Shown here: one piece after another, positions 1 through 64,000 of the stretch
Numbering within the stretch: the first letter of the stretch is position 1
Layout: every line of letters starts with the position of its first letter
Origin: Nemertoderma westbladi
Taxonomy: Eukaryota > Animalia > Xenacoelomorpha
NCBI GenBank assembly: GCA_032718475.1
Contig: JAUCBJ010007778.1
Coordinates: 1-64,000 of the forward strand
Direction: 5' to 3'
DNA length: 64,000 bases
Notes under the pieces: generated by a model
What the model saw: the letters and a program-made list of their open reading frames with translations, nothing else
Databases searched by the model: none
What the model was told of the DNA's origin: nothing
Made by a program: the position numbers and the translations under genes

Positions 1-94
1 TACTACTAGTATGTAACAGGCAGATTTTATATTTTATGTTTTATACCAGTCAGCCCAGCTGCCCAGTGCGGCTTTCAGGCTTTGACTGTTTGAA

Positions 95-305
95 GAGCCG
101 GCGGAAGATTTTTCACCCAGCGCAGCATTTTGCATTGCACAGAGCCAGCGCAGGATTTTTGCACCCGGCATGGGCGTGGGTTTGCACAGAGCCGGTGCAG
201 GATTTTTTGCACACGGCGTGGTTTTGCACAGAGCCGGCGCAGGATTTTTTGCACCCGATGTGGTTTTGCTCAGAGAAGGCGCAGGATTTTTGGCACCCGG
301 CGCCG
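95..305. repeat. ~42-bp GC-rich minisatellite (TTTGCACAGAGCCGGCGCAGGATTTTTTGCACCCGGCGTGG-like), about 4-5 copies
   Basis: CAGAG..GG.GCAGG recurs at ~140, 187, 229 and 271; the three overlapping ORFs here are just translations of the repeat. Confidence 0.8.
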
Positions 306-689
306 CGTTCGGGGCAGAAAATAAAACTTTTCAATAGAGATTACAGCATTATAACTCAAAATAATGGAATTGCCGTAGCATACCGTATGCTATGGAATTT
401 GGTCAAAATAGGTACAACATACCAATTTCGACAACTTCCCGTAGCGTAGCATACGGCAGTACGGTATGCTAGGGGAACTGTTGCTGTGTTGAGAATACGT
501 ACACATACCCGTTAAGCACAAACCCTAAATTTGGAATGTTATGGCATAGGCAGGCATGTTGAAATCAACTGTCTGACAGTCCAGAAATCAGCAATCTGAC
601 AACAGCAACCATACAGCCATAGCTGGATAGCCCATCAGCACATACCGGTAATACTGTAATACAGGCCAGTACCATTACTGCATTAATTA

Positions 690-1585
690 AACATTTATTT
701 CTATATTTACAGGGAAGCCTACTACTGTACTAAGCCTAGTTATGGCATTGTACATTATTACAAGAAGAAATAAAATGTATTAGATTATTAGATATTAGAT
801 TATAGTAAAACAATCCTAATCGTATGTTTGTCAAAAATGTTGATCAGTTGTTTAAAACAAATGTGACGTCATGAAAGGTTTCATTTAAAAAAATTATATT
901 TAAAATTGTAGGCCTAATGTATGCCAGTATGCCTACAGTATATTTCACTAGTCAGCTAGTTGAAATTTGGAATAAAACATTTCATTGCGAAATTTATCTA
1001 TCTAATAACTATTTACGTACATGTACAGTACAATGCAGCAATGCGTACACGTAGTTTTAGTAATCAGGTAGGGCCTAATGCAGTAGGCCTAACTACTAAC
1101 TACAGAACTAGCTGACTAGGCATAAGTACAGAAGTACGTAAACGGAAGTACCAAGTAACTGAGTAAGGCAACAAACTGACAAAGGTTAATATATTCATAC
1201 TGCTGTACTGTATGTTTATGTTAACCGATCACAGTCTGACAGTTCTTACCGGTAATTACTTATAATTACAAATGTGATGTTCTTAGTAGAATGATAGTTG
1301 TTGTCAGTGTTGTAATGTTCTGTTCATACGTCACACTTATTTTAAACAACTGATCAACAATTTTGACAAATATACGCTTAGGACTGTTTTACTATAATCT
1401 AATACGTTACTCAAATACTCTTACTGCAGTACTGTATCTATAATAATACAGTATTTATAATATAACAACAAACCTTACCGTAATTTTGTATTACTTCTTC
1501 TTACTGTCTTATGTAATAATGTCCAATATGGCATTACTAGGCTTAGTAGGCTTCCCTGTAAATACTGAAATATAGAAATAAATGA
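690..1585. mobile_element. Foldback/MITE-like element with long imperfect inverted arms (~690-876 and ~1322-1585)
   Basis: CGTATGTTTGTCAAAAATGTTGATCAGTTGTTTAAA (821-856) is nearly the reverse complement of TTTAAACAACTGATCAACAATTTTGACAAATATACG (1341-1376); TTTACAGGGAAGCCTAC pairs with GTAGGCTTCCCTGTAAA. Confidence 0.7.
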
Positions 1586-1596
1586 TTAATATGACT

Positions 1597-2150
1597 TGCG
1601 GCGAGGTGTCCGATAATTTGCGGCGAAATGGCATTCACAGTGAGACACCTCGCCGCAAAGACACCTCGCCGCACATTATCTGCGGCGAGGTGACCTGCCT
1701 GCCTGCGGCGAAGTGGTCAGGAACACTGGTCACAATATGTCCAATTTACAGCCAGAATGTGTCCGCGGAAAACGCTCTCAGAGTGAAATTTCTCCATAGA
1801 AAACAATGCTAAATTTCATTTGAAAACCGGCAGTGAAATTTTAACATTGGCATTCTAAAAATTATGCCATTAGAATCGCCATAAAATTCTGTATAAATCA
1901 ATTTGAGAATTAGAATCTCATCGTTGGGATAACTTCATAATATTAAAAATAAAAATATGCCCAGCTTCTGCTTTGAGTACTATTGGAGTTACAGCCAAAA
2001 TATGTCCGGAAATATAATCGCAGCCTGTGAAGGACAAATAGTGGCTGCACGGACACTTTCTGGCTGTAAATATGTGGACAATTTTTGGCTGAGCTTCAGC
2101 CAGAAAGTGACCAGTGTTCCTAACTGAAGTGGCAGTGCGGCGAGGTGACC
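1597..2150. repeat. Short element built of TGCGGCGAGGTG(A/T)CC motifs in both orientations, interrupted by an inverted-repeat-bounded insert
   Basis: GCGGCGAGGTG / CACCTCGCCGC copies at ~1598-1715, resuming at ~2136-2150. Confidence 0.55.
1719..2121. mobile_element. ~400-bp inverted-repeat-bounded MITE-like segment
   Basis: AGGAACACTGGTCAC (1719-1733) / GTGACCAGTGTTCCT (2107-2121) is a perfect 15-bp IR, with inner IR TTTACAGCCAGAA / TTCTGGCTGTAAA; no clear TSD. Confidence 0.6.
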
Positions 2151-2270
2151 AGCACCCCTACTGCCAGACTGCAGTATGCAGTACACAATACTGCTATATG
2201 CTCTGACAGTCTGAAACTTGTTCATGAATTTCTGAATTTATTAGGCCTGTTCGAAATTGCAATTGTCAAG

Positions 2271-2642
2271 ATGCAAAATTTAGTTAATTCAGTTAAAGGT
2301 ACAGCCCTGGGTGTTGCTGAATACCTGACACCTGTTCTAAAAGAATCCAAATTCAAAGAAACTGGAGTTATAACACCGGATGAATTCGTGGCTGCCGGAG
2401 ATTATTTGGTTCATCATTGTCCAACATGGCAATGGATGTCCGGTGATGAGTCAAAGATTAAGCAATATCTACCAAAAGAAAAGCAATTCCTGATGACAAA
2501 AAATGTCCCCTGTTATAAACGTTGTTGGCAAATGGAGTATATTGCGTCCGAGAAAGTAATTGAAGAAGACACAGGCGAGGGTGGTTGGGTAGATACCCAC
2601 CACTTCAATGATTCCGGTGGAATAAAGGCGATTGATGACCAG
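2271..2642 (+). CDS. ATG3: Autophagy E2-like conjugating enzyme ATG3, coding exon 1 (124 codons, phase 0)
   Basis: [55 protein letters not shown]...[11 protein letters not shown]...GGWVDTHH is the conserved ATG3 N-terminus; donor CAG|GTGAG at 2642/2643. Confidence 0.96.
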
Positions 2643-2673
2643 GTGAGCCATAGCCATATTCTAAATAAATATA

Positions 2674-2695
2674 TCTAATATATATAAATCTCGAT

Positions 2696-2727
<32 letters not shown>

Positions 2728-5700
2728 ATCAGCTATACAATCGAACCCATCTCGATGAAATCTCGCTTGCTATAGCTCGTTAGAAAGGTCTCGCTCTAAC
2801 TCGTTGCAACGTAATACTCAGAGTCGTCTGAAGTTCACCCGTCTGCCGCTAGAGGGCGATTTTCGTGATTTTCGGGCGAAATTTATCGAATTATTTCGGT
2901 TCTTCTATCGGTAATTAATTATTTAGAGGGCTAACATTTATCCCATCTGGTATAAAATTAACATGAGTAGATTCGCCGTGTCCCATTCTCACAAAGTTTT
3001 TATTTTATTCGAGTGTTTAATATAAATATGTATGATTATTTATTGATTAAAAACCAAATAGTGTATAAATATGTCATATTCGCCAAGCACGATCGAATTG
3101 GCCTATTCTTAGTGCTGTAGTGAATATAGGGAAGGATTTTTTTCTGTATCATAGCAACGTTAAGGTAATTATTGAACTCGCAGCTAGCTGGCTGGGCACA
3201 GATAAGGAGCAAGCAGGCTGGAGTGTTGATTGGGGTGGCGTGGGTTTGGGTTGTCTATTGCGAATTGCTCAGAGTAATTCTGCTTTCTCAATCAATGGCT
3301 GCATGGAAGGAGAGGTTTATAACATTTTTGTTTTACTGTTATGAATATTAAAAGTAAAATAATTATTTCTGTAGGCCTATACTTACTGTATTATTATTTT
3401 ATCTAATATTATACATCTAATCTCGATGAAATCTCGCTTACTATAGCTCGTTAGATAGGTCTCGCCCTAACTCGTTGCAACGTAATACTCAGAGCCGTCT
3501 GAAGTTCCACCGTCTGCCGCTAGAGGGCGAATTATTCGATAGTGAAAACCTGATCTTATAGGGTTGTTTTTAATGCTTTTGAGCTGAAACGTGGTAGCTA
3601 TATACTGCAGCATAGGCTGTATATTTCCGGAGTCACTGGGTTGTCTACAGTTCCCCAGTCTACCGTTAGAGGGCTAAATGTCTGAGAGTTAACATCTTCT
3701 CCAACTTTATTATTTACAATCCGTTTTGACTGAAACTTGGTAGGCATCTACTACAGCATAGGCTGAATCTTTACTGAGTCGCAGAGTCGTCTACAATTTC
3801 CCAGTCTACCGCTAGAGGGCGAAATGTCTGCAAGTTAACATCTTCTCCAACTTTGTTATTTATAATCCATTTAGACTGAACTTGGTAGGCATCTACTACA
3901 GCATAGGCTATATCTTTACTGAGTCGCGCAGAGTTGTCTACAGTACCCGCGTCTGCCGCTAGAGGGCGAAATGTATGAAAGTTAACATCTTCTCCAACTT
4001 TGTTATTTACAAACCTTTTAGACTGAAACTTGGTAGGCATCTACTATAGCATAGGCTATATCTTTGCGGAGTAGTAGAGTCGTCTACAGTTCCACAGTCA
4101 GCCGCAAGAGGGCGAATTATCTGATAGTGAAAACCTCATCCCATTTGGTTCTTTTTAATCCTTTTGAGCTGAAACTTGGCAGGTATCTACTACATCCTAG
4201 GCTCTATCTTTACGGAGTTGCAGAGTCCTATACACTTCCCCAGTCTACCGCTAGAGGGTGAAATGTCTGAAAGTTACCATCTTCTCCAACTTTGTTATTT
4301 ATAATCCATTTAGACTGAACTTGGTAGGCATCTACTACAGCATAGGCTATATCTTTACTGAGTCGCGCAGAGTTCTCTACATTACCCGCGTCTGCCGCTA
4401 GAGGGCGAAATGTATGAAAGTTAACATGTCCTCCAACTTTGTTATTTACAATCCTTTTAGACTGAAACTTGGTAGACATCTACTATAGCATAGGCTACAT
4501 CTTTGTGGAGTAGTAGAGTCGTCTACAGTTCCACAGTCAGCCGCTAGAGGGGGAATTGTCTGATAGTGAAAACCTCATCCCATTTGGTTCTTTTTAATCA
4601 TTTTGAGCTGAAACTTGGCAGGTATCTACTACATCATAGGCTGTATCTTTACGGAGTTGCAGAGTCCTATACACTTCCCCAGTCTACCGCTAGAGGGTGA
4701 AATGTCTGAAAGTTAACATCTTCTCCAACTTTGTTATTTACTAACGGTTTAGACTGAAACTTGGTAGGCATCTACTACAACATAGGCTGTACCTTTACGG
4801 ATTCGCAGAGTTGTATACAGTCCCCCCATTTGACGCTAGAGGGCGAAATATCTGATAGTGAACACCTCATCCCATTTGGTTCTTTTTAATCCTATTGAGC
4901 TGGAACTTGGCAGGAATCTACTACAGCATATTCTGTATCTTTACGGAGTCCTAGAGTCGTCTACAGTTCTTCAGTCTACCGCTAGAGGGTGAAATGTTTG
5001 AATATGAACATCTACACCAATTTTGTTATTTACAATCTGTTTAAGCTGAAACTTGAAAGGCAGGCGTTTTACTTCACCATAAACCCCATCTTTACCAAAC
5101 TGCAGCGCCGTCTGCATTTCACCAGTCCGCAGGTAGAGGGTGGATCTGAAAGTGATCATTTTCTGGAAATTTTGTTATTTACAATCTGCCTAAAGTTGAA
5201 ACTTGACAGTTATCTCTTATGGGGGTGGTGTTTTATTTAATGATGGTGTCTGTTCCGTATGCAGTTCTCAAATCTCCCACACATATTCATATATCATCTG
5301 CACGTGCACTAGAAAGCTGTGGCCCGAAGGGCCACAGGCTTTCTAGTGAATATTAAAAGTAAAATAATTATTTCTGTAGGCCTATACTTACTGTATTATT
5401 ATTTTATCTAATATTATACATCTAATCTCGATGAAATCTCGCTTACTATAGCTCGTTAGATAGGTCTCGCCCTAACTCGTTGCAACGTAATACTCAGAGC
5501 CGTCTGAAGTTCCACCGTCTGCCGCTAGAGGGCGAATTATCCGATAGTGAAAACCTGATCTTATAGGGTTGTTTTTAATGCTTTTGAGCTGAAACGTGGT
5601 AGCTATATACTGCAGCATAGGCTGTATATTTCCGGAGTCACTGGGTTGTCTACAGTTCCCCAGTCTACCGTTAGAGGGCTAAATGTCTGAGAGTTAACAT

Positions 5701-8700
5701 CTTCTCCAACTTTATTATTTACAATCCGTTTTGACTGAAACTTGGTAGGCATCTACTACAGCATAGGCTGAATCTTTACTGAGTCGCAGAGTCGTCTACA
5801 ATTTCCCAGTCTACCGCTAGAGGGCGAAATGTCTGCAAGTTAACATCTTCTCAAATTTTGTTATTTATAATCCATTTAGACTGAACTTGGGGTAGGCATC
5901 TACTACAGCATAGGCTATATCTTTACTGAGTCGCGCAGAGTTGTCTACAGTACCCGCGTCTGCCGCTAGAGGGCGAAATGTATGAAAGTTAACATCTTCT
6001 CCAACTTTGTTATTTACAAACCTTTTAGACTGAAACTTGGTAGGCATCTACTATAGCATAGGCTATATCTTTGCGGAGTAGTAGAGTCGTCTACAGTTCC
6101 ACAGTCAGCCGCAAGAGGGCGAATTGTCTGATAGTGAAAACCTCATCCCATTTGGTTCTTTTTAATCCTTTTGAGCTGAAACTTGGCAGGTATCTACTAC
6201 ATCCTAGGCTCTATCTTTACGGAGTTGCAGAGTCCTATACACTTCCCCAGTCTACCGCTAGAGGGTGAAATGTCTGAAAGTTACCATCTTCTCCAACTTT
6301 GTTATTTATAATCCATTTAGACTGAACTTGGTAGGCATCTACTACAGCATAGGCTATATCTTTACTGAGTCGCGCAGAGTTGTCTACATTACCCGCGTCT
6401 GCCGCTAGAGGGCGAAATGTATGAAAGTTAACATCTCCTCCAACTTTGTTATTTACAATCCTTTTAGACTGAAACTTGGTAGACATCTACTATAGCATAG
6501 GCTATATCTTTGTGGAGTAGTAGAGTCGTCTACAGTTCCACAGTCAGCCGCTAGAGGGGGAATTGTCTGATAGTGAAAACCTCATCCCATTTGGTTCTTT
6601 TTAATCATTTTGAGCTGAAACTTGGCAGGTATCTACTACATCATAGGCTGTATCTTTACGTAGTTGCAGAGTCCTATACACTTCCCCAGTCTACCGCTAG
6701 AGGGTGAAATGTCTGAAAGTTAACATCTTCTCCAACTTTGTTATTTACTAACGGTTTAGACTGAAACGTGGTAGGCATCTACTACAACATAGGCTGTACC
6801 TTTACGGATTCGCAGAGTTGTATACAGTCCCCCCATTTGACGCTAGAGGGCGAAATATCTGATAGTGAACACCTCATCCCATTTGGTTCTTTTTAATCCT
6901 ATTGAGCTGGAACTTGGCAGGAATCTACTACAGCATATTCTGTATCTTTACGGAGTCCTAGAGTCGTCTACAGTTCTTCAGTCTACCGCTAGAGGGTGAA
7001 ATGTTTGAATATGAACATCTACACCAATTTTGTTATTTACAATCTGTTTAAGCTGAAACTTGAAAGGCAGGCATTTTACTTCACCATAAACCCCATCTTT
7101 ACCAAACTGCAGCGCCGTCTGCATTTCACCAGTCCGCAGGTAGAGGGTGGATCTGAAAGTGATCATTTTCTGGAAATTTTGTTATTTACAATCTGCCTAA
7201 AGTTGAAACTTGACAGTTATCTCTTATGTGGGTGGTGTTTTATTTAATGATGGTGTCTGTTCCGTATGCAGTTCTCAAATCTCCCACACATATTCATATA
7301 TCATCTGCACGTGCACTAGAAAGCTGTGGCCCGAAGGGCCACAGGCTTTCTAGTCTAATATATATAAATCTCGATTGTCTGTCTGTCTGTCTGTCTGTAT
7401 GTTTGTCATCAGCTATACAATCGAACCCATCTCGATGAAATCTCGCTTGCTATAGCTCGTTAGAAAGGTCTCGCTCTAACTCGTTGCAACGTAATACTCA
7501 GAGTCGTCTGAAGTTCACCCGTCTGCCGCTAGAGGGCGATTTTCGTGATTTTCGGGCGAAATTTATCGAATTATTTCGGTTCTTCTATCGGTAATTAATT
7601 ATTTAGAGGGCTAACATTTATCCCATCTGGTATAAAATTAACATGAGTAGATTCGCCGTGTCCCATTCTCACAAAGTTTTTATTTTATTCGAGTGTTTAA
7701 TATAAATATGTATGATTATTTATTGATTAAAAACCAAATAGTGTATAAATATGTCATATTCGCCAAGCACGATCGAATTGGCCTATTGGTATTGAATAGG
7801 GAAGGATTGTTTTCTGTATCATAGCAACGTTAAGGTAATTATTGAACTCGCAGCTAGCTGGCTGGGCACAGATAAGGAGCAAGCAGGCTGGAGTGTTGAT
7901 TGGGGTGGGTTTGGGTTGTCTGTTGCGAATTGCTCAGAGTAATTCTGCTTTCTCAATCATTGGCTGCATGGAAAAGGAGAGGTTTATAACATTTTTGTTT
8001 TACTGTTATGAATATTAAAAGTAAAATAATTATTTCTGTAGGCCTATACTTACTGTATTATTATTTTATCTAATATTATACATCTAATCTCGATGAAATC
8101 TCGCTTACTATAGCTCGTTAGATAGGTCTTGCCCTAACTTGTTGCAACGTAATACTCAGAGCCGTCTGAAGTTCCACCGTCTGCCGCTAGAGGGCGAATT
8201 GTTCGATACTGAAAACCTGATCTCATTGGGTTGTTTTTAATGCGTTTGAGCTGAAACTTGGTAGCTATATACTGCAGCAGCAGCATAGGCTGTATATTTC
8301 CGGAGTCACTGAGTTGTCCACAGTTCCCCAGTCTACCGTTAGAGGGCGAAATGTCTGAAAGTTAACATCTTCTCCAACTTTGTTATTTACAATCCGTTTA
8401 GACTGAAACTTGGTAGGCATCTACTACAGCAAAGGCTGTATCTTTACTGAGTCGCAGAGTCGTCTACAATTCCCCAGTCTACCGTTAGAGGGCTAAATGT
8501 CTGAGAGATAACATCTTCTCCAACTTTGTTATTTACAATCCGTTTAGACTGAAACTTGGTAGGCATCTACTACAGCTAAGGCTGTATCTTTACTGAGTCG
8601 CAGAGTCGTCTACAATTCCCCAGTCTACCGCTAGAGGGCGAAATGTCTGAAAGTTAACATCTTCTCCAACTTTGTTATTTACAATCCGTTTAGACTGAAA

Positions 8701-11700
8701 CTTGGTAGGCATCTACTACAGCAAAGGCTGTATCTTTACTGAGTCGCAGAGTCGTCTACAATTCCCCAGTCTACCGTTAGAGGGCTAAATGTCTGAGAGT
8801 TAACATCTTCTCCAACTTTGTTATTTACAATCCGTTTAGACTGAAACTTGGTAGGCATCTACTACAGCAAAGGCTGTATCTTTACTGAGTCGCAGAGTCG
8901 TCTACAATTCCCCAGTCTACCGCTAGAGGGCGAAATGTCTGAGAGTTAACATCTTCTCCAACTTTGTTATTTACAATCCGTTTAGACTGAAACTTGGTAG
9001 GCATCTACTACAGCAAAGGCTGTATCTTTACTGAGTCACAGAGTCGTCTACAATTCCCCAGTCTACCGCTAGAGGGCTAAATGTCTGAGAGTTAACATCT
9101 TCTCCAACTTTGTTATTTACAATCCGTTTAGACTGAAACTTGGTAGGCATCTACTACAGCAAAGGCTGTATCTTTACTGAGTCGCAGAGTCGTCTACAAT
9201 TCCCCAGTCTACCGCTAGAGGGCGAAATGTCTGAAAGTTAACATCTCCTCCAACTTTGTTATTTACAATCCTTTTAGACTGAAACTTGGTAGGCATCTAC
9301 TATAGCATAGGCTATATCTTTGCGGAGTAGTAGAGTCATCTACAGTTCCACAGTCAGCCGCTAGAGGGCGAATTGTCTGATAGTGAAAACCTCATCCCAT
9401 TTGGTTCTTTTTAATCATTTTGAGCTGAAACTTGGTTGGTATCTACTACATCATAGGCTGTATCTTTACGGGGTTGCAGAATCCTATTCACTTCCCCAGT
9501 CTACCGCTAGAGGGTGAAATGTCTGAAAGTTAACATCTTCTCCAACTTTGTTATTTACTAACGGTTTAGACTGAAACTTGGTAGGCATCTACTACAGCAT
9601 AGGCTGTACCTTTACGGAGTCACAGAGTTGTATACAGTCCCCCCATCTGCCGCTAGAGGGCGACATATCTGATAGTGAACACCTCATCCCATTTGGTTCT
9701 TTTTAATCCTATTGAGCTGGAACTTGGCAGGAATCTACTACAGCATATTCTGTATCTTTACGGAGTCCCAGAGTCGTCTACAGTTCTTCAGTCTACCGCT
9801 AGAGGGTGAAATGTCTGAATGTGAACATCTACACCAATTTTGTTATTTACAATCTGTTTAAGCTGAAACTTGAAAGGCAGGCATTTTACTTCACCATAAA
9901 CCCCATCTTTACCAAATCTAATATATATAAATATCGATTGTCTGTCTGTCTGTGTGTTTGTCATCGGCTATACAATCGAACCCATCTCGATGAAATCTCG
10001 CTTGCTATAGCTCGTTAGAAAGGTCTCGCCCTAACTCGTTGCAACGTAATACTCAGAGTCGTCTGAAGTTCACCCGTCTGCCGCTAGAGGGCGATTTTCG
10101 TGATTTTCGGGCGAAATTTATCGAATTATTTCGGTTCTTCTATCGGTAATTAATAATTTAGAGGGCTAACATTTATCCCACCTGGTATAAAATTAACATG
10201 GGTAGATTCGCCGTGTCCCATTCTCACAAAGTTTTTATTTTATTCGAGTGTTTAATATAAATATGTATGATTATTTATTGATTAAAAATCAAATAGTGTA
10301 TAAATATGTCATATTCGCCAAGCACGATCGAATTGGCCTATTGGTATTGAATAGGGAAGGATTGTTTTCTGTATCATAGCAACATTAAGGTAATTATTGA
10401 AATCGCAGCTAGCTGGCTGGGCACAGATAAGGAGCAAGCAGGCTGGAGTGTTGATTGGGGTGGGTTTGGGTTGTCTGTTGCGAATTGCTCAAGAGTAATT
10501 CTGCTTTTTCAATCATTGGCTGCATGGAAGGAGAGGTTTATAACATTTTTGTTTTACTGTTATGAATATTAAAAGGAAAATAATTATTTCTGTAGGCCTA
10601 TACTTACTGTATTATTATTTTATCTAATAGTATACATCTAATCTCGATGAAATCTCGCTTACTATAGCTCGTTAGATAGGTCTCGCCCTAAGTCGTTGCA
10701 ACGTAATACTCAGAGCCGTCTGAAGTTCCCCCGTCTGCCGCTAGAGGGCGAATTGTCCGATAGTGAAAACCTGATCTTATTGGGTTGTTTTTAATGCTTT
10801 TGAGCTGAAACTTGGTAGCTATATACTGCAGCATAGGCTGTATTTTTTCCGGAGTCACTGGGTTGTCTACAGTTCCCCAGTCTACCGTTAGAGGGCTAAA
10901 TGTCTGAGAGTTAACATCTTCTCCAACTTTGTTATTTACAATCCGTTTAGACTGAAACTTGGTAGGCATCTACTACAGCATAGACTGTATCTTTACTGAG
11001 TCGCAGAGTCGTCTACAATTCCCCGGTCTACCGCTAGAGGGCGAAATGTCTGAAAGTTAACATCTTCTCCAACTTTGTTATTTATAATCCATTTAGACTG
11101 AACTTGGTAGGCATCTACTACAGCATATGCTATATCTTTACTGAGTCGCGCAGAGTTGTCTACAGTACCCGCGTCTGCCGCTAGAGGGCGAAATGTATGA
11201 AAGTTAACATCTTCTCCAACTTTGTTATTTACAATCCGTTTAGACTGAAACTTGGTAGGCATCTACTACAGCAAAGGCTGTATCTTTACTGAGTCGCAGA
11301 GTCGTCTACAATTCCCCAGTCTACCGCTAGAGGGCGAAATGTCTGAGAGTTAACATCTTCTCCAACTTTGTTATTTACAATCCGTTTAGACTGAAACTTG
11401 GTAGGCATCTACTACAGCAAAGGCTGTATCTTTACTGAGTCACAGAGTCGTCTACAATTCCCCAGTCTACCGCTAGAGGGCTAAATGTCTGAGAGTTAAC
11501 ATCTTCTCCAACTTTGTTATTTACAATCCGTTTAGACTGAAACTTGGTAGGCATCTACTACAGCAAAGGCTGTATCTTTACTGAGTCGCAGAGTCGTCTA
11601 CAATTCCCCAGTCTACCGCTAGAGGGCGAAATGTCTGAAAGTTAACATCTCCTCCAACTTTGTTATTTACAATCCTTTTAGACTGAAACTTGGTAGGCAT

Positions 11701-14700
11701 CTACTATAGCATAGGCTATATCTTTGCGGAGTAGTAGAGTCATCTACAGTTCCACAGTCAGCCGCTAGAGGGCGAATTGTCTGATAGTGAAAACCTCATC
11801 CCATTTGGTTCTTTTTAATCATTTTGAGCTGAAACTTGGTTGGTATCTACTACATCATAGGCTGTATCTTTACGGGGTTGCAGAATCCTATTCACTTCCC
11901 CAGTCTACCGCTAGAGGGTGAAATGTCTGAAAGTTAACATCTTCTCCAACTTTGTTATTTACTAACGGTTTAGACTGAAACTTGGTAGGCATCTACTACA
12001 GCATAGGCTGTACCTTTACGGAGTCACAGAGTTGTATACAGTCCCCCCATCTGCCGCTAGAGGGCGACATATCTGATAGTGAACACCTCATCCCATTTGG
12101 TTCTTTTTAATCCTATTGAGCTGGAACTTGGCAGGAATCTACTACAGCATATTCTGTATCTTTACGGAGTCCCAGAGTCGTCTACAGTTCTTCAGTCTAC
12201 CGCTAGAGGGTGAAATGTCTGAATGTGAACATCTACACCAATTTTGTTATTTACAATCTGTTTAAGCTGAAACTTGAAAGGCAGGCATTTTACTTCACCA
12301 TAAACCCCATCTTTACCAAATCTAATATATATAAATATCGATTGTCTGTCTGTCTGTGTGTTTGTCATCGGCTATACAATCGAACCCATCTCGATGAAAT
12401 CTCGCTTGCTATAGCTCGTTAGAAAGGTCTCGCCCTAACTCGTTGCAACGTAATACTCAGAGTCGTCTGAAGTTCACCCGTCTGCCGCTAGAGGGCGATT
12501 TTCGTGATTTTCGGGCGAAATTTATCGAATTATTTCGGTTCTTCTATCGGTAATTAATAATTTAGAGGGCTAACATTTATCCCACCTGGTATAAAATTAA
12601 CATGGGTAGATTCGCCGTGTCCCATTCTCACAAAGTTTTTATTTTATTCGAGTGTTTAATATAAATATGTATGATTATTTATTGATTAAAAATCAAATAG
12701 TGTATAAATATGTCATATTCGCCAAGCACGATCGAATTGGCCTATTGGTATTGAATAGGGAAGGATTGTTTTCTGTATCATAGCAACATTAAGGTAATTA
12801 TTGAAATCGCAGCTAGCTGGCTGGGCACAGATAAGGAGCAAGCAGGCTGGAGTGTTGATTGGGGTGGGTTTGGGTTGTCTGTTGCGAATTGCTCAAGAGT
12901 AATTCTGCTTTTTCAATCATTGGCTGCATGGAAGGAGAGGTTTATAACATTTTTGTTTTACTGTTATGAATATTAAAAGGAAAATAATTATTTCTGTAGG
13001 CCTATACTTACTGTATTATTATTTTATCTAATAGTATACATCTAATCTCGATGAAATCTCGCTTACTATAGCTCGTTAGATAGGTCTCGCCCTAAGTCGT
13101 TGCAACGTAATACTCAGAGCTGTCTGAAGTTCCCCCGTCTGCCGCTAGAGGGCGAATTGTCCGATAGTGAAAACCTGATCTTATTGGGTTGTTTTTAATG
13201 CTTTTGAGCTGAAACTTGGTAGCTATATACTGCAGCATAGGCTGTATTTTTTCCGGAGTCACTGGGTTGTCTACAGTTCCCCAGTCTACCGTTAGAGGGC
13301 TAAATGTCTGAGAGTTAACATCTTCTCCAACTTTGTTATTTACAATCCGTTTAGACTGAAACTTGGTAGGCATCTACTACAGCATAGACTGTATCTTTAC
13401 TGAGTCGCAGAGTCGTCTACAATTCCCCGGTCTACCGCTAGAGGGCGAAATGTCTGAAAGTTAACATCTTCTCCAACTTTGTTATTTATAATCCATTTAG
13501 ACTGAACTTGGTAGGCATCTACTACAGCATATGCTATATCTTTACTGAGTCGCGCAGAGTTGTCTACAGTACCCGCGTCTGCCGCTAGAGGGCGAAATGT
13601 ATGAAAGTTAACATCTTCTCCAACTTTGTTATTTACAAACCTTTTAGACTGAAACTTGGTAGGCATCTACTATAGCATAGGCTATATCTTTGCGGAGTAG
13701 TAGAGTCGTCTACAGTTCCACAGTCAGCCGCAAGAGGGCGAATTGTCTGATAGTGAAAACCTCATCCCATTTGGTTCTTTTTAATCCTTTTGAACTGAAA
13801 CTTGGCAGGTATCTACTACATCCTAGGCTCTATCTTTACGGAGTTGCAGAGTCCTATACACTTCCCCAGTCTACCGCTAGAGGGTGAAATGTCTGAAAGT
13901 TACCATCTTCTCCAACTTTGTTATTTATAATCCATTTAGACTGAACTTGGTAGGCATCTACTACAGCATAGGCTATATCTTTACTGAGTCGCGCAGAGTT
14001 GTCTACATTACCCGCGTCTGCCGCTAGAGGGCGAAATGTATGAAAGTTAACATCTCCTCCAACTTTGTTATTTACAATCCTTTTAGACTGAAACTTGGTA
14101 GACATCTACTATAGCATAGGCTATATCTTTGTGGAGTAGTAGAGTCGTCTACAGTTCCACAGTCAGCCGCTAGAGGGGGAATTGTCTGATAGTGAAAACC
14201 TCATCCCATTTGGTTCTTTTTAATCCTTTTGAGCTGAAACTTGGCAGGTATCTACTACATCATAGGCTGTATCTTTACGGAGTTGCAGAGTCCTATACAC
14301 TTCCCCAGTCTACCGCTAGAGGGTGAAATGTCTGAAAGTTAACATCTTCTCCAACTTTGTTATTTACTAACGGTTTAGACTGAAACTTGTTAGGCATCTA
14401 CTACAACATAGGCTGTACCTTTACGGATTCTCAGAGTTGTATACAGTCCCCCCCATTTGACGCTAGAGGGCGAAATATCTGATAGTGAACACCTCATCCC
14501 ATTTGGTTCTTTTTAATCCTATTGAGCTGGAACTTGGCAGGAATCTACTACAGCATATTCTGTATCTTTATGGAGTCCTAGAGTCGTCTACAGTTCTTCA
14601 GTCTACCGCTAGAGGGTGAAATGTTTGAATATGAACATCTACACCAATTTTGTTATTTACAATCTGTTTAAGCTGAAACTTGAAAGGCAGGCATTTTACT

Positions 14701-17700
14701 TCACCATAAACCCCATCTTTACCAAACTGCAGCGCCGTCTGCATTTCACCACTCCGCAGGTAGAGGGTGGATCTGAAAGTGATCATTTTCTGGAAATTTT
14801 GTTATTTACAATCTGCCTAAAGTTGAAACTTGACAGTTATCTCTTATGGGGGTGGTGTTTTATTTAATGATGGTGTCTGTTCCGTATGCAGTTCTCAAAT
14901 CTCCCACACATATTCATATATCATCTGCACGTGCACTAGAAAGCTGTGGCCCGAAGGGCCACAGGCTTTCTAGTCTAATATATATAAATATCGATTGTCT
15001 GTCAGTCAGTCTGTCTGTCTGTGTGTTTGTCATCGGCTATACAATCGAACCCATCTCGATGAAATCTCGCTTGCTATAGCTCGTTAGAAAGGTCTCGCTC
15101 TAACTCGTTGCAACGTAATACTCAGAGTCGTCTGAAGTTCGCCCGTCTGCCGCTAGAGGGCGATTTTCGTGATTTTCGGGCGAAATTTATCGAATTATTT
15201 CGGTTCTTCTATCGGTAATTAATTATTTAGAGGGCTAACATTTATCCCACCTGGTATAAAATTAACATGGGTAGATTCGCCGTGTCCCATTCTCACAAAG
15301 TTTTTATTTTATTTGAGTGTTTAATATAAATATGTATGATTATTTATTGATTAAAAATCAAATAGTGTATAAATATGTCATATTCGCCAAGCACGATCGA
15401 ATTGGCCTATTGTTATTGAATATGGAAGGATTTTTTTCTGTATCATAGCAACGTTAAGCTTAAGGTAATTATTGAACTCGCAGCTAGCTGGCTGGGCACA
15501 GATAAGGAGCAAGCAGGCTGGAGTGTTGATTGGGGTGGGTTTGGGTTGTCTATTGCTGCATGGAAGGAGAGGTTTATAACATTTTTGTTTTACTGTTATG
15601 AATATTAAAAGTAAAATAATTATTTCTGTAGGCCTGTACTTACTGTATTATTATTTTATCTAATATTATACATCTAATCTCGATGAAATCTCGCTTACTA
15701 TAGCTCGTTAGATAGGTCTCGCCCTAACTCGTTGCAAGGTAATTCTCAGAGCCGTCTGAAGTTCCCCCGTCTGCCGCTAGAGGGCGAATTGTCCGATAGT
15801 GAAATCCTGATCTCATTGGGTTGTTTTTAATGCGTTTGAGCTGAAACTTGGTAGCTATATACTGCAGCAGCAGCATAGGCTGTATATTTCTGGAGTCACT
15901 GAGTTGTCCACAGTTCCCCAGTCTACCGTTAGAGGGCTAAATGTCTGAGAGTTAACATCTTCTCCAACTTTGTTATTGACAATCCGTTTAGACTGAAACT
16001 TGGTAGGCATCTACTACAGCATAGGCTATATCTTTACTGAGTCGCGCAGAGTTGTCTATATTACCCGCGTCTGCCGCTAGAGGGCGAAATGTATGAAAGT
16101 TAACATCTCCTCCAACTTTGTTATTTACAATCCTTTTAGACTGAAACTTGGTAGGCTTCTACTATAGCATAGGCTATATCTTTGCGGAGTAGTAGAGTCG
16201 TCTACAGTTCCACAGTCAGCCGCTAGAGGGCGAATTGTCTGATAGTGAAAACCTCATCCCATTTGGTTCCTTTTAATCATTTTGAGCTGAAACTTGGTTG
16301 GTATCTACTACATCATAGGCTGTATCTTTACGGAGTTGCAGAATCCTATTCACTTCCCCAGTCTACCGCTAGAGGGTGAAATGTCTGTAAGTTAACATCT
16401 TCTCCAACTTTGTTATTTACTAACGGTTTAGACTGAAACTTGGTAGGCATCTACTACAGCGTAGGCTGTACCTTTATGGAGTCGCAGAGTTGTATACAGT
16501 CCCCCCATCTGCCGCTAGAGGGCGAAATATCTGATAGTGAACACCTCATCCCATTTGGTTCTTTTTAATCCTATTGAGCTGGAACTTGGCAGGAATCTAC
16601 TACAGCATATGCTGTATCTTTACGGAGTCCCAGAGTCGTCTACAGTTCTTCAGTCTACCGCTAGAGGGTGAAATGTCTGAATGTGAACATCTACACCAAT
16701 TTTGTTATTTACAATCTGTTTAAGCTGAAACTTGAAAGGCAGGCATTTTACTTCACCATAAACCCCATCTTTACCAAACTGCAGCGCCGTCTGCATTTCA
16801 CCAGTCCGCAGGTAGAGGGTGGATCTGAAAGTGATCATTTTCTGGAAATTTTGTTATTTACAATCTGCCTAAAGTTGAAACTTGACAGTTATCTCTTATG
16901 GGGGTGGTGTTTTATTTAATGATGGTGTCTGTTCCGTATGCAGTTCTCAAATCTTCCACACATATTCATATATCATCTGCACGTGCACTAGAAAGCTGTG
17001 GCCCGAAGGGCCACAGGCTTTCTAGTCTATATATATAAATATCGATTGTCTGTCTGTCTGTCTGTCTGTGAGTTTGTCATCGGCTATACAATCGAACCCA
17101 TCTCGATGAAATCTCGCTTGCTATAGCTCGTTAGAAAGATCTCGCTCTAACTCGTTGCAACGTAATACTCAGAGTCGTCTGAAGTTCACCCGTCTGCCGC
17201 TAGAGGGCGATTTTCGTGATTTTCGGGCGAAATTTATCGAATTATTTCGGTTCTTCTATCGGTAATTAATGATTTAGAGGGCTAACATTTATCCCACCTG
17301 GTATAAAATTAACATGGGTAGATTCGCCGTGTCCCATTCTCACAAAGTTTTTATTTTATTCGAGTGTTTAATATAAATATGTATGATTATTTATTGATTA
17401 AAAATCAAATAGTGTATAAATATGTCATATTCGCCAAGCACGATCGAATTGGCCTATTCTTAGTGCTGTAGTGAATAGGGAAGGATTTTTTTCTGTATCA
17501 TAGCAACGTTAAGGTAATTATTGAAATCGCAGCTAGCTGGGCACAGATAAGGAGCAAGCCAGGTTGTAGTGTTGATTGGGGTGGGTTTGGGTTGTCTGTT
17601 GCGAACTGCTCAAGTGTAATTCTGCTTTCTCAATCATTGGCTGCATGGAAGGAGAGGTTTATAACATTTTTGTTTTACTGTTATGAATATTAAAAGTAAA

Positions 17701-18672
17701 ATAATTATTTCTGTAGGCCTGTACTTACTGTATTATTATTTTATCTAATATTATACATCTAATCTCGATGAAATCTCGCTTACTATAGCTCGTTAGATAG
17801 GTCTCGCCCTAACTCGTTGCAACGTAAAACGTAATACTCAGAGCCGTCTGAAGTTCCCCCGTCTGCCGCTAGAGGGCGAATTGTCCGGTAGTGAAAACCT
17901 GATCTCATTGGGTTGTTTTTAATGCTTTTGAGCTGAAACTTGGTAGCTATATACTGCAGCATAGGCTGTATATTTCCGGAGTCACTGAGTTGTCCACAGT
18001 TCCCCAGTCTACCGTTGGAGGGCTAAATGTCTGAGAGTTAACATCTTCTCCAACTTTGTTATTTACAATCCTTTTAGACTGAAACTTGGTAGGCATCTAA
18101 CTATAGCATAGGCTGTACCTTTACGGAGTCGCAGAGTTGTATACAGTTCCCACATCTGCCGCTAGAGGGCGAATTGTCTGATAGTGAACACCTCATCCCA
18201 TTTGGTTCTTTTTAATCATTTTGAGCTGAAACTTGGCAGGAATCTACTACAGCATATTCTGTATCTTTACGGAGTCCCAGAGTCGTCTACAGTTCTTCAG
18301 TCTACCGCTAGAGGGTGAAATGTCTGAATGTGAACATTTACACCAATTTTGTTATTTACAATCTGTTTAAGCTGAAACTTGAAAGGTAGGCGTTTTACTT
18401 CACCATAAACCCCATCTTTACCAAACTGCAGCGCCGTCTGCATTTCACCAGTCCGCAGGTAGAGGGTGGATCTGAAAGTGATCATTTTCTGGAAATTTTG
18501 TTATTTACAATCTGCCTAAAGTTGAAACTTGACAGTTATCTCTTATGGGGGTGGTGTTTTATTTAATGATGGTGTCTGTTCCGTATGCAGTTCTCAAATC
18601 TCCCACACATATTCATATATCATCTGCACGTGCACTAGAAAGCTGTGGCCCGAAGGGCCACAGGCTTTCTAG
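2674..18672 (+). mobile_element. Tandem array of 7 non-autonomous Helitron units in ATG3 intron 1: U1 2674-5346, U2 5347-7353 (5'-truncated), U3 7354-9916 and U4 9917-12320 (3'-truncated), U5 12321-14973, U6 14974-17025, U7 17026-18672
   Basis: Units start TCTA(A)TATATATAAAT + (CTGT)n and end with a GC hairpin + CTAG; array flanked by A(2673)|T(18673) with no TSD; direct CTAG|TC junctions at 7353/7354, 14973/14974 and 17025/17026; no RepHel ORF. Confidence 0.88.
3500..18480 (+). repeat. 146-bp internal satellite of the Helitron units (about 12,12,12,11,12,8,5 monomers per unit, counted by eye), monomers carrying CCGCTAGAGGGCG or a variant
   Basis: AGAGGG core at 8341, 8487, 8633, 8779, 8925, 9071, 9217 gives an exact 146-bp period; two main monomer subtypes (GTTAACATCTTCTCCAAC and ATAGTGAAAACC). 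Confidence 0.92.
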
Positions 18673-18689
18673 TAAAAATATAAATATAT

Positions 18690-18870
18690 AAAAATTCATC
18701 CCTGTACCGGTAGGCCTACTCTCAAAAATAAATTGTAACCCGTTCTAATGAGTTTAGTTTAAAGGTTAAAATAGCGTGCCACTGTAACCTTGAACCTAAA
18801 ATAATAATTTAACATTGAGGCAGGATATTAATTCGCCAAGGCGGGATTTGCGTCCAGTTCCCAGGTTCCC
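18690..18870 (+). repeat. Dispersed unclassified repeat; related copies at ~28490-28730 and ~40955-41070
   Basis: Shared AAATTCATCC...AAAAATAAA..(G/T)TAACC.GTT block in all three copies, and AATTCGCC.AG..GGGATTTGCGT in the first two. Confidence 0.45.
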
Positions 18871-19706
18871 CCACAAACCCCCCCCTACTATATTTATTAT
18901 TTATTTTGAAATAAAGATTAAGATGTACGGTAAATAACGGCCGATGTGTATAACCAATAAAGATAATCAATAATACAATCATATCTATTCTATTTCATTT
19001 CTGTATTAACTCAGTTAACTTTAGTACATTCCTACATTCTTTCATTATTACAGTCAGTCACTGCAATTGCAAACAATCACTCATTAGGTAAGTTGGTTAG
19101 AGTACATAGAGCCACCGGCAGACCGCTAATATTTAAATGTAGACCAATAAGTTACAATGAGTGCTTGTTGATTCAGTGCCTACAAATGTGGCCTAGAATA
19201 GCTACCACTCACATAACAACCAATCAAACGTAGCTGCCCCATAACCATTGAAAGCATTCATAGACAGGCAATATTGGATGTTCACAAAATGAGTGCTTGC
19301 GTTTTTACTCTCATGTCCCTGTCTCCATTTGGTAGTTAATGTTTTGTAGTTTTTCTACTGTGTGGGGCCTACCTACGTCTTACTGTCTTACATGAAGGCT
19401 GGGCTGGTAAGCCCTAATGAAGAAAGCTGATTTTAACACACAAATGTAGGTTTTGAGTGCGTGACAGTAACACTGCTAGTCCTACTCGTTATATTTTATA
19501 TTATTTTTATATTATATTATATTAACAAAAATTCCTAACAAAAACATATACCGTTGCCGCTGACTGATCTGTCAACCTCTATCACAATCACTATGCGTTC
19601 ATTTTTTATTGTTGTAAATATATACCATTAAAATTGGTCAGTGCATAATGACGACAGAAAAAAGTAGGCCTACTGGTAGACGATTATATTATCATTACTA
19701 TTTTAG

Positions 19707-19851
19707 GTTTCGGAAATGACGTTAGATGGTAGTAAATCACATCCGGAAGCTGTTGTTGTAACTCCTCATGTTGATGAAGAAGATGATGACGAAGAAGAGG
19801 CTGCCGATATGGAGGACTATGAGGAGTCTGGTTTATTAGAGGAAGACTCAG
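19707..19851 (+). CDS. ATG3: ATG3 coding exon 2 (acidic flexible region)
   Basis: Acceptor TTTTAG|GTT; VSEMTLDG...DEEDDDEEEAADMEDYEESGLLEED matches the ATG3 flexible region; donor G|GTAAT, phase 1. Confidence 0.93.
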
Positions 19852-20501
19852 GTAATAATATTTCAGAGAAAGTCGATTCCATCAGACATCCGAATAACGT
19901 GTTTGTTATATAGACACTTATTTTGGAATATGTGATAAATACCCGAAAAGTTAACCTCGCAGCGTCGCACGTGGCGAACCCAACCGTAATTTATAATTAT
20001 TTATTATTTGGGACTTTTATCAATATTCTCGAGATATTATATTTACCGAGCGTCAGAATGGTTGATAACGAGTCGAGAGAATATTGACAAAAAAATTTAA
20101 TGTCATGTAATCTCAATCTATAGGCCTATTGCTTCCATAGTTACTGCGATTCAAATTACTGTACTCCTCAACTCCCGATGCTGCCTAACTCAATGGTTAA
20201 ATAATTTAGTGTTCTGGAATATATTTAATACGTAAGTAGAGAGCCGCTAAACTATATAAACCAATTGGATTTTTACGCCGCTCAGACATTAAATAACTAA
20301 CTTTTGAGTGTGCGAATGTTTTTTGCTCAAATTACTTGCAAACCTTTTCTACCTCGATGCTCTTTCAACACATGCTATAAATAAAAATATTTTGGTGTAT
20401 ATTCGAGCCAATGACAATAACTACTTCCGAAATTCGACAACATTTTTTAATCATGACCTAGGGTTAGGATTAAATAAATATTATTAAAAAATTAATTACA
20501 G

Positions 20502-20932
20502 GAACGGCAGAATTGGCGACTAAAGATGAACCCAGTAATGAGGCAGCCGGTGATGAGGGGGGCGAGATAGTACAGACCCGAACCTACGATCTCATGATCA
20601 CCTACGATAAATACTACCAGACGCCCCGACTGTGGCTGGCCGGCTACAACGAGTCACGGAAACCCCTCACGCAGAAGCAGTTGTACGAGGACATATCGCA
20701 GGACCACGTTAAACGTACCGTCACCATAGAACCACACCCCCATCTCCCGCCGCCCCCCATGGCCTCCGTACATCCGTGTCGCCACGCCGATGTCATGAAG
20801 AAGATTATTGAAACTGTTGCGGAGGGTGGTAAGGATCTCGCAGTCGTTGTCTATCTCGTTATATTCCTCAAGTTCGTTCAGGCAGTGATCCCAACCATCG
20901 AATACGATTATACTAGACACTTTACGTTATAG
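20502..20932 (+). CDS. ATG3: ATG3 coding exon 3 (catalytic domain, HPC active-site Cys)
   Basis: Acceptor TTACAG|GA; [21 protein letters not shown]...SVHPCRHA...[20 protein letters not shown]; exons sum to 948 nt = 315 aa plus stop. Confidence 0.96.
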
Positions 20933-22159
20933 ATATCGTTGAAAAAAATAAATTTTTTAGGAGTAAATTAACTTATATTATATGGCGTTTCTTATAATTA
21001 CTGTAACTTGTGGTGCAGATTCATATTTCTTCTTCCTTCCAATATATACTGATTCCCGAAGATTACTCTCTATAGGTATCCAGGTTTTAATTACCTTTGT
21101 TACTTATTATAAATTTATTGATAAAGTAACTTGCGTAATTCTTATATATTTTAGAAAATATAAATCTTCAAATTTTAATATCAGATCATGATTTCATTTA
21201 CAACGCTCAGATGGTTACCAGCTTCAAGGGGCGATTCACCCCACCTCCCACAGTCTTTTTTAATTAGATACCCAATAAAACATTTTATGGTGATTCCGAA
21301 TCTGAAATCAGTTTTTTATAAGTTGTTTCGTTATTGAGTCATGGCAACATTTGAAATTTTCACCCAGAATTTGTAATTTTGGTGCAGCTCTAAAATTGCC
21401 ACCAAGGAATACTATCCAACACCAATAATTTTCTATTTTCGGAATAGTCACCACAAATTAGCCCATAGGTTTCAAAACCATAAATGGGTATTTTTGAAAG
21501 ATTTCAAAAGCGTTCACTTAATTGGTTCATGTTTGCTCAGTTGTAAATAGAAGAAAATTTTAATGGCAATTTCTCGCGGTGGTTTTTTTCGGACACTTTA
21601 TTTACTTTTTCACTACTCAACCGATTTTCTTTGATGACTTAATATTTTACAATTTGATTTTAAAAAATTTATGGCGGTTTTTGTTTTAAAAGTACTCAAA
21701 CGTCGAAAATTTTGCGAGTTTTTGGTATAATAGTAGACAGCAGCATCTGTACTGCTACAGTTATACAATTTTATAACAAAACCGCATTGTGCAGCTGACC
21801 TCAACTTATTTACTTTCAATGTCATGATGATATACGATGGCTCATCGAGAAAATTATGTTCCATTTTATACGAAATATTGAGTTTATGAGTTTTAAAAGG
21901 CCAGTAACTGTTTGTAAACTAAGAGGTATGATACTTATTGCTTTGGTTGGACTTTTAAGGGAGCTTAGGATTAATGTTTCATTCTCAGGCGAACCCCAGT
22001 ACCGCAGTACCCCAGTAGCACGCGTCCTAATCACTGAAACATGGTGACTGGTAACTGAAACAGAAGGTCGTGCTACGGGCCTTCGGGGGCTTCGAACAAT
22101 TAAAATAGGCAAGCTATTTACTCTTCTGCTATATCTCATCTAGCACCTATAAATGAACA

Positions 22160-22279
22160 TGCTGACGTCAGATTTTGGCTGACCCCCTCCCCTCCCCTCA
22201 TCAGCACGTCATCAGATTTTCCCAACCCCCCCCCCCCCCCCCCCCCCTAAAGTGCTGACGTCATACTTGGGCGGCCCCA
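22160..22279. mobile_element. MITE terminal fragment with poly-C tract
   Basis: GCTGACGTCA twice flanking C-tracts and ending GGGCGGCCCC, a layout common in animal MITEs; other end not found. Confidence 0.35.
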
Positions 22280-22532
22280 AAGGTTCAGTTGATGGGTTTG
22301 GAAGTTCAGTAAAAAGGGATGATTCTAAATTAGTAAAACACTAGGAAAACATAGGAAAAAAAATCTGTAAAACACCCGGAAAACAGTGAAAATATTGATC
22401 AGCAGGAAATTTAACACATGTACCACTCTGAATTGGCAATCCTAAATGTACTCCTCGCACAGTAACCCTTAAGTAATCACCGTAAAACATAGGGAAAACA
22501 CTATAAACCCTCCGGAAAATTTACTGAAATAC

Positions 22533-25262
22533 GGCTGAATAAGCACGTCTATACTTGTGTATTATTGGACACTATTTAGGCCTAAACCTCTGGCTGTATT
22601 ATGAATATATCTAACTTGTGATTACAAACTTGATAACTCATTTTATTTACTGGCGACAAGTATAATCTATCAAACAGCCGGAGAAAGGAGAATATAAGAA
22701 TGGGAACTCTTAATTTGGACCTGGGCGTTTTCAAGTCGATCAATGCCAATCCCGGAGAAACATTGGAATTATTTAATATATACGTCGAGCGAATACAACT
22801 TCTATTCGATTTGACTTTCTGGAAATCCGATGGTACTCCATATTAACCTACTGACAGAGAAAAAAAAGCAATGCTACTATTTCGTGGTGGAGATGATATG
22901 AAGGATCTTTTTACACACCTAGGACATGTGCAAACTGCAGATACCTTCGATCAAGCAGTAGGGAAGATTGTGGATGGCCTTAAATCGTCGACAAACAGCG
23001 TTGTTCAGCGAAACCCTCTTCTTTACAGGATTTCCACAAGGTACAAAATCATTTGACCGGTGGTCCAAAGAGATAAGTAATGCAGCTCGTTAAATAAACT
23101 ATGATGTATACAATTGGCAACAAGCTGCAGTAGATGCAATTATCCTGCAAACTTCGAATCCAAAACTGCGGGAAAGAGACCTACAAGAGAATATAAGTTA
23201 CAGTACAATGATCTTCTCAAACTCGGTATAGCTAAAGAACAGTCTGCCAAGGGTGCTTTACTCCTAGAAAAAGCAAACAACCGTGGACAAACAGATTTTC
23301 TAGCAACTTATGAATTAGAAACAGTTCAACGGATTGGTAAACCAAATAATGTTTCACAATTTTCAGGGACCTCGCACACATCCTTCGGGAGGAAACCAAG
23401 TAACCAACCAAGTAAACCCTGTTTCCGTTGCGCATCAACTAGATGTTCTAAATTGTGTTCAATTCGATTATGGCTCGAGGTATCCACCAAAACTAGAATT
23501 TAATGAAAGATACAAAGAATTGTTTGCAGTAGAAGATCACCATGATATATATGTTAATCGTGTGATCGAGGAATCCCTTCCCCAAGCTATTACACTGGAA
23601 ATGGTCAAACATGAAACTACCAAAGACCCTGAACTTCAAACTCTTATAAAGGATATTTGTGTTAATAAGTTTTGTACAACTTTTCAAAAACATTTTTCTA
23701 GAATATTCTCTGAGCTCACAATCATTGATGGCATTGTTATGAGGAATAACCAATTTGTTATTCCAGCCTCCCTGCAGGCGGACATCATTGGTCTTGCCCA
23801 CGAAGGCCATATGGGACAAGACAAAACCATATTATCATTTTTTCGTCAATCATGTTGGTTCCCTGGAATGACAGCTGCTGTTGCAGACTACGTTAAAACG
23901 TGCATTTTAGCATCCACTAAGCACACCTTTCCAGAACCTCTGAAACCTAATCTATTGCCAAATCGGCCATTGCAGAAACTGCATGCAGATTTTAAAGGTC
24001 CCATAGGGTCTCAGTATTACCTCCATTTGATCATTGACCAGTATTCAAAGTACCCTGAGGTTGACATTGTCACATCTACCAGCTTCACAAAACTAGAACC
24101 ATGCTTAGATCGTGTGTTCGCCATTCATGGTATTCCCGACGAGTTAACTACAGATAATGGACAACCTGATGGTAGTAATTAATTTTTAAAGTACTCTAAA
24201 CGAATGGGGTTTAAACATACTCCAGTGACACCCAGAGACCCCCAGTGCAATGGGTTCGCTGAGAGTTTTGTCAAGGTACTGTGCAAGATAATACAAACGC
24301 TGTCTGTGAAGGAAAAAAAAGTCGATCTCCAGCTGAACTACTTTTTAACCGGAAAATGAAAACCAAACTGCCCAGTTTTGCTCCACTCTCTGAGTCTGCT
24401 GATCTCAAAGAGATTCGTGCTGAACCTGATGCCAAGAAGTTAGCAAAAACTTCAGTTCGACAAGCACCACAGGGCAACATATAAAACTATCAAGAGAGAT
24501 ATGATACGGTCCTTATCGAACAAACAAAGCCATCAATTAAACCTCCTTTTGATCCTAGACCTTACCATGTAACGCAGGTCAAGGGGAGTCAGTTGACAGT
24601 GCAACGTGGTGAAAGTATTCTAAAACGCAGTAAAAACCATATCAAAGTTGTCCAGCGCCGCCCAGAACATTTAGAACCATCCTGGACCAAGACCAACCCA
24701 ATGGAGCCATGGGATTTCAATAGCAACGATATAGAATGTTCTACAACCAACATGCGAGTCCCTCAGACCGTCCCTAATAATCCCATAGAACCTCCTCTAT
24801 CAACATCTGTCTCAGATGCACCGGATGTAGCGAGCTCATCTCAGGTGACAAAGAACTATCCACTGCGCAGCCATGATGCCCTACTGAGATGGAACCCGGA
24901 ACTTAACTCTGGTTCGCCCATACAGTATTACCGAATAAAATATAGGCCGTTTATCTAGAACTATTTTATAAACAGATAGTGAAGTGGAAAGAAAATTATA
25001 GAAAGAAACCTATTTTAGAATACATTAAAAACTATTTTAGAAAGAAAGCTATAGAAAGAAAACTATTTTATGATACATTAAAAATTACTAAGTATACAAC
25101 AAACTGAGATAAACTTTCAGTTTGAAACTGTAAAGGAAGTATGTACTAGACTGACTTACCGGTATGAGTGTACTGAGATAGGGCTGAATAAGCACGACTA
25201 CTGTTCTACTTGTGTATTATTGTACACTATTTAGGCCTACATAAACCTCCGGCTGTATTATG
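22533..25262 (+). mobile_element. Degenerate Ty3/Gypsy LTR retrotransposon (LTR remnants, PBS, broken gag and integrase; PR/RT not seen)
   Basis: Direct repeats GGCTGAATAAGCACG...GGCTGTATTATG at ~22533-22602 and ~25182-25262; PBS-like TGGCGAC at 22651; integrase motifs AHEGHMG, LHADFKGP, DQYSKYPEV and TDNG in ORF 23334-24182. Confidence 0.8.
23510..24660 (+). pseudogene. Gypsy integrase region (H2C2 + rve), disrupted by stops and frameshifts
   Basis: IPASLQADIIGLAHEGHMG...WFPGM...HADFKGP...HGIPDELTTDNG*...PQCNGFAESF...SPAELLFNRKMKTKLP. Confidence 0.8.
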
Positions 25263-26464
25263 GGTATGCCACTGCACTACAACAGTAAAACCGACCCTCT
25301 TGCTGTCTTAATATTAAATACCATAACTTCTGCACTTTTAGCTGTTCAACATCCAACCCTAACAATACTAACAATACAGCAATAGCATGTATTCTGGTTA
25401 TTAATGTGCCTCTACCGTCCTACCGGTAAAGCGAGGATAGTACTTAACTGCATGCTGATTGGTTACTCTTCCTTGGTTGCCCGGCAACAAGGCTTTCTAG
25501 GTAGTATTAGACTCTTTTCAATTTATTTTTTAGCAGCAGGTAAAATTTAAGGCTGATTATTTTTTTCACTGTTTTCCGGAGGGTTTATAGTGTTTTCCCT
25601 GTGTGTTTACGGTGATTACTTAAGGTGTGCTATGCGAGGAGTACATTTAGGATTGCTAATTCAGAGTGGTACATGTCTTAAATTTCTTGCTGATCAATAT
25701 TTTCACTGTTTTCCGGGTGTTTTACAGTGTTTTTCCTATGTTTTACTGTTTTACTAGTGTTTTCCTTAGAACTATCCTAATTAATTAAACCATTTATATC
25801 AGGTAACTTGCAAACACTTATTGAGTATGGTCCAATCTTTTCCGTGTTTGTTCCTGTTTAATTTAGGGTTGATATCTTTTGATATCTTTGATGTCTATCT
25901 ATATCTTTCGTTTTTCTGGTTAGTAATAATTTGATCTGGTTCATGTCTTCTTTACAAATTAAAACGATTTTTAGTTACAGAATGTCGACTGTATTTCCTT
26001 TCAAATAGCATCCATGTTAATTAATAGGCCTACAGTAAGCTACTATTACACAGATTCAAAGCAACATGATACATACCTGTAGTAATATCTGGAATTCATG
26101 ATTCCAAATGTTCGTAAGCCCCAGCTATGTGTCTACTGTAGTGTGTTTAAAAATGGGGTGTTTTAATTTAATTTAAAATATTAATAACTTCATTAAATTA
26201 AATTAAATACAACAAGAGAAAGAGTCACTTTTGCCACTTTGTTTTTAGTTTGAATTTTTGACTAACTAACTACAACGTAACGTAATGCAAGTTTTTTTTC
26301 AAATAAGTTCCTAATTTCAATATATGAAATTGTTTCAGTAATTTATTGATATTATATTATTCTTTATTCCTAAAACAAAGAAACCCTCACGACTACAACA
26401 CTTATCCAATAATTTCTAAAATTAGATTAACAGTTTCTGTTCTGTACTGTAAATTTTTTAAGTA

Positions 26465-27163
26465 TAAAAGTTTCTCGTCCGTGGAGCCTTCGCACAGCAC
26501 GAGACTCGGCTCCGATAAAGGTGAACCCGAGAAAGCTGTAATCCGAGTAGGCCTACTTGTTTGGTTTACTATTACTTTCGTTAGCTTGCCTACAGTATAC
26601 CTGTTCTATTTAAGCAATTATTGTAGGTCACTACTCCAAATTTCAGATAAATCTGATTGGTTCTATTACAGCTACTTTTACGTTTCTGTCAATTCGCCCC
26701 CTAGCGGCAGCCAGAGGAACTAAAGTCTGTATTTGTGTAGACTTTCTAATTCAGCAATGCTCATAGATCACTCCTACCACATTTCAGATGAATCGGATGG
26801 TTGGTTCTATAAGTACAGCTATACTTCAACGTTTCTGTCAATTCGCCCCCTAGCGGCAGACAGAGTAACCGTATAATTCCGTCCTTGTGTATAATTTCTA
26901 AACTTTTGATAGACTACATGTGTACAGAGTTTGGTTCCATTTCATCCATGATTGACCGCCTTATTTCGGTTTTTATCATAAGTCTGAAACTACAGGTGTC
27001 GAGTGACAGACTGCCTGATTTTTTTTACCAAACTTCAGATTCTTTCTAAACTTTTGACGGACTACAAAAGTACCAAGATTGGGACGACGACGATGACAGA
27101 CAAATCTTTAATGGTACAGTACTCCTACGCTAAGGCTTCACTTACTTCGTGGCTCGCCCCACA
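26465..27163 (-). mobile_element. DINE-1/Helentron-associated-like non-autonomous element with two ~149-bp repeats containing CTGCCGCTAGGGGGCGAATT (minus strand)
   Basis: Termini shared with the 34150 and 40297 copies (CGTG.CTCGCCCCACA; CGTGG.G.CTTCGC.CAGCACG); AATTCGCCCCCTAGCGGCAG at 26691 and 26840. Confidence 0.6.
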
Positions 27164-30100
27164 TTCCATCACTTTAAGCTTAGCTATTTTTATTTTAATT
27201 AGAGACTGGGAAAAACTGTATTAAATAAAAAGCGCTAAGATTATGCTATGGAGTAAGCCTAGTATTTATTTTATTTTATTTTTTTATCAATAAATAATTT
27301 TCGAAATTGTTCTCAGGTCGCACAGCATTATGCACAACCTTCCCTGTTATCCCACAACCACCTCCACAACACCAAGCTGAATGTTAACTGGCGGCACATG
27401 GAAATCAATTCATACAATTTATTGGAGGAAGAAGTGTATTGAAGAAAAATAAAGTGTAATAGTAAAATAAACATGTACATAAACAATAACATACATAAAC
27501 AATAACATTCAACCCACGGAGTAAAGTAATCGAACAAATATATTTTATTGGAAATGTATTCTAGCCAATGTGTTCGCCAACTATATCGTACATTATTGAA
27601 GTCCAGATAAATGAAAGCGCACATTAGCTAAGTATAATACTGCGAGTTATTTGATCAACAAACGTAACCGCCATCCTTACTAACAATAATACTTATAATA
27701 CAGCAAAACAATAAGTAAACACAGTGAATAATTCGCGCACAAAAAATGCTTTAAGTAATACAGATATACTAAATAATAACTGCGTATATTTGGCCTACAA
27801 CAATAGGGCACTGTGTGTGCAGTGGTGTATAATGTAGTCTAACGTGAGATTAAGCATACGAATAATTACAGTGCAGTATTCGTGGGAAACATTTAAAATA
27901 TATTATTATTAAATATCAAGTTTTAGAATTTATAGCATTTAGTAAACTTGAAGATATAGAGACGGGAATTACAATCTTATCCAATGATATGAAACTATTA
28001 TTCGAAACTGGAAATATTCAATTCAATCAAAGCATTTTTGAGATTTTGGGTCTGGGTCCTTCAAAGTGTCTTAAATGTCAATGTTATAAACAAAATAAAA
28101 GGGTAAAATAAAAAAAAAGGTATATTCAAAAAGGTTTTAGCTTTCTGAGTCAAACTGTCAAAACCAAAGGAGAGCAACAAACGCTACCACACACTATTTA
28201 GTATTCCATTAATAGATAAAATTATTAAATTACGAAAACTAATTATCTCACAAAAATAATTTCAAAGAACAAAAATAAGCGTATTTTATATCAACCTTAC
28301 TGGTTGCACATGAGTAAACGGAAAACGTTTCCAATAAATTAATCATAAATAATCTCAAATTAGATAGGGACTGGGCAAATCAAGTCAACAGTAAATCAAG
28401 ATTGCGTGAGAATGGCGCTTAAAAATTATTTGTAGCATTGGGTATCGTAATGACTGTTTGCATTTCACAAGGTTAGAAAAGTCCCCAAATAAGGGGGGGG
28501 GGGGGGCTTTCTCAACGCAATCCAAATTCATCCACCGCCAGGGGAAAATCGACACAAAAAACAGCTAAAAATAACTCCTAAAAATAAAACTTTAACCTGT
28601 TCTATTGACTTTCGTTTATTGTTTTGGTTAGAAGAACGTGCCTCTGTGACCTGATCCTTTCCCTAAATTGGTAATTTATCATTGAGACAAATTATAAATT
28701 CGCCGAGATGGGATTTGCGTAGAGTTGAAATAGAGACCTACAGATAATTATTTTGAAAAATACCTGAGACAAAAGCCAGAGATCCGAAACTTTGCTTATT
28801 TTTGTACTTACTTTACTACTGATTATATTTAACCTTTAACACAATCACGTACGTATGACCCGATAACTATTTTTCTATGGTTGAATTACGGTAAATCCAA
28901 CCCGATCAACCCTTTTACCCAAAGGAAAAAATAAGCGTACGTACAATTTATGGGGCTTCCCTCATCCCATTGACCCAATCAACCGTTACCCAGTGGAGTA
29001 CAATTAGGTGTAGTAATATATACTCGCCTCCTTTACCAGCCTCGTTCTCTCCATTTGACCGCCATATATCTATCCTACAACGAGGTGAAAAGAGCTACCG
29101 TAACTTTTACTTTTACACTTTCAGCCTTCAGCTTCAAGGATAAGAAAAAATTAATTCGAATAATTTTCTCCCAATTTAATTTAAGGATACAAAACGAAAG
29201 GGGTTCGTTTAACCCCAAACCCGTCCTTATAATTTTTTGTCACAAGAAACAAAGCAATTCATATTTAAATTTCGTTAAAACTAACAGGATGGGTTTCCTT
29301 TTTTCAATTTTATAATATATTACAATCAAGCGGTCGCATTAAGGTATATCTCACTACCCATTTAGCTGTAGTTACTATCTAGAATAATTTATAATCACTT
29401 AATAAATATATTTATCCTACTGAACTGACTACAACTTATAAATAATAACTACACAGACTCTGTAAACAATGCCTCGATGTAATTACTAAATATATATATT
29501 CTACTTATATTTAGATATATATATTTTAAGAAAAACGTACATATTTACCGGTATATATTAGGTTAACTTTAAAACCTAACTTATCTATATATTTGCACCA
29601 AAAACTATTCAAATTATTATAATTTAATTTAAAAAGAATAAATAATTTTATACTTTAAAATAAATTATAATATTCCGAATCAGATTAACAACGTTGTCAT
29701 CCGATTCACATAAAGTGGGTGGGGGGGGGGGGGGGGCTAAGGACCTCGCAGGCAAAATCATACCTCTTCTCTTGAGAAAATTCACACCAGTTGACTACGA
29801 GGAAAAATCCCAACCCCGCCTCACCCCCTACCCGCACACACAAACAGAACGTCTCCAAAAACAATAATAACGATAAAATAGAGTTACACTACATTAATTA
29901 ATATTTATTGGAAATAATAATAAGTAGTTGAACTACTACAAACACCAACTTTATAAAGTAATAATATCAAAGCTCTATAAGACCAGGAGTGACTAATTGA
30001 CCAAAATAGTTAAAGTTGCACCAGAAATCTTCCGGTAAACAAAATTGTCGGACACGATTAAATAAAATGTTTAAAGTTTTCACAGGCGTTCAGTTCTAGT

Positions 30101-30205
30101 ATTTACTTTCACGAAAAAATAGCTCAGTCTGTAAGGAGTCGCTCCCCAGTTGGTATCAGTCAGCCAGTAGGAACGGCCGGGTCTGGATTTATTATACCTA
30201 GTGGA

Positions 30206-30371
30206 TTACCTACGATGGTTGGCTACATTGTGATTGGCGTTACTGTTACGTTCGAACATGGTGTCTTCGTCGTCGTCGTCATCCTCGTCTTGCAATCTCG
30301 CCATCTCCATGTCGTTACCCGCTGTAGTTATAACACCGTATTTCTTTGTTTTACTTTTCCGATGTCGCGTT
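30206..30371 (-). CDS. FAM174: FAM174 (DUF1180)-family membrane protein, coding exon 2
   Basis: Acceptor TTTTTTAG|A; RHRKSKTKKYGVI...MEMARLQDEDDDDDEDTMFE matches the FAM174 cytosolic tail (basic-YG, acidic tract, D-T-x-F). Confidence 0.85.
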
Positions 30372-31026
30372 CTAAAAAAAATAGTAATGAATAACTGACA
30401 CTGGCACACATACTGTAGGTAGTCTAATTCAATTGCTTATGTTGCACTTGCACCTTTCAACTTAAAATTCTGAAATTAATTTGGGCATTCGTATGCTGCC
30501 AGACAATATTGAAATGATGCTCATCCTTAAATATAACATATAGGTTATAACATAATACTTATAATCTAAATTTAACACAAATTGAGACTGTTATAACATA
30601 TTGCCCTCATTTACTTTATTTAAGTAAATTATTAATTTTATTTCCTGTAATTTTTTCTGTTACTGATATTGTAATTTGAATTGTTGTTTTGTAAATTTAT
30701 TATTCATGCCCAGCCCCGGCCCCCAAGGATTTTGTACCCCCGGTCGTTCACTAATCCCAATTCGAGTTAATGGCGCAAAATGACTTATTTAATTTAAAAC
30801 ATTAATAAAGGAAAATGAGCAGGTTACAGAGGTTATGTTTTCAAACCAAAACAATAATCTAGACTTTATTTCCCTTGCGGTGTATTTGCGCTGAAGATCA
30901 CAATTGCCACATGCCTGCATGCGGTCAATGTCCTGCCTAATTATTATAACGAATTCAAATACCGGTACTTTGATATCATGGATATATGCTGACCGAAGAG
31001 AAGACCACAATGACTGAATGACTAAC

Positions 31027-31352
31027 CTGCATGCGCGGACAATGAAGAATATAACGACGAGAGACGATACGGCAATCAGAACATACATCATCCGTTTAAC
31101 AACATCCATACTCTCAGGATTATTAAATAAATTATTGAATATATTGCCATCATGTGAGTTTGGGGTTGTGGTATTTACATCATTTGTATCGTTAGACGCA
31201 GTACTCGCAGTAGTTGCTGCGTTTAGAGTGGCGGAGTCCGGTTTCGGAGTTTGTGGAGAATCAGCCAGATCGGAGACACCAACCGCCATAACCAAAACAA
31301 CGAGAATCGACACGAGTGCATGTCGGCAGCACGAACAGAACCTCTTGGCCAT
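31027..31352 (-). CDS. FAM174: FAM174-family membrane protein, coding exon 1 (signal peptide, T/S-rich ectodomain, TM)
   Basis: MAKRF...LVSILVVLVMAVGVS signal; RMMYVLIAVSSLVVIFFIVRACR TM; donor AG|GTTAGT phase 2 joins exon 2 in frame (492 nt, 163 aa). Confidence 0.85.
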
Positions 31353-32756
31353 AGTAGCAAATTGAATTGTTATGTGTAGGTAGTCAGTGGTTATTATGTT
31401 CACAGATATTACAGTATTATACTGAATTTTCAATCTACTACAAGGTACGATCTACTTAAGATATAATACATTTATTGTAAGAAATACCGATACATAAGGC
31501 TTAGTTAGGCCAAATTGATTTAGAATGACACAACTGCACAAGCAGACAAGCTCAATATTTCACAACCTACCAGTATTGCCTAGGCCAGTAGGCTAGGCGG
31601 CTTAGAACATTTTTTGTCACCATATTTACCACTAACAGGATAGTTAGGTAGTAGGCCTACGATTAAAAATGTAGAAGATTCTTAACAATTATTCATAAAC
31701 CTTCCAATAAAGATATAAAATACAATGGGCTACAAATGCAGAAATGCAGAAATGTTAACCAGTGTGTCATGATTAGTGTTAAGAACAGAGGAGGACCAAA
31801 GCCTGCAAATCCAGAGGACGTCACAACAATTCTGGACCAATACAGCAATATCTGAAAAGGCCATATAAGCTATAACATTACCGCTACCTGGCTACCGGGA
31901 CCGTTTTCGACAGTTCGATTTAAAGTTTGAAAATAGCAGGACACTACCGATTATTACTGTATTAATTAATGTAGTACATAGTACCGGTATTGGCTGTACC
32001 GCACCGGTATTTGTTTTTGTTTTGTATATTGCATATTGCTGTATTGATTGATTAGATTGACCTGACGAGACGGCCTGAGCTCAGGAGCTTGATTGGTTCA
32101 TCAATTCATTTGTTATGGCTGTATGGTTAGATAAATTTTATGGGGTCGCATTTGTTCAAGATTATAGGCCTATTTTATACAGCACTGGTAGATCAGTCTG
32201 CTGGTCTGTCAGTAGATACCAGTAAGCCTACAATATATTAAAATAATAGATTGGAAATTCAGAATTTTGTTTTAAAGGGATAGCTGGATAGGGTAATTTT
32301 AGTCTGTCCAGCTGCCAGCAGTGAGGTTTTATTGTCGGCTTAGGCTAGTTAAAGACAGAAACTCAAAAGTCTCGTGACAGACCGAACACCGAACGTAATC
32401 AGGATCGAATGTAACATAGCAGTAAGGTACAGCAGTGCAGTACAGTCAGCCAGTTAGAGGTTTTGTGCAGCCAGACAGCCAGATGAAATCTCACTTTTTT
32501 CCAGCCAGTTCATAGAAACACCAGCCCACACCTGGCTGGTCTGGATATCAATTGGCTGGCCTATTGCTGTATTGCAGTTCCGTTATTAGGCTGCTTTGTC
32601 CAGAGGAGTTAACCCTCTACAGCTCTGATAAATGATTGACAGACTTTCCTGTGATGTAGCTGCAATGGCAATGCTTGACAGATTTTCTTGTGATATAACC
32701 GCAATGCTTGCAGGTGTTATTGTGATGTAGCCGCTCTGTGGGAGGTTGGGTATAAC

Positions 32757-32796
32757 CAGGGCCTTCATAAAAAATAGTTATTTTATGAAGGCCCTG
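32757..32796. mobile_element. 40-bp minimal TIR element with 7-bp target-site duplication
   Basis: GTATAAC | CAGGGCCTTCATAAAA-AATAGTTA-TTTTATGAAGGCCCTG | GTATAAC. Confidence 0.75.
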
Positions 32797-33093
32797 GTAT
32801 AACTGAAATGGAGGCCCCTTCCCCTTGTGCCTTTGGTGCCCTGTGCCTGGCCTGGAATACAACTGTGAACTGTAGATGTTGAATTAACGTTTACGGTAAG
32901 TCTGTAAGTTGTAATAATAAGTTGATTTTATGTTAAAGTTTAAAATTCGTTAAATTATGCAGGGCTTAAATTGCTTAAATTGTGCTTTGGATGTAACTTT
33001 CCTCTCTCAAAAGCTGGCTGCTACTGATAGACAATAGACATGCTGACATGGCACATGGCTTATGGAAAGATTCATAATTGAATAATCTAAATA

Positions 33094-33218
33094 CATTAAC
33101 CTTACATATCACCTAATAAAGTAATAAACTTACATAACATATTACCCAATAAAGTAATTAACCTTACTGTACATACAGACATATTACCTAATAAAGTAAT
33201 TAACCCTTACATATTATC
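33094..33218. repeat. ~30-bp AT-rich minisatellite (ATTAACCTTACATATTACCTAATAAAGTA-like), about 4 degenerate copies
   Basis: Repeated ACC.AATAAAGTAAT.AA.CTTAC. Confidence 0.6.
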
Positions 33219-34149
33219 TAATTGAGTATTGCGGTCATCGTAGGCTAATCTTACTACTTAATATCCCTCATGGCCTTGTAGGCTACTTGGTTTGGTAGTA
33301 TTGCAGAATGGGCCAAGGCTAGCCGTTATGCCTAGATGTACTTGACTTGTAATAACAAAATGAAGTTCCCACTATTTAAGGTTAAAAATCTCTTGCACCA
33401 AATTAATGTATTCTACAATCTACTGTACAATCTGTTTTCTGCACTACATTATTGTTTGACAGTAGACTATTAAATGAATGTTGTACAGCATGATGTCGCA
33501 ATGTGAGAGTCACTCCTGCAGCTACAGTAACATATGCAATCAATATTTATTAATAAAGTAAAGTACATTACATATACGTATCATAGCAGTAATATTGTTT
33601 AAGTAATACAATATGATGTTGTAGAGCCTTGAGCCTATGTCTTATGTACTGTAATATATCATTTACTCTACTGTATACAATTATTTACCTCTCTGCTTCC
33701 GAAGATGCATCGATGGAAAACCTATATGTACAATACTGCACAATATCGGAATGTACAGTACAATGTACGGTGTAGTATTTCTAAACATACAGTAGTGTCC
33801 CTTTATACAATGACCTGGCCATTATGGCCATACCAGTTGTCCAATACCCACGGCCACGCCCATTGCTAATGTACTACCATTGTATCGTATGGTTTCATTC
33901 CTTGTTCTACTGTAGTCTTTAGGCTCGTTTTCGATTTAGATGCTAGGCCCCACCGTAAAGCAGATAGCTGCTTGCAGCTGGTGTGCTGTAAAGTACGACG
34001 TACCACAACAATCAAGCTCCAAAAAATCGTACCATATAAACACTTTCAATGATTTTTCCTTAGCAAACATGGATTTGACAAAGTAACAAGGTACAGTGAC
34101 TACGTAATATACGTACTGTAGGTTGAATTTTCTCACATTTTGGTAATAT

Positions 34150-34330
34150 TGTGGGGCGGCCACGAAAGTAAGCGAGCTTAGCATACGGGTACCCATTATC
34201 GGTGTGTCTGTGTAGATCTGCCGTTCTGCAGATCCGTGTTTTACTTTAATAACTCGGCTAATCCTCGGATGAAATCTAACCAAACTTGGTACACATATTG
34301 TTTGGTAGAATTTTAGAAATTTTCCAAATA
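34150..34330 (+). mobile_element. 5' part of a DINE-1/Helentron-associated-like element
   Basis: TGTGGGGCGGCCACGAAAGTAAGCGAGCTTAGC matches the reverse complement of ~27125-27163; followed by GTGTCTGTG and ACCAAACTTGGTACACA. Confidence 0.55.
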
Positions 34331-34719
34331 GATAATTTGCGTGTGGCCTTCGAGAAACTAAGAAAAGGCAGTGGTAATTAGTTAATTGTTAATTAAGTAC
34401 ATGGATTGCGGTAAAAAAACATCATTAATCTGCCTGCCCTTTACGGGCTTCAGTAATAGGTTTTCTGGGGCGCAAAATAAATTGGAAAATATTTAGAAAT
34501 GATATGATTACTATAAATGGCTGTTTAGTCCTCTCTGCGTAGGAAAAAAATGAAAAAAACAAGTAACCAGCACTTTTCAGTTAGAACACAAAATTTTTAA
34601 TTCACTTATACGATACTATAAATTAACATTTTCAGGTTTTCTAGGGCGCTGATTCTAATGGAATACATTTCTAATATGCCAGATCATTGCTACTTGTATT
34701 TTTCGGCTTAATTTGGGAA

Positions 34720-35734
34720 ATTTTGGTGCTAGCACCAAATTTCGTACCCATCGCCAAAAAGTACAAGTTTGCGATGTCCAGTGCTGTTTTTTTTAATTCC
34801 ATCGGTTTCAGAACCCTCATAAACCCGTATAACGCAAGAAACAAGATGATACTATCTATTGTAATCGTGTAATTGTGGTGCTGGCACAACAATTTTCACC
34901 CACCGGCGAACAATGCAAGTTTGAAAACTCTTATGAAATTTTTACTGATTCCATTGAATTCAGAACCCTCACGAACCCGTATAGCGCAAGAAACAAGGTG
35001 ACACAATCAATTGATATATTTGATAGGTTCAAAATTTGGGGCTAGCACCAAATTTTGCACCAACTTCCGATACAATGTCTAGTTCGTATTATATTGCCAT
35101 TGAATTCAGAACAGCCATACACCTCTAAAACGCAATAAATAAATTGTCACAAGCAATTTTATCTCTTGAATGAATTTTTTTCAAAATTTCGTGCTAGCAC
35201 CAAAATTTACACTCAGCACCGAAAATACGCTTGGTGAAACTCGTATATATTCCATCGAAACAAGAATCCAAAAAAACCCCAATTGCGTAAAAAATAAGTT
35301 TCAAACAATCAATTTACAAAATTGACATATTTCAAAATTTGGTGCTGGCACCAAAATTTGGCACCCGCCGAAAAAGACATGTTTGAAATTTCTAAATTAA
35401 TTTATATGAATTCCATCCAATTGCTAACACCAAAAAACCGGTGTATATCAAAAATAGAGATGTTACGAATCATATTTAATGAAATGTAATTTTCAAAAAA
35501 CGTCTCAAAAAAAAGTGCCAAAAGTAGGGTTAAAAAATGGTGCTATAACTCCAAAACTACCCAATATTTTGAAAAACGGTTATCACTACTAGGAAGACAA
35601 TAGATTTTTAGGAAAAGTCATAAAATTTCAGATTCCCAACTGCGTTTGTTTCAGAACTATAACAAAAAAACCATGGAGGAAGGGGGTCATATTGACCCCC
35701 CCCCCCCCCCCCCCCCCCGGTTTAATAGGGTTAA
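34720..35734. mobile_element. Non-autonomous element with ~5 diverged ~155-bp internal repeats and a GGG|TTAA right end
   Basis: G.GCT(A/G)GCAC.A.A at ~34725, 34877, 35039, 35191 and 35341; terminal GGGGTCATATTGACCCC palindrome, poly-C and AATAGGGTTAA. Confidence 0.5.
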
Positions 35735-36169
35735 TGGAAATGAATTATTTTATACAGTAGTTATATTTAAACTTAAAAGATATACCTGTAATCCCCATCC
35801 ATAGCCCATTCCAAGTGTTGCAACGGGATCCCGATCCGAGTCCCGATCCCGATGGAAAAATATCGGGATTTTTCGGGATTTGCTATTTCTAAATTTATAT
35901 GCCCTGTAGCTTAAAATTTGTAAAATTGTATAAAATTGACAATTTTTGCTCGCCCCATCAAAATGAACAATTTTTGTTAAAAACAAAAATTTTAGAGGAT
36001 TTTCATTGGATGATTGATAAGTTGATTCATAGGGAAATGAGTTAAGAAATGCAAGGAAATTTCATAGACATGTTCCCAAAAAATTTCTATTTTATTAATT
36101 TTTTATAAAAAGTTTACTTTTAATAGTAAATATTTGCAGAAATATCCTCATATTAATTGCATAAAATAT

Positions 36170-37065
36170 TCAGAGAGGTTTGGAATTTCATTAGACAGAC
36201 GTTCCAATTTTTAATACCGTTGAAAATAGAAAGTATCAGATTCAAAGGATTTACAATTCGGGAGGTAGAAGTTTGAAGCACTAGCTCTGGTACTGTAAGA
36301 GTGTGTATCGCGTACTCTGTTGAATTTTTGTTTTAGGTAATTGGGACATTTACAATTATACACTTTATGCCGCACATGGTTAAGGCGTAGCTGCTTAACT
36401 CTACTATCTAAGTTAAGTAGTCCAGATTTAGAAAAGTCATCTGGAGTTAGGTGGTGCCGAGGTTTGTAGTCTTTAATAAATCGTACTACTTTATTCTGAG
36501 CTCTGTACTTGTAATTTACATTCAAACTGTTTGGTTAAGCCTTCATACCAAGAAGAGCATGCATAGTCCATGTGACACTGTATTAAAGAAGAGCAAAGTA
36601 ACTTGCGGGAGTCGGTGTTTAAACTATTTTTATTTCTGTATAGAAAACTAAGCCTACTGTTAACTTTCGAGAAAATATTTTTCACTGTACTTTCTCCTTG
36701 ATCCTTAGCCGTTCATCCAATATGGCGCCTAAATATTTAACTTTCTCTTTATTTTCAATCTTATGTCCATTACTAGTGACTTCAAACTTAATTACCTTCT
36801 TCAACTTTCTTTTGGAACCAAACAAATTACTTTCAGTCTTACCGTAGTGAATGGATAGCTTATTATCAACCAACCACTCATTACAGGATTCTAGAGCTGC
36901 ACTTAACTTTTGGGAAATATGTATAGGATCTTTATGAGAGAAAATAAGAGCACTGTCGTCGGCATATAAAATGAGTTTAAAATCGGGATCTATACTACTT
37001 ATCATATCATTTGCATAGCATACAAAAAGCAGAGGACCTAATATACTACCTTGCGGTACACCACA
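36170..37065 (-). pseudogene. CR1/L2-group LINE reverse transcriptase, 3' part (LINE A)
   Basis: CGVPQGSILGPLLF...LILYADDSALI...WLVDNKLSIHYGKTE...KYLG...DYACSSWY; frameshifted. Confidence 0.85.
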
Positions 37066-38994
37066 TATATATATATCATCTTTAATCCAGAAAATTTAAA
37101 ATTATAACTATTAACAGCAATAAAATAAATCTCCCATATCATAATCTAAAAATAATGCAACCTACAGTAGTATTAAGTAGCAGTAGCACAATTTGACAAT
37201 AATATTTTCTAATTAAGTTGACAATTCTAAATCGCACATGGCCCGAATTCTAGAATATATATATATATAAGACTCATTATCGACACAGGTTACCAAACTA
37301 CAGCTGGAGTTAATTATACGTGAATTTAAACTTGAAATTGAGCGGTACCTAATATGTATAAAACAACGAAGGTTATGAGCACCAAAGAATTCAGACATAC
37401 TACTCCGGAAAAGGCATTTCAATGCATTGCAATGCAACGGTGTTAAGTATGCACGGAACAACATAACCTTAGTCGGTACAGAGCAGGCAGAAAACTTTCG
37501 AACGAGGGAGTTTCCTCTTGCATATAAACCTCTTACACTTCTTTATATCATAATCATCATCACAGGTATCATAAAAAATATGGCCTAAATAATTGTATGT
37601 ATTGGTTCTTGGAATAACATGATCGTTTGGAAATAAAGATGCAAATGAATTTAACTTACAACCTGATGGAATTATATGCATAACTTTAGTTTTCTTTAAA
37701 TTAAAATGAATATTATGAGAGACAGCAAACGTGCACAACAATCCAAAAGGCGCTGTAACCCTAATGCAGAATTTGATATCAGACAAATATCGTCAGCATA
37801 CAGTACATGGCTCTGATATTATATTAATATCAATAATTAAATAATGTAAACAATAAGATATTATAGTGGTCGGTGCTTGTCCCAACAATTCAAATAACCC
37901 ATCCTATTCTTCTTGCTATAAAGTTCCAGTTCTTTGCAACTGTTTTTTATGTCCATCACCATTAACAGATTGCTTTGCTATTGGCCCTTCTGTCAGTCTG
38001 CCCTTCCTTCTTCCTTCATATATGTAGTCCAGGTGCCGGAAGAGGTGCTATCTAGATGCCTAGAATTACAGTACATTAAATGATTTAGACAGATACCATC
38101 TAGCATACAACTAACATTACAAGCTACTAAACTACCTGATAAGTCATCCATATAGAGATTGAACAGATACGGAGACAAAAGATTTGGCACCATTTGATAC
38201 TGAGAATAACCTAGATAATGTAGAACCCCATTTGACCCTAATTGATTGATTTCTATACCAATAAGCAATGATACGCACACTGTAAATAGGAATATTTCTG
38301 GAAATAAGTTTCTGAAATAGTAAGTTATGATCGAGTCTATCAAATGCCTTCGAGGCATCACAAAAACAAATAATACTGGAGAGTTATTAGATATGTAGTA
38401 ATTTATTATTTCCTTTAGTGTATAAATGCACACCTCTGTACCACTACCTCGCTCAAACCCAAACTGATATTCACTTGTAATAATATGAGACTCAATACGA
38501 GATAATATTATGTATTCAGATATCTTACTTATAATTGTAGCTATAGCAACCGGCCTGTAATTAGATTTCTCTTGAATACTAGACCATTCTTATCTTTAAT
38601 CACGGGAATTATCAAACTATGAATAATTCCCATATACATTATTTCGCATATACCCATGAAAAAGCATCGAGTTAAACAATAAAGCTAAGAAAACATTTAA
38701 ACGGTGACTATTACTATGTTTAAAATGTTCAGCTGCCAATTTATCTGGACCTGATGATTTATCGAAACTTAAGTTAGAAATTGCACCAACATTAATAATG
38801 CATCAATATCTTCATTATAAATACTACTGTTCGAATTAGAATTTAATAAATTGGAATATTCATCAGTAAACAGTTCACAAATATCTACACCACCTACTGC
38901 ACCACTTACTACATTTGGCAGTGGCACATTAACCTTACCCTGTTTTTGTACATCTTTCCAGAAAGTATTGTAATCCTTTTTTAGGATTGATAGG
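37066..38994 (-). mobile_element. 5'-truncated degenerate CR1/L2-group LINE (LINE B) inserted into LINE A
   Basis: YRPVAIATIISK, YQFGF, LSPYLFNLYMDDLS and NHLM/YADD motifs; (TA)n 3' tail; 6-bp TSD ACCACA at 37060-37065 and 38995-39000. Confidence 0.8.
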
Positions 38995-39075
38995 ACCACA
39001 GGTAATATCTTGTACAGTAGACTTCGATTTGCTAATGACTACAGTTTGACCTCTGTCTGACAGGTAGGACTTGAA
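38995..39075 (-). pseudogene. Upstream piece of LINE A RT
   Basis: FKSYLSDRGQTVVI...QDITCG joins CGVPQG at 37065 when the insert is removed. Confidence 0.75.
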
Positions 39076-39109
39076 GGAGGAGCTTATACCACCCTGCAAG
39101 ATGACGGGA

Positions 39110-39253
39110 TCTGATGGAGACATTCTTCGGGCAAATAACGTTCAATCAGCTTGCCAACCCAGTGATATTCCCTATTTGGTTGTACAAGGTGACGGTATTC
39201 TTGCAGAGTATAATAACAATGATAACGCACTTCTATGGTCAACGAATACTTGA
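39110..39253 (+). pseudogene. Bulb-type (B-type/GNA-like) lectin domain fragment
   Basis: ILRANN...YLVVQGDGILAEY...ALLWSTNT* resembles LW-S/A-N...L-x-Q-x-DGNL-x-x-Y...LWSTNT; key W and N are each one base from consensus (CGG, ATT). Confidence 0.55.
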
Positions 39254-39739
39254 GGAATGTGCTTATGTAAGTTAGGATTAATATTTCTCTAGATAAAATC
39301 TTTCGTTTAATCTATCAAAGTCATGGCACACCTACTGATTTAAACATAAAACATACATACCTAGATGAATACTTTATTTAATAAATAATATGAATTTTGT
39401 GAAGGGAATTAGTTATCTGCATATAAAGCTACTTACTGTAGTTCCTTGTGCTATTCGAAAACGACAGATAGATCGATACAAGACAACAACGTAAGAAGAA
39501 TCAGTATGCAGGTCGCAATAAACTGATCTTCAGAGAATGTCTGATGATGCCGGATAAATTCCATAACCTTGACAATTTATTTACTGCAGACCATGTCCCA
39601 TTCAATTTCATGGGCCATAATTACCCTCATAAAGGTTATCTAATATATCCAGGCAACAGAAGTCTATTGCATGAAGATACGCAAGGCCACCCACCAACCA
39701 TTGAACACACTGATACTCATCCCCGCTGAGGGGAATCCG

Positions 39740-39985
39740 TATTTTTCACACTGAAGGCTCGTTAAGCCTAGGAATGCCTGTTCACCACCATGGGTGATCT
39801 TCCACAGTAAACCCTTCCACTCTGTTCTCCAAGTTGCCATTTATCGACCACTGAAGGATGAAAGCCAGAGTTGGACTAGGTTGCAGCATTTAAAGAACTG
39901 TGCCCAAACAGTGCTGCCCCATCTAGGGATCGAACCAAGGCTTCCTAATTGGAAGCCCAGGAATTTCACAACTAGAACATGCTGC
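39740..39985 (-). mobile_element. tRNA-derived SINE
   Basis: Minus strand has a decayed tRNA-like head with B-box GGTTCGATCCC, then CAACTCTGGCTTTCATCCTTCAGTGGTCGATAAAT resembling a conserved central SINE domain. Confidence 0.6.
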
Positions 39986-40296
39986 TGCTTGTATATATTA
40001 TTTTTGCGTAAGTTATTTTAACTTTAATTCATAAATGAATCCCATAGTAAAATACGTACTCAAACGGAGCGCTATAGTGGCCAATGTTGACACAATAATA
40101 AACTACATAGTGATTTGATATTGCGCAAATTCTAGAACCCTTTGCAATGGTGCAAATGCGACGCAGAAAGTAGGTATCTAGTTTGGTAATCCGCACTACA
40201 ACGAATATGAACAAACAGAGGTATATTTATGGTACCTAAAGCTAATCGTATGCTAATAGTAAGTATGCTAGTACTTGCCAATAACTCTAGGTATAT

Positions 40297-40943
40297 TAAA
40301 AAACCGTCTCGTACACGTTCGTGGGGACTTCGCGCAGCACGTAGTCGGCAAGCCTTGGCATACGGTTCATATAGAGCAAATGGGGCATGTCTAGTTTGGA
40401 CCCCATATCCCATGCTATAAATGTATTCATTCGATATACAATCATATGTTAATCCGCTAGGTGGTGTCAAATTGTTATTCTGCAATTTCGTACTTACCAG
40501 TGCAGCACTGTACAGCAGTACCGTACCGGTAGGCCTATGTCATTACTTCTGAGTCTCTAGCGGATCCCCAATTAAATGTCTTGACTTTTCAATTTCGTAA
40601 AAGATAGACTTCATGATTCTCTACAGGCCACCAAAATTTCAGCTCAGGAAAATGAGGCCTTCCCGAGAAATTTAACATTTTCTAAAAACCACATAATCTG
40701 TCGTAGCTGACGTCAGACTGCATGATTTTTCACCAAACTTTAGAAACTTTCTAAACTTTCTCTCTACTACTTACCTACTAAGTTTGGTTCAATTCCGAAC
40801 GAGCGATGCCGAGAAATTCGCGTTCAAACATTTACCAGACAGACGGACAGACAGACAGACGGACAGACAGACAGACGGACATGCCCCATTTGCCCTATAT
40901 GAACCGTATGCAAAGGCTCGCCGACTACGTGTCTCGCCCCACA
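40297..40943 (-). mobile_element. DINE-1/Helentron-associated-like non-autonomous element
   Basis: ~50-bp subterminal IR (ACGTAGTCGGC...GGGGCATGTC 40338-40391 / GACATGCCCC...GCCGACTACGT 40878-40930), (GACA/GACG)n microsatellite, terminal stem-loop and T-run end. Confidence 0.72.
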
Positions 40944-42018
40944 ATTATTCAGTTAGGGAGGGGGCAGATAGGGAAGGAAAGGGAGCAATAAAATTCATCC
41001 CTTTCCAGGGGAAATTTGATGCAAATAACAGCTGATTACTCTGAAAAATAAAACTGTAACCTGTTGTACAGTATATTGTATTAAAATAAAGTGTGGGCCT
41101 ACATAAAGAAATATACAGTATAAGAAGAAAGGGAAAATGCCGAAAGGGAAAAATTTATACAAAGGGAAACTGCGGTCCTCCCTGACAAATTTATTTTATT
41201 TCATTAAATGCCGACGCTGCATACAGTAGTAGTATATGAAGCAGATTTCGGGCATATTTAGTGAAAACTGAAAAGGTAAGGAAATGGAACACATTTGGAA
41301 ACATATAAGAATCGAGATTTCGACAAAAAAACATAAACACATAATTTATATGTCCCGCTAACGGAAAGGGAAAACATAATATTTTTATAAAATTTAAAAT
41401 TTTTTAATTTATATCGATGGTCGGACGGTGAATAGAACAGTATGGCGCAGGTGGTACTCAACTCTAATAATCCATCTGGCCATCAACACTCCACAAGATA
41501 ACTTTTGCCAATGATATATTACTGTATAATGTTTATATACAGAGAAAAATTATAGTTAACATATTCAATATACAATCCTTTACAGAAACGAGGCTTTCTA
41601 ACCACAACATAGCCTACCCTTGCCTTGGCACGGGGCACCAATTTCCAGGCCAATTTTAATTGTTCGCTGCCCAGTTATGTACATGCAGTATAAATACCAT
41701 TTTGCTGATTACTACTAAGTATATTATAATGATAGCAGATGTCCAATAGATATAAACTGTAATTAGCCACCCACCTGTTCGGTTATGTGTGATGACTAAT
41801 TAGTATAACAAATAATATTATAATATAATAATTACAATACAATACATTATTATAGTGCACAACATCAGAAGCAGTAAAATATATATAATGTAAATGTTAT
41901 ACTGTAGGAACCAATAATATTTGTGTTGTTTTATTTGTTGTGAATATCACGTAGATAATAATATTTTATATAAAGTAAGATTCATTGAGGTTTCCAGGCA
42001 ACTACCAAAGTCAACAAT

Positions 42019-43665
42019 ATGATTGGCGTCATTTTAATCTTAACGCAATTGCTATCGATAGTTCAAGCCTACAACATTCTGGTTTTACCTCAACTGTTGC
42101 CGCACATTCATAAGAGCAGATGGCACAGACAACTCACCGTGATGGAAGCGTTGTTGGAACGCGGTCATAACATTACAGTACTTGTCAACGAAGATCATAA
42201 AGTTGAGGATATTTTATTACAGAGGGCGACAGTAAAGACATTCAATTGCTACAAATGCGTGGAGGAAATAGCCGGAGTAAACGGATCAATGAATGCAAAA
42301 AATGTTTTAGAGCGACGTCTAGTCGATCAGGCGTCACTGTTCTTAAATTCATCCACGTCAGGATTGCTGAGTCTTGTTATAAATGATATAATTCCTTCTT
42401 TTATAAAACAAGACGTGGTGCCAATACAGCGGTTATTTGAGAATAACGAAGGTCTGATGAGAGAGTTAAAAAATGAAAGCTTTGATTTGGTAATTCAAGA
42501 ATTGCAATTGCAACCATTTGGTACATCTCTCGTGCTTACGGAATATTTTGAAAAACCATTCGTTCTTTTCGCTCCACCGTTGACTCAGCCATGGTTGTTC
42601 TCCAGTCTCAGAGTACCAATCATGCTATCATACACGCCAACAGATGTCTTACTCCCGAATTTTACCAACAATATGAATTTTTACGAGAGATTTATCAACG
42701 CTGTTGCTCATTACGTAGCTAGCATAGGCTACTGGGTTATTGAAAGTAGATTCGATGGTGTCCGCGCAAGTCTGGGTGTGTCCAATTTCGAAAGTATCTC
42801 TAACACAGTCCCGAAAGCGGAATTGGTTTTTCTTCAGATGTACCCGTTTATCGATTATCCGCTAGCGTTACCTCCAAACGTGATTGGTAACGGGGGTTAC
42901 GCTGTTTCGAAACCCAAACCACTAGTTGGAAAATTTAAATTAATAGCTGATTCGGCTGTTAATGGTCTCGTTATATTTACATTCGGATCATACATGTCTC
43001 GTTTCTCGGAATATCACGGAGATATTTTCGCGAGAGCTCTAGCTAAATTAAACCAAACCGTAATCTGGAGATTTCAAGGGCAAGTTCCGAAATCGCTGGG
43101 TAGCAACACTCATCTGTTTCCTTGGATACCGCAGGTGGACTTATTGGCCCATTGCAACACACGGGGTTTTCTTACACACGGTGGGAGTAACGGAATGATG
43201 GAGGCTATGACACATGGTGTTCCCATGGTAATTATACCTATCTGGTGGGATCAACCATCGAATGCTTTGAAATTGGAGAGCCATGGCTTCGGAGTACGAC
43301 TCAATCCGCCTAATGATATCACAGAAAGTAAAATCATATCTGCACTGCACCAAATTATATACAACCCTAAGTATAGAAGCAATCTTATTAGAGCTTCTAA
43401 TTTTTTGAAACCAGGTCCTAGGTCGGCATTAAACACGACTGTTTATTGGATAGAACATGTTTTAGAATATGGTTCAGATCATTTGAAGACACCAGCTACG
43501 AAACTAAGCTTTATTGAATATTATATGTTAGATGTCAATCTTATTTTAGGTGTTGTAATTTTGGTAATGGGTTTTTGTACCTATCGCCTGGTTTTGCGCG
43601 CTTTGTTATTCATATCGGGAATATTTTGTGTAAGTGACTCTTATTTCAAGGAGAAACTGTTGTAG
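42019..43665 (+). CDS. Membrane-bound UDP-glycosyltransferase (GT1/UGT family), single coding exon, 548 aa
   Basis: Signal peptide, RGHNITVL, UGT signature WIPQVDLLAH...FLTHGGSNGMMEAMTHGVPMVIIPIWWDQ, YWIEHVL, C-terminal TM and KEKLL (KxKxx ER retrieval). Confidence 0.95.
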   Translation: MIGVILILTQLLSIVQAYNILVLPQLLPHIHKSRWHRQLTVMEALLERGHNITVLVNEDHKVEDILLQRATVKTFNCYKCVEEIAGVNGSMNAKNVLERRLVDQASLFLNSSTSGLLSLVINDIIPSFIKQDVVPIQRLFENNEGLMRELKNESFDLVIQELQLQPFGTSLVLTEYFEKPFVLFAPPLTQPWLFSSLRVPIMLSYTPTDVLLPNFTNNMNFYERFINAVAHYVASIGYWVIESRFDGVRASLGVSNFESISNTVPKAELVFLQMYPFIDYPLALPPNVIGNGGYAVSKPKPLVGKFKLIADSAVNGLVIFTFGSYMSRFSEYHGDIFARALAKLNQTVIWRFQGQVPKSLGSNTHLFPWIPQVDLLAHCNTRGFLTHGGSNGMMEAMTHGVPMVIIPIWWDQPSNALKLESHGFGVRLNPPNDITESKIISALHQIIYNPKYRSNLIRASNFLKPGPRSALNTTVYWIEHVLEYGSDHLKTPATKLSFIEYYMLDVNLILGVVILVMGFCTYRLVLRALLFISGIFCVSDSYFKEKLL

Positions 43666-44559
43666 ATATTAATGTGGATTTCAGTGCATGTAATTAATTA
43701 GTGTATCGCCTAGTGAACAATCGTAAACTGACGGAACAATCATTAGCTTTGGTGGAATAGCGAATGGAGTTAAATCGGGATAAAATGATGATAGCTAGGT
43801 GTTCTTTGTACAACATTCCCAGTATCACTGTTATAAACCGGTAACCATAATGATGTACCACAATTCTATAAGATTTTACATTTTATACAATTATAGGCTA
43901 CGGCAGATTAAATATTGTATATTTTGTAAATACGTCAGCCTATTAAAATTAATAAGATCCCATCAATTCGCAGTTATCGAAGTTATCCAACACAATAATA
44001 AAGCAAAATATTAAAATAATTACACCGGCTGTCAAATTTTGAACCTGTATTTCATATTTCTTATACTTGTCAACCAAAGCAATGGTACTTATGAAGTTAT
44101 TTACGATCATCTATTATTATCGATGGTATAATTACAGTAAAGATATACAGTTATCGGTAAGTCGGTAATAATAATATGATCTAAGCGAATGGACTATTAG
44201 TTATATGTCATTTTGTGTTTAATTGTATTTTAAATGTAAACTATGTTTGAAATATAAATGTTAAAAAATAAATATATTTAATTTCCAATAAATAAGAAAT
44301 CACTAATGGATAATGTCATTTAAACTGTGATTTAAAGTTACTTATGCTCATTCGATCAGACATTTCCTGAGGACTGTCGAAGTTAACTGTCAAAATTTTG
44401 GTCTTTTTGGAGTTACATCTTTGTATAGTGTTAGGTTGCACTTCTTGGGAACTGGGAGCAACTTATTCGTTCATACCCCCCCCCCCCCGATAAAGTTAAA
44501 CAAAGTTAGTTAGCAAGTAAGCGTATTTCAGGTTTAGAGGGTGGGCGGAGGAAGCAGAA

Positions 44560-44750
44560 AACCACAAAATCCGGAAGTGCCAGAAACTCATGGACCGGGG
44601 CTACCTCTTCCACCCGGTAGCCTACGAGACCTTGGGCCGCTCCGGCCATGAAACATCTGAGTTCCTGAAAGAGATCGGGGCCAGGCTCCATTCTGCCAAC
44701 CAGGAACCTCGATCTCACCGCTTCCTCAAGCAGAGACAGACCATCGTTAT
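44560..44750 (+). pseudogene. C-terminal fragment of an RLE-type (CRE/NeSL-like) non-LTR retrotransposon ORF
   Basis: GYLFHPVAYETLGRSG...FLKEIG...FLKQR resembles the F-x-P-x-A-x-ET-x-G motif of restriction-like endonuclease LINEs. Confidence 0.55.
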
Positions 44751-45689
44751 CGTGGGCGGATCCATGAATTGGCTGCTAAGGGGGGGGGGGGGGGGGGGGT
44801 GCTGACAGTTTGAGCCTGAGGAAGTCCATAATCAGGGGTCTGGGGTCACAGCCCTCAGCAGGATTTAGGTTGTGGGTGGAGCCCCGGTTGTAGGCGGAGA
44901 TATACTGTAGTATGGGTATGGTATGTCGTAGTCCCTCCCACTCCCGCCCGGTCCCAATAAATTTTGAAATTATTTATCATTATGTTTTTTTATTATTTAG
45001 TTTAAAATTTAGTTAAAAATTGAACAAAATTCATTTAATTTTTTTAAATTCAGTAAACTAATAATATTTTTTCGATTTATTAGCCGTATTACTTTATTGT
45101 GAAAAAGAGAAATAACTTTATTTAGTTAACTCCAAGTAATTGATGAGTCAAAAAATATAATTTATATAAGTAGTGTCAACCGACGAATCCTTTATGGGCA
45201 AAGCAATCTATAACTTTCCCCGAAGCAGTGGGTTACCCTTACACGATCACGATGTACAGTAGGCCTAGGGCAGAATGGGACGAAGGTCCATATTGTTAGA
45301 TTAAGGAATATGATCAGGGATATATTATTATTATAAGCAAAACAATAAACTAGAGTAATTAGCACAGGTTACAGATAAGATGTAATAACATGGTGGAAGG
45401 TTGCTGATTCTGAGAACTAATGATGAGTATCCGCTTGCACTAAGGTGCAGTACCGGGCATTCCCAGCAAAATAGCGCCCCCAGATCTCAAGATCAGTCAA
45501 ACACTTTACCAGTTCATCCATATCAGCCTATTACTGTATAAACTCCTGTGTCCTTAAGCAAGCTGTACACATCACAAACATCACGTCTACGCAAGTTCCA
45601 AATTCTACATATGGAATGGATTTCCAATAGGATCAGTTTATGACGGTTCCACAACCTTTGTATCCTCTACTTATGGAGATACAGACCCA

Positions 45690-46224
45690 TTCGAGGTAAT
45701 CTGCTATCTTGGGTGTCTTCTTCATTATCGAGGCGGACTATGTGCTGCAGACATCTCTCGACATTCTGTTCGGGTAGTATTATGTTTACCATCACGTGGC
45801 CGAGGTCATGTCCCCAGCAGTGCTAACCGATCTTGAGTTTGCTGATGATTTAGGTTTACTATAAGACACATTGGAAGGAGCGTAGACGTTGTTAACTAGC
45901 TTAGAGAAGGCTGCATCCAGTGTTGGTACAGTATCTTTCTAGACCAAAATTCTGACAGTAAACATAGACTCAGACAAACAGAAAATTGATTGTGATATTA
46001 AATCGCTGGATAAACTGATAACGTGGAAGACCTGTGATATCTCATGCTCTATAACGGTATTAAGGTTTGCCTTTTCTATGCAGCAGTTGAGCCATTGCTG
46101 CTCTATGACAGCCCATGTTTAGCTCTAATTACTGAAGTGATTTTACAGAACTTACTACACCAGGTTTCTGTTGTTACATACAGTATACCAGGATGCTGCG
46201 CTGCGCAGGGTGTACAATGTACAA
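45690..46224 (+). pseudogene. Degenerate RTE-clade LINE RT fragment
   Basis: FIIEADYVL...TDLEFADDLGLL...SLEKAASSVG...KVCLFYAAVEPLLLY...YTRMLR. Confidence 0.65.
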
Positions 46225-48480
46225 TGATGGAGGAAACTGGAGGCGGATAGGGTCGAGGAGAGGAGACTAGATGAGGTCGCCAGGAGAGAGAGAAGGGAGG
46301 CAGCGGACAGAGAGGCAGATATAAGGGGAGAGGAGTATGAGTTCGAAGCCCAGGATTTGGACGAGCTGAGGTGGGGATCGGTGACCTTGGACGAGTTTCG
46401 GCTGGGGGACGAACTGGGTTGGATGGAAGAAACACCGACACAGTCAACATCGGGGTTGCAAAGAATGCCCATGCCAGCAGGCTCTGAGGGCGACATCGGA
46501 AGGAAGAGACCGTGGGAGGTAGAAGGGTGGAAGGCTATGGGCGGATACCAGGGCGGAAAGTGACACGGTGGATTAACTGGGCTCCCGGGTTTGGATCCGC
46601 TCCCAGCAGGGGAAGAGGAAGAGGACGAGTTTGGGGTGATGCCACCGATAGAAGGGATTGCGCCCCCGGCAAGGGAAGAGGAGGAGGACGAGTTCGGGGC
46701 GGTAGCAAGGATCAGCCACTCAGACACGGACTGGGTGGATGGGAGAATGGTGATGGCCAGCGGGAGGTGAGCCTTCTGGGACAAACCCGGTAAGTGGACC
46801 TGGGAGCACGGGGAGCCGGCAATGGACTTTGCGGCGAGTACAATCCAGCTGGGCGAGCAACTGGGGACGGCACCATGAGTAGTGTTTGGAGAAACGATGC
46901 CGAGGGTGGAGGAGGACATCGATATGGGTAGGGAAGGCAACGTCCAGTTGTTTACCTACCAGCGGCTCCATAGACCCAGGAGGCCACGCAGAGCCAAGGA
47001 CGACTTAGGGCGGGAGACAATGATGCACGGTTGCGATTACTGTGGGAGATTAACCCATCAGCAAAAGAACTGTCTATACCGTTACCAGAAGGGGACGGTG
47101 TATCTTTACTGCCGCAAGTCTACACACAAGATGGGTGCGTGTCCGAGGTTGCACAACAGATGTTCGAAGTGCAAATTTAGAGGGCACCTTGAGTGCCAGT
47201 GCGACTGGATGGACGATGAGGAGAAATTCCGCATTTTCGAGGAGTGGGCCGACGTCGGAGTCATGACACGACAAAGGATGAAGGCCCAGGAGTTCCGGTG
47301 GGGTTTCTTCAACATTAATATAGAAGCCCACCAGCAGATCACCAAGAGGAGACTACCATTCACGTATCAGGAGGTAACGACAGCGGCATCATACGGAGGG
47401 GTCATCAACACCCAAAGATATCTGGACAGATGGTCACCAGAAAATAGGATCGAATTCAGGGATTTTCTGGCAGAACATGTGCCGCGTGCGATGAAGATGA
47501 TCTTGTGGGACGCTACCAGAGGGAGACAGGAGGGACACTCAGTGGGACCACATGCAAAGCGATACCAGGAGTTAATAACACCAGTACCCAAAGAACCAAC
47601 AACGGGGCTTGGTAAGACTGTATCAGCGAGGATGAGTAGCCTCAAGGGTAAACAGGAAGGGAGGAAGCGGCCCAGACAGGATGACGATAGGGGCAAGGAA
47701 CGTAGATGGTTCCCGGAGGGTTCGGGAGGAGCAATGTATAACTCCAAGACAGGGAATGTCAATGTGCCTGGAAGGCACCACATGGACACACCAGTACAAA
47801 CTCCTAAGTGCAATTTAATTAAGTGCAATTAGTATGTACGTACATAAATAATCAATATACACATATATATCCAATATATAATCAGTATTTACCTATCATT
47901 GTCGAATATAACCTTTTCCAATTAGCTACTGGGACTGGGGACTAATTGACTGAAGCAGGAGGACGAGACAAAGACGGATCTCACTGACATGCCGTACACA
48001 TGCGTGGGACCCGATAAGAGTGTGATGGGAGTAACAGCGAAAACATGTTGAGTATGGGAGGAGTATGGGGAGGAGGTGTTAGGGTATGAGGAAGTAAAAA
48101 ATGTGTGAAACTCAAGTGTGGGGAGTGAGCATAGAAGGGGATGAGTCCCAAGGGACTAGCGAAAGAGGAAGGGACAACAAAATCCGAGTGGCATTTTATC
48201 AATTATAGTTGGCGAGGTGACATTACCAATAATATTGTCACCTCACAACCAACTAAGGCGATACACGCCGCAAGCCACAGGGAAAGTTGAGAGGTCAAAC
48301 CATCTCAGAGGGAGAAAGAGTCTAGCAAGGCTAGCACGTGGGGATAGTGGCAAGAGGGAGTGGCGAGGTGACAATTAATCAGGTTAAGCCAATGATGGGT
48401 GGGGAAAACACATTGGAAGTGATTAGAGCGCATCTATTGGACAGACCACTCAGTAGAGTAGAGTTGGTTCAATATGTGTT
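46225..48480 (+). mobile_element. 3' fragment of a BEL/Pao-related element: extra ORF, PPT (48067-48076) and start of LTR (TG at 48077); right boundary approximate
   Basis: Colinear similarity with the reverse complement of ~54200-55480 (QSTSGLQ.MP.PAG.EG, HSDTDWV, MKMILWDATRGRQ, AATTAGCTACTGGGACTGGGG). Confidence 0.75.
46228..47832 (+). pseudogene. Retrotransposon accessory ORF (~535 codons, 3 in-frame TGA; last 316 codons open) encoding an acidic N-terminus and three CCHC zinc knuckles
   Basis: CDYCGRLTHQQKNC, (Y)LYCRKSTHKMGAC and CSKCKFRGHLECQC; single frame with TGA at 46561, 46768 and 46876. Confidence 0.7.
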
Positions 48481-49639
48481 AATAATAATATAACTGTTGC
48501 ACTTATTGATTCTGATTCAGTTGGTTTCTATACAGTTGTGAGACGGGAACAGTTTTTAACCATCGTCATTACCGTGCTATTATATTCTGACTGTGCTATT
48601 ATTATGTTCTGTGATTACAACGACTGACAGTAAAAACTCAGTTATTTCAACGGCCTTCGGCCTATTATATCCAGACTACAACTTTAGCAGCCCATGGATG
48701 CGGCGACGCGTATAACACACACACCAGTCACACTGCCAGTCAGTACAGTAGGCCTAGTCAGAATTTTTTCTTAAGTAACCAAGTCTACGATTTGCAAATG
48801 ATTCTGCTTGATATTTGCAAGTACGATTTCTTGATATCTAAATAATATCTACCAACAGACCAACGCCGAGTTGTGTTGTCTTTGTTGCTGCCTAGTTTCT
48901 CATTGCATGCAGAGAGGTATTGGCTATGGGAGAGTGGGGTCATTCCATCATAATCATCCGGCAAAAGCATAATTTGTCACCCATGTCTTCAGAATTGGCC
49001 CTTGTATTGTTGTGTTGTAGACCATGGCGGATTTAATATGTAAAAGAATTTCCCCAAAGGTACCATGGGATCAAAAGTTACAGTACTTTGAATATCAGGC
49101 TCCGCATGGCATAAATGTTGCACTATAGGATTTACTCATAAGGCCGAAACCAAAAAATGGGAAAGCCATTGGTCTCAAATTGTGTTAAAAATAACTCTAC
49201 AGGGGTTTTCTCAGGTCCTGATACCGAAATGAGGTTAGAAATGCAGATTTATTTGGTCTTATTGATTTTTCAGTGTAAATTTAAGATTAGCGATATATCG
49301 CGAATATTAATTTTTGATTTAAAAATTCGCCATGTGAGCATTTTCAAGAAACTGACACTTGGATATATAGTTTAATACATATATTGATATATACAGTAAC
49401 TATATATGGGTGCATACAATATTTTGTACCCATGTAGCAGCAGCATTGCCCCCCTACGATGTTTTGTTTTGGATAATCAAGCCAAAGATCGAAAGGATCT
49501 GGGTAGAAGATTAGCCTTTCCTGATGATTGTGGTGCCTGGAGTTCCACTTAGCTGTATATTCTGTTAACAATAAGTACATGGTAAGCAGCACTAACCCAC
49601 CTTTGTTGAAGACAATTACTCCGAATCGGCAAGATGATA

Positions 49640-50025
49640 ACTCCATTTTTTATTGCACAGTTGGTGTGGTTAACAGTTAACAAAGAAGTTAAAGTACCCA
49701 TCTATCCACAGCCTGAAAAATATCAGATTGTTGATGTTCATAGATATTATGTAAAAAAAATGAAGAGAGAGGAGAAAACTATAAGAAAAGGTTGTAATTT
49801 TTTCCAATCAGAGATAATGTTTGTTTAATTGAGTATATTGGTATATATCTTTCTATTACTCCACCTCCCCATGGCAATGTGAATAATCCTGATGGATAAA
49901 ACATCCATATGAAGGACCGCTCCTGAAACGATTGAGAATATTGATGAAAAGGTGAAGACAATTTCGTCACCACGTAAAGTATACAGTGAGTTGCAAATGA
50001 TTCATTGTTAGCCCCTCGAGATTAT
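49640..50025 (+). pseudogene. Possible highly degenerate transposase-like coding fragment
   Basis: Fragmented peptides YPQP...VHRYY and SPRKVYSELQ...PRD across frames; family not assignable. Confidence 0.25.
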
Positions 50026-50859
50026 TGATTAAAATAGGAAAGCATGCCAATATGGTGCACTTTAAATTTTTTTTTAACTTCAGTAATTGTCGAAGTCACC
50101 CCATACTATGGAGATTTTTATTATACTTATCATTTTATCGAATTCAAGCTTATAAAGGGTTGACTTCAACATTTTTTTATATTTTAAACATCCATGATAA
50201 TCGCACCTAAAAACAGTCTATGAGACTTCCAAGACATGTTTTTAAGGGCAATTACCATGGATGGCTATAGTTTATGTTTTATTATTTAATAATTACCAGA
50301 GTTTATGTTATTGCATGGGCATAACTTAAACAATTAGTTCCCACTTGCCATTTATGTGAGTAGTGTCTACATCATTGTCCAGAATAGGGTGTTTCCCTTC
50401 ACTTCTATGGGGCTTTCTATTATTCCTATGTGTCCCAAATACATTGTGTAATGTTTTCCAACCTGTCCAATATAGGGGCATCCAATCAAATCGTCATATG
50501 AGCCAACTCCTCATCATCGGACCAATACCAACATTCCTAAAGTTAGGCATCTCTCTTATTGGCTATATAATGTAAAGGTTAATGGAAAATTCCACTGATA
50601 TATAATCCAAGTGTCAGCTACGAATCCGGGGCTCATTATAACAACCTAAACTGGAAGGAGCAATGTATTTGGGACAAGAGCTGGTTGAGGTATATGTAAA
50701 TTGTCTTTTTGGGTAAGTTTTTTTTGGGTAATATTGTGTTTTTTGTGTTTTATTGTGTTTTTGTGTGTTTTTTTGGATAAAGTTTTGTGTTTTTTTGTAT
50801 TTTTTGTGTTTTTCTGTGTATTTTTGGGTAATTTGGTGTTTTTTTGGGTAATTCGTAGG

Positions 50860-51110
50860 ACCGGTAGAATCGTAGACTGCACCATTTGGTCCATTCAGAA
50901 TAGCAATTCTTGGCTTTGTAACACACCATTGGGGGGAGAAAGATTCCTTTAGCATTGGCACAGAAGAGAACACTGTTATTTGAATTTGTGTGATCAATTG
51001 TCCTCTCTAGCCGACTGCCTGACTGCAGCCACATCTGCAGATTACATTCTTGTTGCCAGGGTTGTCTGCAAAGTTTGTTTCGTCATACTGACATAGTTAC
51101 ATATAAATTT
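50860..51110 (-). pseudogene. pogo/Tigger-like DDE_1 transposase fragment
   Basis: YDETNFADNPG.K.VI...SVLFCANAKGIFLPPMVCYKAKN.Y.EW...GPNGAVYDST. Confidence 0.75.
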
Positions 51111-51111
51111 G

Positions 51112-53317
51112 TTATTATTATTATTATTATTATTAAACACGGTGAAATATTATAAAAATGTTAACACCGGAGAAAAACAACAAGGTACACTTACGGTAAA
51201 ACCAGGTACACTAATAGTTGAATTGAAATCAGAAAAACACGAATGAATAAAATTAGTGACCAATGCATCTTAAGAAAATAAAAACGGACAGTACATACTA
51301 AAGAGAGAAATCAAGCGGAAATTTAAACGGAAATGAAGTAAAAATATTGAAATTATGTATGTAAATACTATAAACAGTACATTAGAGCAGCATATTATTA
51401 AAAATTTACAAATCTTATAAAAACGTAACAATATGCCATATTAAATTAAAAACGTATACATGAGTTCCAAGTAGTACAGTAGAACAAATGACATTATTAC
51501 AAATATAGATATAGAAGGCAGATAACAATTAATAGTATGTAGAAATTATAATAGATATGATAAAAACATAAAGTAGAACAGATAAAAACATATATTATAT
51601 TTACAGATAAAATTACAATAATTACACTAAATTCCGGTTAAACTTACAAAAAGAAAGTAGGTTAATTTCTTTGAGTCTTAGAGGAAATAACAGTTTATTA
51701 CGGCAATTTACAACTTCAGCTGGAAGCGAGTTCCAAATGGGCACCACTCTATGGGAAAAATTATTTTTGCTCATCTGCAAGCGCGACTGTTTATGAAACA
51801 GTTTACGGTCGTGACCTTTCAACCCACCCCTAGGGGCCAAGGTAAAGAAGTCAGCGAAGTTTAGGTCGACTTTGTTGTTCGAAAGAGCGAAGGTCATCTT
51901 GAGGTCAAAAATTATGCGGCGCACTTCCAGGGGTTGAAGTTGTAATACATTAATTCGATTCAAATAGCTTACTGTATAATCCAAATTACAACATTTAAAA
52001 AGGCGGCGCGTAAAATATCTCTGTACCCGCTCAAGTAAGTCTATACAACCTAAATGAAAAGGAGACCATATAGGCGTACAGTACTCTAATAAGGAACGCA
52101 CATAAGATTTAAAAGCCATAATTAATGCAGAATGATTCGAAGTTAAAAAGCAAATGAAAATCAAATTTGTCCTTTTTAGGGCCTTGGCATAGCTTGTTCG
52201 CGACAATAAACATCGAAATTAAGAGAACTACACATTGTAATACCCAGGTCTCTACAGGAAGTGTCAATCTTTAAACATTTACCACCTAACATGTACTGCG
52301 TATCATTTCGGTCTGCCGAACCGATGTAAAGCACGGTGCACTTATGAGCAGCAATTTTGAGTTGCCATGTATCAGCCCACTTTTCCAAAGCAGATAAAGC
52401 TTCAGCGAGTTGCAAATTATCGGACGAGCGCGCATGCAGCTTTACATCGTCGGCGAACAATTTGCATGATACACTATTACCGATTATATCAGGTAGGTCA
52501 TTAATAAATAACACAAACAATATTGGGCCAAGTACGCTACCTTGAGGGGTACCGGATAGTACATAGCAGACATCGGAAAAACTATTTCCAACAACAACAC
52601 GTTGGCTACGATCAGATAAAAAAGCCGATAACCACAATAGTAAATCTCCAGATATACCATATGCCGATAATTTAGATAATAACTTCCTATGTACAACAGA
52701 ATCAAATGCTTTCGCAAAATCAATATAAATTGTGTCCGTGCTCTGTCGACTATCTAATAAATTGCACCAATCAGTTGTACATTGCAATAATCGAGTACAG
52801 GTAGACCGTTTCTTTAGGAACCCATGTTGCGATTTAGATATGAGTTTATGAGAATATAAATAATCGAGCAATTTGCCCTTTATACACATCTCCATAATTT
52901 TGCATGCAATACAGGTCAAAGAAACAGGTCTGTAATTGTACGGGTCGGCAGCATCCCCCTTCTTATAGATTGGAACAATGAATGCTGTTAACCAAATAGA
53001 AGGTAGACAATGGCTACTAAACGATATTTGGAAAATGGCCGCTAGAGGAGCTGCCAAGCACCGTGATAATCTAGAGAAGATAATACTGGGGAAGCCATCA
53101 GGCGTACGACTCGATTTACCTTCAAGGATACGTTTACCGGACTAAAATCAACATGAGACATAGAAATATGATTGGGAACACGCCGCTCAAAATTTGGTGT
53201 AGCACTGTTATCAACGGAAAAGTTTTCTGGGAATACCTTTGATAGAATACGGGCTTTCTCAATATCATCTACCACGGTTGCACCTTTAAATTTAAACAGT
53301 GAAACACCAGAATTAAG
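51112..53317 (-). mobile_element. CR1/L2-group LINE (RT 52176-53057, C-terminus 51622-52206, 3' UTR and (TAA)n tail), cut at its 5' side by the BEL LTR
   Basis: NYRPVSLT, SQHGF, DFAKAFDSV, GTPQGSVLGP, LFADDVKL, LEYCTPIWSP, FSHRVVPIWNSLP; (TAA)n tail at 51112-51134. Confidence 0.9.
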
Positions 53318-54256
53318 TGTGACAGGATCCAGGAAGGATCCCGGTTTATCCGGTGTTAGTTTACGCGTCCCCGCCGTGTGTGAAAGTAAATGAGTTCGTG
53401 TCGTTCGTTGTGTATAATAACTGGTATAAAGATATAGATATAGATATGGATTGTCGTACACGGAAGGCGGGATACGGTAACTAAAGTCCCGGTCCTTCCC
53501 TGGCTAAACTATCTAACCTAACTAGCACCAATATGATACTGAGATAACTGAATGAAATGATTACTACCAACTGGCTATATTGCACGGTTGGCCTTGTTAC
53601 TCTACCTAATCGATGCCTTTCCCCCTCTGATTGGTTGATACCCTTGTTGGCGCCCTTTGGAGTGTTTCCGTTCACTCCACCTGTTCTCTCTGGGTTAGGG
53701 GTTTGGCCCCTGACCCTTATTGTGTGTTTCTCCTTCCCATTCTTATTGGGGTGGCACGAGTGATTGATTACCCAATCTCGTGGCCCCCAATATTGCTTGT
53801 CGGCTTAACTTTATGGGGTGTTAGCGGGATTGAATAAGCTAACACTCCCCCCCATGCTATCTTCCCAGTAAGAAGATAGCATCAACCAAAAAGTGCGCTG
53901 CAATCCCGCTGGATCCCGATCTAGTATCGGGTGTGGGGTGGAATTCTTTTCTCTCGGAGCCGGCTTTCCAGGCCACTCCCTATGGGCATGATAACGCAAC
54001 CCTTTATGCCTGGCATCTCATGTCGGGCCGATCGCGCTCACCTCTCACGCGACTTTTGTTTCCCCAACACTTTCGCCCTATCTCTTCTCCACTCTCACTC
54101 TAACTCTCTCATACCCTCGGACCTCCTCGTCCCTCACTCAGCCTCTTATTATCCCCCCCCCCCCACACACTAGAATTGCGTCCGCACTCTCTCCGCACTT
54201 CGCACTATTACTCCGTCCCTCAACCCCACTTTGACTACCTCATCCCTCCTGACGAA
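53318..54256 (-). repeat. 3' LTR of the BEL element (~940 bp)
   Basis: Follows PPT AAGAGGGGGGGGGAGA (54257-54272, minus); ends CA at 53318 where LINE sequence resumes; start aligns with the TG at 48077 of the second copy but reads TT here. Confidence 0.65.
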
Positions 54257-54469
54257 TCTCCCCCCCCCTCTTGTGCCGTCGCACTCAAGAAGTGTGAATT
54301 TGTCTGGTGTCTCGTCCATAGTGCCATAGTCAGTTTACCCCCCAGTCCCAGTAGCTAATTGAGAAAGGTTGTATGACTATAGTACTTACTCCGAATGTAT
54401 GTATTTGTAGATTACTAATTACTACGTACGTACATACAAATTGCACTTATATGATTATTTGCATTAATT

Positions 54470-55480
54470 AAATTTGTACTTAATAGTTCGTACGTCCCAC
54501 GCGGCGCCTTCCAGGCGTACCACGTCCAAGCCTCAGTTTCGCTCCCTCGGCTCTGGGAACCTATCTGTTCCTCTGGGGATAGTTCCCCCTGGCGTCCTCT
54601 TCCCTGGGTCGTTTCTTGGTTACCACCGCTCCTCTGGGATCCGCTCTCTGCTTTCGGACCTTCGCCGCCACCTCCCTGCTGATTCCGGTTGTTGGCTCCT
54701 TGGGCACTGGTGTTATTAGTGCCCGATATCGCTTCGCCGGTGGCCCCTCAGAGTGGCCCTGTTGTCTCCCTCTGGTGGCGTCCCATAGGATCATCTTCAT
54801 TGCGTCCCAAGCGATCTCCGCGTTCCGTGGAGTCGCTGGTAGGCGGACTTCTCCACGTTGGTGTCCCTGTCTACGTCGATCTCTCCGCCCCTCTCGGGCA
54901 TCGTCTCCCCGAATACTATCCGTGGTGCCGTCCCCGGTTGCTCGCCCAACCTGGTAGTGCTCCCCGCGAAATCCATCGCCGGCTCCTCTTGTACCTAGGC
55001 CCGCTTGCCGGGTCTATCCCAGAAGGCCCTCGCCCCACTGGCCGTCACCACCCTCCCGCCAACCCAGTCCGTGTCCGAGTGGCCAATCCTCTCGATGGGC
55101 GGCACCCCTCCGAACTCGTCGTCGTCTTCCTCCTCTGGCAGTGGCTCCAACCCCGGTATCCCGATGGATCCACTATGTCCCTTCCTGCCTTGGCTCTCGC
55201 CCGTAGCTCTCCATCCCTCTAGCTCCCTTAACTTCCTTGGCGGTTGTTCGCCCTCGGCGCCCGCTGGTATGGGCATCGCTTGCAATCCCGACGTCGACTG
55301 TTTCGGTGATCCCACCGTCCACCCCAGTTCTTTCCCTAGAGACTCCCCCGAACTCCCTGACGAAGCCCAACGAAGTTCGTCTAAGGCTGCTTATTCCTCG
55401 AAGCCGTAACTCTGCGTCCTGGCCTCCTCTTCCCTCTCCTCTGCTTCTATCCTCTCCCGTCTAGTTTGCCTGCCATCTCG
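54470..55480 (-). pseudogene. BEL accessory ORF in env position, internally deleted (zinc-knuckle core missing)
   Basis: ORF pieces 54995-55315 and 54561-54800 match 46357-47832; YQRLH is followed within ~10 codons by AMKMILWDA, versus ~170 codons in the other copy. Confidence 0.75.
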
Positions 55481-55896
55481 AACTCTCCCCGATCGCTCAC
55501 CCGTAGGTGGTGCCTTGCCAAGGCGCAAACGTGATGAGTGATGGGTTTAGGTGGTTTAAGTTCAGTTCGATGGCCTATCTCTTTCTGAATTTCTGAGTTA
55601 TTGCCTATTCTTACTACTGTTACCATAATTTGTTCCCCTTCTTAGCCCTATTCTTATCCTAATTTTATTTTGATTTAATTTCAATCCTACTACCTTACTG
55701 TTTCCTATTACTTGCTACTGCCTATGGATTATTCTATCTCCTAATCCACATTCTGGCCTACTCTGTGGGCCTGTGCAGTACAGCAGTATATGTCGCGCTG
55801 CCTACACGATCTATCCAACTGTACTCACATGCCCCCCTCTCGCTACTAACTGCTAACCAATATCTATATCTTATATACCCTTCTACCTCTTACTCT

Positions 55897-56423
55897 CTCT
55901 CTAACTAACGGTACTACGTACCCTCTAACTCTAACTTTCTCTCTAACTAACGGTACTACGTACCCTCTAACTCTAACTTTCTCTCTAACTAACGGTACTA
56001 CGTACCCTCTAACCTCTAACTCTTCTCCAACTAACGGTACTACGTACCCTCTAACCTCTAACTCTTCTCCAACTAACGGTACTACGTACCCTCTAACTCT
56101 CTACCTAACGGTACTACGTACCCTCTAACTCTCTACCTAACGGTACTACGTACCCTCTAACTCTCTACCTAACGGTACTACGTACCCTCTAACTCTCTAC
56201 CTAACGGTACTACATACCCTCTAACTCTCTAACTAACGGTACTACGTACCCTCTAACTCTCTACCTAACGGTACTACGTACCCTCTAACTCTCTAACTAA
56301 CGGTACTACGTACCCTCTAACTCTCTACCTAACGGTACTACGTACCCTCTAACTCTTCTCTAACTAACGGTACTACGTACCTCCTAACTAACTAACTAAC
56401 GGTACTACGTACCCTCTAACTCT
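55897..56423. repeat. 15-copy 42/32-bp minisatellite (CTAACGGTACTACGTACCCTCTAACT...) between pol and the accessory ORF
   Basis: GGTAC at 55910, 55952, 55994, 56036, 56078, then ~32-bp steps to 56401. Confidence 0.9.
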
Positions 56424-56573
56424 TACTGACTAACTTCTGCCTACTAACTGCGTACCTACTATGTACTATTATTTTATTTTATTTTTAATTTTTGTGTGGG
56501 AAGGGCGTCTCGCCCTCAATCCCACCCCCCTCAGTCCAAATCTTGGACGACTAAACTCTACTCTAACTCCAAG

Positions 56574-58599
56574 TTAAGGTGCTCCTTCTAACAGACAGCA
56601 TTTTCCTACAGCTCTCCTATAGGTTTTCCTGTCCTTCGCACCTATCTTACCACCTATCCGCACTTCTACCGATCGGACTCTTCCGTCCTTGTCGGAGTAA
56701 GTGCCTACAACTCTCGCCAACCGCCATTGGTTGTTGATGATAGTATCATCCGTAACGATTACGAGATCTCCTACTCTTAACTCCCTATTCGGCTTCCTCC
56801 ACTTGCTTCTTTTATGGAGTGTGGGTAGGTATTCTTCTACCCACCTCCTCCAATACTCTGCGCTTATTGCTTTAGCGACTTTCCAACACTGGCGGGAGTG
56901 TATGTCATCTGGGTCTACACCCCGCATATCGACGGTCGCTGGCCTTTCCATCAGAAAGTGGCTAGGCGTCAGCACGTCTAGTGACTCAGGGTCATCATTC
57001 TCCGGATATAGCGGTCTGCTATTAATGATACCCTCACACTTCGCTAGTACTGTTCTCAAGACGTCCTCTGTGACCATGTGGGTGTTCATTAGCTTCGTCA
57101 TTAGACGCTTTGAACTGCCCACCAGTCTCTCGACGCATCCTAGTGTATGTGGTGCGTACGGCGTCCTTCTCTCCCACTTTACTTGTCGTCGTCTCATGGC
57201 CGCCCTGACTTCCTCCCCTTCCAAGATGTCCATGGCTTCTGCCATCTCATTCTCTGCGCCCACAAAGTTGGTGCCGTTGTCGCTGTATATCACTGCGATC
57301 GTCCCACCTTTGCGGTCTATAAACCTTTCTAAGGCGTTAATGAATGCTGATGCGGTTGCATCTTGGGCGAATTCTATCCCTACCGCCCGCGTGTTGTTAC
57401 ATACGAAGATGATAACGTAGCGTTTCTCGGTCCGAACGTCCGTCCTTTATCGGCCCGAACATGTCCACACCGCAATGTGTAAATGGCGGGTCGTGCTGTC
57501 TTACTCTACTTGCTGGTAGTGGCGCCATCTCTTGTATGGCTCGCTTCTTCTTCGCTCGTCGGCAGGTCTGACACTGCCCCACTACCGCTTTTACCTTCTT
57601 CCTCAATTGTTTGACCCAATAGGTCCTCCTTATTTCTGTGAGGGTTCGGTTGGTGCCCCCATGCAATATCGATTTGTGGGAGTCCCAGATAATCTGGTGG
57701 ACTACTGGCGATCCTGTGGGAATGATGATGGGTTTCGGTGGTACGACTATGCTGTTGTTGTATCCCACCCTAGAATTCATTACTAGAATCCCGTCGTCAT
57801 TGAGTTGTGGCGACAGCGTAATCAGCTCGCTGTCCCGTCGGAGGTGCTGTTGGTTACCGACGCGTTCCACCTCGTCGCCATAGTTCTTCCGTTGTTCATA
57901 GCGGATCACTGCCTTGGCCGCTCCTTCCAGATCTATGGTTGTTCTGATCTTCTTGTCCTTGCCAACTCCCGCAAGGAAATTCCCGAAGGCTCTCGAGTAC
58001 GCCACTAGTTTCTTGGTCTTATACCAACTAGAACTGTAGCTGAGGAGTTTATCCATCGGGTTATCGCACAGTTCTCGTCTTGGTTGCACGTCCCTAATCT
58101 CCCCCACCATTTGGGAGTATATATCTTCTCCCTCTGAATCTCCCTCTTCTCCCTCTGACACTACTTCTGAGCCCGGATCCACCTTTCTCATCGGCGGCCA
58201 GGCCTCTTTATCGCTCAGAAATTGTGGCCCATGTTGCCACAATACTTCCTTCTTCAAGAAAGTGTGGCGTACCACGCCCCTCGACAACAAGTCCGCTGGG
58301 TTCTCGTCTGTTGGGCAGTAGTGCCACCTTTCCAGCTCTGTGGTCGCCCTTATTTCGTCCACTCTATTTGCGACGAATATCGGGTATCTCGTCCTTTCGT
58401 TATGTAGCCAACCAAGCACTACCATGGAGTCCGTCCAGTAGTGTGTCTCCACTATGTTGGGAATAGTATCCACTAGGTAGGCTGTGGCTCTAACTCCTAG
58501 TCTCGCAGCTGTTAATTCTAACTTGGGAACTGATGCTGAATCTGGCGGCGTTGACTTTGCTTTGCTAAAGGCTAGTCTGGGTTTATGAGCCCCCTCTCG
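56574..58599 (-). pseudogene. BEL pol 3' part: RNase H, integrase (H2C2, DDE) and DUF5641-like tail
   Basis: In frame after TAA at 58600-58602: PKLELTAA, WTDS, FVANRV, ENPADLLSRG, HGG...CQTC, GVDMFGP; frameshift near 57440; then SDNGTNF and GCVERLV. Confidence 0.9.
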
Positions 58600-61500
58600 T
58601 TATACTAAATAGAGTGCCGCTCCGTACGCCTCCAACGACGCATCGGAGAACATGTGTAGGTCCAGATTCGTCATGTTCCCATCCGGGAAATACACTCGTG
58701 GCATGTTGTATGTTCCCATCTTCTCCAAGTCTCCTGTCCACTTACTCCACTGTTTCTTGATTTCCTTTGGTACCTCTACGTCCCATTCATCTTTCAATTT
58801 GTATACTCTCTTAAGTATCTGTTTTCCCGTGACTAATAATGGGGATGCTAGGCCTAGGGGATCGTATATCCTTGCTATATACGATACATAACCCCTCTTC
58901 GTGTGGATGTCTGCGCCCTCCTGGCTCAGGTGATACTTCAGTTCGTCTGTCTCTCTGTTCCACACGATTCCCAATGCCTTCTGTTGAGATTCTGTTATCT
59001 TAATCGCCATGTCCTGCCCTTTGGCTGTTGTGGGATTATCAATGGTCGATTCTGGTCTCTTGTCCTCTATCGCCTTAATAAATTCTTCCGAACTGGATTG
59101 GAATTTGGTCAGGTTAAAGCCGGATCCTTTTAGGATGTCGCGAACCTCGCACCCTGTGTCCAGTATCTCCTTAACCGTATTTCCAGACTCCATCCCGTCG
59201 TCTACGTAGAAGCCGTGTCGAATCATATCGACAGCCCTAGCGCTGTATCTATCTTCCTTCCCCTTCACTGTGTCTCTGACTGCCATAGTCGTCGTAAATG
59301 AAGACGACTTGGCCCCCATGTTTTGTACTACCATCTTATATGCCGGTATTATCGACGGTTCTTCCTCGCCGTTATACCATAAGAAGCGTTGACTGTCGCT
59401 ATCTTCCTCCGTTACACGGACTTGGTTGGACATGCCTTCTATGTCACACGTGAAGGCGTGTTTCCCATTCCTAAATCTAAGTAGGACCTCTATGCCCGAG
59501 TTGTATATGTTTGGGCCTTCTAACAGGTAGTCGTTTAAGCATTTTCCGTTGGTCTTTGCCGATGCGTCAACTACCATCCGCAGTTTACCTTTCTTTGGGT
59601 CTAAAGCCACGTGGAGTGGCAGGTAATATGTCCTGTCCGTGTTCGGTTCGTCGACCGGTAACTCCACGGCCCATCCTTTCTCGACGTACTTCTTAATCGT
59701 TCTGTGGATGTACTCATTCTTCTCGGGGCTCCGTTTTAGTGTTTGTTTCAGCTTGCGGAGTCTCGTGAGTACCATCCCTCTATTGTCGGGCAGCGGTATC
59801 TTCGGTAGTTTCCATACCATTCCTATAGTATACCGCCCCTCATCGCATGTCATCGATTCCTCCACGCTTTGTAAAGCCTGCTTGTCTTCTACCGAGGTCC
59901 CGACCCTGGTTTCTTTCAGTCCCTCGAAATCTTGTCTGAGCAGTCTTTTAAGCTGCTCCTCTGCTCCCTTATCACCCATTTCCTGCATTGTTCCCGCGAA
60001 CATGCATCCTGATGTCTCCGACATCCTAAATGGTATCTTACTCTTGATTGGACCACTCAGCGTCCACCCGAATGGTGTTAATATCGCCACCGGGTCACAC
60101 TGCTTGTCTTCGCCGAAGACCGTTTGCATTCTTTCGTGGGCCGTTGGGCAATCCATTCCTACTATGATGGATACCTTCCTAACGTCCACGTCTGGGATTG
60201 AGAAGTCTGTCGTCAGGAATTTATATTGCTCGACCTCGATGTTGGTTGGCCGCCTGGCATTGATATTAATTGACTCTACCACTTGGATGGGGTCGATGGT
60301 TGCCCCATAGTCGCATCCCGGTGCCACTGCTGCAATTGCGCACCGTCCTGTTCTCATCTCCAGGATCTCATCTTTGCTAGAGATGGTTGTCACCGCCATT
60401 CTGCTTGGCCTCGTTCTCAATCCTATCTCTTCGGCCACCCATTCCTCGACTAATGTGAAGGCAGCTCCACTATCAACCAGCATTAGTGTTGTTACTGATC
60501 GATTGCCTTCCCCAATCACTCGCACGGGTACTACTCCAAGTAACACCGTTCCTCTCTTCTTCGCCCCTACTGTGCTCGTCGCCATCGTCTGGCCTCTCCT
60601 CTGACCAAACTTTACCGGCTTCTCCTCGCACTCCCTTGCTCTATGTCCACTCATTACACATCGCGAGCATATTTTATTGCTCAACGCATAATCTATCTGA
60701 TCTTGCCTAGGTAGCGCCTGCCAGTACCTGCAGTTCATGGTCTGATGAAGCGCATTTGCGTGTAGCTGGCATTTGCTCTTTGGGTCGTAGCCCTCTTTAT
60801 ACAGTGCATTGCGTATCGCAGCTGCGTTTGTACCAAAGTCCCTACTATTCTTATTGTTTGGATTCGGCCTACTGGACGTACTGGGGTTATATTTATTCGT
60901 GTTGTTATTGTTCCCCTGTCCGTTCCATGGTGTTGTCCTATCTTCGGCTAGCTGTGGACTTGCAGTCCCCTGCGTCGCTGCATATGGCAGTGATTGCCTG
61001 AGCCTCGGTAATGCGTTTGATGTATTGTGCTCTGGTTTCGGTCTATGGTAATCCGTCTTCGGTCCCTTTCCCAGGCTATCTTCGCTATAGACTGGGTCAG
61101 TTATTAGTTCAGCCTCGTAGTTTAAGAAGTTTGACATTTCTTCTAAACCCGGTTCCGCACCCTTCTTGTCTCGAGTGGAGAAAGCAATTTTCCTCCATTT
61201 GTTGCGCAGCCAGTTTGGTAGTGCCTGCACTATTGTGGTGATGTTGTTGGACGCGTTGAGCTCGTATGGCGCGTCTAGCGTCTTCAGCACGATTAGCGCC
61301 TTTTCGACTTTGTTAGCGAACGTCTTAATGCTAACGGGATTATCCTGTAGGCCACCCGATGTTATGCCTCTCAGCGTCTGCCTGATGATCTTGGCCGGGT
61401 GCCCGTATTCCCTATCCGGTGCCCGCCATGCTGTCGTGAAGCCGCCCTCTATTCCTTGATATTGCCTCACGATATCGTATGCTGGGCCTCCCGTGTATAC

Positions 61501-61959
61501 TTGCAGATACTTTAGGCACTCCGCCTGCATCAAGTTTTTTGTTAGTATTTCGTTACTATACATGCGCCGAAACTGTAGATATTCTTCCGGCCTACTCCCA
61601 TCGAATTTGAATGGTTCCACGGGTGGTAACTCGATCCTCGTTTTTAACGCATCGATCAACGTGGCCATCCCCATCGCCTGCGCTTCCAATGGATTCGATG
61701 GATGCTGTATGGTTTCTCCTGTCTGGTGCGGTCCGTCCGTCCTATTTCTTGACTTTCTTTGACTTGGGTATGTCATCAGGGGTAGCGGCCCCCTCCATAT
61801 TTCTGTGTCACACGACCTATTTTCATCCAAGGGTCTCGTTGTTCTTGCTCCTATCGGGGTATATTGTTGATATTGTGATGGGGGAATGTCACCCTGTCCC
61901 CCCCCCCCACCGGTATGTTTGGTATTGGGGTTGATGTTAATATATTGGGGCCCATACAC
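58600..61959 (-). CDS. BEL gag-pol central ORF (DUF1759-like gag, zinc knuckles, aspartic protease, RT, start of RNase H), ending at a premature stop
   Basis: FKFDGSRPEEYLQF, CSRCVMSGHRAREC, LVDSGAAFTLV, YYLPLH, LRMVVDAS, FYVDDG, YDPLG, LHMFSDAS. Confidence 0.88.
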   Translation of the reverse strand: MYGPQYININPNTKHTGGGGGQGDIPPSQYQQYTPIGARTTRPLDENRSCDTEIWRGPLPLMTYPSQRKSRNRTDGPHQTGETIQHPSNPLEAQAMGMATLIDALKTRIELPPVEPFKFDGSRPEEYLQFRRMYSNEILTKNLMQAECLKYLQVYTGGPAYDIVRQYQGIEGGFTTAWRAPDREYGHPAKIIRQTLRGITSGGLQDNPVSIKTFANKVEKALIVLKTLDAPYELNASNNITTIVQALPNWLRNKWRKIAFSTRDKKGAEPGLEEMSNFLNYEAELITDPVYSEDSLGKGPKTDYHRPKPEHNTSNALPRLRQSLPYAATQGTASPQLAEDRTTPWNGQGNNNNTNKYNPSTSSRPNPNNKNSRDFGTNAAAIRNALYKEGYDPKSKCQLHANALHQTMNCRYWQALPRQDQIDYALSNKICSRCVMSGHRARECEEKPVKFGQRRGQTMATSTVGAKKRGTVLLGVVPVRVIGEGNRSVTTLMLVDSGAAFTLVEEWVAEEIGLRTRPSRMAVTTISSKDEILEMRTGRCAIAAVAPGCDYGATIDPIQVVESININARRPTNIEVEQYKFLTTDFSIPDVDVRKVSIIVGMDCPTAHERMQTVFGEDKQCDPVAILTPFGWTLSGPIKSKIPFRMSETSGCMFAGTMQEMGDKGAEEQLKRLLRQDFEGLKETRVGTSVEDKQALQSVEESMTCDEGRYTIGMVWKLPKIPLPDNRGMVLTRLRKLKQTLKRSPEKNEYIHRTIKKYVEKGWAVELPVDEPNTDRTYYLPLHVALDPKKGKLRMVVDASAKTNGKCLNDYLLEGPNIYNSGIEVLLRFRNGKHAFTCDIEGMSNQVRVTEEDSDSQRFLWYNGEEEPSIIPAYKMVVQNMGAKSSSFTTTMAVRDTVKGKEDRYSARAVDMIRHGFYVDDGMESGNTVKEILDTGCEVRDILKGSGFNLTKFQSSSEEFIKAIEDKRPESTIDNPTTAKGQDMAIKITESQQKALGIVWNRETDELKYHLSQEGADIHTKRGYVSYIARIYDPLGLASPLLVTGKQILKRVYKLKDEWDVEVPKEIKKQWSKWTGDLEKMGTYNMPRVYFPDGNMTNLDLHMFSDASLEAYGAALYLV

Positions 61960-63991
61960 CTATCCGCAATAATTCCCCCTCCCCTGGGTATATGTTATGT
62001 CCCTGCATGCTGTAGTCATACTGCTGAACTGGTACCGGTATAGGCCTATCAGCTTCTGGCCTACTCGCCGGTACGTATTCCGCGACTTCCGGGTTTAATC
62101 CCGTTGTCCGCGCTATCCTATCGCCTATATTGCCTCTCTCAGTATGGCCTATGGTATGTGCAGTAAGGCCTACCGTATGTCCTACAGTCTGCATGTGTCG
62201 CTCGGGATCGAAGTTTATTCTTCTCGAATAATCCTCCCCGCGGCTACCGTATTCTCGATCGGTAAGTGTATTCCGTCGGAAAGTTTCTCTTCGACCCCCC
62301 CCCCCCCCCCCCCTCTACTGTTCTCGTTTTCGTACCGGTACATCGCGTACCCCTCCATCGGCGCGTAATGCACCTCACCAGGTCGCATCTCTCCGGGGCG
62401 ACGGCAATCTCCCGGAGTCCGACCCCACTGACTCTCTGTTCTCATCTCGACTACCGACGGCTCGCTATCCGTCCTCGTTCTTCTATCGTTCGCGGCGATA
62501 CTCCTACTATTGTCTTCTCTTCTTCTCCTTTCAGTGGGGTGTTCCCGCTCGTGAGATCTCTCGTCGACCTCCCGGTTAAACCCCACTGTTCTTCTTCCCT
62601 CTTCTGATCGGGCTCGACGCTTCGTCCGCCCTCTTACGACGTCGACCTGTCTCTCTCTGCTCGGTCGCACGCCGCCGGGGATACTCGCAATACCCCTATT
62701 GCTCTCCATCGCCGGGTGTTGCGGTTTACCTATTTTGGCCCGCGCATTATCCGCTGACGGCTGTGGGACACTCTCTGCCCTCTTTCGCCGCTAACTCGCT
62801 GTTGTGGGGCCCCTATACCCCCCCCCCCCCTCCCCCCCCCCCACTCGCCACATCTAACTTCGTTATCCCTCACCCCGCTACTATATCCCTCTCTAGTCGA
62901 CACATCAACCCTGCCGCGGTCGGGTCTATTCACCCCCGCCTCTCCCTCTGCTATCACGTGGCCTACCAGGCCCTCTACTCCCTGCCTACCAACTACGTGG
63001 CCTACCAGGCCCTCGCTGGGTCTACCCGACCCAGCCACTCCCTGCCTATCAATTACGTGGCCTACCAGGCCCTCACTGGGTCTACCCAACCCAGTCACTC
63101 CCTGCCTACCAACTATACGGCCTACCAGGCCTCCGTCTGCCTGGCCATATACGCCCGACGTGTTTACGTTAATAGCACCCATATCGGAAACGGAATTAAT
63201 TTGTTCGTTTGAAACAAAATCATTTGAATTATTTTGTAAATTCGGGCTTGGATCATTATTTAAATTATTTGAAATATTTTGTAAATTCGGGCTTGGATCA
63301 TTATTTAAATTATTTGAATTATTATTATTTTCTAAATTTAAATTATTATTCGGATTATTTTGCACGTTCAAATTGAATTATTATTTGTATTTAAATTTAA
63401 ATTACTGCTACTAGGTAAAGTATTATTTGCTGCAATAAAGGTTTGGTTAGAGTTATCCCATACGGTACTATTAATATTAACAACGTCTACTGTAGCATTA
63501 TCATTATTACCTCCCCCGCCCATACGGTCACACCAGTTTTGGGTCTGTCGTGCGGTCCCTGTAAGTGGGGTATTAATAAATGTATCCAAGGCCCCTGGCT
63601 CCCCTAAAATACTCGAGCCAGTCCCGCTCTCAGACGCCCCCGCCCGCACCAGTTGCAGCTCGTGCGTGCGTCTAATCCTATGTTCCGCAAGCTCACTTTG
63701 GCATCTCTCTAATTCCTTTTGCTCTCGCTCAGCTTCTGCCATTCTCCTCTCACACTCCCGCGCGTCCTGGTCAGCCAACTCTGCTACTCTCCTAGCGCTC
63801 TCCCTTCGCCTCGCTTCACACTCCTTGCGTTCACTTTCCCATCTCGCCTCACGCTCCTTACATTCCGCTTCACGCTCTTTGCGTTCCTTTTCCTCTCTCG
63901 CCTCACGTTCCTTACGTTCCTTTTCCTCTCTCACCTCACGTTCCCTACACTCCTTTTCCTCTATTTCCTCACACTCCCTAAGGCTTCTCAA
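61937..63991 (-). pseudogene. Long low-complexity N-terminal gag extension in frameshifted pieces (E/R/K coiled coil, Asn-rich, 60-bp and 48-bp coding repeats)
   Basis: Closely spaced same-strand ORFs 63368-63991, 62730-63371, 62215-62709 and 61937-62194 lead into the gag-pol ORF. Confidence 0.6.
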
Positions 63992-64000
63992 AGCCCTTTC

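Follow-up and report, generated by a model that had tools for sequence, protein, structure and literature searches.

Canonical Helitrons, as delimited in the available portions of two accounts (PMC4067079, PMC4778049), begin with TC and end in CTRR, a palindrome of 16-20 bp lying about 11 bp before that end, and they enter the junction of an A and a T without duplicating the target; the available portion of PMC4778049 also describes their capture of host DNA. CTCF is bilaterian-specific (PMC7535936), and at the human IL3 insulator its site consists of an upstream motif, an 8-bp gap and a core. The accessible text on that insulator (PMC12885311) reports the upstream motif to be absent from Drosophila sites, suggests that it may be vertebrate-restricted, and assigns the best insulation in vertebrates to upstream-motif sites and tandem copies. 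Mobile spread of such sites is described in mammals, where Schmidt et al. proposed a protective role of CTCF against transposon repression (PMC3368268, accessible part). Helitron repeats have also been connected with chromatin loops in Xenopus tropicalis, whose supersized sperm loops are Helitron-marked (Shi et al. 2023, in the part available), and with chromatin insulation in C. elegans through Helitron-derived PATCs (bioRxiv 10.64898/2026.08.08.743475, likewise in part). In the literature searched, which covered few subscription papers, we found no description of CTCF sites in Helitron internal repeats.

Here, we analysed a 64,000-nucleotide stretch of the Nemertoderma westbladi genome (the window; contig JAUCBJ010007778.1), in which a gene intron houses seven stacked copies of a Helitron that is young and non-autonomous and has a match to the two-part CTCF site in its internal repeat of 146 bp. 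We tentatively favour, at somewhat less than even confidence, the reading that these sites, predicted to bind host CTCF, are likely kept for the benefit of the element and not of the gene, ATG3.

A Helitron stack in intron 1 of ATG3

The host locus is the autophagy gene ATG3, on the + strand. Its first coding exon (2271..2642; 124 aa; Pfam PF03987, E 1.8e-13) ends at a splice donor at 2643, and intron 1 (2643-19706), mostly occupied by the stack, separates it from the second coding exon (19707..19851), where loose ends in run X4 have exon 1 letters before and exon 3 letters after; the last coding exon lies at 20502..20932 (PF03987, E 4.1e-44). Run contigs were compared with two flanks, 2150-3400 and 18625-19900, and the intron is removed by splicing, with a run X4 contig breaking at donor 2643 and resuming in exon 2. 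Run X4 is labelled 'DNA?', yet spliced junctions are present in it. A protein search with the first exon returned ATG3 homologues at 68-81% identity, and among the best 120 matches of each of two exon searches arthropods, molluscs and chordates were equally close (68-82%). Neither set of 120 contained a close relative or a match named as a cnidarian, sponge or ctenophore; one aphelid match stood at 43% identity. A UGT search gave no scored match at E 1e-60.

The stack itself (2674..18672, + strand) starts 31 bp past the splice donor and comprises seven head-to-tail non-autonomous units, inserted between host A (2673) and host T (18673) without target duplication. Unit 1 (2674..5346) is full length, with a 5′ TC, a (GTCT)n tract at 2696-2727, a head site at 2846, a terminal hairpin followed by CTAG, and monomer types in the order ABCDECDEFGH. 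Unit 2 (5347..7353) is 5′-truncated, with the monomer order of unit 1 and an intact 3′ end. Unit 3 (7354..9916), which contains type B monomers in a homogeneous run, and unit 4 (9917..12320) are 3′-truncated at the same base, and units 5 (12321..14973), 6 (14974..17025) and 7 (17026..18672) are full length, the monomer run being shorter in unit 6 and shortest in unit 7. No ORF of at least 100 aa lies inside 2674..18672, and Rfam gave no match in 2000-21000.

The preliminary description had proposed a rolling-circle carrier, and the ends of the units bear this out. The 5′ TC is present in six units, 5′-truncated unit 2 being the exception, and CTAG with its hairpin in five (1, 2, 5, 6 and 7); three of the four CTAG junctions in the stack join TC directly. 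The terminal hairpin of unit 7 (18633..18672, + strand; -18.8 kcal/mol) is unusually stable (z -6.8; 0 of 200 shuffles equally stable), and its inner 19-bp palindrome (18644-18662) stops 10 bp short of the element end. The element thus shares with canonical non-autonomous Helitrons and Helraiser, to the extent that the available parts of PMC4067079 and PMC4778049 describe them, the 5′ TC, the 3′ CTAG, a palindrome some 10 bp before the end, A/T insertion without duplication and precise CTAG|TC junctions, from which it differs in that its internal repeats carry a CTCF-like site and that no autonomous partner was found. Helentrons, HINEs and DINE-1 insert into a TT or T-rich target, and the junctions here are A|TC and CTAG|T instead; a scan of the 5′ half of unit 7 found no inverted repeats near the 5′ end. 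A microsatellite near the 5′ end is common to our element, DINE-1 and the Pacific oyster Cg_HINE Helentrons, and Cg_HINE also has a central run of 138-181 bp repeats (147 bp in CL6), whereas its ends are of the Helentron type, with subterminal inverted repeats and a T-rich target (PMC7492417, available part). The element is, by its A|TC start and hairpin plus CTAG|T end, a young non-autonomous canonical Helitron.

It also belongs to a large, dispersed, multi-copy family. In at least eight run X1 contigs with loose ends behind 18673, other copies stop at the same end base and are followed by T, and no empty allele was seen among the matches listed. Summed contig depth, which is not copy number, reached 17,820-211,392 over the element head against 30 over the exon in run X1, and 8,767-115,247 against 16 in run X2, so that the head is, roughly, hundreds to thousands of times deeper than the exon in both.

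Compared unit to unit, the copies are 97.6-99.9% alike. Because they diverge from one another by 0.1-2.4% and their monomers follow different orders, an origin of the stack as one rolling-circle concatemer was rejected, which sets it apart from canonical Helitrons as portrayed in the available text of PMC4067079 and PMC4778049. Unit 4 takes part in an exact duplication of 1919 bp in the assembly sequence, with an offset of 2404. The stack may have grown by repeated insertion into an A|T junction, which each copy would restore through its 5′ T, with unequal exchange probably contributing.

A two-part CTCF-like site in the 146-bp repeat

Scored by consensus comparison without a weight matrix, 78 sites in 2600-18700 match the core CCGCTAGAGGGCG with at most three mismatches (37 exactly, 28 with one, 7 with two and 6 with three; 65 thus within one mismatch), all on the + strand, against a mean of 1.4 and a maximum of 5 in 100 base-shuffled versions of the region. 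Core positions 3 and 7-11 are invariant in all 78. The 65 spacings within runs are predominantly 146 bp (46 cases), with 10 of 147 bp and 9 of 148-152 bp. The preliminary description had seen here one array of co-oriented motifs and near variants at 3500-18480, and had found a full match to the CTCF consensus. The one-strand array with its 146-bp period is real, and 77 of the cores fall within those limits; the feature, however, spans 2674-18672 and consists of seven units with separate runs, each of 4-12 monomers, with 285-671 bp between cores across run gaps. Of the 78 cores, 37 fit the CTCF consensus given there exactly and the others deviate from it. Tandem duplication alone accounts for the common orientation and the fixed period.

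The likeness to CTCF sites proved stronger than first noted, as an upstream motif lies at the canonical distance from the core. In a representative candidate site (3499..3529, + strand), the upstream motif (3499-3508) is followed by an 8-bp linker and the core (3517-3529), and this layout recurs at the other cores, with 5-13 two-part sites per element. The consensus of the upstream slot agrees in 9 of 10 letters, in the same orientation, with the published motif CTGCAGTTCC. When gaps of 0-124 were scanned, the sole peak was at gap 8 (mean 7.9/10 over the 78 cores; next best 4.6), and shuffles matched as well in only 2 of 200,000 cases at this gap and 30 of 200,000 over gaps 5-10. Variants differ in which letters of the published motif they miss, and at position 3 A is commonest (56/78), in contrast to the published G.

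This geometry is that of the IL3 insulator, which, in the available text of PMC12885311, is a single-copy, mammal-conserved site of demonstrated function, whereas the sites described here are multi-copy and predicted. In being spread by a mobile element, they resemble the 33/34-bp two-part M1+M2 sites of mammalian transposons such as B2 SINEs; as the accessible part of PMC3368268 presents them, however, these bring one site per retro-element with binding shown by ChIP, compared with 5-13 predicted sites per invertebrate DNA element here. The candidate site would derive from an ancestral repeat unit with one site, in which zinc fingers 3-7 would read the core and fingers 9-11 the upstream motif, and tandem duplication of that unit would have set the common orientation and period.

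Conservation and relatives of the repeat

In the preliminary description, the core seemed to have diverged less than other parts of the monomer. A per-position check reduces this to a weak trend that is not significant (p 0.05-0.29). Type-weighted identity is 0.926 for the core and 0.867 for the rest, a difference with p 0.074 when random columns are the reference and p 0.051 by the Mann-Whitney test. Among 146 windows the core takes rank 9, and it is outscored by the block CTGAAACTTGGTA at 0.948. By parsimony over 49 distinct monomers, the core has 1.15 against 1.43 changes per column (p 0.29; p 0.05-0.10 in a G/C-matched comparison), and the upstream slot 1.6 against the same 1.43. A second block, TGAAA(C/T)TT, is conserved to the same degree as the core.

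Relatives of the repeat were sought through the core, so that its presence in them is a biased test. Within the window, two CTCF-like cores 149 bp apart (26695..26874, - strand) lie in a different, non-Helitron-ended element at about 26460-27165. Its monomer is colinear with the 146-bp monomer, and their similarity persists with the motif excluded (z 5.0; 1 of 500 shuffles); identity is 62% overall, with 12/13 in the core, 8/10 in the upstream slot, 13/15 in the TGAAA block and 52% in the rest. Judged by its sequence, this repeat is homologous to the Helitron monomer and has the same two parts.

Farther afield, metagenomes gave 211 distinct matches, and in 148 of these the period is 145-147 bp (allowed range 138-168). 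In two metagenome families, motif and rest are equally conserved (0.875 vs 0.872 over 192 slots; 0.849 vs 0.847 over 162 slots), the slot sets being tilted against perfect motifs; the upstream motif is absent in both (at most 5/10 at gap 8), and TGAAA(C/T)TT is found in both. Homology of the window monomer to these families outside the motif was not supported (z at most 2.3). Of nine single matches, L002, L029 and L086 are other repeat kinds, L006 and L129 have no tandem repeat and were set aside, and L027, L074 and L080 have no tandem repeat of about 146 bp (TRF). Viral contigs gave one match. In the available supplement of PMC7492417 (3.35 million characters, at most 400 letters per cell), the core was not found in the oyster arrays (0 matches for six 10-mers, 9 scattered for six 8-mers), although by eye CL1 carries the TGAAACTT block as the Helitron monomers do.

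These comparisons bear on a doubtful but serious alternative, in which the Helitron took up either a CTCF site of the host or an element with such a site, and the site was then multiplied by tandem duplication and rolling-circle spread; such a passenger may well bind CTCF, with no advantage to element or host. This would agree with the lack of significant excess conservation in core and upstream slot, with motif decay at the background rate in the metagenome families, with the known capture of host DNA by Helitrons (PMC4778049, in its available part), and with the oyster Helentron arrays, which spread without the core and so mark it as dispensable for such repeats. It fits less well with the invariance of six core positions across all 78 sites, when monomer types are on average only 79% alike, with the excess of core, upstream slot and TGAAA block over the 52% background between the two elements, and with cores at 145-147 bp in repeats that, found by the motif, have no detectable similarity outside it.

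Another reader of the motif, either a partner RepHel transposase or a different host zinc-finger protein using it as an iteron-like loading site, appears quite unlikely. Since TGAAA(C/T)TT, as conserved as the core, recurs in the metagenome families and, by eye, in oyster CL1, at least one signal in the repeats has nothing to do with CTCF, which favours such a reader, and no host CTCF gene was seen; a second half-site at a CTCF-specific distance (chance about 3e-5) would be unexpected for any other protein, and the repeat is present in elements with different ends.

A nucleosome-phasing cassette, with one nucleosome per monomer, had been suggested as well, and we regard it as extremely improbable. 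The monomer does equal the core particle in length and amounts to 14 helical turns, and the 145-147 bp period recurs in the metagenome matches. In animals, however, the nucleosome repeat is longer than about 160 bp because a linker is part of it, so that a 146-bp period without linker room leaves phasing unsupported; moreover, CTCF occupancy and a nucleosome are mutually exclusive on the same bases, and a 10.4-bp AA/TT/TA periodicity was found in none of 15 consensus monomers (lowest p 0.14), nor was any 10-bp curvature signal. The Helitron differs in this from the C. elegans PATCs, which, in the available part of bioRxiv 10.64898/2026.08.08.743475, act via 10-bp DNA curvature without protein motifs.

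Possible roles for the element and its host

Most likely, an element-borne putative CTCF site was amplified together with its carrier, and perhaps the predicted sites shield the element from silencing. If bound, sites about 33 bp wide would recur every 146 bp, or 14 helical turns, on the same helix face. The remaining intervals of about 113 bp would not accommodate a nucleosome, so that the chromatin of an occupied run would be open; it could resist methylation and repressive marks and remain accessible to a putative partner RepHel transposase. If ATG3 experienced a loop-anchor or barrier effect, this would be incidental.

That the host has instead co-opted the stack as a directional insulator or loop anchor regulating ATG3 is very unlikely in our estimation. 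If bound, the 78 two-part sites, all in one orientation within 16 kb, would make a strong anchor, of the kind that insulates best in vertebrates (PMC12885311, accessible text), and the intron is tolerated and spliced. Against this stand the high similarity of the units with their exact 1919-bp duplication, the lack of excess conservation and a weak hint that the site may not be fixed (a run X1 contig ends at 2674); furthermore, in a multi-copy family an insertion into a housekeeping intron needs no special cause. The suggestion of a tuned cassette delivered to ATG3 is accordingly not upheld, the family being multi-copy, the units nearly identical, and orientation and period products of tandem duplication.

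A broader scenario, which we consider unlikely though less so than either a different reader or host co-option, is that invertebrate DNA transposons repeatedly built CTCF-site cassettes with a spacing of 14 helical turns, too tight to admit nucleosomes, and in this way made their own shield of open chromatin. Such cassettes, with complete 11-finger sites, would then have been spread by this Helitron to hundreds or thousands of loci, every one of which would block cohesin directionally, and reading of the upstream motif by fingers 9-11 would predate vertebrates.

If CTCF does not bind, the locus is an ordinary Helitron stack. The finding touches on two questions: does CTCF in invertebrates recognise the upstream motif, and does it form vertebrate-like loops or boundaries? 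This multi-copy family has 5-13 two-part sites per element, natural variants of either half and, probably, alleles with and without the insertion. It constitutes a ready test set for both questions, and the same set bears on the proposal that CTCF sites help transposons to evade silencing.

Helitron units in the first intron of ATG3

The motif arrays sit inside intron 1 of the ATG3 coding region (2643-19706, + strand); the coding exons of the gene (2271-2642, 19707-19851 and 20502-20932, + strand) were placed using Pfam PF03987 and translations. The protein shares 68-82% identity with its arthropod, mollusc and chordate homologues, with no near relative among the best matches; the host is probably a bilaterian invertebrate. 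Sequencing run X4 bears the label 'DNA?' and behaves like RNA: its contig of exon 1 runs into exon 2 letters, and exon 2 has exon 1 letters before it and exon 3 letters after it. Because X4 contigs join exons 1-2-3, intron 1 is spliced in that sample, whether or not the individual carries the insertion. A deep X4 contig begins at 2245, just past an AG (2243-2245) and 26 bp 5′ of the start codon; an upstream exon or trans-spliced leader joins ATG3 near this point. Elsewhere in the intron, 18797-18882 is a small high-copy repeat whose summed depth is very high in each of the four runs compared, and a like sequence was noted by eye near 28690-28720.

Seven non-autonomous units are stacked head to tail at 2674-18672 (+ strand). 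A TC start and an AT-rich end, then a GTCT microsatellite, are found in six of the seven, and a hairpin (−18.8 kcal/mol, z −6.8) with a CTAG terminus in five; the stack is flanked by host A (5′) and host T (3′), and CTAG|TC occurs at three inner unit junctions. TC starts, hairpin and CTAG ends, A/T flanks and CTAG|TC junctions are published marks of canonical Helitrons (PMC4067079, PMC4778049), and the rolling-circle carrier proposed in the preliminary description is thus borne out. The stack contains no frame of at least 100 aa. Both DNA-like runs, X1 and X2, give the element head a summed contig depth that exceeds the exon's by a factor of hundreds to thousands, a ratio that is not a copy number, and in X1 eight contigs continue beyond the element from one shared 3′ base into other, T-led flanks. 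An X1 unique-flank contig stops at 2674, the last base common to filled and empty alleles, and an X2 contig reaches 2687, inside the element; this is a weak hint that X1 contains both alleles, and no empty-allele contig was among the X1 matches listed. Run X5 (organism B) yielded element-head pieces over 2749-3400 at depth 3-7, with the ATG3 exon absent; these represent either a relative bearing the element or traces of host DNA.

Heads of the units are 97.6-99.9% alike and tails 99.1-99.7%; the monomer types follow the order ABCDECDEFGH in units 1, 2 and 5 and different orders in 3, 4, 6 and 7. Origin as a single concatemer, which would make the units identical, was rejected because they differ in sequence and monomer order. 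The non-identity leads us to infer that the element inserted repeatedly at the A|T junction and that unequal exchange took part: the element's first T would recreate the junction, permitting further insertion there, and unequal exchange would add to the stack. Transposon tandems can arise by repeat insertion at one site (PMC5932611, the relevant part of which does not name Helitrons). An exact 1919-bp duplication within the stack could be a recent event or an assembly fault.

CTCF-like motifs in the 146-bp monomers

The 13-bp CTCF-like core (≤3 mismatches) was matched 78 times between 2846 and 18468, compared with 1.4 times in shuffled sequence. The array had been described as co-oriented with a 146-bp period, and this holds for orientation (78/78 on the + strand) and largely for period (146 bp in 46 of the 65 spacings between neighbouring cores inside runs, 147 bp in 10), but Tandem Repeats Finder resolved seven distinct 146-bp arrays, not one, with a 439-bp higher-order period in three. 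The CTCF consensus given earlier is matched exactly by only 37 of the 78 cores; six core positions are invariant in all 78. Shared orientation and fixed period need no selection, because tandem duplication yields both.

The claim that the core is better conserved than the rest of the monomer is reduced to a trend at best (p 0.05-0.29). With ten monomer types each weighted once, mean core conservation was 0.926 versus 0.867 (p 0.074; Mann-Whitney 0.051), and the core ranked ninth among 146 windows, beneath the block CTGAAACTTGGTA. Parsimony over 49 distinct monomers gave 1.15 changes per column for the core, 1.13 for CTGAAACTTGGTA, 1.6 for the 10-bp slot upstream of the core and 1.43 for the rest (p for the core 0.29; G/C-matched, 0.05-0.10). 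A TGAAA(C/T)TT block at monomer positions 68-82 is conserved as well as the core, and also occurs at 26645, in the metagenome families treated below and, by eye, in oyster CL1, all otherwise dissimilar transposon tandem repeats. That a protein other than CTCF reads the core motif seems improbable.

A phasing cassette, in which 146-bp monomers position nucleosomes, was also proposed and is very unlikely: none of 15 consensus monomers carries a 10.4-bp AA/TT/TA signal, and 146 bp (13.9-14.0 helical turns) cannot be a nucleosome repeat because such a repeat requires a linker.

An upstream half-site and the core in other repeats

Vertebrate CTCF reads the core through fingers 3-7; at 13-15% of sites, fingers 9-11 also read a CTGCAGTTCC-like upstream motif (PMC12885311; also PMC3368268). 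Scored before the 78 cores at gaps of 0-124, this motif gave a sole peak at gap 8 (7.9/10; next 4.6), the same 8-bp gap as in the IL3 CTCF site (PMC12885311). The consensus slot CTACAGTTCC matches the published motif at 9/10 positions, a score reached by chance, with the non-core part shuffled, in 2/200,000 trials at gap 8 and 30/200,000 over gaps 5-10. The half-site is independent of the core, because the array-defining search did not use it. Different variants mismatch the published motif at different letters, which fits descent from a perfect one; counting against this reading, the third place is A in 56/78 and slot conservation is not above background.

A different element at ~26460-27165 (− strand), with ends unlike those of canonical Helitrons, carries a pair of cores at a spacing of 149 bp. 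Even with the motif excluded, its monomer aligns colinearly with the 146-bp monomer (z 5.0), and the two agree at 12/13 core, 8/10 upstream-slot and 13/15 TGAAA-block positions and at 52% of the rest; the slot of its other core matches at 6/10. A non-autonomous element at 40338-40931, with 54-bp inverted repeats (94%) and a GTCY microsatellite, has a core at 40454 in opposite orientation and without the upstream motif; by eye, its ends look similar to those of two other elements, one at ~26460-27165 and one that starts at 34150. The window also contains a decayed LTR element with integrase (22700-24960, +), an LTR retrotransposon of BEL/Pao type that has long gag-pol frames (56574-61959, −), an intronless UDP-glucuronosyltransferase gene (42019-43665, +; 548 aa; Pfam UDPGT, E 4.4e-76) and a gene, probably of two exons, for a FAM174-like membrane protein (30220-31349, −; Pfam DUF1180).

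Metagenome contigs scanned for two cores 138-168 bp apart gave at least 128 stretches (~1400 estimated). Among the matches listed, the period is 145-147 in 148 of 211 distinct units, and 202 units fall into two families, with nine singles; the 202 are not independent counts, because the families are similar to one another and were drawn from a small number of assemblies. With the motif excluded, neither family showed significant similarity to the window monomer, the upstream motif was absent from both, and motif slots that had played no part in the selection decay no differently from the rest of the repeat. Both large families (e.g. stretches L031, L008, L026) are built of alternating dimer monomers, 145-147 bp long, every one of which contains a perfect core; the long inverted repeat that closes family 0 differs from Helitron ends.

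The core was absent from the searched table cells (first 400 letters each) of 13 Pacific oyster Helentron repeat clusters, which had been gathered without regard to CTCF; that paper does not mention CTCF (PMC7492417). Present in the metagenome families and missing from the oyster clusters, the core is recurrent yet not general in such repeats. Its absence from the oyster clusters speaks for the view that it is a neutral passenger, a possibility close behind the reading we prefer.

Possible role of element-borne CTCF sites

CTCF is described as bilaterian-specific (PMC7535936). Transposon-borne CTCF sites, tandem CTCF arrays and Helitron internal repeats are each already known; our literature search found no report combining them in this way. 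Helitrons have been tied to sperm loops in frog (Shi et al. 2023), work that may overlap with the present finding; C. elegans insulators are attributed to Helitron minisatellites acting via DNA curvature (2026 preprint, bioRxiv 10.64898/2026.08.08.743475), and amphioxus domain boundaries carry CTCF motifs that are not in repeats (PMC10013865). That the host has co-opted the array as an insulator of ATG3 is quite unlikely.

Our preferred, tentative reading is that the elements carry a putative CTCF site that is kept because arrays that are bound and open would resist silencing, as proposed for CTCF sites of mammalian retro-elements (PMC3368268). Between bound sites of 33 bp, ~113 bp would remain, so a run bound throughout would keep nucleosomes out; binding at alternate sites would leave room for one nucleosome per 292 bp.
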